Assembly (NCBI GenBank): GCA_000002435.2
Contig: CM018791.1
Direction: 5' to 3' (one strand)
Length of the DNA stretch: 64,000 nt
DNA from: Giardia intestinalis
Lineage: Eukaryota
In this document: positions 1-64,000 of the stretch, piece by piece
How the letters are laid out: each line of letters begins with the position of its first letter
How positions within the stretch are numbered: the stretch's first letter is position 1
Program-made: the position numbers and the translations under genes
Notes under the pieces: model-generated
The model's database searches: none
What the model saw: only the letters and a program-made list of their open reading frames with translations
Told to the model about the DNA's origin: nothing

Positions 1-1275
1 CGCATCTGTGTACGGCTCCAACAGATTGATAAACATGAGAGCTCTGTTTATGGAATCTTTCATGCGACCAACATTGGTAATAAAGTTAACTTCAAAGGTG
101 GTTAGATTCGTTGTTTTATAGTTAAAGACCTTTAGCTTAGCTGGTTGCGCTGACATTGAGCAATCATAGAGTGACGAGCCACCGAGATAGATGTTGACTA
201 TTGCTTCACCAATCCCCAGATAGTGAATCATGCGGAGAATTGTGCGTTGAAGAGTCAGAACAGACCCAGGTTCTTGATTGTCTTCTCGTGGCAATAGGAA
301 TGACTCACTTTCGTTCAAAATTTTGAAGTCCGCAACAACCGCTTTCTCCGCATCCGATGGCCGTGTGAATATAGTCATGTAATCGTTAAGAATGGTTATG
401 TGATGGGAATTGATGGAGTCAGTGTCTTTGATGTTAAAGGACCGCGTTTGTTTAAAGATTAAACTATTTCTAAATGAGTCAAAAGTAGTAGCATCCCCAG
501 TAAGAAGGAAGTTGGATGCCTGCGTAACAAAGCACTGCTTTAATTGATTCTCGAGATTGCGAACAGAAATTCGCTGATTGTCTGGAATGTCGAAGTTAGA
601 GGAGGCGCGTGAGATAAGGTCTGGTATCGATAAGACAGTGTGACCCATGGATATGCTGTTACTATGAGGGGCTATAGGCTGGGAAAAATCCAATGTTCCT
701 GCCAATTGAAGAAGAACATAGGCTTGGACAAGTCTGTTTTCTGCAATGCAAAGACGCACCTGTGCCTCAAGATTGCGGAAGGATACCAATGGAGTTAACG
801 ATAGAACGTCATCCCTAGCATCAGCTACAATCACAGCCTCTTGAGAGGAAGGTTGACCCATGGGTTCAGCCTCATGCCCTGTGATATCGCCCTCCGCTTC
901 ATTTAATTCACCAGATATACCCTGCACATTTCCATGCCTGTACTCCTTCTGCATAGCTGAGATCACTTGGGCACAAGATTGAGAGAGTTCTGATAGGCGT
1001 GCTTGACATGTAACACAATTGGCAATGAGGCCATTGAGACGGGTGACGGAGTGTCCCATGGAGTCTGCAGAACGCGACGCAGCTATTATCGTGGATAAAT
1101 CCGTTCCTGTTTCCTTCTTCTGGAGGTAGTCGGTATCTGCCTTCAGTCTATCAATGGCAGGGCCCAAGTGCTCTGCCTCTTTCCCATACTTTTTGAGGAA
1201 CTGGGTAAGAAACGCGTGTGCGCTAAAGTCAGGCGACGTGAAGTTTGCCTTTTGCAAAACTGCAAACACGTCCAT
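1..1275 (-). CDS. Partial CDS running off the left edge (N-terminal ~425 aa visible), hypothetical protein; ATG at 1275-1273 lies directly after the TAA of the upstream gene
   Basis: Reverse-strand translation from ATG 1275 (MDVFAVLQKANFTSPDFSAHAFLTQFLKKYGKEAEHLGPAIDRLK...) continues without a stop to position 1. No other ORF of 60 aa or more is listed in 1-1275 on any frame. Confidence 0.6.
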   Translation of the reverse strand, partial: MDVFAVLQKANFTSPDFSAHAFLTQFLKKYGKEAEHLGPAIDRLKADTDYLQKKETGTDLSTIIAASRSADSMGHSVTRLNGLIANCVTCQARLSELSQSCAQVISAMQKEYRHGNVQGISGELNEAEGDITGHEAEPMGQPSSQEAVIVADARDDVLSLTPLVSFRNLEAQVRLCIAENRLVQAYVLLQLAGTLDFSQPIAPHSNSISMGHTVLSIPDLISRASSNFDIPDNQRISVRNLENQLKQCFVTQASNFLLTGDATTFDSFRNSLIFKQTRSFNIKDTDSINSHHITILNDYMTIFTRPSDAEKAVVADFKILNESESFLLPREDNQEPGSVLTLQRTILRMIHYLGIGEAIVNIYLGGSSLYDCSMSAQPAKLKVFNYKTTNLTTFEVNFITNVGRMKDSINRALMFINLLEPYTDA

Positions 1276-3645
1276 TTATTCTTTTATTTCTATTCCCAGG
1301 TCGCCTGCACTGTCATCAGAAGGTCCATAGGAGTCAGATAGTTGCATCTGATCATCGCTCATAACAACCATGTATTTCTGTATTTCAAACTTGATCAATC
1401 CCCGCAGAGATTGATAGGATGTGCCGCTTCTGGCACCTCCACCAGTTCCAGATCGAGTCTGAGGCCGCTCCACGTGGGGCTCTCCCAGCTCATCAATGTT
1501 CTCGAGGTCTGCTGCTTCTTCCAAAGCTAGTATATTCAGTGCTTGGTTTCCAAACTTCAGGGCCTCGTGTGGGCTAACTACCAGAACAGAATCATAGCTC
1601 ACCCATCTAGCTGCGTGGGTCAACGCAGCCCAGCCATCTGCGTCAGTCATGTTACACTCAAAGGGAATAGTTATGTTCAGGGCCCTAGAATGATCATAAA
1701 TGGCACTAAACATGCTTGCAGTAAGCCCACATAAATTTTGACAACGCACTTGCCCCTCTATATGAACAAGTAGGTGAAGAGCATATAGATCGTCGAGGAT
1801 TGCTGCTCGCATGAGGGCAGTCTGCCCCTTATCATCTAGGGCGCCGTTGCACTCTGCTACGCAAACAGGATAAAAAGGCACTTGATGGATCATGGCAAAT
1901 GCTAGCTCCGAGGGCGTTCCCTTCTGCTTGCGCGTGCTGCTTTCATTGCCTCTATCATCCGCGGACTGTTGCGCAATTCCTCTGTGTTTAGACAGAGGCC
2001 GAAGCAAAGGTCGTGACATCGGCCTGTGAGATGCAGCACGGCTTTTGAAGGAAGCAGGTAGCCGGCCAGATGCATAGAAGTGGCGACCAGTCAAGTATTC
2101 CAGGTGCTTTGCCTCAAATATGTCTAACATAATCATAGCTTCATAGAAGGCAACTGCAGAATTGAGTTGGACAATACCGCACTCAAGAGCGGCTTGATAT
2201 GCATACAAAAAGCCCGGTGTCCCCCCATTCGTGTCTGGTCCCTTGCTTACGCGTGCACAGTTAATGCAGCACTCAGATGGAGCAAGCAGCAGCGCGACCT
2301 CCATCGCATTGGATATGGCCATGAAGCTTGGGAATTTCATCTGAAGAGACGCATAGTCCATGCTCTTCGATAAAGCATCTGCTGTCGCTGTCATAGAATG
2401 CTTCACGTGGTCCTCGTGGGGTAGTAGAGGCTGCCAGGGCATGGCCTGAGTCGCTGAGTATAATAGCCAACAGATTGAGCACGAGCCTATCAAGCAAGAC
2501 AGATTGTTACCTGTCATGTTAACTTGAAGCCTCGCTGTTGATATGTACTCTACCGAATGCTGAAGATGATACAAGTGGAAAGACTGAATAGCTAAGGAAT
2601 ATAGCTTGGGCACAAACACAGCGAGGTTGTGAAGGAAAGAAAGGTCTGCTGCATGCTCAACCAGTGTTTCAAGGGACAGCAGGAAGCACGACTTTGCGTC
2701 TTGATGATGGTGCCCAGCACAGACCCGGGACAGAAGTCTCACATGCGCAACATCCCCTGCAGCGACTGCCCTATGAAGAGGATAGATGCTGTATCCATTC
2801 TGTGACACAATGTGCATCCCTCGCCTGATGTAGGACGTTGCCATCATACTGCGATAGTATTCGTTAGCTTTCAGAGAGCTAAGTCTTCTGTCTGCATCTT
2901 TGCATGTTACCAAATGATAGAGAGCATTAGAGTAGATTGTACAGAGCTTTAAATTGGACAGTTCCTCCTTTAAGCTGAGGCGCTTCTCGTGCTTATAGCT
3001 AGCTTCTCGATTAAAGAAAGTTAATGAGAGTAATAGCTTTCCTAGCTGGTAGAACACATAGTCCTCTAGGGCACTCAGGTTATGAGTAAAGCCAAGAGGG
3101 TGCTCAGAGATGCTAGAGAGTGTATCATAGTCTACATACCTTTTTAGATCAAGCTGAACACGCAGAATGCCATAGTTATCCAATCTTAGGCATGCTATAT
3201 CAATGATGTTATCAAGAAGAGTCTTGATGGCATCGTGAGAAAGAAAGATTCTTTTGTCAGTGTACTCAGACAATACATAACTAAGCAGCTCCACTAGATC
3301 CGTGTATAAAAAGGACAGGACAGCACTCGAGAACGGATCCTTAGCAGGAATGGCATACTTCGTGGCCACGGTCTTATCTAGAGCTAGGTCAAGTCGTCGT
3401 TTCAAAGACGGCTGCAGAGTATATCCAGAAAAAACTCGTGATGGTCCCTTGTTCTCTAGCTGGATAGTGTATATAGGAGCTAAGCTGGGGTGCCTTATGG
3501 TCGCAAGAGCGGTGACAAGGTCTCTAGATATATATGGAAGAGAAGTCATATGGACCAGAACACCCGATACGCGACTTATCATAAGCGATCCACCATCACG
3601 CACCCCCCGGACAAACAGGACAGGTGCTATGTTGGCTTCCCGCAT
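1276..3645 (-). CDS. Ankyrin-repeat containing protein (789 aa), hypothetical
   Basis: Long ORF with ATG at 3645. The C-terminal half has ankyrin-like repeats (YPLHRAVAAGDVAHVRLL, GQTALMRAAILDDLYALHLLV, DADGWAALTHAARWVSYDSVLVV). Confidence 0.7.
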   Translation of the reverse strand: MREANIAPVLFVRGVRDGGSLMISRVSGVLVHMTSLPYISRDLVTALATIRHPSLAPIYTIQLENKGPSRVFSGYTLQPSLKRRLDLALDKTVATKYAIPAKDPFSSAVLSFLYTDLVELLSYVLSEYTDKRIFLSHDAIKTLLDNIIDIACLRLDNYGILRVQLDLKRYVDYDTLSSISEHPLGFTHNLSALEDYVFYQLGKLLLSLTFFNREASYKHEKRLSLKEELSNLKLCTIYSNALYHLVTCKDADRRLSSLKANEYYRSMMATSYIRRGMHIVSQNGYSIYPLHRAVAAGDVAHVRLLSRVCAGHHHQDAKSCFLLSLETLVEHAADLSFLHNLAVFVPKLYSLAIQSFHLYHLQHSVEYISTARLQVNMTGNNLSCLIGSCSICWLLYSATQAMPWQPLLPHEDHVKHSMTATADALSKSMDYASLQMKFPSFMAISNAMEVALLLAPSECCINCARVSKGPDTNGGTPGFLYAYQAALECGIVQLNSAVAFYEAMIMLDIFEAKHLEYLTGRHFYASGRLPASFKSRAASHRPMSRPLLRPLSKHRGIAQQSADDRGNESSTRKQKGTPSELAFAMIHQVPFYPVCVAECNGALDDKGQTALMRAAILDDLYALHLLVHIEGQVRCQNLCGLTASMFSAIYDHSRALNITIPFECNMTDADGWAALTHAARWVSYDSVLVVSPHEALKFGNQALNILALEEAADLENIDELGEPHVERPQTRSGTGGGARSGTSYQSLRGLIKFEIQKYMVVMSDDQMQLSDSYGPSDDSAGDLGIEIKE

Positions 3646-3669
3646 CTCTGTGTTCCTTTAAAATACTTT
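3646..3669. promoter_or_regulatory. Minimal bidirectional promoter region between divergent genes (24 bp, AT-rich: ttaaaatacttt)
   Basis: The minus-gene ATG is at 3645 and the first non-overlapping plus-gene ATG is at 3670. Giardia-type short AT-rich initiators sit directly upstream of ATGs. Confidence 0.45.
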
Positions 3670-6600
3670 ATGGCCCTCGACAGCTGCCAACTCTTACTTT
3701 TGGCGCTGCAATCCGTGACAGAGTTACCGCCTTCTGCGAAACAGAACGAACTGTTACTCGGCATCTATGACTCAATACCAGATGGCGACCGTGGCAGCGT
3801 CATTTCAAAAGTCCTTGACAGCTGTGAGGAAAAGGCTGCTTTGGCTCTTTGTACCGCTATTCCTGATGTCGTGTATCTTGATACTGATATCCTCAAGCGT
3901 ACTACTTATCTTGTATCGCGTGCTCTTTCACAGGGCAAGGTTTCCTTTCTGGTTGTTCCCGATGTATTCAATCCGGAAAGCGCAGCTCGCGATTGTATAC
4001 TGTCCGTTGCATACTTTGTTTTGAAGGACCCCGTGTCCATTGCATTGTATTCGAATCTCTTCTCAGTGTTTCTAGAGGACTACGCAGCCTCAGCAAACGA
4101 AGTTTCGCACATTGCTACTATTCACGATCCTCTTCCTTCAATTGGCCTGCATCTAGCCGAGGCAGCAACCTCTGCTCTTCGAATATTGGAGCCAACACAC
4201 CTTATTCTGGTGCTTGCTGCCTGGTATTCTGCCACTAGATCATCACTACTACCCCCTTCTGTTTGCAATGGTCTAGAGACGCTCTATAGACAGGTATCAT
4301 CTGCTGAGCTATTTGACTCTATCGACCCCAAAATCGCTCTGGCTAGTTGTGACTTACTCTTAGATTTACTATCACTAATCTTAAAGAACGAAGGCCTGGA
4401 CCACGTGGTTGGATATTTGAACCCGCAGATAAAAGCATGCAGGCATTTGGAATTGATCTCTTCTTTGCTTTCTCTTGCAGGCTGTCTTTTACCATCTCTG
4501 CTTAAAAACCAAGCTATTGACTGCAAGCCTATTCATTCGCTCATCTCTATGTCTGCATACATTGTGGGCTTGGGATCGTCAGCTGCAGTCAAGCGCATAG
4601 CTCCTTTTCTTAAGGTTGTGTTACCAATTTATGGAGTTGACGCCACCTTTTCCACTGCGCTTTTGATGCTTCTCGACTCAATTGAGTCTGCTAGTAGTTT
4701 GCACCTTGTCATCCCTGCCTTTCAGCGGTTTGGTCCACAGCTGTTTTCATATATGAATAGTGCCAATGGAACTAACCAGGCTTCCTTAGAACAATCTCCA
4801 ATCTTGCTACTTTTATATAATTTTTTACACAGGGCTATGACACTCACACTTCTTCCCATACGGCGCTTTTATTTGCATATTTTACCCTTGATAGCAATCG
4901 GATTTATATCAACCTTTAAGGTTCCTACGACTCTTTTTAGACCTCTCTTCATGGCTTGCAGCATGCTCCCAGCGATTTCAGGGGTCCAAGAGCAACGATT
5001 TGCTCGGAGTGATAACGCTCGTAAGAGGATTGCTCAAGAGCGAAACCGTAGTCTTCACGTTCCAGCTGAAGAAAAAGATCATATCATCGATCAAACCATT
5101 TCCACCCCATATCAACTATTTGGCAATTGCGTCTTTCTCTCCCCAGATACTGACTATCAGGCAACTCCGTTTGAAGACAGGGATATAGAGGACATTTTTC
5201 CTCTCACGGACGCTTTCATGTCCTCTGTCTCCTCCGCTATTGATGAAACACTTGAGAATATTGCGATCGGATACTACGCCTTGGCTAAGAAATACAACAA
5301 CCTCTGCGTCGGCTCGCCTTTGGTGACAGATAATACAGTGTATCGAGCGGTTGTCTCACAAATGCTGTTACAATCGGTGTCGTGTAGGCAGGATCCTATT
5401 ATCTCACTTTCAAATCTCTGCGTTATTATTGGTGCAGCCAATGCATACACCTTCCCGAGCGTCCTCTTTGTTGTCATCAATTCTGCAGTATCGATTATTG
5501 AGTCTTGTCTTTCTACTTACACAGATGGACTAACTGCCTCGAGTAGTTCGAATACCATTGGTGAGTCGGACACCTACGTTGTTCCGGATGATCTTTCTAC
5601 CAAGGCTCTAGAGTCATTCAAGCAGCTTTATTATTCTGTTCTAAACGTTAATCGCATTCATAGACCGTTCTTTATGACAATCTTATTCAAATTAGCACTC
5701 TCCTTGTCACAGCTGTGCAATTTTATGCCATCTGATATCATGACAAGCTTTATGCATCAAGCATTTCAGCTCACCACCTTTCCACAGGACTCCGCTATTC
5801 TTACCAAGTGGGTAGCGCTAGCAGAGCAAAGAAGACTATCTACCCTTGATTTACTCGTCACCCTCTTTCTTTGTGTCCTCTGCAAAAGACCCATCCCCGC
5901 TCTGAAGCAACCTATTATAGATATCTTGAGTGTAGATGAATCGTTCTACTCACTTCTCGGTGATGTAGAGCATCCATCTATGGTAGAGCTGCTCCAGAGA
6001 GCACCAGACTACGTCGGTGAGCTTGTTAGTCTATTGCATAGTAACCTTTCGTGCACAGTCGTATTGAAGGGCGCGCTTAATATTCTAAGATATGGGTACA
6101 GAACAAAGACACCGTCAGATTCAATGCTCGTCCTCCACTCTGACGTTTGGTCAATGATTGCCCCAGACATTCCATTCCTGTCCCCGCTTATCATGAAACA
6201 CATTCCTAACCCAGATCATCGAGGGCTAGCATTCGCTTTGAACAACCTTTCACTGGAAACCATTTCCTATCAGCTTTGCTCCAACACTAATGGAGCTAAT
6301 GCCTTTATAGATGTTGTACGCAGTCTTATGGATGATTGGGAAGCTTTTTCAGAAACGCATACGGCTTCCTTCTTTGGTATGCTAAGTGACATATGCTTGG
6401 TTTGCACGAGAACTATGCATCGATTGCGCAATGATAAGACACTGGTAGAGCGCTTGGAGCAGCTCATTTGCGAAGTCTGTGAGACAGTATTTCAGACTGC
6501 GAACAACGAGGTAAGTGGGTGTGCAAAGGGTATGTACTTTCACTTGGTCTCTAAAGTACTTTTCAGCGAACATGTTATTGATGCACTCTGGCTACTGCAC

Positions 6601-8745
6601 ATCTCGAACTCCGTACACTATCCTCGACTGCTGCTAGTGGTTAAACGGTTCTTCACAGGTGTATACCTGTTTAGTTCGTTGAGCCCGGTGTATTCAGCGT
6701 CGATACTAACACCCTTGGTTTCTAGCATACATTCCTTAATATTTAACCGTGCTGATACATTGGTTAGAAGTTGCTTTGTCAAGACAGAGCTACTGGATAT
6801 GATTCTGTGCTTAGCTCTATATATACCATATGATGGCACGTACTATGAAGTAGAAGATGCTTCCTCTATCGTTGTCCAAACAGGATTGATACGCTATTAT
6901 GAACAGGTTGATAAATCTGAGTGTGTCTCGGACACCTCATTTTTTGCTGATTATAGAGTACGAAAAGCAGCAATCGGGCTTCTCCAGACGCTGGCATGCC
7001 ATACTTCACCCATTGGGCTGATACTTTCGCTTTTAACGAAGAACATGGAACCATCCAAAGAGGCCTTGGACGACCGCAGAAACAACCTTTTGAAAGAAAA
7101 GCCATTAGACATTAGAAAGGGCAGGGGGCAGATTGATGTGTCAGGATTGCCAGATTGCATGTTCAACGATGTGTACACGCTCCTGTTTATCCCTCTTCTT
7201 GAACCACAAAGGGAGCTTTCAATGCTTTCATCTGTATCACAGTTAAAGCACGTGACGCTCCTACGCATACTTAGAATGCTTGCAAGCATAACGTACCACA
7301 ACAAACCATACAACATACAGAACTCTGAATCAGCGGAAACCACTCTATCTAATGCAATCTTGATGCTCAGTGAACGGCTATCACTACCGTGTTGGGCACG
7401 GCGCTCCCGTGAGATCTGGGAACAAGTACTTGTGCTATTGATCGTATCGTCATCACGCCCGTTGCTCACTATACAACGGGCATTTCCTCTCCTATCATCG
7501 CGGAAGGCTTTTACCGATAAATTCACACACCTACAGTCCCACTTAATTGTTACATGCAACACCATATGTATAGTGCTAGATAAGTGGATAACATGTGCGC
7601 TGGAGCAAGCTAGCAATGTATGTCATGATAAGTTTACCAACATCCCAGATTACCATGCCTATCAAATGTGCCTCCGAGAACTTGTGCCCTACGCCCTAAG
7701 CCCTGTCCATAGCCTGCGTGTAATAGCCCAGTCCTTTTTCTTGCGAATGTGGAGTAAGGGGAAACTCCTGACAGAAGCCATGCGTGCCAATAATGTGCCC
7801 GGTCACTCATTCATTAACAAGGCTCTTTTGGCTGTCAGTGTCTCGTCTTCCCTACTAGACATTTTCAAAATGTTCCTGGAGTCTACAGAGGTAGCCAAGA
7901 AGTATGCTTCTTTGCTGGATTTATTAGATCCACGCACTGAGGCACTATGTATGACATCCGCAGCGGCGTATGTTGATACGTCTTATCCTACACCAAATGT
8001 TTCTGCTGTTGCTGGAAACGTCGTCACAACTCTAGACAAAGCTGCGTCCGAAGACACCAATTACAAGAAGATGATAACCTACGCACTAGCGTCGCTAGAC
8101 TTAGGCCCACAAGGTCATGAACAATTGGAGGATCACACCAAGCATGAAGCTATGTGGACAGAGTCTTATAAGCCTTGTGATGTGCCGCATGAGGGCAACT
8201 GCCAGCAAAAAATACACTCTGCTAAGAAAGATGGGCACAAATTAGTTGACCAATCCAGCAACTTAAAATCCAGCAACTTAATAATTAACGCATCACTACT
8301 TGACAAGACTACTAACTTAGGAGGACTGGCCCGCACAGCAGAGGTGTTTGGTCTGGACACCCTTGTATTGGGTAACACATCTTTTGCACTTGATCCTTCG
8401 TTCAAAGCCATGAGCATGACGGCTGATATGTGGCTTAACATTGAAGAAGTTCAACCATGCAATCTTGTGCAGTGGATTGCTGAGAAGAAAAAAGACGACT
8501 ACAGTGTGGTATGCCTTGAACAAAGCAGCAGATCTGTGTACCTGCAGGATGCAGATTTGCCACGAAAAGCTGTCCTAGTCCTGGGAAATGAGAGAAAAGG
8601 ATGTCCAGAAGAAATCCTGAGTCTCTGTGATATGACTGTGGAAATCCAGCAACTAGGGAATATTCGATCCCTAAATGTGCACGTGAGCTGTGCAATCTTC
8701 GTTTGGAAATGGGCTTGTCAGCATAGATTTTCTACCGCGGATTAA
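3670..8745 (+). CDS. Trm3/TARBP1-like protein: large helical (HEAT/ARM-like) N-terminal region plus C-terminal SpoU/TrmH-type RNA 2'-O-methyltransferase domain (~1691 aa from the ATG at 3670; the ORF track starts at a GTG at 3490)
   Basis: The C-terminus carries SPOUT class motifs: GLARTAEVFGLDTLVLG, LVLGNERKGCPEEIL, IQQLGNIRSLNVHVSCAIFVW. The domain architecture matches yeast Trm3 and human TARBP1. The start was moved to ATG 3670 to avoid overlapping the divergent gene. Confidence 0.75.
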   Translation: MALDSCQLLLLALQSVTELPPSAKQNELLLGIYDSIPDGDRGSVISKVLDSCEEKAALALCTAIPDVVYLDTDILKRTTYLVSRALSQGKVSFLVVPDVFNPESAARDCILSVAYFVLKDPVSIALYSNLFSVFLEDYAASANEVSHIATIHDPLPSIGLHLAEAATSALRILEPTHLILVLAAWYSATRSSLLPPSVCNGLETLYRQVSSAELFDSIDPKIALASCDLLLDLLSLILKNEGLDHVVGYLNPQIKACRHLELISSLLSLAGCLLPSLLKNQAIDCKPIHSLISMSAYIVGLGSSAAVKRIAPFLKVVLPIYGVDATFSTALLMLLDSIESASSLHLVIPAFQRFGPQLFSYMNSANGTNQASLEQSPILLLLYNFLHRAMTLTLLPIRRFYLHILPLIAIGFISTFKVPTTLFRPLFMACSMLPAISGVQEQRFARSDNARKRIAQERNRSLHVPAEEKDHIIDQTISTPYQLFGNCVFLSPDTDYQATPFEDRDIEDIFPLTDAFMSSVSSAIDETLENIAIGYYALAKKYNNLCVGSPLVTDNTVYRAVVSQMLLQSVSCRQDPIISLSNLCVIIGAANAYTFPSVLFVVINSAVSIIESCLSTYTDGLTASSSSNTIGESDTYVVPDDLSTKALESFKQLYYSVLNVNRIHRPFFMTILFKLALSLSQLCNFMPSDIMTSFMHQAFQLTTFPQDSAILTKWVALAEQRRLSTLDLLVTLFLCVLCKRPIPALKQPIIDILSVDESFYSLLGDVEHPSMVELLQRAPDYVGELVSLLHSNLSCTVVLKGALNILRYGYRTKTPSDSMLVLHSDVWSMIAPDIPFLSPLIMKHIPNPDHRGLAFALNNLSLETISYQLCSNTNGANAFIDVVRSLMDDWEAFSETHTASFFGMLSDICLVCTRTMHRLRNDKTLVERLEQLICEVCETVFQTANNEVSGCAKGMYFHLVSKVLFSEHVIDALWLLHISNSVHYPRLLLVVKRFFTGVYLFSSLSPVYSASILTPLVSSIHSLIFNRADTLVRSCFVKTELLDMILCLALYIPYDGTYYEVEDASSIVVQTGLIRYYEQVDKSECVSDTSFFADYRVRKAAIGLLQTLACHTSPIGLILSLLTKNMEPSKEALDDRRNNLLKEKPLDIRKGRGQIDVSGLPDCMFNDVYTLLFIPLLEPQRELSMLSSVSQLKHVTLLRILRMLASITYHNKPYNIQNSESAETTLSNAILMLSERLSLPCWARRSREIWEQVLVLLIVSSSRPLLTIQRAFPLLSSRKAFTDKFTHLQSHLIVTCNTICIVLDKWITCALEQASNVCHDKFTNIPDYHAYQMCLRELVPYALSPVHSLRVIAQSFFLRMWSKGKLLTEAMRANNVPGHSFINKALLAVSVSSSLLDIFKMFLESTEVAKKYASLLDLLDPRTEALCMTSAAAYVDTSYPTPNVSAVAGNVVTTLDKAASEDTNYKKMITYALASLDLGPQGHEQLEDHTKHEAMWTESYKPCDVPHEGNCQQKIHSAKKDGHKLVDQSSNLKSSNLIINASLLDKTTNLGGLARTAEVFGLDTLVLGNTSFALDPSFKAMSMTADMWLNIEEVQPCNLVQWIAEKKKDDYSVVCLEQSSRSVYLQDADLPRKAVLVLGNERKGCPEEILSLCDMTVEIQQLGNIRSLNVHVSCAIFVWKWACQHRFSTAD

Positions 8746-8800
8746 GAGGTTTGAGCTTCCATAGTCTGCAATGTAGGTAACAGTGTGCTCATGCAGAGCT

Positions 8801-11017
8801 CTACTCTGGTATCTCGGAGCCGTACTGTTTAAGTAAGGCATCGACATTATCCTGTTCTTGATACCCTTCTAGCTGATCGTCTTCTTCTAGTTTTAGAGCC
8901 GTGTTCAACAACTCATTGGCCATACCAAGCGTAAGTGGTGCTCTTGTGGACTCAGCTAGCAAGGCTGACCCTAATGTGGTGGGCTGTACAGTTGCGCTAA
9001 ATCCCTTTTCAACGTCCACATAGTCCTCGACCTCGTCAACGGTCATAACCTGTCTCAAATGCCTGTTTTCTATGACCACCTGCGCCATCATCTTTGAAAG
9101 TTTTTTGTTTGTTTCGTTGAGCCTCTTAATAGTCTCCTGGTCGAGAATAATGCGTGCCTTCAACTCGCTTATCTTTTCGCGCTCAGCTGATAGCTGCTTT
9201 TCAAGAGCTCGCTTGGCTCTAGAATTTTCTTTAATTTTATCTGTTGATAACTTGATATTTTGCTCGTACTCTGCTAAGATTGCTTTGAGCTTTAAGGAAC
9301 TATCGACATTATCCGCCACTTTTTGCTCCAGCTTGCTTGACAATGTGGTTATAACAGCGTTGGCACTGGTAAGGTCTGCTATTTCAGCCCGCTGGAGCTC
9401 TATCTGTTCTTGTAACCCTACATTCTCCTTTTTTAGAGCCGCAATTTGGTTTCTGCCCACATCTACCTCCGATTGAAGGGATGACATTACCCGCTCGCGC
9501 TCCTGGACTTCTGACTGCATCTGCATGGCGAATCTATCTCTATTGCTGAGAGTAGCATTGTTGGATACTTTGAGTTGCATGTTTTCGGAAGTAAGTGACG
9601 AAATTTGATGTTTAAGCCTTGCATTTTCGGTTGTCAGCTTTGCACAATTTATGCATCCAGGGTTTGGAATTTGCATGTTATATGGCAAGGGGTGCTGTGG
9701 AGCAGGTGGCAACTGCTGATATGGCTGTGATGTCATTGAGATTGTCAGTGAAGTGTCCACATGACTCTGAGTGTGTGGCTGAGCGTGAGGCGAGGAGCTA
9801 TGCCGAGGCCCCATAGAACATGGATGCACAGTGTTTGGAGACGAGCTTCTGCTATGCCTGTTAGAGTGGGGATTTTCTGCACCGTAAAGATTTCCTGAAA
9901 TTTGCCGTATTTTAGAAGTGGCTACGTCGTACTCTGGAGACATGGAGACGTGTGCCCGCTGGGCAGGGAGATTTGCAGTAGAAACACTTGGGCGATTAAT
10001 ACTAACGTCGCTGCTGGTCGAAGGTGCCGTTAAATTATCTGACTCAAGTCCTGAAAGTACACCGTTACCAGAGGGAACACAAGAAGCAGGGCGATACGGC
10101 TCAGGAATTACATCATCCTGAAAGAGGTCGGCATTATCTACATCATCAATGTCATCGCTAGTAACGTTATGCACTACCGGCTGTGTCCTAATGGATGGAT
10201 TTTGCATTGGCCTAGGGGTAAACTGGTTAATACCACGTGATGTAAGGATGTGATTCGTACTGGTATTACTAATGTCACTGGCACCCTCGTCTTCTCGCTC
10301 CAGGAGGGGTTCCCCACTGGTTGAGCCAGGCAGAGTGCGGCTCTTGGCCGTCAGAGCTGCAATTGTCCGGTCCTTCTGCATCAGCATTGCTGTCATATTA
10401 TTTAGATTACTATTCTTGGCCTTTAAGTCTTCTTTAAGCTGCATGATCTGAGAGTTTAGGAGCTTGACCTCCTCTGGATTTACCGTGTCTGCACTGCTCC
10501 TACTAGACCCAGATTGGGAACCTTTCCTAACCTTTGTATAGGCAGAAAGCTGGCTCTCGAGGGCCTTGTTTTTAGATTTTAGATGTGACACCTCTACCTT
10601 TAGATTATCTTCGCGCTTTGTTACCTCTGCTCCAAAGGCTCTCAAGTTTCTCACTTCGCTTTCCAGCGCATGGAGCTCTGCAGCAAATGTCAGTGGACCG
10701 CGGTGGACAAGTGGTACGGGCTCAGGGACAGAGTATCCTAGCGCTTGGGCATCCTGCATTTCATGAAGTCGCATATAGAGATCGTTATTCTCAGCAAGAA
10801 GCTGTTGATTATCAGCTTGTAATGGATCAATCATCTTCGTCTGATAATCTATAGTATTTTGAAGAGAAGTCATCTGTTTCTTGCTCTGACTTAGTTGCGC
10901 CCGTAAGCCAGCCATATCCGAACTCATGTGAGAAACCAGTGGGACAGCATCATCTGGAAGAGGTTCTTGGTATCCGTAGTTATCTAGAATCTGCCGCAAA
11001 TGACCTGTCCCCGACAT
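8801..11017 (-). CDS. Coiled-coil protein (738 aa) with a central Ser/Pro/Thr-rich disordered linker (approx. nt 9607-10522)
   Basis: Heptad-rich N- and C-terminal segments (LKAKNSNLNNMTAMLMQKDRTIAAL..., LKKENVGLQEQIELQRAEIADL...). ATG at 11017 preceded by aaaatttaaaattt. Confidence 0.7.
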   Translation of the reverse strand: MSGTGHLRQILDNYGYQEPLPDDAVPLVSHMSSDMAGLRAQLSQSKKQMTSLQNTIDYQTKMIDPLQADNQQLLAENNDLYMRLHEMQDAQALGYSVPEPVPLVHRGPLTFAAELHALESEVRNLRAFGAEVTKREDNLKVEVSHLKSKNKALESQLSAYTKVRKGSQSGSSRSSADTVNPEEVKLLNSQIMQLKEDLKAKNSNLNNMTAMLMQKDRTIAALTAKSRTLPGSTSGEPLLEREDEGASDISNTSTNHILTSRGINQFTPRPMQNPSIRTQPVVHNVTSDDIDDVDNADLFQDDVIPEPYRPASCVPSGNGVLSGLESDNLTAPSTSSDVSINRPSVSTANLPAQRAHVSMSPEYDVATSKIRQISGNLYGAENPHSNRHSRSSSPNTVHPCSMGPRHSSSPHAQPHTQSHVDTSLTISMTSQPYQQLPPAPQHPLPYNMQIPNPGCINCAKLTTENARLKHQISSLTSENMQLKVSNNATLSNRDRFAMQMQSEVQERERVMSSLQSEVDVGRNQIAALKKENVGLQEQIELQRAEIADLTSANAVITTLSSKLEQKVADNVDSSLKLKAILAEYEQNIKLSTDKIKENSRAKRALEKQLSAEREKISELKARIILDQETIKRLNETNKKLSKMMAQVVIENRHLRQVMTVDEVEDYVDVEKGFSATVQPTTLGSALLAESTRAPLTLGMANELLNTALKLEEDDQLEGYQEQDNVDALLKQYGSEIPE

Positions 11018-11148
11018 CGAGAAATTTTAAATTTTGAATAGATTTACCTGTGCAGGGAACATAGACGCAAGGAGATTAGCCTCGAACACACTGTGCCTGC
11101 ACTACCTCATATGGAAAGAGCAAGAGGCGTAAACCTCCCCACTTTCTA

Positions 11149-13203
11149 CTACTGGTCTACACTACTGCTCAATTTAGAAATATGCATGAGAAAGTTCTCA
11201 ATCGTGTAGATAGGACAATTGGTAGATTGTAGGAGTACGGTATTAAAATCTGCTACTAACTTCGTGCGCACGGCGGTATATTGAAAGTACCTTTGTTTAA
11301 TTGGAAGACGCTGTATACGTTTGTGCATAAGAAGCGATAGTCCAACTATCACTCTAAAAATACCATCAAATATTGGAGCAGGCGCATTAGCTGTCAACGG
11401 AATCATAAAGTGCTCAGAGGTACTAAAGTATTCCCAGAAGTTATCGTGAAACCTCTTCCATGGTCCATACCTGATCTTTGGATTTAAGACACCAGTTTTG
11501 GTATCCTTCATTGGATCTGCTAACTCTAAGGCTTCCGTTGCGAACTTCTGCACTTTCGACTGAAAGAGATCGATAAGTAAGACCTTATACGTGTCGGCCT
11601 TTACCTGAATTGTCTCAGTTATGGGTGTTGTTGCTAACTCCTTGGCCGTTACCAGACATTCAGCGGTCAATGTATTCTCCGATGACTTGCTACTACCAGC
11701 GCCAGTATTTAATTTGTTAGCTGCTGTTATTTGAGCATTAACAAATTCAGAGTACCGTACGGTAAAGTCTAGTGTTAACAACGTTATGAATGGGGTAGTG
11801 GTGATAATCTTCCGAGCAACGTCGTCCATAGTAAAAATGTAATGGGTAATGTCCAGCAAAGATAACGCTATAGGGTATGAATACGTCTTGGATGCCCCAA
11901 TGGGGTCGTTGAGTAGCAACTCCATAGCAGCAAGAGCATCATCTTTATCTGATAAGGATCGCACAGACTCTCGGATTTGCTCAGACATCTTCCTTGCGCA
12001 AACAAATAGCATATGATTAACCCTATCCAGTTCATCTCCATAGTCACCATATGACTCAGAAAAGAGGATGTCCGGATATTGGTCGGCAAAAATGCGTAAA
12101 GCTATTAGGGCCAGCAGACTGGATGCCCGGAAGTCTGTTAGAGGTGATACGCCCTGGAATCCGATCATGTGCCAAAAGAATGGATCAACGGTCGTTGTTC
12201 GCTCGCAGGAATCTATGATTTGTCGCCGAATAACTTCAAACAGTCCCCAGTGCTTCACTATCAGGCCAGGAGCGGATTGGAAATCTAAGCTTCTGAGGTA
12301 ATTAAGGTACCGATTTTTAGCCAACAATACTTTGCCAATCCCACACAGTAGCGACATGTGGACCGTGTTATTAGAAGAAATGTGCAGGGGGCGGAGGTCC
12401 ATATAACCGTCTATTTTGGTTTGAAGGACACTTAGACCCGTTGCTAGAAATGTTAGCACGCGCTTATGAACATTTTTCATTATTGCATGCATCTCCTCCA
12501 CGATCTCACCAAGTTCTGATGCACACTTCATGATAGGTGTATCTGGCTTAGATGGACTAACTCCTCTTGGCGCAGGTGACTCTGGGGAGGTGTTATTGGA
12601 TACATTATTGGATATGAAGCTGCCACTTATTGTGAGGGAGTCAGAGAGTGCGCTAGGATAGATTGATTGTTTAAAGAGGGTGGACTGGATGATATTTTTG
12701 CCAAACAACAACCCTATTTGACGCAGCTTCTTACTATTCTCCTTTGTTTTGAAGAGGATTGATATGCCAGTGGATCCATACTGGACTGTAGAAAGCCCTT
12801 GCTCATCAGATGCAGCCTGCAAGTCATGGTATTCTATCAAGCAAACACAGCTAATATCGGTTATTAACGGGCTTCGCAGAAGCAATGGAAACATGTTATT
12901 ATAATCGTACAGAGTAGGGGATTTTTTAGTCGATTGCCGAAGAGTCTCAACAAAGAGGTCATTGTCGGAGTTGGTATCCTGAGGGGAAGTGAATAAAATG
13001 TTGCTGGGTTTTACGCAGCTCTTCTTCTCCAGAGTCTTACAAGGAACGAACAATAGGTCAAAGGTCGGAGTACAGAACATAGAGCACGGTATTGTATTGG
13101 GCTTCTTGTAGGTATAGGTGCAACCGAAGGACTCTGAAGAAGACTTGACGTGTCGGATATCGAATACCAGACTGACTGTGATGCGATGCCAAAGGATAAG
13201 CAT
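11149..13203 (-). CDS. ELMO-domain protein (ELMOD-like, putative Arf/Arl GAP); alternative start ATG at 13080
   Basis: ELMO signature WHMIGFQGVSPLTDFRASSLLALIALRIF (W..GFQ...P.TDFRG.G.L..L motif). Confidence 0.65.
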   Translation of the reverse strand: MLILWHRITVSLVFDIRHVKSSSESFGCTYTYKKPNTIPCSMFCTPTFDLLFVPCKTLEKKSCVKPSNILFTSPQDTNSDNDLFVETLRQSTKKSPTLYDYNNMFPLLLRSPLITDISCVCLIEYHDLQAASDEQGLSTVQYGSTGISILFKTKENSKKLRQIGLLFGKNIIQSTLFKQSIYPSALSDSLTISGSFISNNVSNNTSPESPAPRGVSPSKPDTPIMKCASELGEIVEEMHAIMKNVHKRVLTFLATGLSVLQTKIDGYMDLRPLHISSNNTVHMSLLCGIGKVLLAKNRYLNYLRSLDFQSAPGLIVKHWGLFEVIRRQIIDSCERTTTVDPFFWHMIGFQGVSPLTDFRASSLLALIALRIFADQYPDILFSESYGDYGDELDRVNHMLFVCARKMSEQIRESVRSLSDKDDALAAMELLLNDPIGASKTYSYPIALSLLDITHYIFTMDDVARKIITTTPFITLLTLDFTVRYSEFVNAQITAANKLNTGAGSSKSSENTLTAECLVTAKELATTPITETIQVKADTYKVLLIDLFQSKVQKFATEALELADPMKDTKTGVLNPKIRYGPWKRFHDNFWEYFSTSEHFMIPLTANAPAPIFDGIFRVIVGLSLLMHKRIQRLPIKQRYFQYTAVRTKLVADFNTVLLQSTNCPIYTIENFLMHISKLSSSVDQ

Positions 13204-13260
13204 CGTTCAACACTCAGTCAGTCAGAGAAAGCCTTCTTAAAAATTGAAAAAAATTGCCCC

Positions 13261-14619
13261 ATGAATAGCCAAGTGGCAAACATCCCCGTTGATCCTCGAG
13301 AGCACAAGACTGCACTGGCTAACTTTCCTCCTTCCTTCTCATTTTACGACTCCATCCCATGCTTGTACGGGTCTCAGGAGCGGTACGAGATTGGCAGGAA
13401 GCTGGGGCATGGCAAGTACTCGGACGTCTTTGAAGGGTACTGCGTGGATACCGACTCTAGTGTGGTTATCAAGATTCTCAAGCCAGTGCGGCGTAAGAAG
13501 ATCTACAGAGAAATTAAGATATTGACCAACCTTCTCGCCGGCCCCAACTGCATAAACCTTCTTGACGTTGTCTCGGTGCGTGACTCAGACTATCCTGCCC
13601 TTATACTGGAGCATGGAGGCCTGTCTCTCGCCCACTCCGTGCAGATGCTCAATGACGAGCAAATTAGAATAGTGCTATTTCAAACCCTACGAGCGTTAGA
13701 GTGGTTCCACATTCATGGAATTGTCCACCGTGACACCAAGCCTGGAAACATTGCATACGATCCCACTAGCCATAGGTTGAAGCTTTTAGATTATGGGCTG
13801 GCCGAGTTCTACTCCTATGGAACGCCGCTCCACCATCGCGTAGCATCTAGACATTACAAGTCGCCCGAAATACTCGTCAATTATCAGCTCTATGACTACT
13901 CTTTAGATATCTGGTCACTAGGTACCCTAGCTGCTGGCCTCATATTTAAGCGTCACCCCTTTTTCAGAGGAACAAATAATATCAATCAGCTGGACAAGAT
14001 TGTTGAAGTGCTAGGCTCAGCTGACTTTTTCGCCATGATCAACAAGTACAATATTAAGCTTTCTTCATCGCGAACTTATGATCTACAAGGGTATGAACGC
14101 ATGCAGTTTGATGCCTTTACAAACCATGACAACCACTATCTGGTGACGGACCAAGCCCTTGATTTTCTGAATAAAACTCTTGTCTACGATCCTGAGAAGC
14201 GTCTGACCGTCCGTGAAGCTCTTCTGCATCCTTACTTTGATTGTATCCGTGAAAAAATAACCGATATGGCAATAGAGGAGGTCAACGATGCAAAGAAAAT
14301 CATGGAGCTGGAGGAGATTGAACAGCAGCTGAAGCCGGCTAAGGCAGAAAAGGTCGAGGACCCTGCAGGCTCGGGGTCATGCAGCCAGCGGCCCCCGCAG
14401 ATGCATAGTATCCTTGGTCTCAGCCCGTCTGCTTTACCGACCTGGAAGACAGATCTCAAAACACAGCACTTCCCCGTTCCCATGTTGCCCTCTGAGCTCA
14501 GTAAGAATCCCAGTAAGTACAGTCAGTTTGATAAGATGTGGGAAGAGTATTGGAAGACTCAACAGATGAAACTAGTAGAAAGCGGGATGCAGGTATATGG
14601 ATCTCAGATTACTTCTTAG
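13261..14619 (+). CDS. CK2A: Casein kinase II catalytic subunit alpha (CK2alpha); upstream alternative ATG at 13186 and GTG at 13150 would overlap the divergent ELMO gene
   Basis: Near-canonical CK2alpha motifs: YEIGRKLGHGKYSDVFEG, VIKILKPVRRKKIYREIKIL, HRDTKPGNI, LLDYGLAEFY, RVASRHYKSPEIL, YDYSLDIWSLG. AT-rich aaaaattgaaaaaaattgcccc directly upstream of ATG 13261. Confidence 0.85.
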   Translation: MNSQVANIPVDPREHKTALANFPPSFSFYDSIPCLYGSQERYEIGRKLGHGKYSDVFEGYCVDTDSSVVIKILKPVRRKKIYREIKILTNLLAGPNCINLLDVVSVRDSDYPALILEHGGLSLAHSVQMLNDEQIRIVLFQTLRALEWFHIHGIVHRDTKPGNIAYDPTSHRLKLLDYGLAEFYSYGTPLHHRVASRHYKSPEILVNYQLYDYSLDIWSLGTLAAGLIFKRHPFFRGTNNINQLDKIVEVLGSADFFAMINKYNIKLSSSRTYDLQGYERMQFDAFTNHDNHYLVTDQALDFLNKTLVYDPEKRLTVREALLHPYFDCIREKITDMAIEEVNDAKKIMELEEIEQQLKPAKAEKVEDPAGSGSCSQRPPQMHSILGLSPSALPTWKTDLKTQHFPVPMLPSELSKNPSKYSQFDKMWEEYWKTQQMKLVESGMQVYGSQITS

Positions 14620-14772
14620 AGGCCTTTGTGTTTTCGTTCTTTATGCCTTCGGGAGTTTTATATTTTAGCGAAGGACAAAACTTTGCCTGCAGAGATACCA
14701 ACGTTGCGTTAGTATCATTGGTAATTATGGGAAAATAAATTTTTCGTTAAATCTGGGCCTGAGTTTATCTGA

Positions 14773-15984
14773 ATGCTGGACTGGAAGGGCTACGCCGCTT
14801 TGCGGTCTCCTACGCATTCGCTGAACCATGCCATTGTAGGGTTCATTTCTCAGTGCCGCGTCGGGCCGGTTGAACTAGATGCTCGAGATCGTCTTCTTTC
14901 TCTCGTTCGTAGTGCCTCGTATGACCTCTGCGCCCAGATAACCTTCGAGGGTTTTGGTTCGTGGGAGGTAGGCTTAGCAAACCCGTCATCTGACATAGAC
15001 ATCCAAATTGTCCGGCCTGGTAAGCGTTCCTTTGCAATACCTCACCTGATTAACAACTTGAAGCAAGCTTTTTCGGTAGTTGACTACCCTGTCACAGTGG
15101 ATCCAGCTTACTTGCGTTTATGCCACGATCAATCTGGTTTGGAAGTGGAGTTGTATGTGTTTGACGAAGGGCGTTACGAGGAATGCCTTTCGCGAAACAG
15201 CCGGGCTATGGCTGCATTCTTTTCTGCAAATCCTATTCTTTGTGCTCTTTACATGATAATCAAGCATTTACTTAAAAGGGAGTCTTTGTACTGTCCGGGA
15301 GATACCGCAAAAGGCGTTCCACTAGAGTACGCGGACGATGATGAAGAGGTCGTGCAGCCGGTGGGGCCTACTGCGCAAAAGCCTGGCATAAGTGGGTATG
15401 TGCTTTGTTGGTTGATAATAGCTTTTGCCCGAAATGGGCTCCAAGAGATGGGCGAAGAGCCGTTACTGGACTCCAGTACTTCGCTTTATACTATTGGAGA
15501 GATTCTCATTTTGTTCTTACACTACTATGCACATGTTTTCAACTACGATCTCTACTATCTGCAGGTTGAAAGCGAATTACGTACGGAGATCTCGAGTCTC
15601 AGAAGAAGCACAGAAGCACGGCACTTACTGAAAGATAAAAGAACACAGTTGAGGTTGGGCATACACGACAGCCCCAACGGAGTCCGAGTGTGCCGGGTTC
15701 CACCAACAAGTACTCTATATGAAGTCATGCGTCGGGTTGTGCCATTGGAGGCTCTACCGCTTGTTATCCTGAACGCAGAGTTAGGCATAAATATTACTGA
15801 AAAGGTGTGTGACTATGACTCAGTCAGAAAACTATTTCAAGACACGCTCTCACTATTGAAAGGATATGTGGAGGGAACAGTCCGAGTACTTGATCTGAAT
15901 ACAATTTTGGGATTCACAGAAGACTACTGGGCGCGGCGGAACAGGATATCTTCATTTGTGACGAAGGGCAGAGCCGTGGCTTAG
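14773..15984 (+). CDS. Non-canonical poly(A) polymerase / terminal nucleotidyltransferase (Cid1/Trf4/GLD-2 family)
   Basis: Pol-beta-type nucleotidyltransferase signature FGSWEVGLANPSSDIDIQIV (GS...GL..P.SDID). 403 aa. Confidence 0.6.
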   Translation: MLDWKGYAALRSPTHSLNHAIVGFISQCRVGPVELDARDRLLSLVRSASYDLCAQITFEGFGSWEVGLANPSSDIDIQIVRPGKRSFAIPHLINNLKQAFSVVDYPVTVDPAYLRLCHDQSGLEVELYVFDEGRYEECLSRNSRAMAAFFSANPILCALYMIIKHLLKRESLYCPGDTAKGVPLEYADDDEEVVQPVGPTAQKPGISGYVLCWLIIAFARNGLQEMGEEPLLDSSTSLYTIGEILILFLHYYAHVFNYDLYYLQVESELRTEISSLRRSTEARHLLKDKRTQLRLGIHDSPNGVRVCRVPPTSTLYEVMRRVVPLEALPLVILNAELGINITEKVCDYDSVRKLFQDTLSLLKGYVEGTVRVLDLNTILGFTEDYWARRNRISSFVTKGRAVA

Positions 15985-16033
15985 CAAGAGGCTCTTGGAG
16001 ACTATAAACAGCAGCAAGTGCTCACAGATATGA

Positions 16034-19000
16034 CTATGTGTTTTTTCTTGTAATGCCGGTTATAACTATGCCGTTTAAAGTAGGCTTGGATGCTGCGTGG
16101 CCACTAAACCTTCTCGTTGCACCGATTGACGGTCTTTCTGTTGAGCGAGAAGAATTAGCAGTGTTTGCAATATGATCATTTTTGACAAGGGGCAGCACAG
16201 GCTGACTTGTGCTGTGTGCTGCATCTCCAATGGTGAATCGTACTATCTGTACCTCACTTTTGGCATCTTTCTCTAGTCGCCACTGAATGTACTGTTCTAG
16301 CCGTGATACCTCTTCCGCAGTCTTGGCAATGCCTTCAAGCTCAACTAGGTTTTCAATAGTGTAGAAGAGCTTAACCCGGAACTCGGCTATGTTCTTTTCC
16401 CGCACACTGAAAGGGTTCTCAGCGACAAATAGCTTTGTTAGAGATCGTAGCTTCTTCAGTGTGTCAAGGGTTTTGTCTCCATTGTGGATTTTATTTGCCC
16501 TGAGATCTAAAAGAAGTAGGGTCCCGTAAGACGTGAGGGGCTCAAGAAATTCTACGCTACGAATGTTACACAAATCGCATTTGAGAGTCTTGAGCTTAAC
16601 TAGTCCAGAGAAGCAGTCCTTGGAGACGGTTATAAGAGGGTTCTCACCTATGTCAAGATAGGTGAGCATCCTACCTACTGCACTGAATGCGTTATTTGGG
16701 AGCGAAGATATGTTGCACCCACGGAGAATGAGGCACTTTAGACACGGGAGCATCGTATTTGTGACCTTTATGGATCCTATTGGGTTATAGGAGACGTTGA
16801 GAGCCTCCAGGGTGTTGGACTTTAGCCCATTAAAAGGGTCTGAGATCTTATTGTAAGAGAGGTCTATTTGGATGAGGCTCGAAAACTCCTTGAGAGATGA
16901 TATATTGGTGATTGCGTTGCCACTGGCAAAGATTGTCTCTGCAGCGGTCACTATATGCGATATTGACTTTTCAAAGTTCAAGGTCATGATCCCGGAGTTA
17001 GAGAGACTCAGGGTGTTCTTGCCATTCCATGCGTTTAACGAAGTAACTATCTCTTGGTTGAGAGAGCCGACCAGCTTCAGCCTGTTCTGCCGTATCGTGG
17101 AAGGGTCTATGGAGACACAATTGAGACACTGAAGAGGAAGCATGTAGATGATGCCAGGAACAGGGTCCGATGGGGGAAGTATGACATGCGTACAGTTACT
17201 GCAACGATTGGACAAAGTGATTGCGACCTTCTCTGCTGAGCTTTTGATGCCAAGGCAGGATACAGTACGTAGTTGGGGAAGATCAGGCAGAGTATCTATT
17301 TCTAAACCTGGGTTGCAGTTCATATGCAGAGTGGTCAATGTCTCACTGTACGTGGCCAGCGAATTGATGCTTGTTATATTGTTACAAGATATGTCTAAGT
17401 CGACGAGACGATCCAGGGAATGTGCCAATAAGTCAAGCGTCTTGGACGTGATTTTGCAGTTGCTCAAATTAAGCACTTGAATGGAGCCATAACTTAGTAG
17501 GTTGCTTGGCTTGACCACAAAATTATATGATAGATCGACTGACAGCAGTGTATCTGGAAGCGTCTTGGGGATGTCAAAGGCCCCTATCATGGAATAATTT
17601 ATATGGTGCCCAAGAATCACAGGAGACAGCTCAAAGTATGTGCGGGCTACAATTGCCGTGCCTGTTGAGGCAGAGGATGGATTCATCAAATTGTAAGTCT
17701 CTGTCATCCACGGAGAAGCATTATCAAGATCAAGAAGTGCCACCATTTCTGTAAGGTCCTTGCTCTCAATTGTTATATTAAATACTTCACAGAGCATCGC
17801 TGGGTTACCGGCCATGTTCTTCCTAGCAATGAGGGGCTTGATCATGCGCCCATTTATTGACTGGAGGCTGGGGAGGAACCCGATGATGTGTAACGCATAG
17901 TACAGGTTGATGGAGGATTGGATGGTGAATGGGTTATCAAAGATAACTATGTGTCTGAGGCTTTGGCGTGTGGCAGCGGACAAACCTCGCAAGAGATCGG
18001 ATACATAAGAAATGTTATTAGAGGAAACGTCAAAGAATATCAGATTGGGGCAATCAATCGCTATCTCTTTCAACATGTTTGAAGATAGATCTAAACACTT
18101 TAAGCTTGGCAAAGAAATAGAGACACTTGTTAATAAGTTGCATGCCAGGGAAAGCCTTTCTGCGCTCGAGTAGCTACTGAGAAGATCAGGATGCTCCTGA
18201 AGCTGTGTAGATGTGAGTCCACAGTTATGTAGGTCGACCATGCGGGCGGTACTTGCGGGCTGCTGAACTGTTATGGAGTCTCGTTCGGTTGCAATCTTGT
18301 CTGGTGTGATCTGGCCTTGATGGGCAATCAGATTCACCAGAGGGGTGAACCTTGGCGGGGCTATTGAGGCAGTATGCCCGGGCCCGGGCCTGGACTTGAC
18401 ACCCCTGGGTGATGTGTTTTCTTGCCCAACCTCTGTGCATGCAATGGCGCTGTCTGGGATAACATTGCTTAATGCATCAATATGTGTCTTGTATTGCTGC
18501 CACACCATGGTCAATAGCCACTGAAGTAATGGATCATGGGAAGAATAGAACAGGGGAATACGGTGCTCAGTAGCCACCATAGGCGAGCACTCCACCACTG
18601 TCTCAGATAACTGTTCAGCCCGTGATTTCTGGGCCACTTTAGACACCGGTCCCTTACGGTAGATAATAGTTGTTCCTACGGTAGTGTACATAGTCGTGTT
18701 AATGTCTAGATGCTTTCTACCATCATGAACAGCTATTGTCTGATCAGACAGCTTGACAGCGATGAGCACTAGGGGCTCACCTATCCGAATCTTAGCGATC
18801 AGATCTAGCAGCTGACCTTCATCATACAAGGGTATTCGACGCAGCCCAGGGCGAATATTGAAGGGGTGATGTTGCCTTTGAGTAGTTTTAGAGGCCATTT
18901 GAAAGTACTGCTTATAAATGTCCTCCGTGAGGACCTCTGTGATCTTCTCGTTTGTTTCCTCCGTTGCCTCTGCCTTCACTATGGCAGATCTGTGAATAAC

Positions 19001-20563
19001 ATTTAAATTTAGCACTTTGCCAGTTGCACAGATGATGTTAGCTCCTATAATCTCGTGCACTAGACCGAAGATGTTGAGTGGAAACGCCGTATCCTTGTAA
19101 ACGTCTTCTCTATTCATGTCAAAGATGTCAGACATGCAGACATACATAAGGGGGTCTTGTTTCATGGACGAGATTTCCTCAAGATAATTCAGCGTAGGCG
19201 CTATGCACGTCTCAGATATCTCAAGTGCCTGATACTTTTGCCTACTGAAGTACGTGTCAGCTATGCGATTACTATGAAGGGTTGAGAAGACTGTGAATCT
19301 GGAAAGAGCATCTTCTAGTTGAGCCTTCCTCTGAGGGAATAGCTCCTCGGATAAGCCTGTGACTGCCTTGAAAAGGTCAATCTTAAGGAAGGAGAGACCA
19401 ACAACTTCGTGATATCTAAGGTATAGTTGGCGTAATAGAGCCAAAGCAGCGGCTAAACCCTGGTTCAAATTGTTCAACTCGACAAAGCCTAGCTTATGCA
19501 ACTCAGCAAAATCTCTGCGCATGCCCTCAGCATTTTCTGCTTCTGTGGCACTTATGTAATCATTCACGTGCTCCTTGCAGAGCAATAACAAGCGAAGGTC
19601 CATAAGGTCGCACTTAAGTCGCTCGTAGCTTTTGTAAATTTCCCTGAGAAAAGGCCGGGTGTAGGCGTCACATGCCGCAATAAACTGGTTCAGGTCTAGG
19701 TTTAGCATCAGAGAGATTAGTTTGTACTGCTTAACTGATGGGGCTGCGCAACACAAAGAGTAGTTCTTGGTGATGTCGCTGGCAGTATAATGCAATCCGT
19801 TGATTGTGCGCAGCTGAAGGTCGTATTTGGTAATGACATACGCGAAAAATTGCTCGATTTCTGCAAAGCTCATCAACTCAAAGAATGGAGTGCGGCCGGC
19901 CCGGGACTCAACATGAATAGAGCGAAGCATGGGGAAGGAGCCGTGCAGCATGTTTAGCAACGAAACAAAGTTGTATACCCTCGTTGCAGAAATGTCAACG
20001 GAGTAAAGCTTGGGGCAAAGCACGGGTAGAGCGTTGAAATTTGATATGTTTGTCCTCGAGATATCGAGATGGACAAGGTTTGGAAGGTTTGCTAGCCATG
20101 TAGTGTAAAACACAGGGTTATTTGCAACGTTCAGACCTCGTAGGCTTGTGGACTTTAGGTCTGATAACGATTTATCAGTCAGGTGGTTGTCAGGCAACGA
20201 AAGGTACTCGAGACGAGGAAGAGCGCTTAGTTCTGCAACGTGTGTGATCCTGTTGTCGTCCAGCCATAGGAATCGAAGCCCCGTAACCTTGGCTGCCTCC
20301 TCTATGTTGGTTATTCGGCACCTGATGAGCCGCAAGAGCGTGAGACCCCCAAGAAACCTCTCCAACCCCGCCACTTTGTGGTACCGTGGATGAAGGAAGA
20401 GGGTAATTGTGTTGCTGGGAGGGGTGGATTCAGCGACAGCTTTAGCATATCCAGACAGATGGTCTGCGACACACTGCACCGGCTCCTCAAAGGCGTGTTG
20501 CGCAAAGTCTAAACACACCTGTGGGTTAGCCTCGCAGAGTATTACATACGGATCGGCCGCCAT
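16034..20563 (-). CDS. Leucine-rich repeat protein (1509 aa)
   Basis: Many LxxLxLxxNxL repeats at both ends (LRFLWLDDNRITHVAELSALPRLEYLSLPDNHLT; LDLRANKIHNGDKTLDTLKKLRSLTKLFVAENPF). ATG at 20563. Confidence 0.8.
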   Translation of the reverse strand: MAADPYVILCEANPQVCLDFAQHAFEEPVQCVADHLSGYAKAVAESTPPSNTITLFLHPRYHKVAGLERFLGGLTLLRLIRCRITNIEEAAKVTGLRFLWLDDNRITHVAELSALPRLEYLSLPDNHLTDKSLSDLKSTSLRGLNVANNPVFYTTWLANLPNLVHLDISRTNISNFNALPVLCPKLYSVDISATRVYNFVSLLNMLHGSFPMLRSIHVESRAGRTPFFELMSFAEIEQFFAYVITKYDLQLRTINGLHYTASDITKNYSLCCAAPSVKQYKLISLMLNLDLNQFIAACDAYTRPFLREIYKSYERLKCDLMDLRLLLLCKEHVNDYISATEAENAEGMRRDFAELHKLGFVELNNLNQGLAAALALLRQLYLRYHEVVGLSFLKIDLFKAVTGLSEELFPQRKAQLEDALSRFTVFSTLHSNRIADTYFSRQKYQALEISETCIAPTLNYLEEISSMKQDPLMYVCMSDIFDMNREDVYKDTAFPLNIFGLVHEIIGANIICATGKVLNLNVIHRSAIVKAEATEETNEKITEVLTEDIYKQYFQMASKTTQRQHHPFNIRPGLRRIPLYDEGQLLDLIAKIRIGEPLVLIAVKLSDQTIAVHDGRKHLDINTTMYTTVGTTIIYRKGPVSKVAQKSRAEQLSETVVECSPMVATEHRIPLFYSSHDPLLQWLLTMVWQQYKTHIDALSNVIPDSAIACTEVGQENTSPRGVKSRPGPGHTASIAPPRFTPLVNLIAHQGQITPDKIATERDSITVQQPASTARMVDLHNCGLTSTQLQEHPDLLSSYSSAERLSLACNLLTSVSISLPSLKCLDLSSNMLKEIAIDCPNLIFFDVSSNNISYVSDLLRGLSAATRQSLRHIVIFDNPFTIQSSINLYYALHIIGFLPSLQSINGRMIKPLIARKNMAGNPAMLCEVFNITIESKDLTEMVALLDLDNASPWMTETYNLMNPSSASTGTAIVARTYFELSPVILGHHINYSMIGAFDIPKTLPDTLLSVDLSYNFVVKPSNLLSYGSIQVLNLSNCKITSKTLDLLAHSLDRLVDLDISCNNITSINSLATYSETLTTLHMNCNPGLEIDTLPDLPQLRTVSCLGIKSSAEKVAITLSNRCSNCTHVILPPSDPVPGIIYMLPLQCLNCVSIDPSTIRQNRLKLVGSLNQEIVTSLNAWNGKNTLSLSNSGIMTLNFEKSISHIVTAAETIFASGNAITNISSLKEFSSLIQIDLSYNKISDPFNGLKSNTLEALNVSYNPIGSIKVTNTMLPCLKCLILRGCNISSLPNNAFSAVGRMLTYLDIGENPLITVSKDCFSGLVKLKTLKCDLCNIRSVEFLEPLTSYGTLLLLDLRANKIHNGDKTLDTLKKLRSLTKLFVAENPFSVREKNIAEFRVKLFYTIENLVELEGIAKTAEEVSRLEQYIQWRLEKDAKSEVQIVRFTIGDAAHSTSQPVLPLVKNDHIANTANSSRSTERPSIGATRRFSGHAASKPTLNGIVITGITRKNT

Positions 20564-20611
20564 GCGAGGAAAGGAAACGAACCTAACTCGGAATTTTCAA
20601 ATTAAGCAATA

Positions 20612-20618
20612 GTTTACA
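20612..20618 (-). terminator. Possible Giardia-type polyadenylation signal (TGTAAAC on the minus strand) about 10 nt after the H2A stop codon
   Basis: It resembles the AGTRAAY consensus reported for Giardia mRNA 3' ends. A similar TGTAAAT follows the helicase stop at about 31086-31092. Confidence 0.3.
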
Positions 20619-20627
20619 GACTGACAC

Positions 20628-21002
20628 TCAAAGATCCTGCGACCGATGGGAGCCCTTGCCCTCTCTTCCCTCCTTCGCGGAGCGGGCGACGCCTCCCTCG
20701 CGGATTGTGACGTTGGCGAAGATGGTCGCAAGCTCCTTGTCCTTGCGGAGGGCAGTTAGGATGTGGTTGGGGACGATGCGCTTCTGGCTCTTCTTGTCAC
20801 GGTGGTTGCACGCCTCCCGGAAGACCTCTGCGACGACGTTCTCGAGGACGGCCGCGAGGTAGACGGGCGCGTCGGACGAGATGCGCTCTGCATAGCGGCC
20901 CTCGCGCAGGTGGCGGTGGATACGCCCGATCGGGAACGAGATCCCCGCGCGCGCGGACCTGCTCTTCATCTTGCTGTTGTCCTTGACGGGCTTGGTGCTC
21001 AT
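20628..21002 (-). CDS. H2A: Histone H2A (124 aa from ATG 21002; the ORF-track start at 21026 is a TTG)
   Basis: Core H2A fold motifs: AGISFPIGRIHRHLREGRY, APVYLAAVLENVVAEV, KRIVPNHILTALRKDKEL. Confidence 0.9.
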   Translation of the reverse strand: MSTKPVKDNSKMKSRSARAGISFPIGRIHRHLREGRYAERISSDAPVYLAAVLENVVAEVFREACNHRDKKSQKRIVPNHILTALRKDKELATIFANVTIREGGVARSAKEGREGKGSHRSQDL

Positions 21003-21201
21003 GGCTTTCTTTATCTGCGCGGACAATTTAAACTGAAATTATGCCTAAATCTGCGCTCCTGGACATCTCTAACTAATGATACTAACTAATGATAAAAACG
21101 AAATAAAGTAATAAAATAATAAAGACACGGTTCATTTTTAACCTCTTTGACTTTCTATTTCCATTTTAATCTTTTGCCAAAAACCGGGGAAAAGCCAGCT
21201 T
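21003..21201. promoter_or_regulatory. Divergent AT-rich promoter region between histone H2A and the downstream membrane-protein gene
   Basis: About 200 bp, strongly AT-rich (aataaagtaataaaataataaag ... tttccattttaatcttttgccaaaaacc), flanked by two outward-facing ATGs. Confidence 0.55.
21069..21094. repeat. Perfect 13-bp tandem duplication (ctaactaatgata x2) inside the H2A divergent promoter
   Basis: Read directly: ctaactaatgata at 21069-21081 and again at 21082-21094. Confidence 0.9.
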
Positions 21202-23028
21202 ATGCAACAGAGAAACCTTTCGCTGGCAACCCCACAGCCGGTTGGAGTACAAGGAAACGCAGGATCTAAAATGCTAACGGAACTGGAAGAACTGGCAGAA
21301 GGCTCAGAGTACTACTCCATTGGTAAGTCCGCGATATCGTCCACCCAGTTTGCAGCCATGGAGCAGGCTCAGCAGAATTTCGTATCAATGGATGTTAGAA
21401 GGCTGATCTGGTATGTCTCGTACATTGATGTTCTTGCCTTTTTATTTAATGGAGTCATTAATATATGCGCATACAGCCTCACATACCAGTTTGGAGGCCT
21501 CAAGGCCATCAGCATAGAGGCTTCCGTACTCCCTTTGATCCTTTTGCTTTGCAGGAACCCCACGCAGGCCATCTTCTCCAGCATTTCCGGGCCAGTTTTC
21601 AAGGCACTTGCAATAGGAAATATCAACGTTGCAAACATATACGTAAGCCACGCAGTTCTAGTCAGTATCATTTGGAGCATTATGATCCCAATCATCTTTA
21701 TTGCATGGCACAAGCAGCTCCTATTCTTTATCGTGTCCGGACCCTACCATGCCGATACAGATTTTAGCTTTGGAAAAAAGTATCTGATAGCGTCTTTTGT
21801 CATACTCCCCCTCGCTTATACGTTTAGTTCGGGCGTAAACATTCTTTTAAAGCTCGAGAACAGAAACTTTCTCTACCTATCAAAGACAATCTACCTCGGA
21901 ATCTTGAGCCTGCTTCTTCTGTATGTGAGCTATTACATATCTGCTGCAAAGCTGCCGGGTTTTGGGACCAGCAAGCTCAGAGAAGGCACTGGACTTGAGT
22001 TGGTAGCCTATTCTATTGGTGCTGCGAACCTGATAGTAGGCCTGTGGATGGTCCTAGTTTTCATGAGAAAATCTGTTCTAGACATCCCCTTACACGGTGG
22101 ATTAGGATTTTCCTTCCGCAGGCTCTTTCCTTTAAACGGTAAGGTGCTTTTGCGCATCTTCATCCAAGGTCTGGCTTCGTGGAGCGGAATATCTGTCTTG
22201 AATGTCCTTATTTTCAGTCTCAATATAGTCTATGCTCGATGCTATACAGACACTGTTGCAATGATGCACAGCAAGACAGCATATCTCAACTATATGCTCA
22301 TGTATAATGTGGCCTCCATCTTCCTCGATGGAATGCGTCCAGGGTTCTCCACAATTGCTTCGTACAACCACAGTCTTCACAACTATAAGCGGCTCTATGC
22401 GCTCATTAAGTACAGCTGGCTTTACTGCACCGTTGCCACAGCTGCGGTTTGTCTTCTGCTCGGGGCCCTGTCAGACTACGTCATAGCTGGATATCAGCCC
22501 TCTTTTGATTCTGTCAGTCAAAAGGATGCACTATCTCTTTATATGATGGGCAACCCAGTTTATAAACGCGTGGGAAGGAGCGCTTTTTACACACCGTCGC
22601 TTATCGTGGCCCATAACATTGCACAGGTTATGGCGTCCATAGATAATAAGAGAAGCTTGTTCTACGTATTTATGACTGTTCGTCCTGTTTGCATCTTTGT
22701 CCTTATGCTGGTCTTGGCATTGACGAACGGCAACGGGGCAGACTTTTCTGTTTGCTTCCCAATTGGTGATGGAATTGCCGGCGCTGTTGGGCTGCTTGCC
22801 CTTGCCATGTACTTCACGAAGTATAGAAGTTTGGCTGCAAAGTTGGGAGATGCAGAAACATGCTGCTCACCTGTAGAGCCGACGGCGGTGAAGGGCGCCA
22901 GCTACTCGTCTGAGAGGAGCTTTACTTCTGAAGCTCTGAGCGACGACTCAACAGAGGACATCACAATCAGCTGCAGTAACACTGCAACAGAGGAGAGCAG
23001 CTTCACTGCATCTAGCAGAAGGGGGTGA
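21202..23028 (+). CDS. Multi-pass integral membrane protein (608 aa, about 10-12 predicted TM helices; transporter/flippase-like, family not resolved)
   Basis: Alternating long hydrophobic stretches (VLAFLFNGVINICAYSL, VLPLILLLC, LVSIIWSIMIPIIFIAW, ILSLLLLYVSYYI, LIVGLWMVLVF, VCIFVLMLVLAL) and a Ser/Thr/acidic C-terminal tail. Confidence 0.6.
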   Translation: MQQRNLSLATPQPVGVQGNAGSKMLTELEELAEGSEYYSIGKSAISSTQFAAMEQAQQNFVSMDVRRLIWYVSYIDVLAFLFNGVINICAYSLTYQFGGLKAISIEASVLPLILLLCRNPTQAIFSSISGPVFKALAIGNINVANIYVSHAVLVSIIWSIMIPIIFIAWHKQLLFFIVSGPYHADTDFSFGKKYLIASFVILPLAYTFSSGVNILLKLENRNFLYLSKTIYLGILSLLLLYVSYYISAAKLPGFGTSKLREGTGLELVAYSIGAANLIVGLWMVLVFMRKSVLDIPLHGGLGFSFRRLFPLNGKVLLRIFIQGLASWSGISVLNVLIFSLNIVYARCYTDTVAMMHSKTAYLNYMLMYNVASIFLDGMRPGFSTIASYNHSLHNYKRLYALIKYSWLYCTVATAAVCLLLGALSDYVIAGYQPSFDSVSQKDALSLYMMGNPVYKRVGRSAFYTPSLIVAHNIAQVMASIDNKRSLFYVFMTVRPVCIFVLMLVLALTNGNGADFSVCFPIGDGIAGAVGLLALAMYFTKYRSLAAKLGDAETCCSPVEPTAVKGASYSSERSFTSEALSDDSTEDITISCSNTATEESSFTASSRRG

Positions 23029-23055
23029 GGACGAATGTGTTTAAGACAGCATGCT

Positions 23056-25638
23056 TTAGTTCTTCATTAGCAGAGACATGCATGCAGAGAACGAACGCCT
23101 AGACACTCGTGGACTACGGTTTTTTCTCACATAATCTGACACGTCGCTTCCGTTCAAGGCCTTGAGAGAGTTCTCGAAAGCCTTCAGGTGCTTCACACAC
23201 TCAGTATGGCCATTTGTTGCTGCCAGCATGAGGGCGGTTACTCCATCTGTCCTCTGGATCCTTGCTTCAATGGGAATCAGGAGAAGGACACACTGCAGGT
23301 ACCCTCTTTCAGCGGCTATCATCAACGCTGTTGTTCCATCGCTCTTTTGGGCCCCTCCTTCTATCAACGCAAGGGCCCGTACAGAGTCTGGCTTATTGTT
23401 AGCAGCAGCAAGCATTAGCGCAGTGTTTCCCTCATTGTCCCTTAACATTTTCTCCAAAGGAGCTAAGATAGATATACAGTCGATCGAGCCTTTCTTCGCA
23501 GCCGCCATAAGGGCGGTCATACCACTCTCCTCGGTCATCTTAGCCTCGTGGTCCAGCAAGAGCATCACAGAAGCGGGATTATCGTGAAATGCTGCCGTGT
23601 ATAGCGCTGTTATTCCTGTTTTTGTCTGCATTCTGGCCTCTTTTGGTATTAGAAGCTCGATACAGTCAATATTATCCTTAGAAGCAGCGGCCATGAGAGC
23701 GGTCCCTCCCATTATGTTGCACAACCCAGCCTCCTCCTGTAGGAGAAGCTCAACGCATTGCTTGTGTCCCTTCTGCGAAGCAATAATGAGCGCAGAAACC
23801 CCGTTATTATCTTGCAGGCATGCTTCCTTCTCCATTAATATTTCAACACACTTGACATGATTGTTTGATGCGGCATTGTACAGGGCAAACCTGCCTAAAT
23901 TAGAGCGAATTCCTGCTTCCAATCTTTCTAGTATTGAAACGCACTCTGTATGGCCGTTTAGAGCGGCCAACATAAGCGCAGTTTGCCCCTTGCCGGCTTG
24001 CATCTCTGCCTCCCAAAGAGAGAGGACACGCGTGCTCTTAACGTGGCCGTTCTGGGCAGCGATCATGAGCGCCGTTGCACCCTCAGTGTTGGTCATCCGT
24101 GCCTCCTTCTGCACCAGCAATTCAACGGCTTCTATGCTGTCAGCGGAGGCTGCATAGAAGAGAGCAGTTCTTCCTTGCTCGTCTTGGGAGGTCGCCTCTG
24201 CCAGGAGGAGCTTTACACAGTCTGTGCTGCCATTCTTGGCTGCAAACATCAGAGAGGTTGCACCGCCCGCGCCATGAATTCCCAGCTCTCTAAGCAGCAG
24301 CTCTGTGCATTTAACGTGATTGTGGTGCGCAGCGAGCATCAGTGCAGTCATGCCATGCTTTACTGAAGTGTTTCCATTCCGGTACACCAACCGAGTTGGT
24401 CCAGTGTAGACCTTTCCAAGGTCACAGGAGTGGGCATGCATATCATCAATATCTCCCTGCTCAGCTGCACGCATCAATGAGGTATGCTTGTCTGTGGCAA
24501 TCCCATTTCTTGGGCTGCACTTTATGCTAGTAGCGTCTCTGGCAGTGCACTTCAATATGTGCTGACAGATATCAGTCAAGAGACCATCCTTTCCATTGAC
24601 TATAGCGTCATCCAAGATCTTGCTATCGTGATCCTTGACAAAAGTTTTGAATAGATCAGTGTCAGTGAGCGTGCTGGCAGATGACACGGATGTGCTCGAC
24701 AAGTGCAACTTAATGGCTTCTTCGTAGTTGAATATGGCTTGAGAGACCTCTGGAATTAGCACAATCTCTGAGGCGGTCATCCTCTGTGCTGGATCAATCT
24801 CTAGGCAAGCGTACATGAGTTTGTTAAGCGTTGGTGAGTACCCATAATCTGTGAGATCGATTGATGAAAACGCCGGCCGTTCCTGCCTCAGAACCTCAAA
24901 GCTTGGCTTCTTACGCAGACATATCTCATAAATCAGGCACCCTAATGCCCAGACATCCATCTTTGTAGTTAGATTGCCGTCACCAGACCTCACTTCCGGA
25001 GCAATGTAGACGTCCGTGTCCTCTGCGCTTACCATCGAATTAAATGCGTCAATTGCAACTGCCGATTGACTACTATTCAAAACAATCATTCTGGTCAACC
25101 CAGAAAGCTTTATACGTGCATGTATTGATCTATCCGTGAGAAGTATGGATCTGGGGGAAAGATGGGCGTAGATGATGGGGCCTGCATCACACGGCTGTGC
25201 ACCTGGTACGCCTGCCCCACCCTCCTCTATAGGCCCAGGTCTGAACGGAAGATGCAGATAAGCTAGAGCGCTGGCAACCTGACCTACTACGCTCCAAACG
25301 AACGTTTCACTCAAGATCCTATTTAGTCCACGCACATCGTGTAGTAGAGTTGCGAGAGTGCCCCCTTCGCATAGTTCCATATCGATTGTTAAACAACGAC
25401 CTGCAAGATCGTGTTTGGCTGAGAAATGGCGCACCAAATTTGGATGGTCGAGTGTTAGTGCGACCTGATAGATATATAGTAAATGCAAAGCAGGTGCAGA
25501 AGGGAAGTCCTCGATAGAAATATGCTTGACTGCCAAAGGTACGTCCGTGCCCCTTTTTTGGGCATAAAACACCTGCCCAGTGCCATTAGAGCTAAGTGGA
25601 GAGACGTCGACGTACAATTCGCTCGATAATAGACCCAT
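23056..25638 (-). CDS. NEK-like protein kinase domain (catalytically degenerate) fused to about 13 ankyrin repeats (Giardia 21.1-type protein)
   Basis: N-terminal kinase fold with the VAIK lysine (PLAVKHI), APE (YIAPEV) and DVWALGCLIYE. The HRD motif is replaced by YAHLSPRS and DFG by KLSGLTR. About 13 repeats of the form G.TALM.AA..GH..CV.LL follow. Confidence 0.8.
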   Translation of the reverse strand: MGLLSSELYVDVSPLSSNGTGQVFYAQKRGTDVPLAVKHISIEDFPSAPALHLLYIYQVALTLDHPNLVRHFSAKHDLAGRCLTIDMELCEGGTLATLLHDVRGLNRILSETFVWSVVGQVASALAYLHLPFRPGPIEEGGAGVPGAQPCDAGPIIYAHLSPRSILLTDRSIHARIKLSGLTRMIVLNSSQSAVAIDAFNSMVSAEDTDVYIAPEVRSGDGNLTTKMDVWALGCLIYEICLRKKPSFEVLRQERPAFSSIDLTDYGYSPTLNKLMYACLEIDPAQRMTASEIVLIPEVSQAIFNYEEAIKLHLSSTSVSSASTLTDTDLFKTFVKDHDSKILDDAIVNGKDGLLTDICQHILKCTARDATSIKCSPRNGIATDKHTSLMRAAEQGDIDDMHAHSCDLGKVYTGPTRLVYRNGNTSVKHGMTALMLAAHHNHVKCTELLLRELGIHGAGGATSLMFAAKNGSTDCVKLLLAEATSQDEQGRTALFYAASADSIEAVELLVQKEARMTNTEGATALMIAAQNGHVKSTRVLSLWEAEMQAGKGQTALMLAALNGHTECVSILERLEAGIRSNLGRFALYNAASNNHVKCVEILMEKEACLQDNNGVSALIIASQKGHKQCVELLLQEEAGLCNIMGGTALMAAASKDNIDCIELLIPKEARMQTKTGITALYTAAFHDNPASVMLLLDHEAKMTEESGMTALMAAAKKGSIDCISILAPLEKMLRDNEGNTALMLAAANNKPDSVRALALIEGGAQKSDGTTALMIAAERGYLQCVLLLIPIEARIQRTDGVTALMLAATNGHTECVKHLKAFENSLKALNGSDVSDYVRKNRSPRVSRRSFSACMSLLMKN

Positions 25639-25680
25639 GTGACCCCGCAGAGACGTTGCAGCCTTAGGACGCTTTTTTAA

Positions 25681-27543
25681 ATGGACGATTATGTCGACGA
25701 TCCCTCGGACGATGCACTCTTCGATGATCAGGACGCCAATGCCGGCGGTCTAGGTCGAGAGAAGATCGGATTGCATACCAATGAGGATCTTGCGGGATCT
25801 CGGGGGGTCTTCAAGCAGGTAAAGGTTAGCTCCACATCCCAAGATCGCACCAAAAGTGCAAAGCATATACCTGTACAGCCCATTCCAGAGAGTAATCAGG
25901 AGGTAGTGGAAACGATTAGAACACTCAGTGAAGAAAATGCCCTATTATTGAACAAGGTGAAGGAGCTCACTAAAAATGCCCCTACCGCAGAAAGAGGAAA
26001 CATTAAGAAAGTGATTGTTGACCTCAACACACAAATTCGTCAACTCACATCTGTTAATGAGCGGTATAAGAGCAAAATTTCAGAACTTGAACAAGTCAAC
26101 AAGGTTTTAACCACAGAGACTAACCAGTTAAGCAGCAAGCTAGAAGTCCTTGCAAAGCGCCAGCAAGAGCAGCCGTCTAAAAGCACCTCTGCACGCGGGT
26201 CACAACTGTCATCGAAGGCTTCCCACGATAAAGAGCCAGATGACTCTGTCCTTCTCAAATTGGGCCAACTGAATATTCAGATTAATGCTCTTACAAAGGA
26301 GAATACGATGTTAAAGACCGTGCTCCAAAGGGAGACAGGCGAGGATTGGACGACTCTAAAGACCAAGTCACTGTCTACGACCTATAGGGGGCGATCTGAA
26401 GAGATTTCTCTGCTCAAGGGTAAGTTAGTGTCGGCACAAGACCACATACAACAACTGGAGGCAGAATTAGCAAATGCGCGGGGGCTCATTGAGGTGCCGG
26501 ACAACCCTGAAACTGCATACCTCGGTGAAGAGTCTCGTGCAGCCAATTACATCGCTACCATACGTGAACAGTATCACACCCAGATCGACAACTTAACTGC
26601 TGATGTGCAGAGGCAGGCAGATCGCCTGGCAGAGAAAGATGCACGGATCAAAGACTTGGTGGAGAAGGACAAAAAGAACTCTGTGCGAATTGCAAGCTTA
26701 AACAATGAGCTGAACGTCGTTAAGACAGGCGCAAAGAGCATGCTTGCAAAGGCAAAGCATGATGATCTCACAATAGAGCTGTTGAGAAAGTACATTGATT
26801 CCGGGGCCAATCAGTCCAAGACGAGAGACATGCCCGTATATGACCAACTCATGCTTGCAGAGAATGCTGTAAAGGCGTCCGAAGCCAAGCTGGAGGCGGT
26901 GATGCAGACGACGAAATCCTCGTCTGACCAGGCAGTCTATGTCGCAGCAGCTGCACGGCTAGAGGCTCATGAGCTGCGTGCCGTTGTGGAACGGCTTCAG
27001 TACACAGTGGATGTCCTTGCGCGCCAGGTTCGAGAGCTGGAAGCTTCCAGAGGGCAAATAAGCAATTTGATGTCTGCACTAGTGTCTTCCTCTACCTCGT
27101 TGGAGCCTTATGTAGACCAGCTATCTCCGCAAGCATACGAGGTTCAAATTGCCTCCAAGGACTTTGAGCTCCAGAGTCTTCGCAGAGTTGTAGAGCAGCT
27201 CAATCAAGCCTTCGCAGACATTGGCGGACAAAGCCTGACGAGCACGGGCGACAAGGCTGCGACCATGACCACAGGATATATGTCCCAGGGAGACACTAAA
27301 GAGATTGATTCTTTACTCAGTACAGTCAACGGCACGACTGGTGTGACTGGTACGGCTGCCGCAGTTAGCACGCTCGCTGTTACCGCTGCAAACCAGGCTG
27401 TGGCCAAGCACCTAATAGAGCAGAAGCCAAAGAAGCTCAAGCGCACAAAGGAGGTAGGAGAAGAAATGTATAGACCCTTATCTACGGAATCAGGCACTTC
27501 AGACGATGGACTCTGCAAGCAGCCGGTAGAGACACAGGAATAA
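25681..27543 (+). CDS. Coiled-coil protein (620 aa)
   Basis: Extended heptad-rich sequence (LLNKVKELTKNAPTAERGNIKKVIVDLNTQIRQLTSVNERYKSKISELEQVNKVL...). ATG at 25681. Confidence 0.7.
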   Translation: MDDYVDDPSDDALFDDQDANAGGLGREKIGLHTNEDLAGSRGVFKQVKVSSTSQDRTKSAKHIPVQPIPESNQEVVETIRTLSEENALLLNKVKELTKNAPTAERGNIKKVIVDLNTQIRQLTSVNERYKSKISELEQVNKVLTTETNQLSSKLEVLAKRQQEQPSKSTSARGSQLSSKASHDKEPDDSVLLKLGQLNIQINALTKENTMLKTVLQRETGEDWTTLKTKSLSTTYRGRSEEISLLKGKLVSAQDHIQQLEAELANARGLIEVPDNPETAYLGEESRAANYIATIREQYHTQIDNLTADVQRQADRLAEKDARIKDLVEKDKKNSVRIASLNNELNVVKTGAKSMLAKAKHDDLTIELLRKYIDSGANQSKTRDMPVYDQLMLAENAVKASEAKLEAVMQTTKSSSDQAVYVAAAARLEAHELRAVVERLQYTVDVLARQVRELEASRGQISNLMSALVSSSTSLEPYVDQLSPQAYEVQIASKDFELQSLRRVVEQLNQAFADIGGQSLTSTGDKAATMTTGYMSQGDTKEIDSLLSTVNGTTGVTGTAAAVSTLAVTAANQAVAKHLIEQKPKKLKRTKEVGEEMYRPLSTESGTSDDGLCKQPVETQE

Positions 27544-27600
27544 TAAAGACATCTGGCTTTGGAAAGGATAGATAATTGCTTAAACATTCTTAAAAATTTG

Positions 27601-28113
27601 ATGGTGGTCTCCGTGGCTGACGACTTAGTTACTAAACTCCACGTGCAAAATCCAGACGGTGTGACGCCATCGGTTCTACTAGCATTTTTAAGCAGTATCA
27701 AGGAGAAGCCGGAGGTGCTCACGGAGGCCACGGTGGAGTCTGTCCTTCTGATGTGCAGCAGTCACTACACTGGGGTTCTGTTGGGGTTCAATAACATCAA
27801 GCGTGCTGTGTACGTCTTTTCCAATTATACAAAGGACCAGTACTACGCCCTTTACTTGTATTGTGACAAAAGATACCGAGGAATTTTGAGTTCCAGCGAG
27901 TTAATTTCGGCCCTCAGGCGCATTAACATCGGCCTGACTGAGCGCGCATGTGCGTCTATGCTTGAGGACTACACCCAGGAGATTGCAGCGAACAAGGGCA
28001 TCACGTACCGCACTTTCATGCAAGTCCTGGTAAAGTGCATAATCTTCAGACGACAATTCCTGGATGCTCTTGAGGGAGACAAGAACCTTACCTATATACG
28101 AATCAAGCGGTGA
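27601..28113 (+). CDS. Small EF-hand-like protein (170 aa from ATG 27601; the ORF-track start at 27559 is a TTG); Ca-binding loops appear degenerate
   Basis: Helix-loop-helix pair resembling a calmodulin/centrin EF-hand pair (SSSELISALRRINIGLTERACASMLEDYTQEIAANKGITYRTFMQVLVK). AT-rich cttaaaaatttg directly upstream of the ATG. Confidence 0.4.
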   Translation: MVVSVADDLVTKLHVQNPDGVTPSVLLAFLSSIKEKPEVLTEATVESVLLMCSSHYTGVLLGFNNIKRAVYVFSNYTKDQYYALYLYCDKRYRGILSSSELISALRRINIGLTERACASMLEDYTQEIAANKGITYRTFMQVLVKCIIFRRQFLDALEGDKNLTYIRIKR

Positions 28114-28198
28114 CACGGTTTGGCACCGAGAGAGCAACGGATAGATTTGCCAAAACACTCTGTAATTTTCAATTTTAAAAATCTTTGCAATATTTATT

Positions 28199-29329
28199 TT
28201 ATTCGTAAAAGAAATCATAGATGAATGCGCAACAAATGCTTGCTAGTATGTGACAATCGATTCGATCTATGACGCCGCCGTGTCCGGGTATTAAATTGCT
28301 GAAGTTTTTAATTTTTGCACAGCGCTTGGCAAGCGAGGCCAGCATGCCCCCAACTGGCCCCACGATGCTTATCCACAGAGCAAGGAGCATGCAGCAGATG
28401 TACATCCGGCTCAGCTGACTGTTGTCCAGTAGAGACACACCGTGGGTAGCGGCCTTCGTCGCTGCTGCGGCCATTGTGGCAGCCTGCATGGCTGCGTCAG
28501 CATCCAGCCTAGACCTAAATACCTCGCCACCAAACTTTTCGATCAAGGGGATTGCACAGAAATGCGAAAATACTAGGGTGGCAACCCCGGCACCAATGTA
28601 CCCCTCCCAAGTCTTCGACGGCGAGACGCGTACTAAGGAATGGCGCCCCAGCAGCTTTCCTAGTATGTATGCGAAGGTGTCGTTCGCAACCACTAGTACA
28701 GAGGGAAGATAAAAATACATCCCATCCTTCTGGACGGTCATGATGATACGTATCTCCAGACAAGTCAGAAACAGCCCTCCCATAACCCATCCACAAAAGT
28801 TCAGGACGGGCAAGAACGGGTCCCTCACGTGAAGAAGTAGAACAAGGAGGAAGAAGGTGCTGATGACAAAGCTGTATAGTTTGTTAAAAAGATAGGGCAG
28901 ACCATTCTGCACTGCTCGCAAGGCCATGAATAATGCATTAGCAAGGCTGGGTGATAGCCTGGCTGCATAGAAGACTACGTAGGAGCCTACCCTCTCCACA
29001 AACTTGCCCAAAAACTCTGGCAAGTCCATGTTTGCCGTGAGCACGGCAAGGTAGAGAGACCAGGCCGTGAGGATCATGAAGCATGCCGAGCGAGGACAGT
29101 GGACACGCAGCGAGGCACTCGCCGTGTGCAGTATCTCATAATATGTGCAGAAGGAAAGCAGCAATAGAGTGTAAGGGAGATAGAACGGATACCAGAGCAT
29201 AGAGCCGAAAAATACAATCATGCACACTCCAGACACTGTTCTCACAATTAAGCGAAAGATACTATCACGGCGCCCTCCAGGCGCGGCAGCTGGTGGCTTG
29301 GCAACCGCACGTCTGTGTTTAGCCCCCAT
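28199..29329 (-). CDS. CDS: Phosphatidate cytidylyltransferase (CDP-diacylglycerol synthase)
   Basis: CTP-transferase family signatures SPSKTWEGYIGAG and KRCAKIKNFSNLIPGHGGVIDRIDCH; multiple TM helices. Confidence 0.85.
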   Translation of the reverse strand: MGAKHRRAVAKPPAAAPGGRRDSIFRLIVRTVSGVCMIVFFGSMLWYPFYLPYTLLLLSFCTYYEILHTASASLRVHCPRSACFMILTAWSLYLAVLTANMDLPEFLGKFVERVGSYVVFYAARLSPSLANALFMALRAVQNGLPYLFNKLYSFVISTFFLLVLLLHVRDPFLPVLNFCGWVMGGLFLTCLEIRIIMTVQKDGMYFYLPSVLVVANDTFAYILGKLLGRHSLVRVSPSKTWEGYIGAGVATLVFSHFCAIPLIEKFGGEVFRSRLDADAAMQAATMAAAATKAATHGVSLLDNSQLSRMYICCMLLALWISIVGPVGGMLASLAKRCAKIKNFSNLIPGHGGVIDRIDCHILASICCAFIYDFFYE

Positions 29330-29397
29330 TTTTAATTTATGGACATTTGGACAGAATTCTTAAAATGTACTGAATAAAATGCACTGAGGGCGTTTTT

Positions 29398-31080
29398 ATG
29401 ACCCACTTTGCCCTGTTCGAAGATGAAAGTATTAGCGAAAATGTAGCGGGAAGCACATCTATAACGCATGCAGTTTCCATAGGAGATTCAACTCCCGCCT
29501 CAGAGTCCCCAGAAGAGCCTACTAAACCTCCTCCTTTGTGCGATGCTTCGGAGGCACTTAGAGGCACCAGTACAGAGGTCACTTTTAGTTCCTTGGGCGT
29601 GTCTCCTATGCTTGCACAACTCCTAAACCAGTACACCATCACAGTGCCCACAGACATTCAACAAAAGTCGCTTCCATACACGATGCAGGGGCGGGACTTT
29701 TGTGGAATAGCCCGCACAGGATCGGGGAAAACACTCTGCTTTGCGCTTCCGATTCTTCAGGAGCTTTCTCAGGATCCTTATGGAATATTTGCACTCGTTC
29801 TTACCCCAACTCGTGAGCTTGCCCTTCAGATAGAGCAGCAAATGAACGCTTATGGAAACCCTCTGGGTATACAGGCTCAGAGCTTGATCGGAGGGAAGGA
29901 CTCGGTCGAGCAGTCGGCAATCTTAGATTCCAGGCCGCACATCCTCATCGCTACGCCAGGGAGGCTAGCGTACATGCTAGAGTCCGCTGCTGCCCAAAGG
30001 AACTTCCGCCGAATGAAGTACTTAGTTCTAGATGAGGCGGACAGGCTTCTTTGTGGCGACCCAGAATTCAACAAGCAGCTTACAATGATCCTCCAGGCGC
30101 TGCCTCCCATCAGCAAGCGCACAACCTTTCTCTTCACGGCAACGCTAAGTAACAACCTAAAGCATTTCCTCACCAACGACTCAAACACTATACCATCCGG
30201 CGACAACCGAGAGCAGCGTATGAAGCGATTTACTTACATTAATGTGGAAGGAAAGGACATGGCGCTAGTGCAGCAGCTTATCCAAAAGTATCTATTGATT
30301 CCTCAGCCCAGTCACAAGGTCACCTGGCTCGCATGGCTCCTATCTATGATTTCAGGAATCCAGATTAATAAGAGGTCAGACAACGCCATAGCTAGCACAG
30401 AATACAAACTCGATGACCTGGCAGATCTTTCCTTCAACCGTTCCTCTTCACTTGGCTCGAAGCTAACTGAAGAGAGAGTGAAAGAGCTGATTGTCCTGGG
30501 AGGTGTCCGCTCAATAATAATTTTCACCGACACCTGCACATCCTGCTCAGAACTGGAGCTCACACTAGCAGAGCTGAAGTTCCCTGTATGCGCGCTGCAT
30601 GGGCTCATGACCCTTGACCAAAGAATATACAACATGAAACTGTTTAAAACGTACCAGGCACGGATCCTAGTGGCTACAGACTTGGCCAGCCGTGGCTTGG
30701 ACATAGACACGGTCGATTTGATAATCAACTACAATGTGCCCAGTACTCCCGACGATTATATCCATCGTGTTGGACGCACGTGCCGGGCAGGACGAGATGG
30801 CTGCGCTATCACGTTCGTGGAGGCACCAGAGAGGGACAGACTGTATGCCATAGAGGAGCAAACACAGAAGCAGTTGACTAATTTGCGATATGTAATCGAC
30901 AGGACAAACAGCGACAGGGTTATCCGAGTGTCAGAAGAGGTCATTTTAACTGCATATTACATCACTGTCTCTTCTGCTAATATTACTGCAAAATTGAAGC
31001 GCGAAGAGCAGGGGGTTACTGAGCAAAATGAAAAACGGAACAAATGGCGGCTTGAAAAACGGCGCGGCGTGAAATTGTGA
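29398..31080 (+). CDS. ATP-dependent DEAD-box RNA helicase (Dbp8/DDX49- or Rrp3/DDX47-like)
   Basis: Q motif (FSSLGV...PTDIQ), motif I ARTGSGKT, PTRELA, DEAD (LVLDEADRLL), TAT, ILVATDLASRGLDI, HRVGRTCRAGRDG. Confidence 0.85.
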   Translation: MTHFALFEDESISENVAGSTSITHAVSIGDSTPASESPEEPTKPPPLCDASEALRGTSTEVTFSSLGVSPMLAQLLNQYTITVPTDIQQKSLPYTMQGRDFCGIARTGSGKTLCFALPILQELSQDPYGIFALVLTPTRELALQIEQQMNAYGNPLGIQAQSLIGGKDSVEQSAILDSRPHILIATPGRLAYMLESAAAQRNFRRMKYLVLDEADRLLCGDPEFNKQLTMILQALPPISKRTTFLFTATLSNNLKHFLTNDSNTIPSGDNREQRMKRFTYINVEGKDMALVQQLIQKYLLIPQPSHKVTWLAWLLSMISGIQINKRSDNAIASTEYKLDDLADLSFNRSSSLGSKLTEERVKELIVLGGVRSIIIFTDTCTSCSELELTLAELKFPVCALHGLMTLDQRIYNMKLFKTYQARILVATDLASRGLDIDTVDLIINYNVPSTPDDYIHRVGRTCRAGRDGCAITFVEAPERDRLYAIEEQTQKQLTNLRYVIDRTNSDRVIRVSEEVILTAYYITVSSANITAKLKREEQGVTEQNEKRNKWRLEKRRGVKL

Positions 31081-31450
31081 TACGCTTGTAAATTCTCTGT
31101 TCACAGAAATTGTCCTCCAAGACCATTGCATAGACTGATTGTCCCGTGTGGAGCTTTTTCCTCTCCCCCTCCTTCTCTCTGCGTGCTTTTTCTCTGTTTG
31201 TGCGTGTGCACGCGTGTACATATGTCCAACAGCAGAGAGTTACTGTTTACTTCAATCAAAGTTCACTGATTGACATCTTTGTGACATTACCAACGCTCCT
31301 GTAACGCACAAACCGCAAAGAAGAAATCATAAGAAGAACACAACTACAGCAAGAAACCTTTACCCTCACACTCTAACCAATCATTGAGTGTAAGAGCAAA
31401 GGCAAGCCGAATTCGCGCGCCGCTGCAAGAAGGGAATGCTAGACCCTCAC

Positions 31451-32071
31451 CTACTGTGCCTCATATTCGTTCATGCTAGCTGCCTCCACGTTGGCACTGA
31501 CACTGCCCTGTGGAATGGCAGGAAGAGCCCCGCTGGCCTGGTCAGACTCAAGAACTTTGTTAATCACATCATTGATTTCGGCCTCGACGCGCGCATCCAT
31601 GTCATTGCTCTGAAGGGCGTTTTCAAACTGAGAGTTGAAGATGGAGTTGACTATGCCCATTCGCTCCAGCTCTCTGGACATGTTCACTATACCCTCTCTA
31701 AACCCATTAGTGCTGAATAGTTCGTTGATCCTCCCGACGACAGCGCCCGAGTCTTTGATAAGGGCGTGAATCTGCTGCTGAGTCGCCTGAAGCCTCACTT
31801 CTCTCTCAAGACTTGTGACCTGGACGATGAAGAGATTTATCTGATCCTTCACCTTCTTGGCGTCAAGACAGGACTTCGCAAGAGCTCTCATGCCTTCGGA
31901 ACAGTCGTAATTCAGCTTGGCCATCTCTCTCATCTCACGTTGAAGCCTGCTGACATGAGAGTCAATTTCCCTAATTTCCTTGTTGAAAGCGCTAACAGAA
32001 TCCCTCTGCAGTTGCTTCATGGCATCTAAGAGTTGCTGGACGGTGGCCTTCGGTGAGAGTTCCGCTCCCAT
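31451..32071 (-). CDS. ESCRT-III subunit, Snf7/CHMP family (CHMP1/Vps46-like or Vps2/Vps24-like)
   Basis: 206 aa. Basic helical N-terminal half and acidic C-terminal half with the Snf7 pattern (LLDAMKQLQRDSVSAFNKEIREIDSHVSRLQREMREMAK ... IVNMSRELERMGIVNSIFNSQFE). Confidence 0.6.
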   Translation of the reverse strand: MGAELSPKATVQQLLDAMKQLQRDSVSAFNKEIREIDSHVSRLQREMREMAKLNYDCSEGMRALAKSCLDAKKVKDQINLFIVQVTSLEREVRLQATQQQIHALIKDSGAVVGRINELFSTNGFREGIVNMSRELERMGIVNSIFNSQFENALQSNDMDARVEAEINDVINKVLESDQASGALPAIPQGSVSANVEAASMNEYEAQ

Positions 32072-32121
32072 TTTTTTCGATTATACTAAATTAACTTTTT
32101 TGGTAAGGGATGCTCAATTAC

Positions 32122-33801
32122 TTAATTGTCGACACTGGAAAGATCTATGGAAATAAAGCACGTTGTGCCAAGGGCAGAAACAAATAGCACAACACCAAGG
32201 ATGAAACTTACCCAGGAAAGGGCGCGAAGCCGCTTGAGCCTGCTCGTATTTCTAAAGATCTTCTCTTGAGCAAGCTGAACAGGGCCCACATAATAGTTGT
32301 TATAGTATCGCTTGAGCGTCTCTCCACCCTCTCCCAGCTCGGCCTCAAGGGACTGGCGCATGCTTCTTTGCTTTCGACTTCGCACAGGCTCCACCAGTGC
32401 TGCTGTGTCGTCATTATATTTGAGGAGCTTGTGCGGCTTTTCATGCTGCTCTATCGCTAGACGGAGACGGAGGGCTCGGCTAAATTGCTGATTGTAATGA
32501 CTTTTAGGGTTCAGAAATGAAAGCGTGAAGATTGCGGGGAAGATGAATACCAACGGAACACCTGCGAGCATCCCAGTCAGGTCCAGGACGATCCCCACGT
32601 CGTTGACAAAGCACCCTATCAGTGCGGTGAAGACGACGACGGTCAAAGAGATGAGGATGGACCACTTACGGCGCACATATTCTGTCTGAAATATCGCGTC
32701 TTCGACGGCCCGGCGGAGAGCAAAGCACACGACTGGAAAGGAGAACACAAGGACGAATATTATGCCTATGTCGGCAATCTCACTCCAGATGTGCGCAGAT
32801 GGGTACTCCGCCAGATTCAGGAGGATGTCTGGAAGACACTGGTCAGTGAACATAAAGTAGCCTGCCAGTCCGACCGTTACATTCAACAGTGCAACAACGA
32901 CTGCAACGATGACTATAATGTGCTTCATTTTCGTCAGGCTCTTGTTCCGTACTTCCTTGTAAATATTTAGACTGTTGTAGTGTCCACAAAACGTGATTGA
33001 CAGGGACGCCACTGCCAGGATCAGATTCAGTGAGGTGCTGACGGGGACAGGGCTTCCTTTCTTAATCGGACGAACAATATTTTTATTTATTATCGACGAA
33101 CTATTACTAAGGATTGCAAAGGACAAAATCATAACCATGAAGTATATGAGACATACTATGCTTAGCAGAGAGGTAAGCCATAAAGAGTTTAAGTTCCTCA
33201 ACAGTGAAAGGGGAAGGATCGCTACAAGGGAAACTGCAATGAGTGATAGCTGCCCGGCCCACTCCAGTTCGGGGTTTGCAGAGAAGAAGAACATGCTTTC
33301 ACGAATGAGCACAGTGAAGGCCATGAGAAGCCCGAGGGTCAGAGCAATGATGAGGATGTTGACCAAATTTCCGACGTGCCTGTTGTAGAGCTTCTGAGCG
33401 ATTGCACCGTAGTTGAAGACCTGCAGGGCATCTGAAATGAAGCTCAAAAGATAGAAGGAGATGGAGCCAATGACGATCACAAAGATCATCGAGAACAAAC
33501 CTATCACCCAGCCGGAGCGCATGACGGTATACGGAAGGGCCAAGAGTCCGGCGCCGCTGATCGTGTTTATTAGGTTAATGCTACTAGATAAGATGCTTGC
33601 TGTGCCCTCAAAGGGCACCACAAACTGATCCGAGATGTCGCTCATGAAGGACACTTCGGAGTCAGACGAGGGCTCAAATTGACTAAATGATAAATCCGGA
33701 CCAATATAACTGGTGTACATCCCCCGCTTTTCACCTGGGTGATGTGTGCGGATGGATCCCGCACGTGGGCGCACACGCTCGTTTGTGTTCGAAGGCTCCA
33801 T
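32122..33801 (-). CDS. Transmembrane amino acid transporter (Aa_trans/SLC38-AVT-like family)
   Basis: About 11 hydrophobic helices. N-terminal INTISGAGLLALPYTVMRSGWVIG motif typical of the Aa_trans family. Confidence 0.6.
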   Translation of the reverse strand: MEPSNTNERVRPRAGSIRTHHPGEKRGMYTSYIGPDLSFSQFEPSSDSEVSFMSDISDQFVVPFEGTASILSSSINLINTISGAGLLALPYTVMRSGWVIGLFSMIFVIVIGSISFYLLSFISDALQVFNYGAIAQKLYNRHVGNLVNILIIALTLGLLMAFTVLIRESMFFFSANPELEWAGQLSLIAVSLVAILPLSLLRNLNSLWLTSLLSIVCLIYFMVMILSFAILSNSSSIINKNIVRPIKKGSPVPVSTSLNLILAVASLSITFCGHYNSLNIYKEVRNKSLTKMKHIIVIVAVVVALLNVTVGLAGYFMFTDQCLPDILLNLAEYPSAHIWSEIADIGIIFVLVFSFPVVCFALRRAVEDAIFQTEYVRRKWSILISLTVVVFTALIGCFVNDVGIVLDLTGMLAGVPLVFIFPAIFTLSFLNPKSHYNQQFSRALRLRLAIEQHEKPHKLLKYNDDTAALVEPVRSRKQRSMRQSLEAELGEGGETLKRYYNNYYVGPVQLAQEKIFRNTSRLKRLRALSWVSFILGVVLFVSALGTTCFISIDLSSVDN

Positions 33802-33915
33802 GCAGCGCCTATGTTTTTAATTTTTTCGCCGTAGCACAAGCCAAAATGCCTGAGTGCACGCATTCCCCATATGGTGCAGAGCTCAGAGCTGTACTTGCTA
33901 CATATATCTGGGTGC

Positions 33916-36900
33916 TCACATATCTTGTAAGAAGAGCTCTGGATACGCACGGGTCAGATTTCCAATCTTCTCCTTCATAGATGCAACGTCTTGCATGGCA
34001 TTGTCTATATCGTTGAGAAGCCTTTGCCTGTCCTGCTCGGCCGCCTCGTCTTCTATGTACGCTGCATTTTGCTGCAGGACGCTTACTGATGCCTTTGTCG
34101 CTGTCGCACGAGACATTGCCTCTGTGCACTGCGTCTCGGCAGTAGTAATCGCGTGCTTTTCCTTCTGGATTGAGCGCCGCAGGTTATTCTCTGTCACAGA
34201 AGATTGGCGCCGGATTTGGTTGATTGCCTGTTCTAAGCGCTGCTTCTCAGCAGCCAAGGACTCACGCTCTACCGATAGCTTCTTTAGCTGAATAAGCTGA
34301 ACCTCCGCATCTGTGCACAGCTTGATTCCTCCTTTCACCGCAGCCTTAGAGAGCTCTGGAAGAAACTTCTTGGCAGCTAAACCATATATTGAAGCCCCTT
34401 TCCCTTCCACTGCTAGCTGAGTCCCAGCCTTGTCAAGACCTGGAAGAGAAGACTTATTACTATCACTGTCACCCATCTTTTCTGGGTGACGGGCAGACTC
34501 GACTCTATTTCTTTTGGCCGCGAGCCCATCAATCTGAGCGCGCAGCTCAGTTGTCTCTGATGTCTTATCTGCTATTATCGCCTGCAAGTTGTGCACTCTA
34601 CTCCCAAGAGTCAGCTCTATCTCCTTTCCGCGGGCAGAGGCTATCCATATATCCTTATTGTATTTGGAAAGCTCGTCTCCTATTGAGCTTAAAAGGTCTG
34701 ACAACTTCGTCCTGAGATGGGAAATGTACAGATTACTGAAGTTCCGTTCTAAATGCAAGCGTATACGCACATTTCCCCACTCCTCCGTTAGGTCCTTGAG
34801 CATGGCGTCATACTTGGCAATGATATCGTAGTCATATTCTCCGAGGTTGTCATCGCCGATCGCACCCGTGGCACGCTCTGATGCAGGGTTTTGCTGAGCA
34901 AAATCCTTGGATATATAGCCCAGTGTAGTCATGTACGACTTTCTCGTGTTCAGCACTGCCCTATGTATCGTATCCTGCTTACGGCTTAGTAATAGATATC
35001 TGTGGCGCTTTGCTAGGAGTATACTATCGTAGAGGAGAAGAATCCGGCGGCTCATCTCTGCATGAAGAGCGTTCCTGAGGCAAGTTTCCTTGATGTGCAA
35101 CGATTTGACATTGTTGTAGCATTCCAGTGTCATGGTTGTGAGCTCCTCAGTATAGGCAGTGGCTACAGGGTTCAGCGATGCCAAAGCTCTTCGTGTGATC
35201 TCCTCCCGTAGGGCATGCTTTCGGGAGTGGAAAGCCTCTATGTTTCGATAGTTTTGCTTATAAAGCTTCAGCCCAAGAGCTCCTGTGCGCTTACCAATAA
35301 TATCTGTGAAGTAACTTTCAATTGCAGCCATTGACCCTGCAACATCGACCGCCAGGTCGTTGAACTTCTCGGTGACATTCTCTACTCTGAAGAGGAGCAG
35401 CTCCAGGGAAAATCGCTCCTTTTCAAGTGAGCTAGTGCTCTCAGATAGAGGAGGCGTTGCAGAAGCTTTTGGCAATAGAGACGTGCTCACATAAGAGGGC
35501 ATGTCAAGTGTATAGCTTAGTGCGTTTGCATGGGCTGCAGTATACACACTGGATAGTGTATAAAGAAAAGACATCGGGTTCCTTATCTGAACCCCCAGCA
35601 GTTCGCGTTTGAGCTTAGATGCCAACCTAGACACCGTGAAATTGATGAAGCCAGACATTATCCGGATAATATACATGTTCATGAGCGAATAGTCATCGAA
35701 GCTCAAATATGCTTGATCGAGGCTATCAACTGCCTTAGCTTTTAACTGCTTTATAGCGGCATCTCCTCCCTCAATGATACCGGTCTCTAGTATGTCCACA
35801 AGTGCCTTTGTTGCTTTAATCTTTGCTGATAGAGCAGCACTGTTAGAAAGTCCCGCGTCCCTGAAGCCCGAGGTGCTTATAATATCGCTTGGCATGGTGT
35901 CGACGAGTCCTGAGGCCAGTCCCATGGATACTATTATAGATGGAGGGATTTGCTTGAGAGATGATATCCCAAAGGATGCCTTAGCATTTGAGCGCTCACG
36001 ACTAAGAACATTTGCCATCTGGCTTAGTCGCACCCCCTCGCCTATGGAAGACAGGAAGTTAATGTAAGCAGATCCTAAAGAGGAGGCACCGCTGCCAAAG
36101 TCTATTGTCGCATCTGTAAGGGCGTTGTACTTGTTAAGTCCTGCAAGATTGTTCTCAAGGTATCCAATTCTTCTCCAGAGCTGTCTCATGGCTATACATT
36201 TTATGTTTTCGCAAAGAACTTCTGTCTGGACGCTTCGCAGGATGAAAAGACACTCCTGGAAGGATTGCACATCGGCCTTAACCGCTACCTTGTCTGTTGT
36301 TCGCTCGGACATATATACAAAAAGTGGTAAAGCTAAGAATGTTTGCATATCCCGCTTCTTTAGAGCGACAAGTGTTGGACCTTTGCTTCTATCAAAGACG
36401 CTCCTCTTTTTGTTAAGCTCATCCTCTTGCTGGCGTGTTTCCTGTAGCTTTTTGATGAACGGTATACGCATCATTTGTAAGGCACGTTGCACCCCAAAGA
36501 TCCCAACGGGAGAGAGAAGTGCAGAGTGCTTATGGTTATCATTAAACCCGTGCAGCCGCAAGTAGAGCCTCTCGAGCCTGTCCTGCTCAATTATCCGGCT
36601 TGCTAATATGCTCTCTATCTTTTTTCCGGCCCACGATGACTTATCGCAAGACGGTGAGTTACTCTTGCCTTCTGCCATGTTTGTGCCCGCATCAGTCTCT
36701 ACCTCCGCACCATACCCGGGTTGCTCACGCTCCTTGTTGGACGAGCGAGTCAGTTCGGTTATGCAAAGAGCATCCAACTCTAGTGATGTTAGTCCAGCTA
36801 GCAGAGAGGCACTTTGATCTGTTATCATGGCAGGAAGATACAAAGACCCAGGGAATATCTCCGAGTCTGTCTGAGGGGAGCTAGGACTGGGGACAGCGCT

Positions 36901-39900
36901 CTCTCCAAAGTCCAAGTCAGTGCTCAGATTTGCCGTGCAAGCAACAGAGGCTCTAGTGTCGAGCACGCTGTGCTTACGTTGTTTGAGTAACGTGAAGTCA
37001 TAGCACAACCCAAACGGGAAATAGGCCCCAATAGAACCATTAATACCAAACCCATTGGCAAGAGCGCGGATGTGTAGAGGACTAGAGTAGGGGGCATTAT
37101 ATGTGTTGATGTAAGAGAAGCTTGTAAAAGCTCGTATCGTAGATGGAATATAGGGACGTATTGTTAAAGGAGAAGCTTGTTGGGAGCCACAAGATAAGGA
37201 CCCCGAAATATAGTGGAAAACGACAGGATCCAGTAGTAAGGGAAGCCGATTTGTCAGGCCAGAACTTGAAATGCCGATCTTGTAAAGCTGAATGCGAGCC
37301 ACAGCATTTGTTAATGCAAATCGAGAGTGGAAATTAGAGATGCCGTCCATAACAGGGATATTCATGCATGCCATGAGAGACATGGTAGGTCCTGCAGCAT
37401 AGGAGGAGGTAGGATGGGACGAAAATACTGATCCAATCTGATAGTCAGCGGTCCTTTTGATATTTGCTTGCAAAGGGTATGTGAAATTCAACTTCTTTTC
37501 ACCATCGTTATCTGGAATATTCTGGTCGCTAGGTTTCGAGCCATTTGTTTCTGTGTGCTTTTCTGGATCAAGAGTTACCACAACGTTACTGTTCCGAGTG
37601 CAATATGAGGCAATTGAAGTATGTGGATGCTCTATCGCCGAGCGCACCATCTTGTTATGGTAATAGAATGGGGTCTTAAGGGATACGTCGTATGGTTCTA
37701 AACATTGATGCTTCAGTTTTAACTCCGAACTGCTTCTAGAGACAGTATCTATGGAATTGCCTGGAAAAGGCGTATATGGGCTTGCGCCTGCGTTCTCTTT
37801 CATGCTTCTTTGAAGAGCAGTTGTGGCCAGCTTCGTATAGAGGGCAGTCGGGTGTACTTCTAAATTAAAGCCATGCATGCCGAGCTGATAGTTGTACCTC
37901 ACTGCCAGGATCTGGGCTGTCCGTAAAAATGAACGTGCAGCTAGCCCCAGTCCTTTATGGACATAACTATTTGTTGCATGGGCCACTGTGGACAGGAGAA
38001 GCAGGTCAACACGGTCTTTCATCTCAATCAGCTTCTTGACAAAGATGTCCAGCTTGCAGTACTCGAGATTCCGCTTGGCCGTGTCATACAATACATAGAT
38101 GTCATCCTGCGTGTTTTCTAAGGTACCCTCAAGCTCCATCTCCATCACTCGCGTCTTTGACTGCACTGTAATAGCCTCCCTATCCACCAGCACTGTCTCC
38201 TGGCGCTTCTCTCCCGTATTTATTGCTTCCTCTGGAAGAATATATGACGAGTTCTCCTTTATGTCACGGATCACCTTGGAGTCTTTAGGCCTAGCATACC
38301 CTTTCACAGAGATAACGCTCAGGTATTCATGGACCACACTTGTCAATGCGCAATTCATGCTCTGAAGCTCCTTGTCTTCCAGATAAATGCATGAAGGAGT
38401 GAGAAGTGCGAAGAGATCAGTAGCGCTGAGGGCTTTTGCTTGGTCACCCTGGTTAACGTGATCACCGGAGCGCACGAGAGGGCCATCAGACGGGAGATGC
38501 ACGTTGAGACTGTGGCCTTTGTTTAGGTGCACGGTTACGTGTTGCAATTCAGGCATGAACTTTAGTTCATCGTTAATTATGCCGGCAGCAAACCATATGT
38601 CGCTGGAGTTAAGCAAGGTCTTAATAACCGCATACTGTACCACAGAATCCAGGCACGTTAGATACACGAGTATGATTTCCAAAATGGATATCTGATTGCT
38701 TTCTAATTGAAACGTAATAGGGTGTGGTATCGTGAAAGGATTGCTCAGGAAGCCTTCTGCAGTGAGTATCATTTCGGTAGAGTTCATGTTTGGCGCTTGC
38801 TCCAGTACTCCTCGATACAAGGGAGGAGAGTCCAGCAAAATGGTGAGCTTGTCCTGGTTAATCTCTTGTAGCACGCTTCGAAGCGCAGAGAGCTGCCCCT
38901 TGATCTGCGCCGTTATGGCAGTCCGTTTTGTCTCGGTAAGAAGGGCTTGGCAGCACGTGTAAAAGAGGGCCTGACGGTATGCAAAGAGAGCAGCTGGATT
39001 GGGATCATCACTATGAAATTGCTTGGTACGATAGCGGAACTCTGCACTGGCCAACAATGCAATCTTGCTTAGTGTTTCTTCTGAGGACACATAGTAGATA
39101 TTAGACAAATCTAGTGGAACAGTACGGTCTGATGAAACAAAAAAGCTGACTTGGTCCTTGGTTGCATTAACAAGAGGAATGGAATTAGCGAAAAACAAGC
39201 CTACCTTCATGCACTTGTACTTGTGCATAAACGCCGACTGTGTCTCGACAGGATCCATTGCAATCAAGCTATTGACAAGGTGTCTCCTACGTGCAAAGGC
39301 ATCGTAATATCCATGAACAGCCTTACTCATCACTGCAAAGACAGCTGAAAACTGATTATTCCTAATTACAGCTGACCTGTACGAATTGAGGCATACCTCC
39401 GTGTGCGCTGTTCTCCCGAAGATCCCAGTTACCCCCTGAAGGAAATCGGATATGAGGGGAGAGTCGCAAACACCCTTTATGTTGCCGGAGTTCAGCACTT
39501 CTTGAAGCGTCTCTCCCAGGATCGTCGTCATCTTGGTAGATATTCCATAGCCAAGGTCAAAGTCTTCTGAGAGAAGGCACGTCAACAAATGTATTGGGCT
39601 CTCTGTGTTAACGGTGAGAAGGTAGTGCATTGCTTCAACGTCAATTGTTGCTAGAAATGGAAGATTGTTAAGGAGCGCATCATAGGATACATACTCCTTA
39701 TAGTTGTACGCTTCTGCTGCAATCTCCTCTGACATCTTGGACTGCATGTTAGTATTTTTTAGCACACTGAAGTCAGTGTAAGAGCGATTGGCCAGTACAT
39801 TCTTAGACGCTCGTGCAGTTGTGGCGGAAAAGCTGCTCGCAAGAACCAGCCGTGGAAATAGGGGTATGCAATTTCTAGAAATGACTTCGCCGGTGAACAC

Positions 39901-42900
39901 CTCCACCTGACTTAGCTCGACGTTTCTAAGAACATGCGAAAAAACAGTTGCTGTGGCCAGAAGATGCCTACTCCACAACAGGTTAAGGAGTAGAACAAGC
40001 AGGAAGAATGGCATAGGGAGAACGTCGGGGTATCCTTCCCAGATGCGAAGATCGGTGTCCTTCAGTAGATTTGAAACTTGTATTCGTGCTCCCTGGTCCA
40101 GATAAATAAAGATATCCTTCAGCGTCACAGACCGTGCAAAGTGCTCGGCCAGCGGGCCAAATTCAACGCTATCTAGTTCAATAAAGTCCGCTTCTATCGG
40201 GTCGATATCGTTTAAGTTCTTGCTTGGGCCATCTGGGTCATTGAATGCAGAGAAGTTAGCTGTTGAAAAGGTTGAAATACCCCCATAAGTTGTTGAAAAC
40301 ATAGCTGACCCCGGGCTCGCTGTCCCATCTCGCACAGAAAGACTAAGATCGTCTTTTGTCGTTACTCGTAGCGTAGAAGTGCCCACTGCACTGCCCACTG
40401 CACTTTGGTCTAGTACGCTCTTGGTTGCTACCTCAGAGGTGTTATTTTGAACTGACTTGGTTAAATTGTGTGCACTCCCAGTTGCGGATGGAGCCCTAGA
40501 CCGTAACTTTTTGCGAAGCGCACTGCCCGCGCGATCAGGTCGTCGCTTAGCAGCCTTTTGCTGCTGCTCTAAAATTTGCTGTGCGCGCTCCGCCTTTTCC
40601 TTGATGGTAAGGGTGCCCTTTCCTATGTATCCGCCTCCCGCCGGAACCATAAGCCCAATGAGACTGCATACAAGCCTCTCGGCCACAATGTTCTTGTCTG
40701 ACGAGACTGTGTTACAAATGGACTTGTCGCTATCTGCCTTCTTCTGCACCATTGCGGTTTCAAGAAGATGAATCAGAGGCCTAGAACAACCAAGTAACCC
40801 AGAATTTGTGAAGATCTGCGTGTTTTTGGGCAAAGTACTTCCATTAGCTCGCCACAACTTGATCAAGCGAACTGACTCCCTTGCAAACACCCGTGCGACA
40901 GAGAGTCTACAAGTAAGCGATAGCTTCGCCGTGTAAATTGGAAAGCTGTGGACTTTGTTCATGGGCGCACCATCTGAGGTAGAGAGAACGGTCTGAACAG
41001 TGGTGAAGAGTTTTGGGTTAGATTCTGAGATGAACGCTCCAAAGAGCTCTGCAGACGCTTGATTCAAGGCAAGAGGAATTCTGTACAGTTCTGAGAGAGT
41101 GGGAATGTATGCACCTACAACATGGCATCTTGCAGGAGTACAGGGTGACTGTATGCTGAAGAATGACTCGGGATCTTTCTCTAAGCTCTGGGGTACGTGT
41201 CCAAATGGAAAGACTGTGAACCCAGCATGCCTACTGGCCCACTTATCTTCATTCCTAGTTGACTTAGAGGTGTCCAAATCTTTTTGTGAGATAAAGGCAT
41301 GATCTACATGAGAGCTGACCTTCGTATAGTGGTGCTTCATCTCATGATCAATGGCAGAAGTTAGAATACCCACAAGATGGTGCATTGTTTTTATCTCAAC
41401 TTCTAAAGGATATGCAGGGTGTGGAAGCATTCTGACAGTTAGGGCCGCCGCAGAAATGACTGGAAGCTCGCTCACGCTGTGGTTTGCCAAGAGGCCCGAA
41501 TCCAGGTCGTCTACGTTCAGCTCATCGTTAAAGCAGGGCATGGATGGGTACGAAAGAAAGCACTTTGGCCTGTTTTTGGCTAAGTTGTAGATAACTTGTT
41601 GGATCTCCCTTGCCTTTCCTACATCATATGTATGCAGAAGTGACTCGTAAATGCACGATATAGCCTTTCTCTTAGCGCAAAGGTACTGAAGTTCGCGGGT
41701 TAGTACGTCGTACAGGATGCCCAGCCGATCTACAACCGTTTCCAGGGAGACGGAGTCTACTAGAGCTTTGTCTGCCTTCCCCAGATTTTCATACATGTAC
41801 TTGTTACCCAGCTTGGCTAGATTTGGAGAACTCTCTGGGTCCTTATTTTCATCTAAAAGGTACCGGTAGAAGCTGCTTCTCTTGAAGCAAAGCCGCAAGG
41901 CAGCTGTCTTCATGCGAGCAAAGACTCTGGAGATGTAGATGCTTATCGCAATGTGGTCATCACGCAGGATGGCAGCAACATCTGCTATTGCAGATTGGAA
42001 TACTAGCTTCTTACGACTAAGGGAGTACACGCCGTCCTCAGCAATCAGAAAGAGGTGATTGAGTGCACTATCGCTAAGCTTTTGCGGGATATCAGCTGTA
42101 TTCAGAGGTAGAGCGTCGTGTGCTGATGTCTGTAACGAGGCAGATGCAGATTCGCCTATAGCCATACTATCTTGAAGAGTCTGTGTCCTCTTGAGATAGA
42201 GGAGGCTGTACCAAAGTTTGTCCAGTGGTGAAATATAGCTTGGTAGACTGTCAGTATTGATCAAATCGTTATATGTGTACTCGCACTGCCCTGCTATACG
42301 ACAGGCTGCATCGCTCGTACCGGGGATGTTAGTGGGCGACCGGCAAATTACTTTTTCTCCAGCCGAACCACCTGAATTTCTTTGAGCCCCCAGCAGAGGG
42401 TCCTTAGCAAAGTTTGTGCTCGAATACTCAATGGGCTGTACATTCAAAATTACGTCTAGCTCTGTTTTTGCAGCACCATCTGGGGTCTCTTTCTCTGCTA
42501 ATTCAGCCTGCGATCTGCAATGTGATTGTGATACTCCTGGCTCCACATCCTCGTATTCAACGGGGGTCTTTCGCAGTTCTCGAAGAGGAGATCTTAGAGG
42601 AGACCTAGTCGTTTGTACTCCTAATGCTGTGGATGGGCGTGGTGGCAACACCCGTTTCGAGGACATGGCAGGACGCTGTGGAGACCTAGATGGACTGCAT
42701 GAGTCTTCGTGAGCATCCTTTGAATAAGTAATGTCGCTAACTCGTGAAAAGTCGCCTCCAAGAAAGTCAACTAATACGCGTGTATTAGCCAATATGGCAT
42801 GGATCTTTGTCATTTCTAACACCATGTCTGTCCACATCTTAGAGAGGGCAATGAACCGTATATAAGTCAGTGCTGTGTAGAGTATTTTGTACAAATACGA

Positions 42901-45426
42901 GTTTTCGCCATGCTCACAATCACTAGTAAGACAGTCCCATGCATCTATTCCTTTCTGTGCTTCGTCGCTGAGCAGACGAGCGCCTATGCTGGTCTTTTCA
43001 TTGGCGGAGCAGGTGGTGATAAGCCCAAGGACTATTGCACACAGCTTATCCAAAGACACTGAAACACTGGCTCCAGCAGTTGTGCAATATTTATGCGCAA
43101 TCCAGCCATTTGAACCGGACGAGTATGAACGTGCAGCATCCTTCCAAGCGTACATCACATTGCGATACTCTAGCCGATCCTTGTCATTCAGTAGAGTGCC
43201 TGGCAGACTATTGAGCTGTTCAACTTCAATCGGTGCACGAGGCTTTGAGGCATTTGGGTTGAGCAAGAACTTTTGAACCGAGTGAACAGAGGGACTGACG
43301 CGAAGAATGTCATCGTACACAAGCTCGGAGGACTGGAGACTCAGTATATTTAGTGAATCGTACAAGGACTGCTCTTGCTTAGACAGCCCGTCCGGATTGA
43401 GTCCAGACTTAGTGTTTATTCCATAAATGGATTGATTAAGACCATCGCCGCTGATGGAACTACTGGAGTCGCCTGTGTAGACTGCATATGGCGTAAGGTT
43501 ATCATACCCTGGGTCGGTATAGTATCGTCCCAGAGAGTCTCCCAGCGGTGGTTGATAAAGTTGGTCAAAGCTCCTATCGTCGTTGAGTAAGATGTAAATA
43601 TCATTATGTCGAGACTCCACAGATTGCCCCTGACCTGTTTTTGCGGAATCTAAGGCATCAGGTTCAAGTTCGTGGTCTACAGACTCGGGATTACCTCCAG
43701 CTGCACCTTCTGATCGAATCCCTTTGGAGAAGAAGTGAGGAAGCACGTTAGTTAGGTTACTAAATAATTCCTTAGAGAGATATAATAACTTTCCTGACAA
43801 AAGCTCTTTATCTGAGCTTCTGCCCTGCATGGACGTTGCAGAATCAATACTAGTTAGAATTTTTTGTATCAGTGCATCTGTATTGATCACAGTGCTCCGA
43901 GGAGCAGCTTTGTCAGTGGTAGAAACAGTCCCCTTGGATAGAGTGCTGGTGAAAAAGATGGACCAGTCTATTTCCTCTGTAATCCCCACCTCTTTGAGGT
44001 TGCCCAGAACCATCAGCGAGCTTACACACTCTTCAACAGTAAGTGGGAGGGTCGGGGGTGCTAGTTGCGTGAGATAAGGCAGAGTAGGCAGAGAGACCAT
44101 TCCAGGACGGATAGATGAGGATAGCGATTCGCAACTAGGTTTAAAGGTCAGTGCATTAATAATTGGAAGAGACATGTTGTGTGCTTTGAAGAGCTGCCTT
44201 GCTGATACGTATCTTATGAAGCTGCTGTCCACGCTAGCTGTGTCCTTCATGGTCCCTGCTCTTGTTGAGGAAGGGATAGTGGAAGGTTTGCTAAAGATAT
44301 TCTCTGTACCATTGGCTGAAACGAAGTTCTGGTGACTCATAGCGTGGGTGCTCGCGTCGTCCACGAAGGACAAGGATACGTCGTTAAATGTTCTGGCCTC
44401 TATCATTGCATCCAGTATTGTTAGCTCCTGGTGAACCAGCGAAGTATAGTCCAGTTGGGGAAGCATCTCGTCCAAAAAGCTGAGTGTCCAGACATGACGC
44501 CGAACAGAGGCCTTAACGTCTTCAGTGGTTATCCAGTGATCCACCCCCGCAAAGACCGCACTAATAGCGGTATTGAGACCCATGTTACCCACAGAGGCAC
44601 CATCAACGGCTGCTCGCTTCGTGCACGAAGCCAGATCGAAGGATACTGCGTTGGAGTCCAATCCCAAGACACGAAGCTCTGTCTTTAAGCGAGTAATAAT
44701 GGTATCTTTGCTCTCGAAGTTAACCTCTGATTCTAGGAAGCAAGAAAAGACCTTTGTGAGAAGATGATCTGGAAGAACAATGTGCGAATGGACAGCTAGA
44801 GAGACAAGCCTGGTCAATAAGTCAAGTGCGGCTTGCTTGTGTCGAGTAATCTCTGCCTGCAGGAGTGAGAGTCGACATAGATTCCGGGGGCTTGCAAACT
44901 GATTGGCTACGATGAGCTTGAACAGCAAGCTACGTTCTACATGCTTGAGTTGGGTATACGCAGCAAGATTATCTTGAATTAAAAAAGAGATGAAACTGGG
45001 TGAATCGTAGGCGCATGGCTGCCCGGCAGAAAGAGTTTGAGAGACCAGAATGTCTGCATATGAAGGGGTAGCAGGAGGCTTATTCCCCAACGTGTCATAC
45101 GCCCGAGCAAAGTAATTTGTCAAGAGTGCGTGGGAGTCCTCACCGTCCAGAAGATCACCGTTGGTGTACGGCAAGGATACACCGTAAAGCGCCCTGGCGA
45201 GAGTTTTGTCTACGTCACTCATATGCAGCAACGAGTCATGGGAGAATTCTGCAGAAGTTGCAGCAGCATTGGTGAGATTGTTATGCGGCCTGCGTGAAAT
45301 GTTGGCCAGAACACGTTCATCAGCAAGTTCATGTATGCGATATATGGAAGAGGTCAGAGACGAGTAAACAGTTTGTGAGTCACTCTTCACAGACCTAAGA
45401 ATCTCACTTATTAGCTCTGTGTCCAT
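33916..45426 (-). CDS. Giant hypothetical protein (3836 aa) encoded by a single uninterrupted 11.5-kb ORF; C-terminal coiled-coil region
   Basis: The ORF runs from ATG 45426 to the stop at 33916. No P-loop, kinase, BEACH or other catalytic motif was recognised by eye. The last ~350 aa are heptad-rich (LSVERESLAAEKQRLEQAINQIRRQ...). Confidence 0.75.
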   Translation of the reverse strand: MDTELISEILRSVKSDSQTVYSSLTSSIYRIHELADERVLANISRRPHNNLTNAAATSAEFSHDSLLHMSDVDKTLARALYGVSLPYTNGDLLDGEDSHALLTNYFARAYDTLGNKPPATPSYADILVSQTLSAGQPCAYDSPSFISFLIQDNLAAYTQLKHVERSLLFKLIVANQFASPRNLCRLSLLQAEITRHKQAALDLLTRLVSLAVHSHIVLPDHLLTKVFSCFLESEVNFESKDTIITRLKTELRVLGLDSNAVSFDLASCTKRAAVDGASVGNMGLNTAISAVFAGVDHWITTEDVKASVRRHVWTLSFLDEMLPQLDYTSLVHQELTILDAMIEARTFNDVSLSFVDDASTHAMSHQNFVSANGTENIFSKPSTIPSSTRAGTMKDTASVDSSFIRYVSARQLFKAHNMSLPIINALTFKPSCESLSSSIRPGMVSLPTLPYLTQLAPPTLPLTVEECVSSLMVLGNLKEVGITEEIDWSIFFTSTLSKGTVSTTDKAAPRSTVINTDALIQKILTSIDSATSMQGRSSDKELLSGKLLYLSKELFSNLTNVLPHFFSKGIRSEGAAGGNPESVDHELEPDALDSAKTGQGQSVESRHNDIYILLNDDRSFDQLYQPPLGDSLGRYYTDPGYDNLTPYAVYTGDSSSSISGDGLNQSIYGINTKSGLNPDGLSKQEQSLYDSLNILSLQSSELVYDDILRVSPSVHSVQKFLLNPNASKPRAPIEVEQLNSLPGTLLNDKDRLEYRNVMYAWKDAARSYSSGSNGWIAHKYCTTAGASVSVSLDKLCAIVLGLITTCSANEKTSIGARLLSDEAQKGIDAWDCLTSDCEHGENSYLYKILYTALTYIRFIALSKMWTDMVLEMTKIHAILANTRVLVDFLGGDFSRVSDITYSKDAHEDSCSPSRSPQRPAMSSKRVLPPRPSTALGVQTTRSPLRSPLRELRKTPVEYEDVEPGVSQSHCRSQAELAEKETPDGAAKTELDVILNVQPIEYSSTNFAKDPLLGAQRNSGGSAGEKVICRSPTNIPGTSDAACRIAGQCEYTYNDLINTDSLPSYISPLDKLWYSLLYLKRTQTLQDSMAIGESASASLQTSAHDALPLNTADIPQKLSDSALNHLFLIAEDGVYSLSRKKLVFQSAIADVAAILRDDHIAISIYISRVFARMKTAALRLCFKRSSFYRYLLDENKDPESSPNLAKLGNKYMYENLGKADKALVDSVSLETVVDRLGILYDVLTRELQYLCAKRKAISCIYESLLHTYDVGKAREIQQVIYNLAKNRPKCFLSYPSMPCFNDELNVDDLDSGLLANHSVSELPVISAAALTVRMLPHPAYPLEVEIKTMHHLVGILTSAIDHEMKHHYTKVSSHVDHAFISQKDLDTSKSTRNEDKWASRHAGFTVFPFGHVPQSLEKDPESFFSIQSPCTPARCHVVGAYIPTLSELYRIPLALNQASAELFGAFISESNPKLFTTVQTVLSTSDGAPMNKVHSFPIYTAKLSLTCRLSVARVFARESVRLIKLWRANGSTLPKNTQIFTNSGLLGCSRPLIHLLETAMVQKKADSDKSICNTVSSDKNIVAERLVCSLIGLMVPAGGGYIGKGTLTIKEKAERAQQILEQQQKAAKRRPDRAGSALRKKLRSRAPSATGSAHNLTKSVQNNTSEVATKSVLDQSAVGSAVGTSTLRVTTKDDLSLSVRDGTASPGSAMFSTTYGGISTFSTANFSAFNDPDGPSKNLNDIDPIEADFIELDSVEFGPLAEHFARSVTLKDIFIYLDQGARIQVSNLLKDTDLRIWEGYPDVLPMPFFLLVLLLNLLWSRHLLATATVFSHVLRNVELSQVEVFTGEVISRNCIPLFPRLVLASSFSATTARASKNVLANRSYTDFSVLKNTNMQSKMSEEIAAEAYNYKEYVSYDALLNNLPFLATIDVEAMHYLLTVNTESPIHLLTCLLSEDFDLGYGISTKMTTILGETLQEVLNSGNIKGVCDSPLISDFLQGVTGIFGRTAHTEVCLNSYRSAVIRNNQFSAVFAVMSKAVHGYYDAFARRRHLVNSLIAMDPVETQSAFMHKYKCMKVGLFFANSIPLVNATKDQVSFFVSSDRTVPLDLSNIYYVSSEETLSKIALLASAEFRYRTKQFHSDDPNPAALFAYRQALFYTCCQALLTETKRTAITAQIKGQLSALRSVLQEINQDKLTILLDSPPLYRGVLEQAPNMNSTEMILTAEGFLSNPFTIPHPITFQLESNQISILEIILVYLTCLDSVVQYAVIKTLLNSSDIWFAAGIINDELKFMPELQHVTVHLNKGHSLNVHLPSDGPLVRSGDHVNQGDQAKALSATDLFALLTPSCIYLEDKELQSMNCALTSVVHEYLSVISVKGYARPKDSKVIRDIKENSSYILPEEAINTGEKRQETVLVDREAITVQSKTRVMEMELEGTLENTQDDIYVLYDTAKRNLEYCKLDIFVKKLIEMKDRVDLLLLSTVAHATNSYVHKGLGLAARSFLRTAQILAVRYNYQLGMHGFNLEVHPTALYTKLATTALQRSMKENAGASPYTPFPGNSIDTVSRSSSELKLKHQCLEPYDVSLKTPFYYHNKMVRSAIEHPHTSIASYCTRNSNVVVTLDPEKHTETNGSKPSDQNIPDNDGEKKLNFTYPLQANIKRTADYQIGSVFSSHPTSSYAAGPTMSLMACMNIPVMDGISNFHSRFALTNAVARIQLYKIGISSSGLTNRLPLLLDPVVFHYISGSLSCGSQQASPLTIRPYIPSTIRAFTSFSYINTYNAPYSSPLHIRALANGFGINGSIGAYFPFGLCYDFTLLKQRKHSVLDTRASVACTANLSTDLDFGESAVPSPSSPQTDSEIFPGSLYLPAMITDQSASLLAGLTSLELDALCITELTRSSNKEREQPGYGAEVETDAGTNMAEGKSNSPSCDKSSWAGKKIESILASRIIEQDRLERLYLRLHGFNDNHKHSALLSPVGIFGVQRALQMMRIPFIKKLQETRQQEDELNKKRSVFDRSKGPTLVALKKRDMQTFLALPLFVYMSERTTDKVAVKADVQSFQECLFILRSVQTEVLCENIKCIAMRQLWRRIGYLENNLAGLNKYNALTDATIDFGSGASSLGSAYINFLSSIGEGVRLSQMANVLSRERSNAKASFGISSLKQIPPSIIVSMGLASGLVDTMPSDIISTSGFRDAGLSNSAALSAKIKATKALVDILETGIIEGGDAAIKQLKAKAVDSLDQAYLSFDDYSLMNMYIIRIMSGFINFTVSRLASKLKRELLGVQIRNPMSFLYTLSSVYTAAHANALSYTLDMPSYVSTSLLPKASATPPLSESTSSLEKERFSLELLLFRVENVTEKFNDLAVDVAGSMAAIESYFTDIIGKRTGALGLKLYKQNYRNIEAFHSRKHALREEITRRALASLNPVATAYTEELTTMTLECYNNVKSLHIKETCLRNALHAEMSRRILLLYDSILLAKRHRYLLLSRKQDTIHRAVLNTRKSYMTTLGYISKDFAQQNPASERATGAIGDDNLGEYDYDIIAKYDAMLKDLTEEWGNVRIRLHLERNFSNLYISHLRTKLSDLLSSIGDELSKYNKDIWIASARGKEIELTLGSRVHNLQAIIADKTSETTELRAQIDGLAAKRNRVESARHPEKMGDSDSNKSSLPGLDKAGTQLAVEGKGASIYGLAAKKFLPELSKAAVKGGIKLCTDAEVQLIQLKKLSVERESLAAEKQRLEQAINQIRRQSSVTENNLRRSIQKEKHAITTAETQCTEAMSRATATKASVSVLQQNAAYIEDEAAEQDRQRLLNDIDNAMQDVASMKEKIGNLTRAYPELFLQDM

Positions 45427-45492
45427 AGATTGCGAAACCTGCAGAGAACAGACTAGCGATCAGGAAGGCCCGGGATTTAAAATTTTAAAGCC
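45427..45492. promoter_or_regulatory. 66-bp divergent promoter between the giant gene and the CFAP20-domain gene (contains aaaattttaaag)
   Basis: Outward-facing ATGs at 45426 (minus) and 45493 (plus). Confidence 0.45.
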
Positions 45493-47370
45493 ATGTTCAA
45501 GCGGGCGTTCCAGGGAGGACCCTTCATTTCGCTGCTTGAAATAAAGGGCCAAGCACCTGCACAAGGATGGAACATGAAGAAGGCTACTATTGCCCGTAAT
45601 TACAACAAGGAGATGAAAACTTATGTTCTCGATGTTGACGGCCCCGTTGGCTCAAAGATTACAATGCCCGAGGCGCCCGAGAAACAAGTTCTTGGCATCA
45701 TACAACCGTTTCTCTTGATGCAATTATTTATTCCCAAAGACCAGATTTTCTCCTTGAACTTAGGTGTTGCCGATTGCTCCAAAAACAGAATTAGACTATA
45801 CTTTTCAACAGCTAATAAAGTAGTAAAGATAACCTCTCTCCATGCCAGGTTGCCACTGCACGCAGTCGCAGGTGCGTGGTCATGTCTCGTCTTCGATTTA
45901 ATGGAGATTACTCGCAGCTGCTTTCCGAATTCAGAATTTGCCAGTCTGAATTCTGTTGAGATAATGCCGTGCTGTACCTTACTGCGCGTTTTCACTGTCA
46001 AGACATGCCCTCTTCCCACCCTGGAGCTCTATTGTCCGAAAGACGAAGAAGACGCGCGCGCAAATCCGCGTATGCCAAAGCCCCGGTTTAGCCTTAGGCA
46101 GTATGCGCCTTTAGACAAGAAGGTGGAGATTGGGATTGATGTGCACGTACAGGTGTTGGATGAATTTTACCTCTCGCTCTTTCGTGAAAACAAGCCAAAT
46201 ACAGACCTTGCTGTACGGGACAGAGATACTCTCCTAGAGGCCCGCAAAGAATTCATCCCTGGTTATAGGGAAGCAGAAGAGAAGCCTCCTGAATCGGTCA
46301 AAATTGTAAAGAATGCACCACTAATTCAGATTGATGCAGGTGCCCATACCGCTGCCAAGACTGTGAGATCAGATCCTGATGCAACAGTATCTCCGAAAGA
46401 CTCTGATCCCGTCCCGGAACGGAAGTATAACGTTTTGGCTAGCGAATCCCACGATCAGCCTCCTACACATATTAAGCAAAGCACAGATGCCAGGGCAGCG
46501 AAGGGGCGCCAGGTGGCAAAGCCTTCTGGGACAGGCAGCATTAGAGCAGCTATAGAGTTCAATGCCAAGCAAGATGATAGCAGTGTGGCAGCTGCATCTA
46601 TTGGTCGTGAGAAGAGTCAAGATTTTGTGCGGCAAACCAGCAAAATACCAAAGATGAGTGCACAATGTGACACTACTAATAGCGTAATAGATCTGACTCT
46701 CAACGCCATCCCCGTTGTGCTAAATCCAGAGCAGTGTGGAAAGAGCGCAACTAGTGCAAATGGGGTCACCACTGATAGAGCTACTACGCCAGTTACACGG
46801 CTCAAGGGAGTGCGGGTTGGTCTTGTGGACGATGAAGTTCTCGGGAGCATGGTCGAGACCCAGAACTATGCTGTTCTGGGAGATGCAAATATGCCAACTG
46901 ATACCGCTGCTCCAGGCAGCAACAAAATGGATACCAGCAAAATGGCTAGGAGCATGGTCAATACCCTTGTAACTTCTAACCGGACAATACCACAGGATCT
47001 TATCGACACTGTCTATAGTGTCGCTACAAATGAAGGGCAGCCAGACTCTGAAGACATAGAGGATTATGACGGCGGAGTAGACGACCTTGGGGGGCAATTT
47101 ACAAATGCACACGCAAGTGTAGTTAACGATGATGCCAATGAAGGTGATAGCGACAGCTCCTACAGCTACTACTCAACGGACAATGATAATGATGACAATG
47201 ACGATATCCCTGATCCGGCCCCAGATGGGGAGACGCACTCTGCTGTGCCAGATCCAGCTACCAATCTCCGCCTTGCCAGTCAGCTATCTGGTGGAATAAG
47301 ATACGATGAAAACACAGGTGTATACTTAGAGATTGATGATTCCAATATCCCTGGGCCTATGGACGAATAG
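45493..47370 (+). CDS. CFAP20/DUF667-domain protein paralog (N-terminal ~190 aa BUG22-like fold) with a long acidic, D/N-rich C-terminal extension; CFAP20DC-like
   Basis: The N-terminus aligns along the whole CFAP20 (BUG22) domain: MFKRAFQGGPFISLL, LGIIQPFLLMQLFIP, RIRLYFSTANKVVKITSLHARLPLHAVAGAWSCLVFDLMEITRSCF, LLRVFTVKTCPLPTLELYCP. The tail has DNDNDDNDD runs. Confidence 0.7.
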   Translation: MFKRAFQGGPFISLLEIKGQAPAQGWNMKKATIARNYNKEMKTYVLDVDGPVGSKITMPEAPEKQVLGIIQPFLLMQLFIPKDQIFSLNLGVADCSKNRIRLYFSTANKVVKITSLHARLPLHAVAGAWSCLVFDLMEITRSCFPNSEFASLNSVEIMPCCTLLRVFTVKTCPLPTLELYCPKDEEDARANPRMPKPRFSLRQYAPLDKKVEIGIDVHVQVLDEFYLSLFRENKPNTDLAVRDRDTLLEARKEFIPGYREAEEKPPESVKIVKNAPLIQIDAGAHTAAKTVRSDPDATVSPKDSDPVPERKYNVLASESHDQPPTHIKQSTDARAAKGRQVAKPSGTGSIRAAIEFNAKQDDSSVAAASIGREKSQDFVRQTSKIPKMSAQCDTTNSVIDLTLNAIPVVLNPEQCGKSATSANGVTTDRATTPVTRLKGVRVGLVDDEVLGSMVETQNYAVLGDANMPTDTAAPGSNKMDTSKMARSMVNTLVTSNRTIPQDLIDTVYSVATNEGQPDSEDIEDYDGGVDDLGGQFTNAHASVVNDDANEGDSDSSYSYYSTDNDNDDNDDIPDPAPDGETHSAVPDPATNLRLASQLSGGIRYDENTGVYLEIDDSNIPGPMDE

Positions 47371-47662
47371 TCTGTGTTTCTGCTATCATAGATTGAAACT
47401 TAGACTTCTCCTTCCTATCACCTTTTGTCCTTCTGAGATGCATTAGTTAATATGAAACCCTAACATCCACTCTAGCACTCACGTGATATAAAAGACCTCA
47501 GCGAAAGGACCCTATCCTACTTTATGTCACTAAAACTGGTACAACCTCGACTCACCGGGGTTCTCCACGACACCAAAAGAGTAAACCTTCAGTCGACAGT
47601 TGACCCCACCAACGACCGACATCGCGGGAAAACAAAGATTCACTCCCAAGCTCGAGTTGGTC

Positions 47663-48814
47663 TTACCTTGCCTCTTCGAGTGTCACAGAAAGCTTAGACC
47701 CATCGATGTCCATATTGCTAAATGCTTCCATGAGAATCTTCCCGTTCTCCTCCGTGCAGAAGAACGATATCACAGAGGAATCGGGACGCCTGGGTCTCTG
47801 CAGGTGGGACTCCGCGATAGCCTTCAGAATACTTGCATGCTCATTCTCGTTGAGGCTTCCCTTAATGTCGTCGAAAGTGACACCACTGGGGACATTCGCG
47901 ACCTTCAGGAAGCTTGGAAGCCTCTTTCCATCAGCGGCGCGCTTCTTCGTGGAGCTCTGTTTGTCACCCTGAGCTCCCCTTCGAGATTGTGACCCTGACT
48001 GATCAGCCTTATCAGTTCCAGCCTTGTCCTTTGCGCGACCTGCCGCCTCACTGGGCTTCTTCTTCTTGTCGCTTGCAGCAGACCCATCGCCTGCAGAGTC
48101 TAACCTCTCGCGACGCTCCTGGGCACGCTTGCGACGCTCTTCTAAGTTGATAAACTTGATAGATGGGACGCGCTCAAAGTAGCCGTCAGCAAGGAGGCTG
48201 TTGAAGATCTTCTCAACGTCGGAAACCGGGACAACGACGGCCACCCTCGTGCCTCTCTGCGGCGCACGCCCCTCGACAAATCGAATAGCCATCATCGCGC
48301 ACCTGTCCTTCACCGATGCACCGCTGCCGTCCTTGAGGGCGTCCGCCTCGACCTTCTCGCGAATGGCATCCAACACCTGGTACTTTGCAGTGATTTTAAA
48401 CTTGTGATCCTTGGCTGGCGTGATCTTCGAGAACGTCTTGGTCAAGAAAGCGATGACCTTCTCTGAGTCTATGATTCCATCCGGTGCGGAGCTAACCACA
48501 AGGAGAGCGTTTTTGTCCGACTTGAGGTAGTCCGCGTTCTGCTCCTTGAACCTAGCGAAGAAAGCCTTGTTGCGCTCGACAAAGACCTGGCGCAGGACAA
48601 TCTGGTCTGGGGAAACTAGCTCAGCGTTAGAATGCTTCTCCTGAATGGCGGAGAAGAACTTATGGTACCCGCAAGGTATCTCAACACCCTTCTCAGTCTC
48701 GCGGACATTGGAGAGGAACTTTCGAGAAAAGAGCTCCCTGACATTCCCCGCGACCTCCTTTATGGAGGCCATAAACTCATCAGTGAGCTTCGCACCCTTA
48801 ACGATGATTGGCAT
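47663..48814 (-). CDS. Hypothetical protein with a Lys/Arg-rich disordered region and a C-terminal RRM-like domain
   Basis: 383 aa. C-terminal RNP-like elements (FLKVANVPSGVTFDDIK ... SSVISFFCTEENGKILMEAF). Central segment RRKRAQERRERLDSAGDGSAASDKKKKPSEAAGRAKDK. Confidence 0.45.
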   Translation of the reverse strand: MPIIVKGAKLTDEFMASIKEVAGNVRELFSRKFLSNVRETEKGVEIPCGYHKFFSAIQEKHSNAELVSPDQIVLRQVFVERNKAFFARFKEQNADYLKSDKNALLVVSSAPDGIIDSEKVIAFLTKTFSKITPAKDHKFKITAKYQVLDAIREKVEADALKDGSGASVKDRCAMMAIRFVEGRAPQRGTRVAVVVPVSDVEKIFNSLLADGYFERVPSIKFINLEERRKRAQERRERLDSAGDGSAASDKKKKPSEAAGRAKDKAGTDKADQSGSQSRRGAQGDKQSSTKKRAADGKRLPSFLKVANVPSGVTFDDIKGSLNENEHASILKAIAESHLQRPRRPDSSVISFFCTEENGKILMEAFSNMDIDGSKLSVTLEEAR

Positions 48815-49301
48815 TCGCCCGGGTCTTTAATTATTACATTGAAATGACTTTAAATTTGTTTCTTTAAAAAGGATTGTCCGCGAACGCTATAAGCGCTGCG
48901 TAACCACCACGGCAAGTATTAGCAGTGCCGACTTGACCGTTCAGCGCTGTAACATATTTTTCTTTTAGACCCAGCGGCAAATCTCTTCATACATTTAATT
49001 ATATAACAACGATGAAGGTCTATCTCGCCCTACATCAGCACTACATTGGTATTGCCTGGGCGTTCTCCTACCTTTTGTTTCTAGTGTCTATGTTTTCTCT
49101 CAATTGGCTTTTGCTACGTTCCTCATTTCCTAGACTGCTTACTGGGCCTAATCCGATCGTAGAGCAAGCACTCAAAAAGGGCGCTCACACTTCATAGTGA
49201 GTATGAAAATGTGCGAAAAACTGAAACGCAAGGTTACAAAGGTAGACAAAGGATGAAGCAAGATTTCAATTAAAATAAAGCTTTTCGTAGCTTCATAGGC
49301 A

Positions 49302-51176
49302 ATGCTCCCGGCGTTTCCAGCTCCGGGAGCAAATATCTATCGCTCCAGCTTCTCTCTTGCAGCAAATTTTCGTACCACCAGCCTCTTGTTACGTGATTTT
49401 GGGGCCCTTTTGGATTCCCTACAAGATCACAGCACGAGACTGATAGAGGACAACATGGCAATCCTTGAGTTGCTATTGAATGCATCCTTTTGTCATGCTT
49501 TCTTCTTCCAAACCAGGGTCCTTCTTAAGAGCCACTTATCATATAGCTGGGAACCCTTACCGCACCAAACCACCCTCCCTCAAGAAAAGGTTATTTTAGG
49601 AGGCATTCTGGGCGGCTATCAATCGTATGTCAAGTGGATACAGCAGGAGTGCGAGTTCTTCACCAGATCTTCCGGCGACTTTATTGTTCAAAGGCATACG
49701 TTTGCCATTCTCAAGGCCATGCAACTCCAGGCAAGGCTGGTTTTTTTGGCGTTCAACCAGAACAGTCAGGACATAGATAACATTATTGTTGAGCTGCAAA
49801 AGCTTAAAGAGTTCTACGACAACCCATACGGCACTTTAGAGGCTCCTCTAGTCGTCACAGAAAAGCAGTTACATACTAAATTTCAGAAACTTATCAACAT
49901 ATCACGTTCTCTTGCGGAAGTACAAACAGCCATGGAATTGAGTGCCAAAGAGACACAAAATCTGTGTCGGCAAGATGCCAACTTTCTTTCAGTATATCTA
50001 TCACAAAATTCTGCCGCATCACTAAGTCAAGAGGCACTGGGAACTACTGTCAAAAGATATAAAGAAAGCAAGACTGTGCGAGTGTACAGGGAAGAGCTGG
50101 CGTCCATAGACTTCTATCGGCATCTTCCTCTTTTTGCACGTGGATCCCTCGTCTCTGTGGCCCATAAATTGAACAGCAGGCTATGTTATTGTCGCCATAG
50201 CACCTTCCGCTTACTTCAAGTGGGAGAGTATCGTTATGGACATAGATACGCTCAGGTGATTAAGTCTAAGTACAGTGACAGGTTTCTAGACTTTCAGGAA
50301 ATATTTATGCTGCAGGACGCTCTGGACAAGCAAAGCATAGGGGCATATAGCACGACGAAACTTCTTATTCTGGGGCTCCTCTTGGCTGGTAAGCATGACA
50401 CGGCACGTAAGGAAATCATTGAGCTGCTAGAAAAGATGAGCACCGTAGACATCATTCTTACCGATTGGCTTTATATCTGCGACGATTGCATAATGCACGT
50501 TTCTGCCTCAGACGCTCTAAAGAGACACGCCACCATGCTCTCTAATGGGGACAGCTACCTTCCGCTTCTAAGGGTACTGGGCATGATGCACTACTCTGTA
50601 CACACCTACACATCGACAACAGTCAATCCATCAGAGCTTTATGAGGACCTCAAGAATCCTGAACGCCATTGGCACCGTGTTGGGAGCCAGGAGAGTGATA
50701 ACTTGAAGGTCCTGCTGCTAGGAACTACCAGCACGGTGCTTATGGAAGTGGCGGTTCAATCTATGCGATGGATTTTTCATAGACTTGCTCTATCTCTAGC
50801 AGACCCCATAGGCTCCCCCTTCTCCTTAGTCCAGCACATCATCCTTCTTTTCAATCTCTTGCTTATCCCCTTAGACATGTTGCTTGTCACTGCTAAAGAG
50901 GAGCACAGGACGGAGCTCAAGAAAGCTTTGTATGTGGCAGCTCCACACCTCGACGCCGTCATAGATTTGATCCTAGAAGGAAAACATGGAATACTGTTCA
51001 TTGTAAAAGGCTCTGGGTATGCTGGGCTCATGACAGTTGTGCGTCTGGTGGCAGAGACGACCATGGAGCAATACTATAGTGACCTCTACACCACCCTACT
51101 CAAACATTTAAGCATGGAAAGCGTGCCACCAGCTACTCGACGTCTCATAGAAAGATATACTTTAATCTCAATTTAA
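49302..51176 (+). CDS. Hypothetical protein (624 aa), largely alpha-helical, no recognised domain
   Basis: Long ORF from ATG 49302. Confidence 0.6.
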   Translation: MLPAFPAPGANIYRSSFSLAANFRTTSLLLRDFGALLDSLQDHSTRLIEDNMAILELLLNASFCHAFFFQTRVLLKSHLSYSWEPLPHQTTLPQEKVILGGILGGYQSYVKWIQQECEFFTRSSGDFIVQRHTFAILKAMQLQARLVFLAFNQNSQDIDNIIVELQKLKEFYDNPYGTLEAPLVVTEKQLHTKFQKLINISRSLAEVQTAMELSAKETQNLCRQDANFLSVYLSQNSAASLSQEALGTTVKRYKESKTVRVYREELASIDFYRHLPLFARGSLVSVAHKLNSRLCYCRHSTFRLLQVGEYRYGHRYAQVIKSKYSDRFLDFQEIFMLQDALDKQSIGAYSTTKLLILGLLLAGKHDTARKEIIELLEKMSTVDIILTDWLYICDDCIMHVSASDALKRHATMLSNGDSYLPLLRVLGMMHYSVHTYTSTTVNPSELYEDLKNPERHWHRVGSQESDNLKVLLLGTTSTVLMEVAVQSMRWIFHRLALSLADPIGSPFSLVQHIILLFNLLLIPLDMLLVTAKEEHRTELKKALYVAAPHLDAVIDLILEGKHGILFIVKGSGYAGLMTVVRLVAETTMEQYYSDLYTTLLKHLSMESVPPATRRLIERYTLISI

Positions 51177-51292
51177 AAAATTCGGTCAAAAATTTAAACA
51201 ATTGGCTGGGGTGTCTGTGTTAAAACAATCCGAGTTCATCGATACGCCGTAACCAGCCATCGCTACAATAAGGTGAGCACAGGACTGATATT

Positions 51293-52693
51293 ATGCCATC
51301 TGAGGCCTTTTTAACCGATACTCTGAACCTTGGGGTGGACGATATTCCAGCTGAGTACCGTACCTCTTTTCTTCTTGCTACGCTTTTTCGAGTGAAGCCA
51401 GGGGGGATCTGGACAAATGAGGATGATCGTATCACTCTCCGCGCATTCCCTGAGGCCGTTTTGGGCGACGTCTGTGCTGATGCTATAGTTGAGTTAGATG
51501 CTAGCATTCAGCCGGTGTTCCCACTATCTTTTTACAACCCAACACACACCTGTCTGCAGATGCAAAATGCTTTCAACTTAAAGTCCAATTCGCTGGATGA
51601 GCGGGTAAAGGTGCTTTCGACCTGCAGAGATGATGAGCTAGTATTTAAGTGCTATACAAAGCAGTACGGGCTCGGATGCAAGCACTACCTGTGCAAGTGT
51701 CAGGTTTATTGTGTTGCTTGTGACAGATTTTACTTTTGCAGACAGTGTCACAACGAAGCACATCGGAACCACGACTTAGAGTATATTGATTCTTCTCACA
51801 CCACCCCCCAGATTAAGTGCGTTCTCTGCGGGGCAGTTTCTCCGCCGACTTCAATTTGCCCTTCATGTGGAGTCAACTTCGCCGAGTACTATTGCCCCAT
51901 GTGCTTATTATACTGTGATGCTGGCCAAGAAATGCATCCTCGTGGGCATTGCAGCACGTGCGGCGTCTGCGTTTTGTACAATAATACACTCCCTGGTGTT
52001 GAAGACCGCTGTCAATTGCACGTAAGCAACGACGCTGTTGATGAAGATCTGTGCCAGTTCTGCATGGGATCAGTCGACAATCAAAGGAACTCGTTTCTCA
52101 TGCCATGTGGTGCCCACTATGCACACACTCAGTGTTATACGCGATCCATTGCTGAGTGTTCGTATCAGTGTCCATCATGTAAGAAGCTCATTTTGTACTC
52201 AACCATGCGGGCGGAGTTTGAGGTTCGGATGCGTGAGCTTTTCGAGATAACAAAGCGGCCCCCCGAAATTCTCACGAACCTCGCCAGCTACATATGTTAT
52301 GAGTGCGGAGAGTCGTTCGTAGATCAGCCTCATATTGTTCCTCTACGCTGTTGGAACCCAGCCTGCCTTTCTTTTAATACAGCCCCAATTGACGACAAAA
52401 TGACCAGCAACATGCGGAGACAGATATTTGAAGCTCAGAATCAAGTATTCAGGAGAATGAAACTTGTGCCCCTAGAGTTTAACTTGGAGCGTGCGCTAAT
52501 TAGAATGGTCTATAACTTGACCGAGCGGTACGGAGCTGAGATCCGCGCCCACTTTAATCTTGATGCAAAAATGCCATTAGGTGAGCGTTACGTTGTCTCA
52601 TATCTTTCAGAACTGCATCCAGATTTGTTTAGGGGTGTCGCCTCTCGGGACGACCTTTTGGAGAGGTTGCAAACGTTCCTCAATCGAAAATAA
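51293..52693 (+). CDS. RCHY1/Pirh2-like E3 ubiquitin ligase (CHY zinc finger + CTCHY + RING-H2 + zinc ribbon)
   Basis: CHY finger GCKHYLCKCQVYCVACDRFYFCRQCHNEAHRNHDL...CVLCG...CPSCGVNFAEYYCPMC...HPRGHCSTCGVC. RING-H2 CQFCMGSV...MPCGAHYAHTQCY...CPSCKK. C-terminal Cys ribbon YICYECGE...CWNPAC. Confidence 0.8.
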   Translation: MPSEAFLTDTLNLGVDDIPAEYRTSFLLATLFRVKPGGIWTNEDDRITLRAFPEAVLGDVCADAIVELDASIQPVFPLSFYNPTHTCLQMQNAFNLKSNSLDERVKVLSTCRDDELVFKCYTKQYGLGCKHYLCKCQVYCVACDRFYFCRQCHNEAHRNHDLEYIDSSHTTPQIKCVLCGAVSPPTSICPSCGVNFAEYYCPMCLLYCDAGQEMHPRGHCSTCGVCVLYNNTLPGVEDRCQLHVSNDAVDEDLCQFCMGSVDNQRNSFLMPCGAHYAHTQCYTRSIAECSYQCPSCKKLILYSTMRAEFEVRMRELFEITKRPPEILTNLASYICYECGESFVDQPHIVPLRCWNPACLSFNTAPIDDKMTSNMRRQIFEAQNQVFRRMKLVPLEFNLERALIRMVYNLTERYGAEIRAHFNLDAKMPLGERYVVSYLSELHPDLFRGVASRDDLLERLQTFLNRK

Positions 52694-52781
52694 AAAGAAG
52701 TAGTCATTGAGTGATGGGTGCAGTAGCTCAAGATTTTCTACTTAGTCCGACATCTATGCATAGATGCTTTGTAAATTAAAA

Positions 52782-54776
52782 ATGAACCGAGGGAGCATTG
52801 AGGACCTGTTCAAGCAGATGACTCCCATCTACGATCTGGTGTGTAAGTGTACAGAGACGCAGGAGAAAGAGCTGCTAGATGCGCAAGAGCGTATCGATTA
52901 TCAATTTGAGCTCATCACTAGTCGTGTTTTTATCATTTGTCTTCTGCAACACATACAGTGCGTCCACCGTAATTGTCACTCCTCCTACCTTCAGTATGTT
53001 AGGGACAACGCAGTTGATCTTATTGTTGGGTGCTACTCTACTCCCATTGATGAGTCTCCTTTGATCAAGGCTCTGACACAACTGGTCTCTCAATTTGAGG
53101 CCAAGCAAGAGAATAGTGATAGCAGTACAGCAGACTCTAAGTTTAAGGAGGGCCATGAAGAGACTGAAAAGCCCCTCAGCGTTGAGGCGTTTACTCTGCG
53201 CTTCAAAGAGGCGACGTACGAGCTGTTCCGTCAGGACTGGGACCGCCGTCGTACCTTCGCTGCAGCAGTGCAAGATGCAGTTCTTAAAGAACTGGAGAAG
53301 GTCAACGTCAGACTCCCAGTGGTATCTGAAAAGGTTCTAGATCCACTTTCAGACAAACCCTTATTTATCCCCCCTTCCATGATAGATAAGCAGCGCCAAT
53401 ATCTTATCCAGGAATTAGACGTGGCAATTGAATCTCTAGAGCGGGAGTTAGGAGGTGATAGCGTCAGAAAAGCAACAGACAGGCCCGAGCATGAGCTCCA
53501 TGAACTGATTCGTCAGATGGAAGGGGCCAAGAAGGAACTGGATGCTTGTTTACACGCAGCTGTCGCCGGTGGCCTAGAATCACCCTTAGACGATATTCTT
53601 CTGGATTTATCCTCTCCAATCCGTAAGCCCGTAACCACGCAAGTCGAGTTACATCCCAGAATTGTTAGCGCGCAAACAATTTTGTCAAACTTTTGCGATT
53701 TCCTTAAAAAGCAGCACGACAAATTCATTGAAGAAAAGGACATATTACTTAAAGAAACACCAATACAATTGTTTGTCCATACGCTCTTGAAGAAACTATC
53801 AGACTCTGACCTGACCACCAGTAGCACGGTGGATTCTAAGACTCTAGTAGCAGTTGATGAGCTGATCGCGGCATGTGACAGAATCATCGCCGATGCATCT
53901 CCCGTGGCTGAAAATCTAAAGCAATCCTACATATTCAGCAACCCAGGGGCGCAGGCTCAGTATAATGTTGACTCTCTGGCAGATGCAGCCGAAGGGGCCC
54001 TTTACTTCCTTGAAGCTAAGAAGGAGATTCCACCCGTTCCACTAATCCACCATTCAGGGCCTCCTTCGCTTACCACGCCGCTCAAGACAGTGGCAACCAT
54101 GGTGAGGGAGTTCTTCAACTATAGCGAAGATAAAAAGCAGGACCTAAAGGCTCTTGTTACGGGTCTTTTACCACTTTCCGGGTTTGTGGCGTCCCTGCTA
54201 CCATCTAGCTTTTCAAAACAATTGAATATGCTGTCCTCATGTTCCCTGGATATTCAAGGGGTTTTAAAGGTAGCGATAGATTCCTTGGACAAGCTATCTA
54301 CGTCAATCCTTCCGCCACTGTCTCCCCTCTTGCAAACTCCTACTGCCGCTGAAACCGTTAACAGGCCAATTGTATCCCAGCCAATAACATCTTCTGTCTT
54401 ACGCTCGTTTTCAAAAAAGTATGTGGCTACCAGTCAACTCTTTAAGCAACTGCTTGCACAACTAGAAAAGTCTAAAAGAAAACTTTCAGACCAGTGTGTT
54501 AAGAAAGACGAGGCGGACGAACTTCGCAGAGAACAAGAAAGCTATAGCAATCTTGAGACAGAGACTCAGCTGGAGAAGCTCATAGACAATTTAAAAACCA
54601 CATATATCTGTCCTATTTGTCGTGATGACCTCAGTAATGCATTCCTTGTGGGCTGCGGACACATTGCGTGTTCTGCGTGCTTATACCACATGTACGAGAC
54701 GCGCACACGCAAGTGCCCCATATGCCAGAAGCCATATAAACAAGAAGACATTGTCGAGTTTGCAGTCATACGATGA
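52782..54776 (+). CDS. Coiled-coil protein with C-terminal C3HC4 RING finger, Bre1/RNF20-like E3 ubiquitin ligase (alternative ATG at 52764)
   Basis: C-terminus YICPICRDDLSNAFLVGCGHIACSACLYHMYETRTRKCPICQKPYKQEDIVEF resembles the Bre1 RING (…C.H.FC..C…Y.TR.RKCP.C…F…D). Upstream is about 600 aa helical/coiled-coil. taaattaaaa precedes ATG 52782. Confidence 0.6.
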   Translation: MNRGSIEDLFKQMTPIYDLVCKCTETQEKELLDAQERIDYQFELITSRVFIICLLQHIQCVHRNCHSSYLQYVRDNAVDLIVGCYSTPIDESPLIKALTQLVSQFEAKQENSDSSTADSKFKEGHEETEKPLSVEAFTLRFKEATYELFRQDWDRRRTFAAAVQDAVLKELEKVNVRLPVVSEKVLDPLSDKPLFIPPSMIDKQRQYLIQELDVAIESLERELGGDSVRKATDRPEHELHELIRQMEGAKKELDACLHAAVAGGLESPLDDILLDLSSPIRKPVTTQVELHPRIVSAQTILSNFCDFLKKQHDKFIEEKDILLKETPIQLFVHTLLKKLSDSDLTTSSTVDSKTLVAVDELIAACDRIIADASPVAENLKQSYIFSNPGAQAQYNVDSLADAAEGALYFLEAKKEIPPVPLIHHSGPPSLTTPLKTVATMVREFFNYSEDKKQDLKALVTGLLPLSGFVASLLPSSFSKQLNMLSSCSLDIQGVLKVAIDSLDKLSTSILPPLSPLLQTPTAAETVNRPIVSQPITSSVLRSFSKKYVATSQLFKQLLAQLEKSKRKLSDQCVKKDEADELRREQESYSNLETETQLEKLIDNLKTTYICPICRDDLSNAFLVGCGHIACSACLYHMYETRTRKCPICQKPYKQEDIVEFAVIR

Positions 54777-54824
54777 GAAGCCTGGCCGCTGACGTATTCT
54801 GCTGCTTACCAATGCTCCTATCTT

Positions 54825-57131
54825 TCATGACTCTAGTGCCGCTAACAGTTCAGTATTGTACTTCCTAAACTTCAGACTTGTGATAGTATCCAACTGACTA
54901 GGTTCCTCGGCTGCTATGACATCCAAAATCATTGAAGCCAGGACAGAGCAGATGTATGCAGAGCGTCCATGGAAGCTGTCACTGGCGCTTTTGATAACAA
55001 AGGCGCCCTCTTTTCGATGGCCACTTCCCCTAGCGGTAGTTGTTGACCGTGAGCGCACGCGAGAAGAACTCCTGGGAGGTGGTACGGTCAACATCGTTTC
55101 GTCCGTTTCATAAAGAAATTTAAGGATGCATGGAAAGAAGTTTTTGGTGGCAAGAAACACGCTCCTAAAGTTTTCATGAACACAGGCTTTCAGTATACAA
55201 AGTAGGATGGTCCCGACATAATCTGGCTCATCCTCCAACTTGACCAAAAAGGACAAGAGGGTCTCCGGAAGCTTCTTCACGTGGTCTGGGTTTAAGAGAA
55301 CCTTGCCGGAGTTCAGAAGATTGCTTAGCATTGATATTGCTTCCAGCTTGAGGAGTTCAGGTGAAGAGTTCCGGAGGATTAAACTAACTGTGAATTTTAA
55401 GACGCCTGGATTCTTGGCTATAAACTGGAGAGGTGCCGATGCCACCGCTCCCAGTAAGACTGTCGTGTACTTGTCACTGTCACGCTTTAACATGACGTCC
55501 ATAAGTTCTGGGATATGAGCAAAGGACTTGTCAGTAATTTGACGCTTCGGGATCATAGGGTAATGCGTAGCTATATTGCTGAACATAAGATAGAATTCTG
55601 GAGTGTCCAGCCGCACAGCCTGCCTACTGAGTGGAACAAGGATTCCAGAGGCGATCACTGGCAGAGTTGTCCGCCCTGAAATAAACAGATTAACGAGCAA
55701 GGCAATTAGTTCCATTGGTGGCCTAGGGAGAAGGCATGCAGCTAGAATGGAGAACATCAAGATGTCCGTTCGCTCAAACGACTCTAATCCTAAGTCATCT
55801 GTGGAGAGAATGTAAAGAAAGCGTGCGTAAGCTACAACTACGTTCGTTATGTGGTCCAGCTCAGCTGTCTCCGCGCGGCAGTCATGTCTGGAAACAATCG
55901 GTAGAAGCTGACTTACTTCGGGCCAAGATGTGCCCCCAGAGGTAGATGTAATCGAGAGCTTTTCGCCTAAAACAGCCACTAGCTCTTGTAGCAGTTTTGA
56001 AAAATGTGGCTGAAGAGACAAAAGAACGCCAGCCCTGACAATTGTGTGTCTAGCTGTATCATCGAAACATAAGTTGTACAGAAACCGTAAGATAGAATCG
56101 ACCGAGGATCCTGCAGTGTCTTCTCCCAAGAGCTTAATTACATTAGCCAAAATATCCGTACTCATTGTGAGCCGTGCGCCTTCGGGAGTGATGGCAAGTC
56201 TGCGCAAGAAAGTAACTGCAAGAGCGATAAGGGGCTGATTGATCGGCCTTCTCTTAATGATTGTGCCAATGTAGGACACAAACTTCTCAATCTCACAAAA
56301 TAAAATAAGCTCGTTCTGCAGCTCTGACGCAGCCTCCGACAGGTTGATAACTGTATGAATAGCTGCAAAGAGAAGCTTATCCTGGATTTCAATCATACGC
56401 TTGTATCGCTCATACTCTTCCAAATAGTATTTCTTCTTCGACTCCTTCTCCATATCTTTGGCCGCCTGGACATCCTTTTTAATCTTGGCTATTTTAGTGT
56501 ACCAAACCTTGTGGCGCTTTTCCTCCTGCTCAATTAGCCTTATAAGGGCATCGGGGATGTTTTGTCTGAGAAGCTGGCGTCCATAGGTGCAGTGGTGCGA
56601 CAGCGAAAAGAAAATAAAGCATATGTTTGTCGCAAATAACATGGACTTTGCTCCGTCCTCACGCAAGCTGCGCGTTAATGCTGCAAGAAGGACATCGTTG
56701 AAGGCCAAGACATTAAGGTTCTCTGCCTTTTCGCAAAGCTTGAAAATACGGCTTGTTGCTTCTATTTTGATCGGAAGTTCGTCATAGAAGCACTCAATAT
56801 ATTGATTAATCTTATTAATAGATGGCTCGCCACAGATAGCGAGTTCACGGTTTTCTAGAAGAGCGCCAAGCAGGCACTTAAGCAGATCCCTGTTGCTTTC
56901 TGTAAAAAGACTGCACCCGAGAATGAGCTCATCAACGATTTCCGGGATGTTCTCTCGGCTAAATACCCCCACGGGGAAGGTCTTCTTGTTAGGTCGGATG
57001 GTCTTGTGAAGAGCCCCAGTGGCCTCGTCCCTATTAACTATGATTGCTTCGTAGTGAATAACAATGGCCTTTTTTAACAAATCTATTTCTATGGCACCGG
57101 GTCGAACCTTCTTGGAGACTGTTGCTTGCAT
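54825..57131 (-). CDS. KAP3: Kinesin-associated protein 3 (KAP3/KIFAP3), armadillo-repeat adaptor of heterotrimeric kinesin-2 (intraflagellar transport)
   Basis: Strong similarity to the conserved KAP3 block: IECFYDELPIK...IFKLCEKAENLNVLAFNDVLLAALTRSLREDGAKSMLFATNICFIFFSLSHHCTYGRQLLRQNIPDALIRLIEQEEKRH, followed by ARM-like repeats. Confidence 0.75.
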   Translation of the reverse strand: MQATVSKKVRPGAIEIDLLKKAIVIHYEAIIVNRDEATGALHKTIRPNKKTFPVGVFSRENIPEIVDELILGCSLFTESNRDLLKCLLGALLENRELAICGEPSINKINQYIECFYDELPIKIEATSRIFKLCEKAENLNVLAFNDVLLAALTRSLREDGAKSMLFATNICFIFFSLSHHCTYGRQLLRQNIPDALIRLIEQEEKRHKVWYTKIAKIKKDVQAAKDMEKESKKKYYLEEYERYKRMIEIQDKLLFAAIHTVINLSEAASELQNELILFCEIEKFVSYIGTIIKRRPINQPLIALAVTFLRRLAITPEGARLTMSTDILANVIKLLGEDTAGSSVDSILRFLYNLCFDDTARHTIVRAGVLLSLQPHFSKLLQELVAVLGEKLSITSTSGGTSWPEVSQLLPIVSRHDCRAETAELDHITNVVVAYARFLYILSTDDLGLESFERTDILMFSILAACLLPRPPMELIALLVNLFISGRTTLPVIASGILVPLSRQAVRLDTPEFYLMFSNIATHYPMIPKRQITDKSFAHIPELMDVMLKRDSDKYTTVLLGAVASAPLQFIAKNPGVLKFTVSLILRNSSPELLKLEAISMLSNLLNSGKVLLNPDHVKKLPETLLSFLVKLEDEPDYVGTILLCILKACVHENFRSVFLATKNFFPCILKFLYETDETMLTVPPPRSSSRVRSRSTTTARGSGHRKEGAFVIKSASDSFHGRSAYICSVLASMILDVIAAEEPSQLDTITSLKFRKYNTELLAALES

Positions 57132-57157
57132 TTTTGATTTTATAAACCTGGAATTTT
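57132..57157. promoter_or_regulatory. 26-bp AT-rich divergent promoter (tttttgattttataaacctggaatttt) between KAP3 and the 204-aa gene
   Basis: Outward-facing ATGs at 57131 (minus) and 57158 (plus). Confidence 0.5.
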
Positions 57158-57772
57158 ATGCTGATGAACACCCCTGTTTCTAAAGCTTCTATCAGTGTCT
57201 CCAGTGCCCTCCATCTTAGTTCCAAGGATCTCATCAACTCAATACTCAAGAAGATATGTGTTGCGTTTAATCGCTTTAGGCCGGGCATCTTAGAATGTTC
57301 AAAGACGATCAAATTTCGGTATCCTGAAGAGTTCTTTTCGGCTGCAATGAAAGAGTTTGTCTCTAGATGTGCTCGATCGCTGTCTCTATTACAACACTTT
57401 TTGGAGATAGAAACTATTAGTCAAGAATTACACGTTACCCCAGAGCAGCTAGAGACTCTGATCTTGTCTGGGGAGTCATTGGTAGAAAAGCTGCGCAATG
57501 AGCTAGAAATCCTTAAGGCTGCAAGCTCTCTGGATCAGGCTACCCTTCTTATGAAGCACGTTCACCGTAGCGCTAAACAAAGGCATGCGGTTGCCCACAA
57601 GAATGCTCTCTTAAAACTTCTACTGGGAATAGTCGAGACCATTATGAAAGAACAGTATCCACGAGATGGGATGTCTTCTGCAAATATCCTTCTAAGTAAT
57701 GTCATTCAACACATTAACAATTTAGATACCGTCGTCAGTGATGCGCGTAAACTCCTAGCTGATGTACCATGA
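57158..57772 (+). CDS. Hypothetical protein (204 aa)
   Basis: ORF from ATG 57158 directly after an AT-rich initiator; no recognised motif. Confidence 0.5.
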   Translation: MLMNTPVSKASISVSSALHLSSKDLINSILKKICVAFNRFRPGILECSKTIKFRYPEEFFSAAMKEFVSRCARSLSLLQHFLEIETISQELHVTPEQLETLILSGESLVEKLRNELEILKAASSLDQATLLMKHVHRSAKQRHAVAHKNALLKLLLGIVETIMKEQYPRDGMSSANILLSNVIQHINNLDTVVSDARKLLADVP

Positions 57773-57963
57773 GTCTGTAAGAACACCTGAGTGTCTGATG
57801 TACTTTGTAAAAGGGCCTACCCACATCTGAGCAAAGTTCAACAGCGTAGTATTATTCTGCTGATTCTGCTTGAACAAATGTCAAGCTTCTTTTTGGGCGT
57901 GTCCGCGGCGTCTGGGCTGGGACTGGAGCCTTGGGGAGGCACGCAGCAGCCAGGGTCGGCAGC

Positions 57964-58800
57964 ATGCTCAGCAAGGATGCCTTCAGTGTTATCTACTCTC
58001 TCAGGAGAGGCCCCCACCTCACCGTGGAGGAGATTCAGCTCGGTGGCCTGGACAAGAACAGTGCAGATGCCATCAGACTAGAGCTGACCGCCCTTCTCGA
58101 CCTCTCCCATCCAGGGGTCCTCAAGTATCATCAAGTGATTGAAGACGAGGGCCTCATCTACGTCGTCACGGACCGCCACAGCAGGACTCTTGACAACCTC
58201 CTCGCCGAGCACAAGCGAAGGAAGAACCTCGTCCCTATCGCTATGATCCTCTCCGCCATGAAGCAGGTCGCTGCCGCCCTCGCCTACCTCCACGGCGTCA
58301 ATGGGGCAAACAATAGGGGGCTTGTCCACTGTGACCTCAGGCCTGCCAACATATTTATCAGCGCAGACGGAGAGCGCTTCATCATCGCTGGCCTCGGCCT
58401 CTGCAAGGACGCCCTGTGGAGTGAGAGCACTCTCATGGGAGTGGCAGTATACATGGCCCCCGAGGTGCTCCTCCGTAATGAGTCCAGCCCCGCCTCCGAC
58501 GTGTGGAGCCTCGGGGCCATCATTTATGAATTAGTAACTCTGAGGAGACCGGACTTCCTGGGGGGCAAGGAGCCAGCAGAGGTCTTCGTCGACGGGTGGA
58601 GGCCGGACCTGAGCGGTGTCGCTGATGGCTTCATGCAGAATGTTCTGGAGAGGATACTCGTGCTGGATCCTGGAAGGAGGCCGACGGCCAGGAAGCTCGT
58701 CCGTCTACTTCGGATTCTCAACATCTCTGCTGATGGACAGGAAGCCCGAGGCACAAGGCTAAAGGTCATTTACTCTGTTTCACCGAGGTTGGTTTGCTAA
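57964..58800 (+). CDS. Short NEK-like kinase-domain protein, predicted pseudokinase (278 aa from the first ATG at 57964; the ORF-track start at 57931 is a TTG)
   Basis: Kinase C-lobe motifs are present (LVHCDLRPANIFI in the HRDLKPxN position, YMAPEV, DVWSLGAIIYEL). The glycine loop is absent, the VAIK Lys position reads TVEEI, and DFG is replaced by GLG (IIAGLGLCK). Confidence 0.6.
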   Translation: MLSKDAFSVIYSLRRGPHLTVEEIQLGGLDKNSADAIRLELTALLDLSHPGVLKYHQVIEDEGLIYVVTDRHSRTLDNLLAEHKRRKNLVPIAMILSAMKQVAAALAYLHGVNGANNRGLVHCDLRPANIFISADGERFIIAGLGLCKDALWSESTLMGVAVYMAPEVLLRNESSPASDVWSLGAIIYELVTLRRPDFLGGKEPAEVFVDGWRPDLSGVADGFMQNVLERILVLDPGRRPTARKLVRLLRILNISADGQEARGTRLKVIYSVSPRLVC

Positions 58801-61800
58801 CTGCTGCCTGAGTAATCTCTCCATGCGAGCCACCGCCGTTTTGGGCAGGTGGACCTTCCGCTTGCTCTTGGCAAGATCCAGAATCCGAAATCCAATATCA
58901 AGGATCTAAAAGTCGGATGTCCTCTGATTCTGGTGGGAGAAGAAGAAAGTTTGCCCTATCCTCTTGGGAGCTGCTGTGTTCCTCGCAGCGCCTTCTAGGA
59001 CCTCCCCTTCCGCCGGCTGGTTGTGGGCAGTCAGGACTCGTCCGCCTCTGTCAGCCAAGCACCCAAGGGGCCCCATCTCTTGTCGAGGGATTTACATGGG
59101 TCACATGGTGAGTCCACTCCGACAAGCGGTGCGTAGTTGGCCATCGGGGTGGGATCTTGGCCAGCGTCAGCTTAGCATGATGAGAGGTTGGCGCCATCAC
59201 CAGCTACATGCCTTCAGTCGCCTTCTCTATCGCCTTGAGGGAAGAAGCATCCTCCTTGCCGCCAAAATGGGATGGCGTCCAAGCCTCGATTCCCAGACTT
59301 CGGATGGTGAACAAGCGAGGAAGTTCTTAGCGTGACGCCTGCGTGAGGGATTTATTCGGAGAGCAGCTACGACGTACAGTTGTATGTTTCTCCTACAAGC
59401 CTGGTAATTGACCAGGGTTGCTTTACAGTCGTGGAGACACTGCGGCGTCTCTCTAAGCCTTTTATAGAGACGATCCAGTTTAGCGTAGAAGAGCGAACGC
59501 GACCCAGCCCCGTTCCTACCTGCTGCTCTACGGTTTGCTGCCGCTACTTGTTGTTCTCACTTCCCCTGCTATTGATAGTCGCAATACTCTCTGGAGCAAT
59601 CGCTTGCATCCATCCGCAACCCTAGGCGTTACGGCTTGGAAGTCCATGTCACCGCATAAGCTCTATGGAGGGCATTTACTAGCCATGGCAGATGGAGGTC
59701 GCCGCTTCTGGAGGCCCTGGTGCATACCGGGCCTAGAAGACGCTGACTCCACTGGCTGCAGGAGCTGCCACCCACATGTGACAGCTTGAAGTAGCACCAC
59801 TTCGAGGACAGGGGATATTCACAGCTCGAGAGGACCTGGCAGCAGAGAACAGACTCAGGCATAGCCACAAACAGACCCACCAATCCGGATGGATGAGGGC
59901 GGACACCTAATTGGCAAGCCGTTGGCTAGTCTATGTAGAGGCGCATCCTCTAACAGCAGGGTCTGGCACACGAAGTCTAAGGGCGACCATGGGTACACAG
60001 CAGACGGGCAGAAGCCTGCTTTTTAATGTGTGGAGGCTTTGATGAGGCAATCCTAAGTTTAATGAAGGCCGGGACCGGTAGCTCTAACAGACAGTTCCCC
60101 AGCTTTGGAATACTTGCGTCACCATAGAGTCAATACAGTGAGTTGTCTGTAGTAACAAATCTGTGGAGATAAGAGCAGACTCCTATCAAACTAACTAGAT
60201 ACTAATGGATCCTAGCGTGAACTCGCAGTATAGGGACTTGCAGAAGGCACCGCGTTCTACTCATCTGAGTAAGACAGCCAACTGAGTGAACCCATAATGC
60301 AAAGACCACGAGGCCAAGGGCTCCTCCATAGCCTTAGAAGCTAACATCACAAGAGTCACACTGGCCGCGGAGTGCTTTCCGATCCCCTGAGGCTCAGCAG
60401 CATGGCTTCAGTTCCTAGTATGGCCAGACAGGCTTGAGACATGAGATACTCTGTCTGCTGCAAAGCACACCTTCTGGCAGCGACTCTGGTCTATCGGGTA
60501 ACTCTCGCATAGAGGAGGCAGATGGCTCTGAAGCGTCACTGCTCGCCTGGTAACTCTGGATCATGGCAGAGGAAGTTTTTTATGAAAATGCACTCCTAGT
60601 GTGTAGATCCGCGTTTTCATGCGAAGCGAGAAGAGGCTCCTGGGTTGATCTTTCATGCCTCCCTCTGCTCTAGCAAAAAGTAACGCAACGTATGCACTAT
60701 TGATCTATGTCGCTATGGCAGCCGTAGTTAACTAGCCAACGAGACAATCGCTAGAGGAACCCTCGCACACTTATGAGCAGAGGCGCAGCCTGAGAGCAGT
60801 CATCTGGCCGCTAAGTGATGGAGGAGCAGACACAGCGCTGCTCCGTGCAATCACACTCTCTCACTTTAGTGGCTATGTGGGCAGCCCCGGTCTTGTGAGG
60901 TCTGCGGATAAGCTGCTTCACCCCATAAAGCATCCAGAATTACTACAGGTGACACTTGCAAAGTCTTACTGCGGGAGGCCATGCTCCACTAGAGACGTGG
61001 CTCTGGAAACACCTTGGCTGATGGGAGCTCCCCTCTGGCGTTCTTAGGGGCGGTGTCTGTCTACAATAGCTCTACACCCACTGCCTGTATATGGCCCAAC
61101 TGTGCCGTATTAGACCCCTGTCTCCACTGAATGGCTGATTCGAGGGCGATTGCCGTTACCAAGATGATACCTTACATTGACTGCTAAGAGCTGTCTTTGC
61201 ATATATTACGCTGCTTAGTACTGCGCTCAAACGAAGCTTGCTATCGTTCCGCAGCCATTGTGGATTGGAAGAACAGTTAGCACTCTCAGTGGTCCATGTG
61301 GTAATCGGAAGTCAGGGAAGTCTAAGTTGAGTGGGAAAGCTTGAAGAGGAAGTAGCAGCTCTTGTACTCCTCTGCTGGGTGATGCAGAGAACTGGCTCGT
61401 TTCTTAGCGTCGATAGTTCTTCAGAATGAACGTTTCTTTGTTTAAGACTTGCATGCTTCGGATTGCCCTCTGCTGGCAACAGAGCAGCCACCACCCTGCG
61501 TGTCTCCTTCAGACACAGTTTCGTCTATGACGGTGCCTTCTGTTTCTTCTCTGGAGAGGCATAACCGTCCCAATCCAGACACCTTGCTCTCAGCACACAC
61601 CTCGTATCTATCAGAGGCCAGGTGTTCGTCAACCATATCCCGTGAGCATCAGCGCTGTGTCGCTATGTTACTTCCTGTCCCTCTTGAGGGGCGTATTCTG
61701 ACCATCTTAGTGTTTCTATGATGGAGAGCTGTGGATCCGGAGGTGATTGTTGCTTTCTGGCCCCCCTCTGCTGTTCAGTAGACTGCAAGAGTGCCCTTCA

Positions 61801-63140
61801 GGAGTCGGTCCCCCACCTTCTGTTCTCTCGGGGAAGTGGTCCTTGGATAGTGCCACCCAGAGGGCTCCCGAAGCCTCACTATATGGGTGCTGCTTTTAAG
61901 AACTCCTGAAGCATCCCTACAGAGTCGCCCAGTGGCGCAAGTCTTACCCATTGTCAGCGGGGGTCTCGGCTCTCAAGGACATCTCAGGGACAGTACGCCG
62001 GTGTCACTTCCTGACGGGGGCCAGGCGGGAGGCTGCTCACCCTTGTGGATCCGTCAGCGATAACGAGAGCACCGCACCTGCCATCATCGCTGGGGAGTGT
62101 CGGCAGACGGTACTCCGCATCCATCCACGGAAGGGCTGAGTCGTGTGCTGTCGTCATAATATTCCATACTGGCGCAGATAAACCTCCCGGTGGCACTTGG
62201 GGATTCCCGACACGGTGCGCTAATATACTACTTGCTCGAGCCATCGCTCAGATCTGCGACCCCCGTGGTCTGGGCCAGGTGCCTTGGACGGCCTCCAGCC
62301 CTAGTAGGAGCACCGACCTGTGCTCCTTGTTCCAAACAAGCATTCCATCTATTGTGCCCAGCCCTGAAAGACCCGCTCCTTCGCAGGTGTCCGAGCCGAG
62401 CGCTGTCTGCCGCCCAAGAAGTGTGCTGGCATTCAGCAGAGGGGCTTGCAGATACCACGGACCTCGGTGGTAAAGCGCCTGAGACCCTGCCCTGGGCACG
62501 AGTAAGAAGCCCCAGCCGCACCTCGCCGCGGACTATGACACGGTTCCTGTGTGGCGCCAGGCGACGCACAGCAGGCACGAGTGTGCAGTCCTCTGCGCCT
62601 GCTCACCGATGATGCAGCTGGGGCCTGTGGAGCAGCAGGGCCGAGACACACATATGGGAGGCGCCGGCAGGCATTGGGCTATTGGCCGTCAAATGATGGG
62701 TATGACTTGAAAGGTGGCTCGCGGCAGGTAATTTACTCGACCGCAGCAGACAGGATCGCCTTTAGCCTAAAACTGCCATGTGTCGGTAGATGCACCTGTG
62801 TCTCCCACCACTGTTCTGCGTGCCATTATAATATTCTGGCGTCTCTAGATTTGGCAGAGGCATCCAACAAGGAATTCACAACTAGAGGCTGGCCCAACAG
62901 CCAGAGAGGCGTCTATTGGGCTGTACACCCATGCACCGGGTTGTCTTGAAGGGGTCGTTCCCTCTCTAATCACGTGCCCTGTCCCCGGTCCGTACCGGCG
63001 AAAGTCTTACTGAGACACCCACTGTCCAGGATACTGACCAGACCACCAGGCAGCGATTGGCCGGAATAAGGGAGAGCCGCTCTCCTTGGCATACTCTACT
63101 ATGTGCGTGCAAGAATGGATGGACCATAAAGTGAGGCCAC

Positions 63141-64000
63141 TCAGTTTTTCTTTCGGAAGACGAAAAACCAAACCAGCACACCCGCCACACCGCCGACGAC
63201 GAGGACCACGCTGATGGCGATGCCAGAGATGGCACTAGACGAGAGGGCGGACTTTTTGGAGGTGTTGTCGTACTCCAGACATATGGGTGTGGCTGCACCT
63301 TCTGGAACCATGCAGAGGCTGCACTTGGAGATCGCCTTGTGGCACGCCTTGCACGTGCTCTCGGAGAAGTAGTACCCGGCCAGGCAGTCGAAGCATGCCT
63401 CCCCATGGGGCAGGTGGCGCAGCCCTTGGAGCACGCCTTGCACGCCCCCTTCTCCAGGTAGAACCCGCTGTTGCAGGCGTTGCAGACCCCACTACTACAC
63501 ATTGCACAGTTCGTCGGGCATGTAAGGAGCGTTCCGTTGTACGTTATCCCGTACCCGGCCACGGTGCTATCACACCAGCCGTCGCTCGCCTTCGTGCAGA
63601 CAGTCTTCCCGGGGAGGAGCGTGGAGGTGTAGCACCCCCCGTTGAGGCTGAAGGAGTTCGAGCTGCAGAGACACATCTACCGGCGCGACATTCGCACACG
63701 CGATGCCAGCCGCCCGCAAGCTGGAGAAGGTGCACGCCCCGTTGTTGGGGTACTCCGTGCTCTTGGCGCAGCGCGAGCAGTAGCTGGTCCCGCCCACCGT
63801 GAGCCCGCACTCTGCACAGCTGCTGTCCTGCACGCACTGCGGGACGCACGATCCCTTGGCACCGTCGCTGTACTCCAATCGCCTCTTGGCAGGGCAGGAG
63901 GTGCAGTCATCGGATGCCGGTCCGCTGCACGTGGCACACTCAGAGCTGCACGGCTTGCATCCTCCCGAGCCCTCGACGTAGAACCCGTCCCTGCATGCCT
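63141..64000 (-). pseudogene. High-cysteine membrane protein (HCMP, VSP-like CXXC-repeat surface protein) gene, 3' part, interrupted by at least two frameshifts; N-terminus lies beyond the window
   Basis: Cys-rich CXXC/GFYL motifs appear in three minus-strand frame segments (CVPQCVQDSSCAECG...; CNACNSGFYLEKGACKACSKGCATCP; GEACFDCLAGYYFSESTCKACHKAISKCSLC). It ends with a TM helix plus short tail SGIAISVVLVVGGVAGVLVWFFVFRKKN-stop at 63141. Frame breaks near 63404-63410 and about 63680-63720. Confidence 0.65.

What the first reader, a model, noticed from the sequence alone, without database searches (positions are those of the whole stretch)
33916..45426. Single uninterrupted 11.5-kb ORF encoding a 3836-aa protein with no recognisable catalytic domain
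An ORF this long cannot arise by chance at ~49% GC, so it is a real gene. Scanning by eye found no P-loop, kinase, BEACH, Vps13 or dynein signature, only a C-terminal coiled coil. Giant lineage-specific proteins in diplomonads are often cytoskeletal (ventral disc or axoneme associated). It shares a 66-bp divergent promoter with the CFAP20-domain gene.
Basis: seen in the sequence. Interest (0 to 1): 0.5.

Follow-up and report, generated by a model that had tools for sequence, protein, structure and literature searches.

The report
Giant orphan diplomonad protein gene
This is a real, intact 11.5-kb Giardia gene (already annotated as hypothetical protein GL50803_95908) for a 424-kDa protein that I found only in Giardia and its diplomonad relatives; what it does remains unknown.

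Summary
Window 33916..45426 (minus strand) is one stop-free ORF of 3836 codons with an ATG start. It is identical to Giardia intestinalis WB GL50803_95908 ("hypothetical protein"). Six independent assemblage-A assemblies give the same 3836-aa length, and dN/dS is 0.11. Apparent frameshifts in two other assemblies are homopolymer read errors. Collinear single-ORF orthologues exist in G. intestinalis P15, G. muris, an unnamed Giardia-like genome, Spironucleus salmonicida and Hexamita inflata. An exhaustive phmmer search with aa 1084-2283 against 1.84 billion proteins found nothing outside this group. Pfam and PDB sequence searches gave no significant hit. AlphaFold2 models were too poor (pLDDT 36-38) to assign a fold.

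Anatomy: about eight conserved blocks, predicted mostly helical, separated by Giardia-specific disordered inserts. The last ~490 aa form long helices and coiled coil. There is no conserved transmembrane segment and no Walker A motif.

Best reading (about 0.4): a non-enzymatic, diplomonad-restricted structural scaffold, probably cytoskeletal. A ventral-disc-specific role is unlikely, because Hexamita and Spironucleus have no disc. The 66-bp head-to-head arrangement with the CFA20-domain gene is real but is not conserved in G. muris. This is an ordinary, already annotated orphan gene of low to moderate interest.

The parts
33916..45426 (-). Complete CDS of GL50803_95908: 3836 aa, 424 kDa, pI 6.5. 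The stop codon is at 33916-33918.
44377..45426 (-). Conserved block N1, aa 1-350. It is aligned in all diplomonad orthologues, with M1 invariant.
42727..44079 (-). Conserved block N2, aa 450-900. Conservation is weaker, and most within-species amino-acid variation falls in aa 1-1083.
42277..42726 (-). Giardia-specific insert, aa 901-1050, rich in Ser/Pro/Arg and with the composition of a disordered region. It holds four S/T-P-x-K/R sites at aa 911, 915, 942 and 946. It is largely absent from Spironucleus and Hexamita.
40567..42177 (-). Conserved block M1, aa 1084-1620. It is the most constrained part within assemblage A: 1 variable site in 592 aa, against 32 in aa 1-1083. It is predicted helical.
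40177..40566 (-). Giardia-specific basic disordered linker, aa 1621-1750 (pI 9.45). It contains KRRPDRAGSALRKKLRSR. No secondary structure is predicted, and it is absent from the Hexamitinae orthologues.
38527..40176 (-). Conserved block M2, aa 1751-2300. It is the best conserved across diplomonads, especially aa 2100-2300 with the AQIKGxLSxLRxxLxEINQDK and IPHPV motifs. It is predicted helical.
36937..38076 (-). Conserved blocks M3 and M4, aa 2451-2600 and 2700-2830, with a variable loop between them.
36610..36936 (-). Acidic, variable insert, aa 2831-2939 (pI 4.15).
35392..36609 (-). Conserved block C1, aa 2940-3345, with the SSW...IIEQDRLERLYLRLHG and SVFxRSKGP motifs. It is predicted helical.
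33919..35391 (-). C-terminal long-helix and coiled-coil region, aa 3346-3836. AF2 predicts helices of 70, 91 and 107 residues at aa 3349-3639. The strongest heptad segment is aa 3701-3828. The C-terminal YPELF motif is conserved.
45427..45492 (.). 66-bp intergenic spacer shared head-to-head with the CFA20-domain gene GL50803_7328. Its only AT-rich element (ATTTAAAATTTTAAA, 45475-45489) lies 3 nt upstream of the neighbour's ATG and 49 nt upstream of the giant gene's ATG.
   Evidence: That it acts as a bidirectional initiator is inference.

Best explanation
The ORF is the intact, expressed gene GL50803_95908 of Giardia intestinalis WB. It encodes a 424-kDa, non-enzymatic, soluble protein of a family detected only in diplomonads (Giardia, Spironucleus, Hexamita).

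Shown: it is built of about eight conserved blocks that are predicted to be mostly alpha-helical. In Giardia these are separated by lineage-specific, low-complexity inserts, and the protein ends in about 490 aa of very long helices and coiled coil.

Inferred: it works as a large structural scaffold. The C-terminal coiled coil would mediate self-association or docking onto a filament system, most probably the microtubule-based flagellar/karyomastigont cytoskeleton that all diplomonads share. The helical blocks would offer binding surfaces. The Ser/Pro/basic inserts would be regulatory (phosphorylation) or provide charge-based contacts. It is not specific to the ventral disc.
For: Real gene:
- The sequence is identical to the annotated protein, and six assemblies give the same 3836-aa length.
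- dN/dS is 0.11, from 63 synonymous and 23 non-synonymous differences.
- Chance is excluded.
- Trace peptides were seen in a GlActin pull-down table (F3/G1/DSP1, one replicate).

Family and distribution:
- An exhaustive phmmer search with aa 1084-2283 against 1.84e9 representatives returned only 9 proteins. The five full-length ones are from G. intestinalis P15, G. muris, an unnamed Logan contig, S. salmonicida and H. inflata. Three are short, near-identical fragments. One is an unlabelled 490-aa MetaClust fragment closest to Hexamita.
- The full-length orthologues align collinearly from end to end.

No enzyme signature:
- Pfam found nothing on the whole protein, on segments, or on any of the seven family members.
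- There is no Walker A motif.
- PDB profile searches gave nothing below E=0.04.

Architecture:
- DSSP on both AF2 models is almost all helix, with unstructured inserts.
- Heptad segments cluster in aa 3327-3828.
- No conserved hydrophobic segment of transmembrane strength exists.
- hhalign finds no internal repeats.

Prior: in the 608-protein Giardia localisation atlas, 193 proteins localise to flagella or basal bodies and 133 to the disc, median body and related structures, against 79 nuclear, 104 membrane and 73 cytoplasmic (PMC13322205).
Against: - There is no localisation, interaction or phenotype data for this protein or any orthologue.
- It is absent from the text-held supplements of the disc proteome and of several other proteomic and RNA-seq papers.
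- The cytoskeletal assignment rests on a biased prior and on a coiled coil, which also occurs in tethers, nuclear proteins and others.
- Both AF2 models have low confidence (pLDDT 36 and 38), so even 'alpha-helical scaffold' is a secondary-structure statement and not a fold.
- Only aa 1084-2283 were searched exhaustively. The N- and C-terminal thirds were tested only against Pfam and PDB.
Confidence: 0.4

Rival explanations
1. It is an extremely diverged orthologue of a pan-eukaryotic giant helical scaffold, for example a trafficking, nuclear-pore, chromatin or ribosome-biogenesis subunit. Its sequence would have drifted beyond HMMER detection on the long diplomonad branch.
For: Many Giardia proteins are too diverged for sequence methods; about 40% of the proteome is uncharacterised (PMC13322205 abstract). 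The protein is largely helical. Only one third of it was searched exhaustively, and only as a single sequence.
Against: A 7-sequence family profile that includes the less derived Hexamita and Spironucleus proteins hits nothing in the PDB at E<0.04, although the PDB sequence set searched is large (177,635 distinct chains). Pfam is negative for all seven members. One search returned nothing labelled as non-diplomonad. hhalign finds no HEAT/ARM-like internal repeats.
Confidence: 0.25
2. It is a conserved axonemal or basal-body protein, functionally coupled to the adjacent CFA20-domain gene through the shared 66-bp bidirectional promoter.
For: The genes are head-to-head, 66 bp apart, with a single AT-rich element between them. 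All diplomonads are flagellated. The best (non-significant) Foldseek hits of the low-confidence model are long-helix chains from axoneme structures.
Against: The neighbour is not conserved. G. muris has an unrelated 629-aa gene upstream, and contig L002 has a different neighbourhood. The family profile does not match any chain of the solved axoneme or central-pair structures. The Foldseek hits have E>0.2 and TM about 0.05 on a pLDDT-38 model, so they are meaningless. The neighbour is itself not canonical CFAP20.
Confidence: 0.12
3. It is a ventral-disc structural protein (a disc-associated protein).
For: Only the prior that many Giardia hypothetical proteins are disc-associated.
Against: Orthologues cover the full length in Hexamita inflata and Spironucleus salmonicida, which have no ventral disc (the lack of a disc is established knowledge). 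The protein is not found in the text-held supplements of the disc proteome paper.
Confidence: 0.05
4. It carries an unrecognised catalytic domain (a novel enzyme) within one of the conserved blocks.
For: Block M1 (aa 1084-1675) is unusually constrained within the species: 1 variable site against an expected ~11. Invariant polar residues exist in several blocks.
Against: There is no Pfam or PDB similarity and no nucleotide-binding motif. Predicted secondary structure is long helices rather than alpha/beta enzyme-like folds.
Confidence: 0.05
5. It is an annotation or assembly artefact: two or more genes fused, or a pseudogene.
For: Some Logan assemblies split the ORF into fragments.
Against: Those splits are 1-nt homopolymer indels with 0 mismatches. 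Six assemblies are intact. The G. muris (3670 aa) and L002 (3781 aa) orthologues are also single ORFs. Purifying selection acts along the whole length.
Confidence: 0.01

Closest known systems
Diplomonad orthologues: GLP15_4518 (G. intestinalis P15), DHA2_153551, GMRT_10947 (G. muris), SS50377_21050 (Spironucleus salmonicida), CAL6106760/CAL6102054 (Hexamita inflata)
   Same: They are collinear from the first Met to the C-terminal YPELF motif, at 90%, 46%, 30% and 27% identity in the searched segment. All are single ORFs, all are annotated 'hypothetical', and all lack Pfam domains.
   Different: The Hexamitinae proteins are ~1100 aa shorter. They lack the Giardia disordered inserts at aa ~900-1050, 1600-1750, 2300-2450 and 2830-2940.
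Large coiled-coil cytoskeletal proteins of Giardia (e.g. median body protein, axoneme-associated GASP-180), recalled from general knowledge and not tested here
   Same: They are lineage-restricted, non-enzymatic and contain long coiled coil.
   Different: Here coiled coil is only the last ~13% of the protein. The remaining ~3300 aa are non-repetitive helical blocks without ankyrin or other known repeats. No sequence similarity to these proteins was tested or found.
Giant alpha-helical scaffold proteins of other eukaryotes (HEAT/ARM solenoids)
   Same: Its size is in the range of such scaffolds (size comparison from general knowledge). It is predicted to be predominantly helical and has no catalytic motif.
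   Different: There are no detectable internal repeats and no Pfam or PDB match. The fold is not established, because the AF2 models are unusable.
Toxoplasma mitoribosomal protein annotated 'HECT-domain containing' (PDB 9g6k_Lf, 9i05_Ad)
   Same: There is a 70-residue similarity to aa ~2486-2556 at E 0.04-0.08, recurring in two profile searches.
   Different: The hit is not significant. The entries are apicomplexan mitoribosomes, and Giardia has no mitochondrial genome (PMC13643923 abstract) and hence no mitoribosome (inference). I judged it a chance match.

Membership tests
P-loop NTPase giants (dynein heavy chain, midasin, RNF213) | Walker A/B motifs and AAA+ Pfam domains | tested here: not met
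   There is no [AG]xxxxGK[ST] motif and no AAA or dynein Pfam hit at E<=10.
PIKK / protein kinases | PI3_PI4_kinase, FAT, FATC or Pkinase domains; HRD/DFG catalytic motifs in context | tested here: not met
   There is no Pfam hit and no HRD motif. Two isolated DFG tripeptides are present. The C-terminus is a coiled coil ending in YPELFLQDM, not FATC.
VPS13 / bridge-like lipid transfer proteins; BEACH proteins | Chorein_N, VPS13 repeat or BEACH Pfam domains; beta-rich groove | tested here: not met
   There is no Pfam hit in any of the seven family members. Predicted secondary structure is almost entirely helical (low-confidence models).
Conserved axonemal proteins (components of solved doublet, central-pair and radial-spoke structures) | Detectable sequence homology to a chain of a solved axoneme | tested here: not met
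   phmmer and three family-profile hmmsearches against all PDB chains gave no axonemal hit at E<=10.
Conserved axonemal proteins (components of solved doublet, central-pair and radial-spoke structures) | Localisation to axonemes or basal bodies | not testable with these tools
   The protein is not in the 608-protein localisation atlas supplements.
Giardia ventral-disc-associated proteins (DAPs) | Presence in isolated disc proteome or disc localisation | tested here: not met
   The ID is absent from the five text-held supplements of PMC3243723 and from the atlas. This is a weak test, because large low-abundance proteins are easily missed.
Giardia ventral-disc-associated proteins (DAPs) | Phyletic restriction to disc-bearing Giardia | tested here: not met
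   Full-length orthologues exist in Spironucleus and Hexamita.
Coiled-coil structural proteins | Extended heptad-repeat segments free of Pro/Gly | tested here: met
   Heptad segments at 3327-3377, 3556-3599, 3609-3647 and 3701-3828 exceed the 99.9% shuffled threshold. AF2 predicts 70-107-residue helices. This applies to the C-terminal ~13% only.
HEAT/ARM-type alpha-solenoids | Tandem repeated helical hairpins detectable by profile self-comparison or Pfam | tested here: not met
   hhalign of 10 conserved blocks all-against-all gave probabilities <=3.3%. BLASTP self-comparison found only the identity hit. There are no Pfam repeat hits. A structural solenoid cannot be excluded without a good model.
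Integral membrane proteins | Conserved transmembrane helix | tested here: not met
   The highest 19-residue Kyte-Doolittle windows (<=1.8) contain polar or charged residues and are not conserved in position among orthologues.

The most novel reading that the evidence does not exclude
The protein founds a structurally new, diplomonad-specific family. At 2715-3836 aa, every full-length member exceeds the ~2700-residue length limit I recall for AlphaFold DB entries (recalled, not checked), so the family may never have been seen by structure-based clustering. In this reading it scaffolds a lineage-defining feature of diplomonads, such as the doubled karyomastigont or the attachment of cytoplasmic axonemes to the nuclei.
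Probability: 0.2. Interest if true: 0.5.

Novelty: already known. Interest (0 to 1): 0.25.

Why it matters
The gene model has been public since the first Giardia genome and is annotated as a hypothetical protein, so its existence is not news. It illustrates the roughly 40% of the Giardia proteome that lacks any functional annotation. A 424-kDa protein under purifying selection and conserved across parasitic and free-living diplomonads is costly to make, so it presumably does something important for diplomonad cell architecture. It is too long for routine episomal tagging and was not in the localisation atlas I checked. The block map given here says which pieces to model and where a tag or knock-down should be aimed. 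Nothing here bears on a long-standing open question.

Tried and rejected
1. The search for homologous proteins gave no usable result. The full-length query timed out. Queries of aa 1751-2960 and aa 1751-2210 each returned '8000 candidates, none scored', not even the query's own cluster. I judged the tool uninformative for this protein and left the third search unused.
2. Both AlphaFold2 runs failed to give a usable model. With 6-sequence alignments, aa 1084-2283 gave pLDDT 36.1 and aa 2446-3645 gave pLDDT 38.0. I used them only for secondary structure.
3. Foldseek of the second model against the PDB gave a best E of 0.23 and TM about 0.05. This is meaningless, so I did not spend further fold searches.
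4. PDB sequence searches found nothing significant. I ran phmmer plus three family profiles.
5. The recurrent Toxoplasma mitoribosome hit (E 0.04-0.08) was rejected as chance.
6. Two scans of JGI metagenome contigs, with Giardia-first and Hexamita-first alignments, matched 189 pattern stretches, and none was confirmed.
7. No internal repeats were found by BLASTP self-comparison or by hhalign block against block.
8. The literature gave almost nothing. The ID appears only as a PCR-marker locus (PMC3429382). Orthologue IDs appear in no paper.
9. Supplements of seven papers were searched. Four were negative. Two had no files held as text. One held a trace-count entry in a GlActin pull-down, which I do not take as evidence of actin association.
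10. Conserved synteny with the CFA20-domain gene was rejected.
Full report
**Observation**

Window 33916..45426 on the minus strand is a single ORF of 3836 codons. It starts at ATG and ends at TGA. An in-frame TGA lies 36 nt upstream of the ATG. The first Met is an invariant column in the alignment of all orthologues, so the start is well placed.

The other five frames of the same 11.5 kb contain 117-244 stops each. The longest stop-free run in 50 shuffles of the whole window is 259 codons. Base composition gives P of about 1e-86 for 3836 stop-free codons. GC is 0.47-0.48. The next ORF upstream, divergent on the plus strand, starts at 45493, so the spacer is exactly 66 bp.

**Identity**

The translation is identical to Giardia intestinalis WB GL50803_95908 (XP_001706902.1, UniProt A8BHP4, 'hypothetical protein'). 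The window is therefore Giardia assemblage A.

The 90%-identity cluster holds six full-length copies from independent assemblies, all of 3836 aa, differing at 23-41 residues. Against one of them (L001), 63 synonymous and 23 non-synonymous differences give dN/dS = 0.11.

Several Logan assemblies break the ORF into fragments. In the two contigs I examined, every difference from the window is a single-base indel inside a homopolymer run, with zero mismatches over 5.2 and 9.8 kb. These are read errors, not alleles.

**Relatives**

The word-indexed protein search failed for this protein. It did not even find the query's own cluster.

I chose the segment for the one exhaustive search from within-species variation. 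In the assemblage-A copies, aa 1084-1675 has 1 variable site, against 32 in aa 1-1083 and 19 in aa 3000-3836. phmmer with aa 1084-2283 against 1.84 billion representative proteins found nine proteins at E<=0.001:
- G. intestinalis P15 GLP15_4518 (3826 aa, 90% identity).
- G. muris GMRT_10947 (3670 aa, 46%).
- An unnamed protein from Logan run SRR31929897 (3781 aa, 37%, on a 61%-GC contig).
- Spironucleus salmonicida SS50377_21050 (2742 aa, 30%).
- Hexamita inflata (2715 and 2719 aa, 27%).
- A 490-aa MetaClust fragment closest to Hexamita.
- Three short, near-identical fragments.

Nothing in the list is labelled as coming from outside diplomonads. Two scans of JGI metagenome contigs added nothing. 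The seven full-length proteins align collinearly from Met1 to a conserved C-terminal YPELF motif.

**Anatomy**

Conservation across G. muris, the Logan species, Spironucleus and Hexamita defines these blocks: aa 1-350, 450-900, 1084-1620, 1751-2300 (strongest at 2100-2300), 2451-2600, 2700-2830, 2940-3345 and 3346-3836.

They are separated by segments that are poorly aligned or absent in the ~1100-aa-shorter Hexamitinae proteins, at roughly aa 900-1050, 1600-1750, 2300-2450, 2600-2650 and 2830-2940. These inserts have the composition of disordered regions:
- aa 901-1050 is Ser/Pro/Arg-rich, with four S/T-P-x-K/R sites.
- aa 1621-1750 is basic (pI 9.45).
- aa 2831-2939 is acidic (pI 4.15).

AlphaFold2 with 6-sequence alignments gave unusable models (mean pLDDT 36.1 and 38.0). 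The DSSP strings are almost entirely helix, with no structure in the inserts. aa 3349-3639 form three helices of 70, 91 and 107 residues.

A heptad scan against a shuffled null places the significant segments mainly at 3327-3377, 3556-3599, 3609-3647 and, most strongly, 3701-3828.

There is no Walker A motif, no conserved hydrophobic segment of transmembrane strength, and no internal repeat by BLASTP or by hhalign between blocks.

**Comparison with known families**

- Pfam found no family at or near threshold. This holds for the whole protein, for five segments at E<=10, and for all seven family members. Only coiled-coil-type noise appeared in the last ~130 aa.
- PDB sequences gave nothing below E=0.04. 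I ran phmmer and profiles of the full family and of two 1200-aa segments.
- The one recurrent weak hit covers aa ~2486-2556 and matches a Toxoplasma protein in 9g6k/9i05 at E 0.04-0.08. It belongs to apicomplexan mitoribosomes. Giardia has no mitoribosome, so I treat it as chance.
- Foldseek of the low-confidence model gave E>0.2 and TM about 0.05 and carries no information.
- The family is thus a sequence orphan. Because the models failed, its fold is not established.

**Neighbourhood**

The divergent neighbour (GL50803_7328, 625 aa) has a CFA20 domain in aa 1-186 (E 3.6e-45), followed by a long tail. It has no phmmer hit to any PDB chain at E<=1e-3. That is not what canonical CFAP20, present in many solved axonemes, would give. 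It is a divergent CFA20-domain paralogue.

The only AT-rich element in the 66-bp spacer (45475-45489) abuts the neighbour's ATG and lies 49 nt from the giant gene's ATG. That it serves both genes is inference.

The pairing is not conserved. In G. muris the upstream divergent gene is an unrelated 629-aa protein, and in the Logan contig the neighbourhood is different again. The adjacency therefore says nothing about function.

**Experimental record**

The ID appears in searchable full text only as a PCR-marker locus ('hypothetical protein', PMC3429382). Orthologue IDs appear nowhere.

It is absent from the text-held supplements of:
- the 608-protein localisation atlas;
- the ventral-disc proteome;
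- a mitosome interactome;
- a metronidazole-resistance proteome;
- a strand-specific RNA-seq study.

It occurs once at trace spectral counts (3/1/1) in a GlActin pull-down table. I take that as weak evidence that the protein is made and nothing more.

**Interpretation**

Shown:
- It is a real gene under purifying selection.
- I found it only in diplomonads.
- It has no recognisable catalytic or membrane feature.
- It is predicted to be mostly helical, with Giardia-specific disordered inserts and a C-terminal coiled-coil region.

Inferred: it is a structural scaffold that self-associates or docks through the C-terminal coiled coil. The most probable site is the microtubule-based flagellar/karyomastigont cytoskeleton common to all diplomonads. 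The prior from the localisation atlas, where more than half of the tagged proteins are cytoskeletal, favours this, but that collection is biased. I put it at about 0.4.

A ventral-disc-specific role is disfavoured by the Hexamita and Spironucleus orthologues. A conserved axonemal component is disfavoured by the lack of any match to solved axoneme chains. A diverged pan-eukaryotic scaffold remains a serious rival at about 0.25, because only a third of the protein was searched exhaustively and no fold could be obtained.

**Verdict**

The finding is correct as an observation and reasonable but unproven as an interpretation. The gene is already annotated and is an ordinary example of Giardia's many orphan proteins. 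Interest is low to moderate (0.25). The most useful products here are the ruling-out of artefacts, the phyletic range, the block map, and the removal of the disc and CFAP20-neighbour arguments.

Noticed in passing
window 45493-47370 (+): GL50803_7328 is a 625-aa protein with a CFA20 domain only in aa 1-186, followed by a long acidic, low-complexity tail. It has no PDB hit at E<=1e-3, so it is a divergent CFA20-domain paralogue (CFAP20DC-like) rather than canonical CFAP20.
   Followed up: partly
L004 (Logan SRR26410988_25) and L005 (Logan SRR22286255_220): Public Logan assemblies split the giant ORF into 4-8 called genes. All 12 differences from the window are 1-nt indels in homopolymer runs with no mismatches, so they are sequencing-platform errors that inflate the cluster with fragment 'proteins'.
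   Followed up: yes
L002 (Logan SRR31929897, 21.2 kb, 61% GC), gene at 4876-16221: An unnamed Giardia-like diplomonad genome carries a 3781-aa orthologue that is 32-37% identical to WB. Its neighbours include ODAD1_CC, rhodanese, TB2/DP1/HVA22 and SapB_2 genes. The organism was not identified.
   Followed up: no
window 59300-62000: About 2.7 kb has no ORF of 100 aa or more. It lies in a GC-elevated stretch (0.52-0.60 over 58-64 kb, against ~0.47 elsewhere). There is no Rfam hit and no tandem repeat. It is flanked by a kinase-domain ORF (57931-58800, listed with a TTG start, possibly truncated) and a 236-aa VSP-fragment ORF (62966-63676, Pfam VSP 6e-14). It may be degenerate VSP or pseudogene territory.
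   Followed up: partly
window 54825-57131 (-): A 768-aa ORF has a kinesin-associated protein (KAP) domain (E 8e-38). It is probably the kinesin-2 accessory subunit.
   Followed up: no
window 29398-33801: The downstream neighbours are a DEAD-box helicase (29398-31080 +), an Snf7/ESCRT-III protein (31451-32071 -) and an Aa_trans amino-acid transporter (32122-33801 -). The same gene order is seen in an independent assemblage-A contig (L001).
   Followed up: partly
window 42277-42726 (aa 901-1050 of the giant protein): Four S/T-P-x-K/R sites cluster at aa 911, 915, 942 and 946, inside a Giardia-specific Ser/Pro/Arg-rich insert. It is a candidate cell-cycle phosphoregulated region.
   Followed up: no
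tool behaviour: the search for homologous proteins returned exactly 8000 candidates and no hit, not even the query's own 99%-identical cluster representative. For orphan eukaryotic proteins a negative from this tool is not evidence of absence.
   Followed up: partly

What the first reader, a model, noticed from the sequence alone, without database searches (positions are those of the whole stretch)
45493..47370. Divergent CFAP20 (BUG22/DUF667) domain paralog with a long acidic low-complexity tail
The first ~190 aa align along the entire CFAP20 fold (MFKRAFQGGPFISLL / LGIIQPFLLM / RIRLYFSTANKVVKI...AGAWSCLVFDLMEITRSCF / LLRVFTVK). They are far more divergent than the near-invariant canonical CFAP20. 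The domain is followed by ~430 aa of disordered sequence ending in D/N-rich runs. This architecture parallels metazoan CFAP20DC, which is poorly characterised, and suggests an axoneme inner-junction related paralog.
Basis: partly seen in the sequence, partly recalled or inferred. Interest (0 to 1): 0.6.

Follow-up and report, generated by a model that had tools for sequence, protein, structure and literature searches.

The report
Giardia ortholog of ciliary protein CFAP20DC

Summary
The ORF at 45493..47370 (+) is real, 625 aa, and identical to Giardia intestinalis WB GL50803_007328, annotated "hypothetical protein". Residues 1-186 match Pfam CFA20_dom (154 bits, cutoff 24). An AlphaFold model superposes on CFAP20 from solved doublet microtubules (TM 0.83-0.86, rmsd ~1.7 A). 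It is not a degenerate copy of CFAP20. Against subfamily HMMs built without diplomonads it scores 189-194 bits for CFAP20DC/C3orf67-type proteins, 49 for canonical CFAP20 and 34 for WDR90. Its best hits outside diplomonads are proteins NCBI names CFAP20DC. The architecture is shared: a folded module extending to about aa 265, a ~320-aa disordered linker, an acidic stretch, and a C-terminal beta-hairpin (YDENTGVYLE) matching the family's YDPxTxKYYEL ending (profile-profile P=3e-6; 0 of 200 shuffles). Members occur in animals, chytrids, oomycetes and diplomonads, so the family is probably as old as eukaryotes. Function is inferred, not shown: a basic tubulin-binding module anchoring a projecting tail. 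No solved axoneme contains it, and the PACRG-contacting residues of CFAP20 are not conserved. Verdict: new member of a known, poorly characterised family; modest interest.

The parts
45475..45489 (+). AT-rich element (ATTTAAAATTTTAAA) 3 nt upstream of the ATG, inside the 66-bp interval (45427-45492) shared with the divergently oriented 3836-aa ORF. It is the likely initiator/promoter.
   Evidence: Read directly from the sequence. That Giardia promoters are short AT-rich initiators next to the start codon is my own knowledge and was not tested.
45493..47370 (+). Complete ORF of 625 aa plus the TAG stop. It equals GL50803_007328, which I assign as the Giardia CFAP20DC ortholog.
   Evidence: Full-length orthologs exist in G. 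duodenalis assemblage B (78%), G. muris (44%) and Spironucleus salmonicida (34%).
45493..46050 (+). CFA20 (DUF667) beta-jelly-roll domain, aa 1-186. It is basic (pI 8.8).
   Evidence: Pfam PF05018 at 154 bits. AF2 pLDDT is 80-97. Foldseek matches CFAP20 chains in doublet structures with TM 0.83-0.86 and rmsd 1.6-1.8 A over about 174 residues. Superfamily-invariant residues Q7, P59, L67, F86, R101, S105, P121 and W129 are retained. pI is.
46003..46287 (+). Post-domain extension, aa 171-265, that packs into the folded module: LELY strand, helix 182-190, strand HVQVL 218-222, helix 224-228, and a diplomonad-specific strand 239-242 plus helix 244-254.
   Evidence: It is highly conserved among diplomonads. 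AF2 pLDDT is about 76-92. The order of elements matches the Nematostella CFAP20DC model. Sequence-level similarity to the family is not significant.
46324..47277 (+). Predicted disordered linker, aa 278-595. It is A/S/T/V-rich and near neutral up to about aa 520, then acidic.
   Evidence: AF2 pLDDT is below 50. Conservation is poor except for short islands.
46690..46800 (+). Diplomonad-conserved islands within the linker, aa 400-436: DLTLNAIPV ... G416 ... TPVTR.
   Evidence: Columns D400, L401, A405, P407, V408, G416, T432, P433, V434 and R436 are invariant across 7 diplomonad sequences. No match to the wider family was found. Function is unknown.
47113..47202 (+). D/N/S-rich acidic run, aa 541-570 (NDDANEGDSDSSYSYYSTDNDNDDNDD), within the acidic segment aa 521-625 (net -26).
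   Evidence: An acidic stretch also directly precedes the terminal motif in other family members.
47293..47334 (+). C-terminal beta-hairpin motif, aa 601-614 (GIRYDENTGVYLEI). It is a degenerate copy of the CFAP20DC family ending ...YDPxLxCY[YF]DPxTxKYYEL.
   Evidence: AF2 predicts strands 602-605 and 610-613 with pLDDT 70-80. hhalign of the diplomonad profile against the family motif profile gives P=3e-6. The observed score of 26.6 exceeds the maximum of 15.4 in 200 column shuffles. D605 and Y611 lie in columns at least 90% conserved across 63 family members. A single-sequence HMM test is not significant for G. duodenalis itself.

Best explanation
The gene encodes the Giardia ortholog of CFAP20DC (C3orf67). 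This is an ancient paralog family of the axonemal inner-junction protein CFAP20 and probably dates to the last eukaryotic common ancestor. The architecture is shown here. It has an N-terminal basic CFA20 beta-jelly-roll enlarged by a family-typical extension (aa 1 to about 265), a disordered linker of about 320 aa, an acidic stretch, and a short C-terminal beta-hairpin. The mechanism is inferred, not shown. The basic jelly-roll would bind the acidic tubulin surface at a junction-type site of a stable microtubule structure such as an axoneme or basal body. CFAP20 does this at the A-B inner junction, and the WDR90 DUF667 domain binds both microtubules and free tubulin in vitro. The C-terminus of CFAP20 points to the outside of the doublet. 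By analogy, the long tail would project away from the lattice and present the conserved terminal hairpin as a docking element, for a partner or for the protein's own N-terminal module. It probably does not pair with PACRG the way CFAP20 does, because the two PACRG-contacting residues of CFAP20 are replaced throughout the subfamily.
For: Identity: Pfam CFA20_dom at 154 bits, and the fold superposes on CFAP20 from solved doublets. Subfamily assignment: HMMs built without diplomonads give 193.5 bits for CFAP20DC-type, or 189 bits when that set is defined only by its C-terminal motif, against 48.8 for CFAP20 and 34.1 for WDR90. In an exhaustive search of 1.84 billion proteins, the best hits outside diplomonads are long proteins with an N-terminal domain. 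These include NCBI 'protein CFAP20DC' from Nematostella and 'C3orf67 homolog' from Anneissia. The reciprocal direction agrees: Nematostella CFAP20DC scores about 111 bits with the Giardia domain but only about 48 bits with any CFAP20. The NJ tree places diplomonads with CFAP20DC (59% bootstrap, against 14% and 12% for the alternatives). The position of CFAP20 T38 is Y or F in CFAP20DC and Y in all diplomonads. Shared architecture: 79 of 145 non-diplomonad hits carry the C-terminal double YDP motif. The motif is matched in diplomonads. The post-domain secondary structure is collinear in the Giardia and Nematostella models. Antiquity: motif-bearing members occur in animals, Chytriomyces, Pythium and marine protists. 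Mechanistic analogy: the CFA20 domain is basic in all three subfamilies, with median pI 9.3-9.7. FAP20 binds tubulin electrostatically and its C-terminus faces outward (PMC6994238). WDR90 DUF667 domains bind microtubules and tubulin directly (PMC7500955). A homozygous C3orf67 nonsense variant was reported in a primary ciliary dyskinesia patient (PMC12767239).
Against: No localisation, expression or binding data for this protein were found. No solved axoneme from human, bovine, mouse, sea urchin, Tetrahymena, Chlamydomonas, Trypanosoma, Leishmania or Trichomonas contains a CFAP20DC-type chain. It is therefore not a stoichiometric component of the 48-nm doublet repeat. PACRG-contact residues K20 and T38 of FAP20 are not conserved. 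Tree support for the diplomonad + CFAP20DC clade is only moderate (51-59%). The C-terminal motif in G. duodenalis itself is degenerate and undetectable by a single-sequence HMM test. The extension shows no significant sequence similarity to the family. The PCD link rests on case reports without functional work.
Confidence: 0.72

Rival explanations
1. The protein is a lineage-specific, fast-evolving duplicate of canonical CFAP20 that arose in diplomonads and acquired a disordered tail independently. Its resemblance to CFAP20DC would then be convergent.
For: Diplomonad sequences form a long branch. The diplomonad + CFAP20DC split has only 51-59% bootstrap, and 3-14% of replicates pair diplomonads with CFAP20. 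The terminal motif is a short, intrinsically hairpin-forming sequence that could arise by convergence.
Against: The domain scores about 140 bits higher against the CFAP20DC HMM than against the CFAP20 HMM. The motif lies at the same C-terminal position after an acidic stretch, with profile-profile P=3e-6. The extension topology is collinear with Nematostella CFAP20DC. The aromatic residue at the T38 position is shared.
Confidence: 0.07
2. The protein is a truncated WDR90/POC16 derivative that lost its WD40 propellers. It would be the centriolar triplet inner-junction protein rather than CFAP20DC.
For: WDR90 also carries an N-terminal DUF667 domain followed by a long C-terminal region and is conserved in ciliated organisms (PMC4004596; PMC7500955). 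About 4-12% of bootstrap replicates pair diplomonads with WDR90.
Against: It has the lowest subfamily HMM score, 34 bits. Pfam finds no WD40 or any second domain. AF2 predicts disorder where propellers would be. No WDR90-type protein appears among the best 150 hits.
Confidence: 0.03
3. It is a true CFAP20DC ortholog, but the family's function is not at an axonemal junction. One option is a role on other Giardia microtubule arrays such as the ventral disc, median body or funis. Another is a non-microtubule role in which the OCRE-like terminal hairpin binds proline-rich ligands, as in the RBM5/RBM10 splicing regulators.
For: CFAP20DC is absent from every solved doublet structure. The PACRG-contact residues are lost. 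C-termini of 22 of 29 family members hit Pfam OCRE at E<=0.01, one of them above the curated cutoff. The profile weakly finds the solved RBM5 and RBM10 OCRE domains.
Against: All named taxa carrying the family are flagellated lineages: animals, a chytrid, oomycetes, Rhodelphis and diplomonads. The CFA20 domain stays basic, like the tubulin-binding relatives. There is a PCD case report. The OCRE resemblance is partial and is matched equally well by designed hairpins, so it may reflect only hairpin propensity.
Confidence: 0.18

Closest known systems
CFAP20DC / C3orf67 (CFA20 domain-containing protein; metazoan members such as Nematostella XP_032221977.2)
   Same: Both have an N-terminal CFA20 domain of the same subfamily (189-194 bits), a post-domain extension with the same predicted order of helices and strands, a long disordered region, an acidic stretch, and a C-terminal YDPxTxxY[YL]E hairpin at the very end of the protein.
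   Different: The Giardia terminal motif is degenerate. It has one clear YDxxTGxYLE repeat instead of the double LLYDPxLNCY[YF]DPxTxKYYEL, and it lacks the Cys and the Pro. Giardia has an extra strand-helix (aa 239-254) in the folded module and diplomonad-specific linker islands (DLTLNAIPV, TPVTR). Domain identity is only 33-40%.
CFAP20 / FAP20 / BUG22 (axonemal A-B inner-junction protein)
   Same: Both have the same beta-jelly-roll fold (TM 0.83-0.86, rmsd about 1.7 A), a basic domain, and the superfamily-invariant core residues.
   Different: CFAP20 is a protein of about 190 aa with no tail and is nearly invariant across eukaryotes. The Giardia protein is 27-30% identical to it, is 625 aa long, and has different residues at the PACRG-contact positions K20 (A21) and T38 (Y37).
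WDR90 / POC16 (centriolar microtubule-wall protein)
   Same: Both have an N-terminal CFA20/DUF667 domain followed by a large C-terminal region. The WDR90 domain was shown to bind microtubules and tubulin (PMC7500955).
   Different: WDR90 continues into WD40 propellers, whereas the Giardia protein continues into disorder. The domain similarity is the weakest of the three subfamilies at 34 bits.
OCRE domain (PF17780; RBM5, RBM10)
   Same: Both contain Tyr-rich YDPxTGxYY-type beta-strand repeats. Family C-termini hit the OCRE model (22 of 29 at E<=0.01).
   Different: Only 2-3 strands are present, against the roughly 52-residue OCRE domain. Most hits are below Pfam's cutoff, and the Giardia sequence itself gives no hit. 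Designed chignolin-like hairpins match the motif profile equally well. This is a resemblance, not membership.

Membership tests
CFA20 domain superfamily (Pfam PF05018 / DUF667) | Significant match to the curated profile over most of its length | tested here: met
   E=3.6e-45 and 154.4 bits against a cutoff of 24. Protein aa 1-186 match profile positions 1-177 of 185.
CFA20 domain superfamily (Pfam PF05018 / DUF667) | Beta-jelly-roll fold superposable on CFAP20 | tested here: met
   The AF2 model has pLDDT 80-97. Foldseek against PDB matches CFAP20 chains with E about 1e-16, TM 0.83-0.86 and rmsd 1.6-1.8 A over about 174 residues. This is a predicted, not an experimental, structure.
CFAP20DC / C3orf67 | Domain sequence closer to CFAP20DC than to CFAP20 or WDR90 | tested here: met
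   Subfamily HMMs built without diplomonads give 193.5 bits (189 with the motif-defined set) versus 48.8 and 34.1. The top hits outside diplomonads are named CFAP20DC or C3orf67. The NJ tree is consistent but only moderately supported (59%).
CFAP20DC / C3orf67 | Domain at the N-terminus followed by several hundred residues of disordered sequence | tested here: met
   AF2 pLDDT is below 50 for aa 278-595. The Nematostella CFAP20DC model has the same layout.
CFAP20DC / C3orf67 | C-terminal ...YDPxLxCY[YF]DPxTxKYYEL motif within the last ~30 residues (present in 79 of 145 non-diplomonad hits) | tested here: met
   Profile-profile comparison gives P=3e-6. The observed score of 26.6 exceeds the maximum of 15.4 in 200 shuffles. 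D605 and Y611 are in columns at least 90% conserved. Caveat: a single-sequence HMM detects it in Spironucleus, P0008 and P0009 but not in G. duodenalis itself. The Giardia copy is degenerate.
CFAP20DC / C3orf67 | Family-typical extension after the CFA20 core (PxDT..., IPxxxxF, V..TQV strand, helix) | tested here: inconclusive
   Sequence tests are not significant: hmmsearch gives -0.5 bits while shuffles reach 9.5, and hhalign gives P=0.24-0.46. The predicted secondary-structure order and the residues on the matching strand (HVQVL versus HYTQVI) do coincide. The two models could not be superposed with the tools available (the afdb50 library was unavailable).
CFAP20DC / C3orf67 | Cilium-related function or localisation | not testable with these tools
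   There are only indirect hints. Named members come from flagellated lineages, and there is a PCD case report.
Canonical CFAP20 / FAP20 / BUG22 | Single-domain protein of about 190 aa with near-invariant sequence (over 90% identity across eukaryotes) | tested here: not met
   The protein is 625 aa and 27-30% identical to CFAP20. Canonical CFAP20 is about 92% identical between human and protists.
Canonical CFAP20 / FAP20 / BUG22 | PACRG-contacting residues K20 and T38 (PMC6994238) | tested here: not met
   K20 aligns to A21, and to N or D in CFAP20DC. T38 aligns to Y37, and to Y or F in CFAP20DC.
WDR90 / POC16 | DUF667 domain followed by multiple WD40 repeats | tested here: not met
   No WD40 or other Pfam hit at E<=1. 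The tail is predicted disordered. The WDR90 HMM scores 34 bits.
OCRE domain (PF17780) | Match to the roughly 52-residue OCRE profile above the curated cutoff | tested here: not met
   The Giardia C-terminus gives no hit, and Spironucleus gives 13.9 bits. Of the wider family, 22 of 29 hit at E<=0.01, but only the chytrid member exceeds the 24.7-bit cutoff.

The most novel reading that the evidence does not exclude
CFAP20DC is a third, LECA-era CFA20-domain protein that builds or caps a junction-type site distinct from the PACRG-CFAP20 inner junction. Candidate sites are the basal body or transition zone, or a Giardia-specific array. Its conserved C-terminal chignolin/OCRE-like hairpin would act as a universal docking element at the end of a flexible acidic tether. 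Giardia has eight long axonemes and good genetics, so it would be a tractable system for working out the function of a candidate human primary ciliary dyskinesia gene.
Probability: 0.15. Interest if true: 0.6.

Novelty: new member of a known kind. Interest (0 to 1): 0.3.

Why it matters
CFAP20DC/C3orf67 has essentially no functional literature. The 23 papers in the library that mention CFAP20DC do so mostly incidentally, and the only disease link is case reports of primary ciliary dyskinesia. If Giardia carries a full-architecture ortholog, the family predates the divergence of metamonads from other eukaryotes. Three features have then survived about as long as eukaryotes have existed: the enlarged CFA20 module, the aromatic residue replacing the PACRG-contact Thr, and the terminal hairpin. 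That points to the parts worth mutating, and it offers a genetically tractable flagellate for testing function. For Giardia annotation, it replaces 'hypothetical protein' with a specific family assignment. It does not reveal a new kind of system.

Tried and rejected
(1) A PDB sequence search with the full-length protein gave no hits. The domain alone was needed to recover CFAP20.

(2) I looked for Giardia's own canonical CFAP20 using human CFAP20 as the query. The 120 rows shown were all sequences 78-100% identical to human, and no Giardia entry appeared. It is also not in this window: tblastn finds only the gene under study.

(3) I saw a similarity by eye in the post-domain extension ([IM]PKxxxF ... 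HxxQV[LI]). It failed both hmmsearch and hhalign, so I do not claim it at sequence level.

(4) I looked for further shared tail islands, such as the family's FSPP and HIAFG motifs against the Giardia DLTLNAIPV. None were found.

(5) Literature searches for GL50803_7328, A8BHP0, Giardia+DUF667, Giardia+CFAP20 and Giardia+7328 returned only incidental matches. Lauwaet et al. 2011, on the Giardia basal-body proteome, is not held.

(6) The AlphaFold DB fold library was unavailable. I predicted Nematostella CFAP20DC instead and compared secondary structure only.

(8) I considered assigning the terminal motif to the OCRE domain family and rejected it. The matches are partial and mostly sub-threshold, and designed hairpins match equally well.

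(9) The two neighbouring genes gave no functional context.
Full report
**Observation.** The ORF at 45493..47370 (+) is real, begins with ATG and encodes 625 aa. The sequence is identical to GL50803_007328 (XP_001706900.1, UniProt A8BHP0) of Giardia intestinalis WB C6, which NCBI labels 'hypothetical protein'. The ATG lies 3 nt after an AT-rich element (ATTTAAAATTTTAAA) and 66 bp from the start of a divergently oriented 3836-aa ORF. Full-length orthologs exist in G. duodenalis assemblage B (78% identity), G. muris (44%), Spironucleus salmonicida (34%) and several unnamed assemblies. It is therefore a conserved diplomonad gene.

**The domain.** Pfam CFA20_dom (PF05018) matches aa 1-186 with E=3.6e-45 and 154 bits against a cutoff of 24. 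Identity to canonical CFAP20 is about 27-30%. An AlphaFold2 model built from a 63-sequence family alignment is confident for aa 1 to about 265 (pLDDT 80-97). It superposes on CFAP20 chains from solved doublet microtubules of human, bovine, mouse, sea urchin, Chlamydomonas, Tetrahymena, Trichomonas, T. brucei and Leishmania. Scores are E about 1e-16, TM 0.83-0.86 and rmsd 1.6-1.8 A over about 174 residues.

**Which CFA20 family.** Three families carry this domain: CFAP20, WDR90/POC16 (PMC4004596; PMC7500955) and CFAP20DC/C3orf67.

- An exhaustive phmmer search of 1.84 billion representatives with aa 1-200 found 717 proteins. After the diplomonads, the best hits (87-127 bits, 33-40% identity) are proteins of 500-1100 aa with an N-terminal domain.
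- The named hits are 'protein CFAP20DC' (Nematostella), 'C3orf67 homolog' (the crinoid Anneissia), and uncharacterised proteins of sea urchin and Rhodelphis.
- I collected canonical CFAP20 and WDR90 sequences. The WDR90 query was my recollection of the human N-terminus. Only the returned database sequences, which carry WDR90 source names, were used.
- I built subfamily HMMs that exclude all diplomonads. The Giardia domain scores 193.5 bits against the CFAP20DC type, 48.8 against CFAP20 and 34.1 against WDR90.
- The CFAP20DC set had been chosen by similarity to the query, which is circular. I therefore rebuilt it from the 50 non-redundant proteins defined only by their C-terminal motif. The score is still 189 bits.
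- A neighbour-joining tree with 500 bootstraps recovers diplomonads (98%), CFAP20 (100%) and WDR90 (100%) as clades. It places diplomonads with CFAP20DC at 59%, against 14% with CFAP20 and 12% with WDR90. With a noisier set the figure is 51%. The tree is consistent but only moderately supported.

**Shared architecture beyond the Pfam domain.**

*C-terminal motif.* Of the 145 non-diplomonad proteins retrieved, 79 end within a few residues of a double motif, [LIVM]x[YF]DPxLxCY[YF]DPxTxKYYEL, usually after an acidic run. Diplomonads end in related sequences: Spironucleus ILADPVAFGLFYDPVTKSYYE, G. muris GMVYDPATGAYLE and G. duodenalis GIRYDENTGVYLE.

- An HMM of the non-diplomonad motif detects it in P0008 (E=0.016), Spironucleus (E=0.046) and P0009 (E=1.1), all at Z=5000. 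It does not detect it in G. duodenalis alone.
- Profile against profile, the diplomonad C-terminus aligns to the family motif with P=3e-6.
- Against the whole diplomonad tail, the observed score is 26.6. The maximum in 200 column shuffles is 15.4.
- In the full-length family alignment, D605 and Y611 fall in columns at least 90% conserved.
- AlphaFold predicts a hairpin there (strands 602-605 and 610-613, pLDDT 70-80). In Nematostella CFAP20DC it predicts a three-stranded mini-sheet with pLDDT about 95.

*Post-domain extension.* The folded module is larger than the Pfam domain. After the jelly-roll core, both models show the same order: helix, one-residue bridge, short helix, a 5-6 residue strand (Giardia HVQVL, Nematostella HYTQVI) and a helix. 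Giardia adds one more strand-helix pair. This extension shows no statistically significant sequence similarity. I rate that feature inconclusive.

*Signature residue.* At the position of CFAP20 T38, CFAP20DC proteins have Y or F, and all diplomonads have Y.

**The tail.** Residues 266-520 are near neutral (net -3) and A/S/T/V-rich. Residues 521-625 carry net -26 with 21% Asp, including the D/N run at 541-570. AlphaFold gives pLDDT below 50 for aa 278-595. Diplomonad-specific conserved islands (DLTLNAIPV, TPVTR) have no counterpart in the wider family.

**The terminal motif and OCRE.** C-termini of family members hit Pfam OCRE (PF17780). The chytrid member scores 33.6 bits, above the 24.7 cutoff. 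Metazoan members score about 19-20 bits, Spironucleus 13.9 and Giardia nothing. Overall, 22 of 29 hit at E<=0.01. However, the motif profile finds the solved RBM5 and RBM10 OCRE domains only at E about 0.02. It matches designed hairpin proteins carrying YDPETGTW at least as well. I recognise that sequence as the chignolin minimal hairpin; this is my own knowledge. I therefore treat 'OCRE-like' as a resemblance. The motif is a strong hairpin former whose conserved position argues for a conserved binding role. It does not pass the OCRE membership test.

**Distribution and age.** Motif-bearing members come from animals, Chytriomyces, Pythium and marine protist transcriptomes, and in degenerate form from diplomonads. 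A Rhodelphis protein has the domain without the motif. The family therefore spans several eukaryotic supergroups and probably dates to the last eukaryotic common ancestor. All named taxa are flagellated, but this is a small sample and not a phyletic test.

**Mechanism (inferred).** The following points come from the literature and the comparisons above.

- FAP20 is a beta-jelly roll sandwiched between protofilaments A1 and B10.
- FAP20 binds tubulin through a positively charged surface.
- FAP20 has its C-terminus on the outside of the doublet.
- FAP20 contacts PACRG through K20 and T38 (PMC6994238).
- WDR90 DUF667 domains bind microtubules and free tubulin directly (PMC7500955).
- The CFA20 domain is basic in all three subfamilies (median pI 9.3-9.7). 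The Giardia module has pI 8.8, while its tail has pI 4.35.

The most likely mechanism is that the N-terminal module binds a tubulin lattice at a junction-type site, and the tail projects outward carrying the terminal hairpin as a docking element.

Two observations argue that this site is not the ordinary PACRG-CFAP20 inner junction. The K20 and T38 equivalents are replaced across the subfamily. No solved doublet structure contains a CFAP20DC-type chain, and even the named Nematostella protein finds only CFAP20 at about 48 bits. The only functional hint in the literature held here is a homozygous C3orf67 p.Arg170* variant in a primary ciliary dyskinesia patient (PMC12767239). No paper in the library mentions the Giardia gene.

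**Not established.** I could not retrieve Giardia's canonical CFAP20. 'Paralog within Giardia' therefore rests on the statement that Bug22 is conserved in all centriole-bearing species (PMC4242763) and on the canonical CFAP20 in the Trichomonas doublet. Localisation, binding and phenotype are all untested.

**Verdict.** The domain is already recognised by Pfam and UniProt in sister strains, and the family is known though uncharacterised. This is therefore a new member of a known kind, of modest interest. Its main value is a better annotation and a possible experimental entry point to a candidate ciliopathy gene.

Noticed in passing
window 33916..45426 (-): A very large ORF of 3836 aa has no Pfam match at E<=0.01. 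It is transcribed divergently from the CFAP20DC-like gene, with only 66 bp between the two start codons, so they may share a promoter region.
   Followed up: partly
window 47663..48814 (-): A 383-aa ORF lies convergent with the gene under study. It has a basic Lys/Arg/Ser-rich middle region and only a sub-threshold LIAS_N hit (18 bits against a cutoff of 27).
   Followed up: partly
proteins P0015, P0019, P0029, P0062, P0067, P0078, P0105: A subgroup of long CFA20-domain proteins ends in ...D(D/E)xLS(I/M)DL instead of the YDP...YYE motif. Pythium P0023 has the YDP motif. Some lineages, possibly stramenopiles, may therefore carry two different long CFA20-domain paralogs.
   Followed up: no
proteins P0034 (2140 aa) and P0142 (1796 aa): The CFA20 domain lies at about aa 1300-1490 rather than at the N-terminus. 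P0142 still ends in the YDP motif. These are either gene fusions or merged gene models.
   Followed up: no
window 47371..47600 (+): No exact AGTRAAY-type Giardia polyadenylation signal occurs within about 30 nt after the stop codon. AGTAAAC occurs at 47580-47586, about 210 nt downstream. The 3' end of the transcript is therefore uncertain.
   Followed up: no
window 47293..47334 (aa 601-614) and family C-termini: The conserved terminal motif YDPxTGxY is nearly the sequence of designed minimal beta-hairpins (YDPETGTW), which the motif profile retrieves from PDB (3wkn, 7on8). A natural, ancient, chignolin-like hairpin at a protein C-terminus is a small curiosity in its own right.
   Followed up: partly
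protein P0210: A canonical CFAP20 sequence from Macaca mulatta carries the source name 'Transcription factor IIB'. This is apparently a legacy or erroneous annotation.
   Followed up: no
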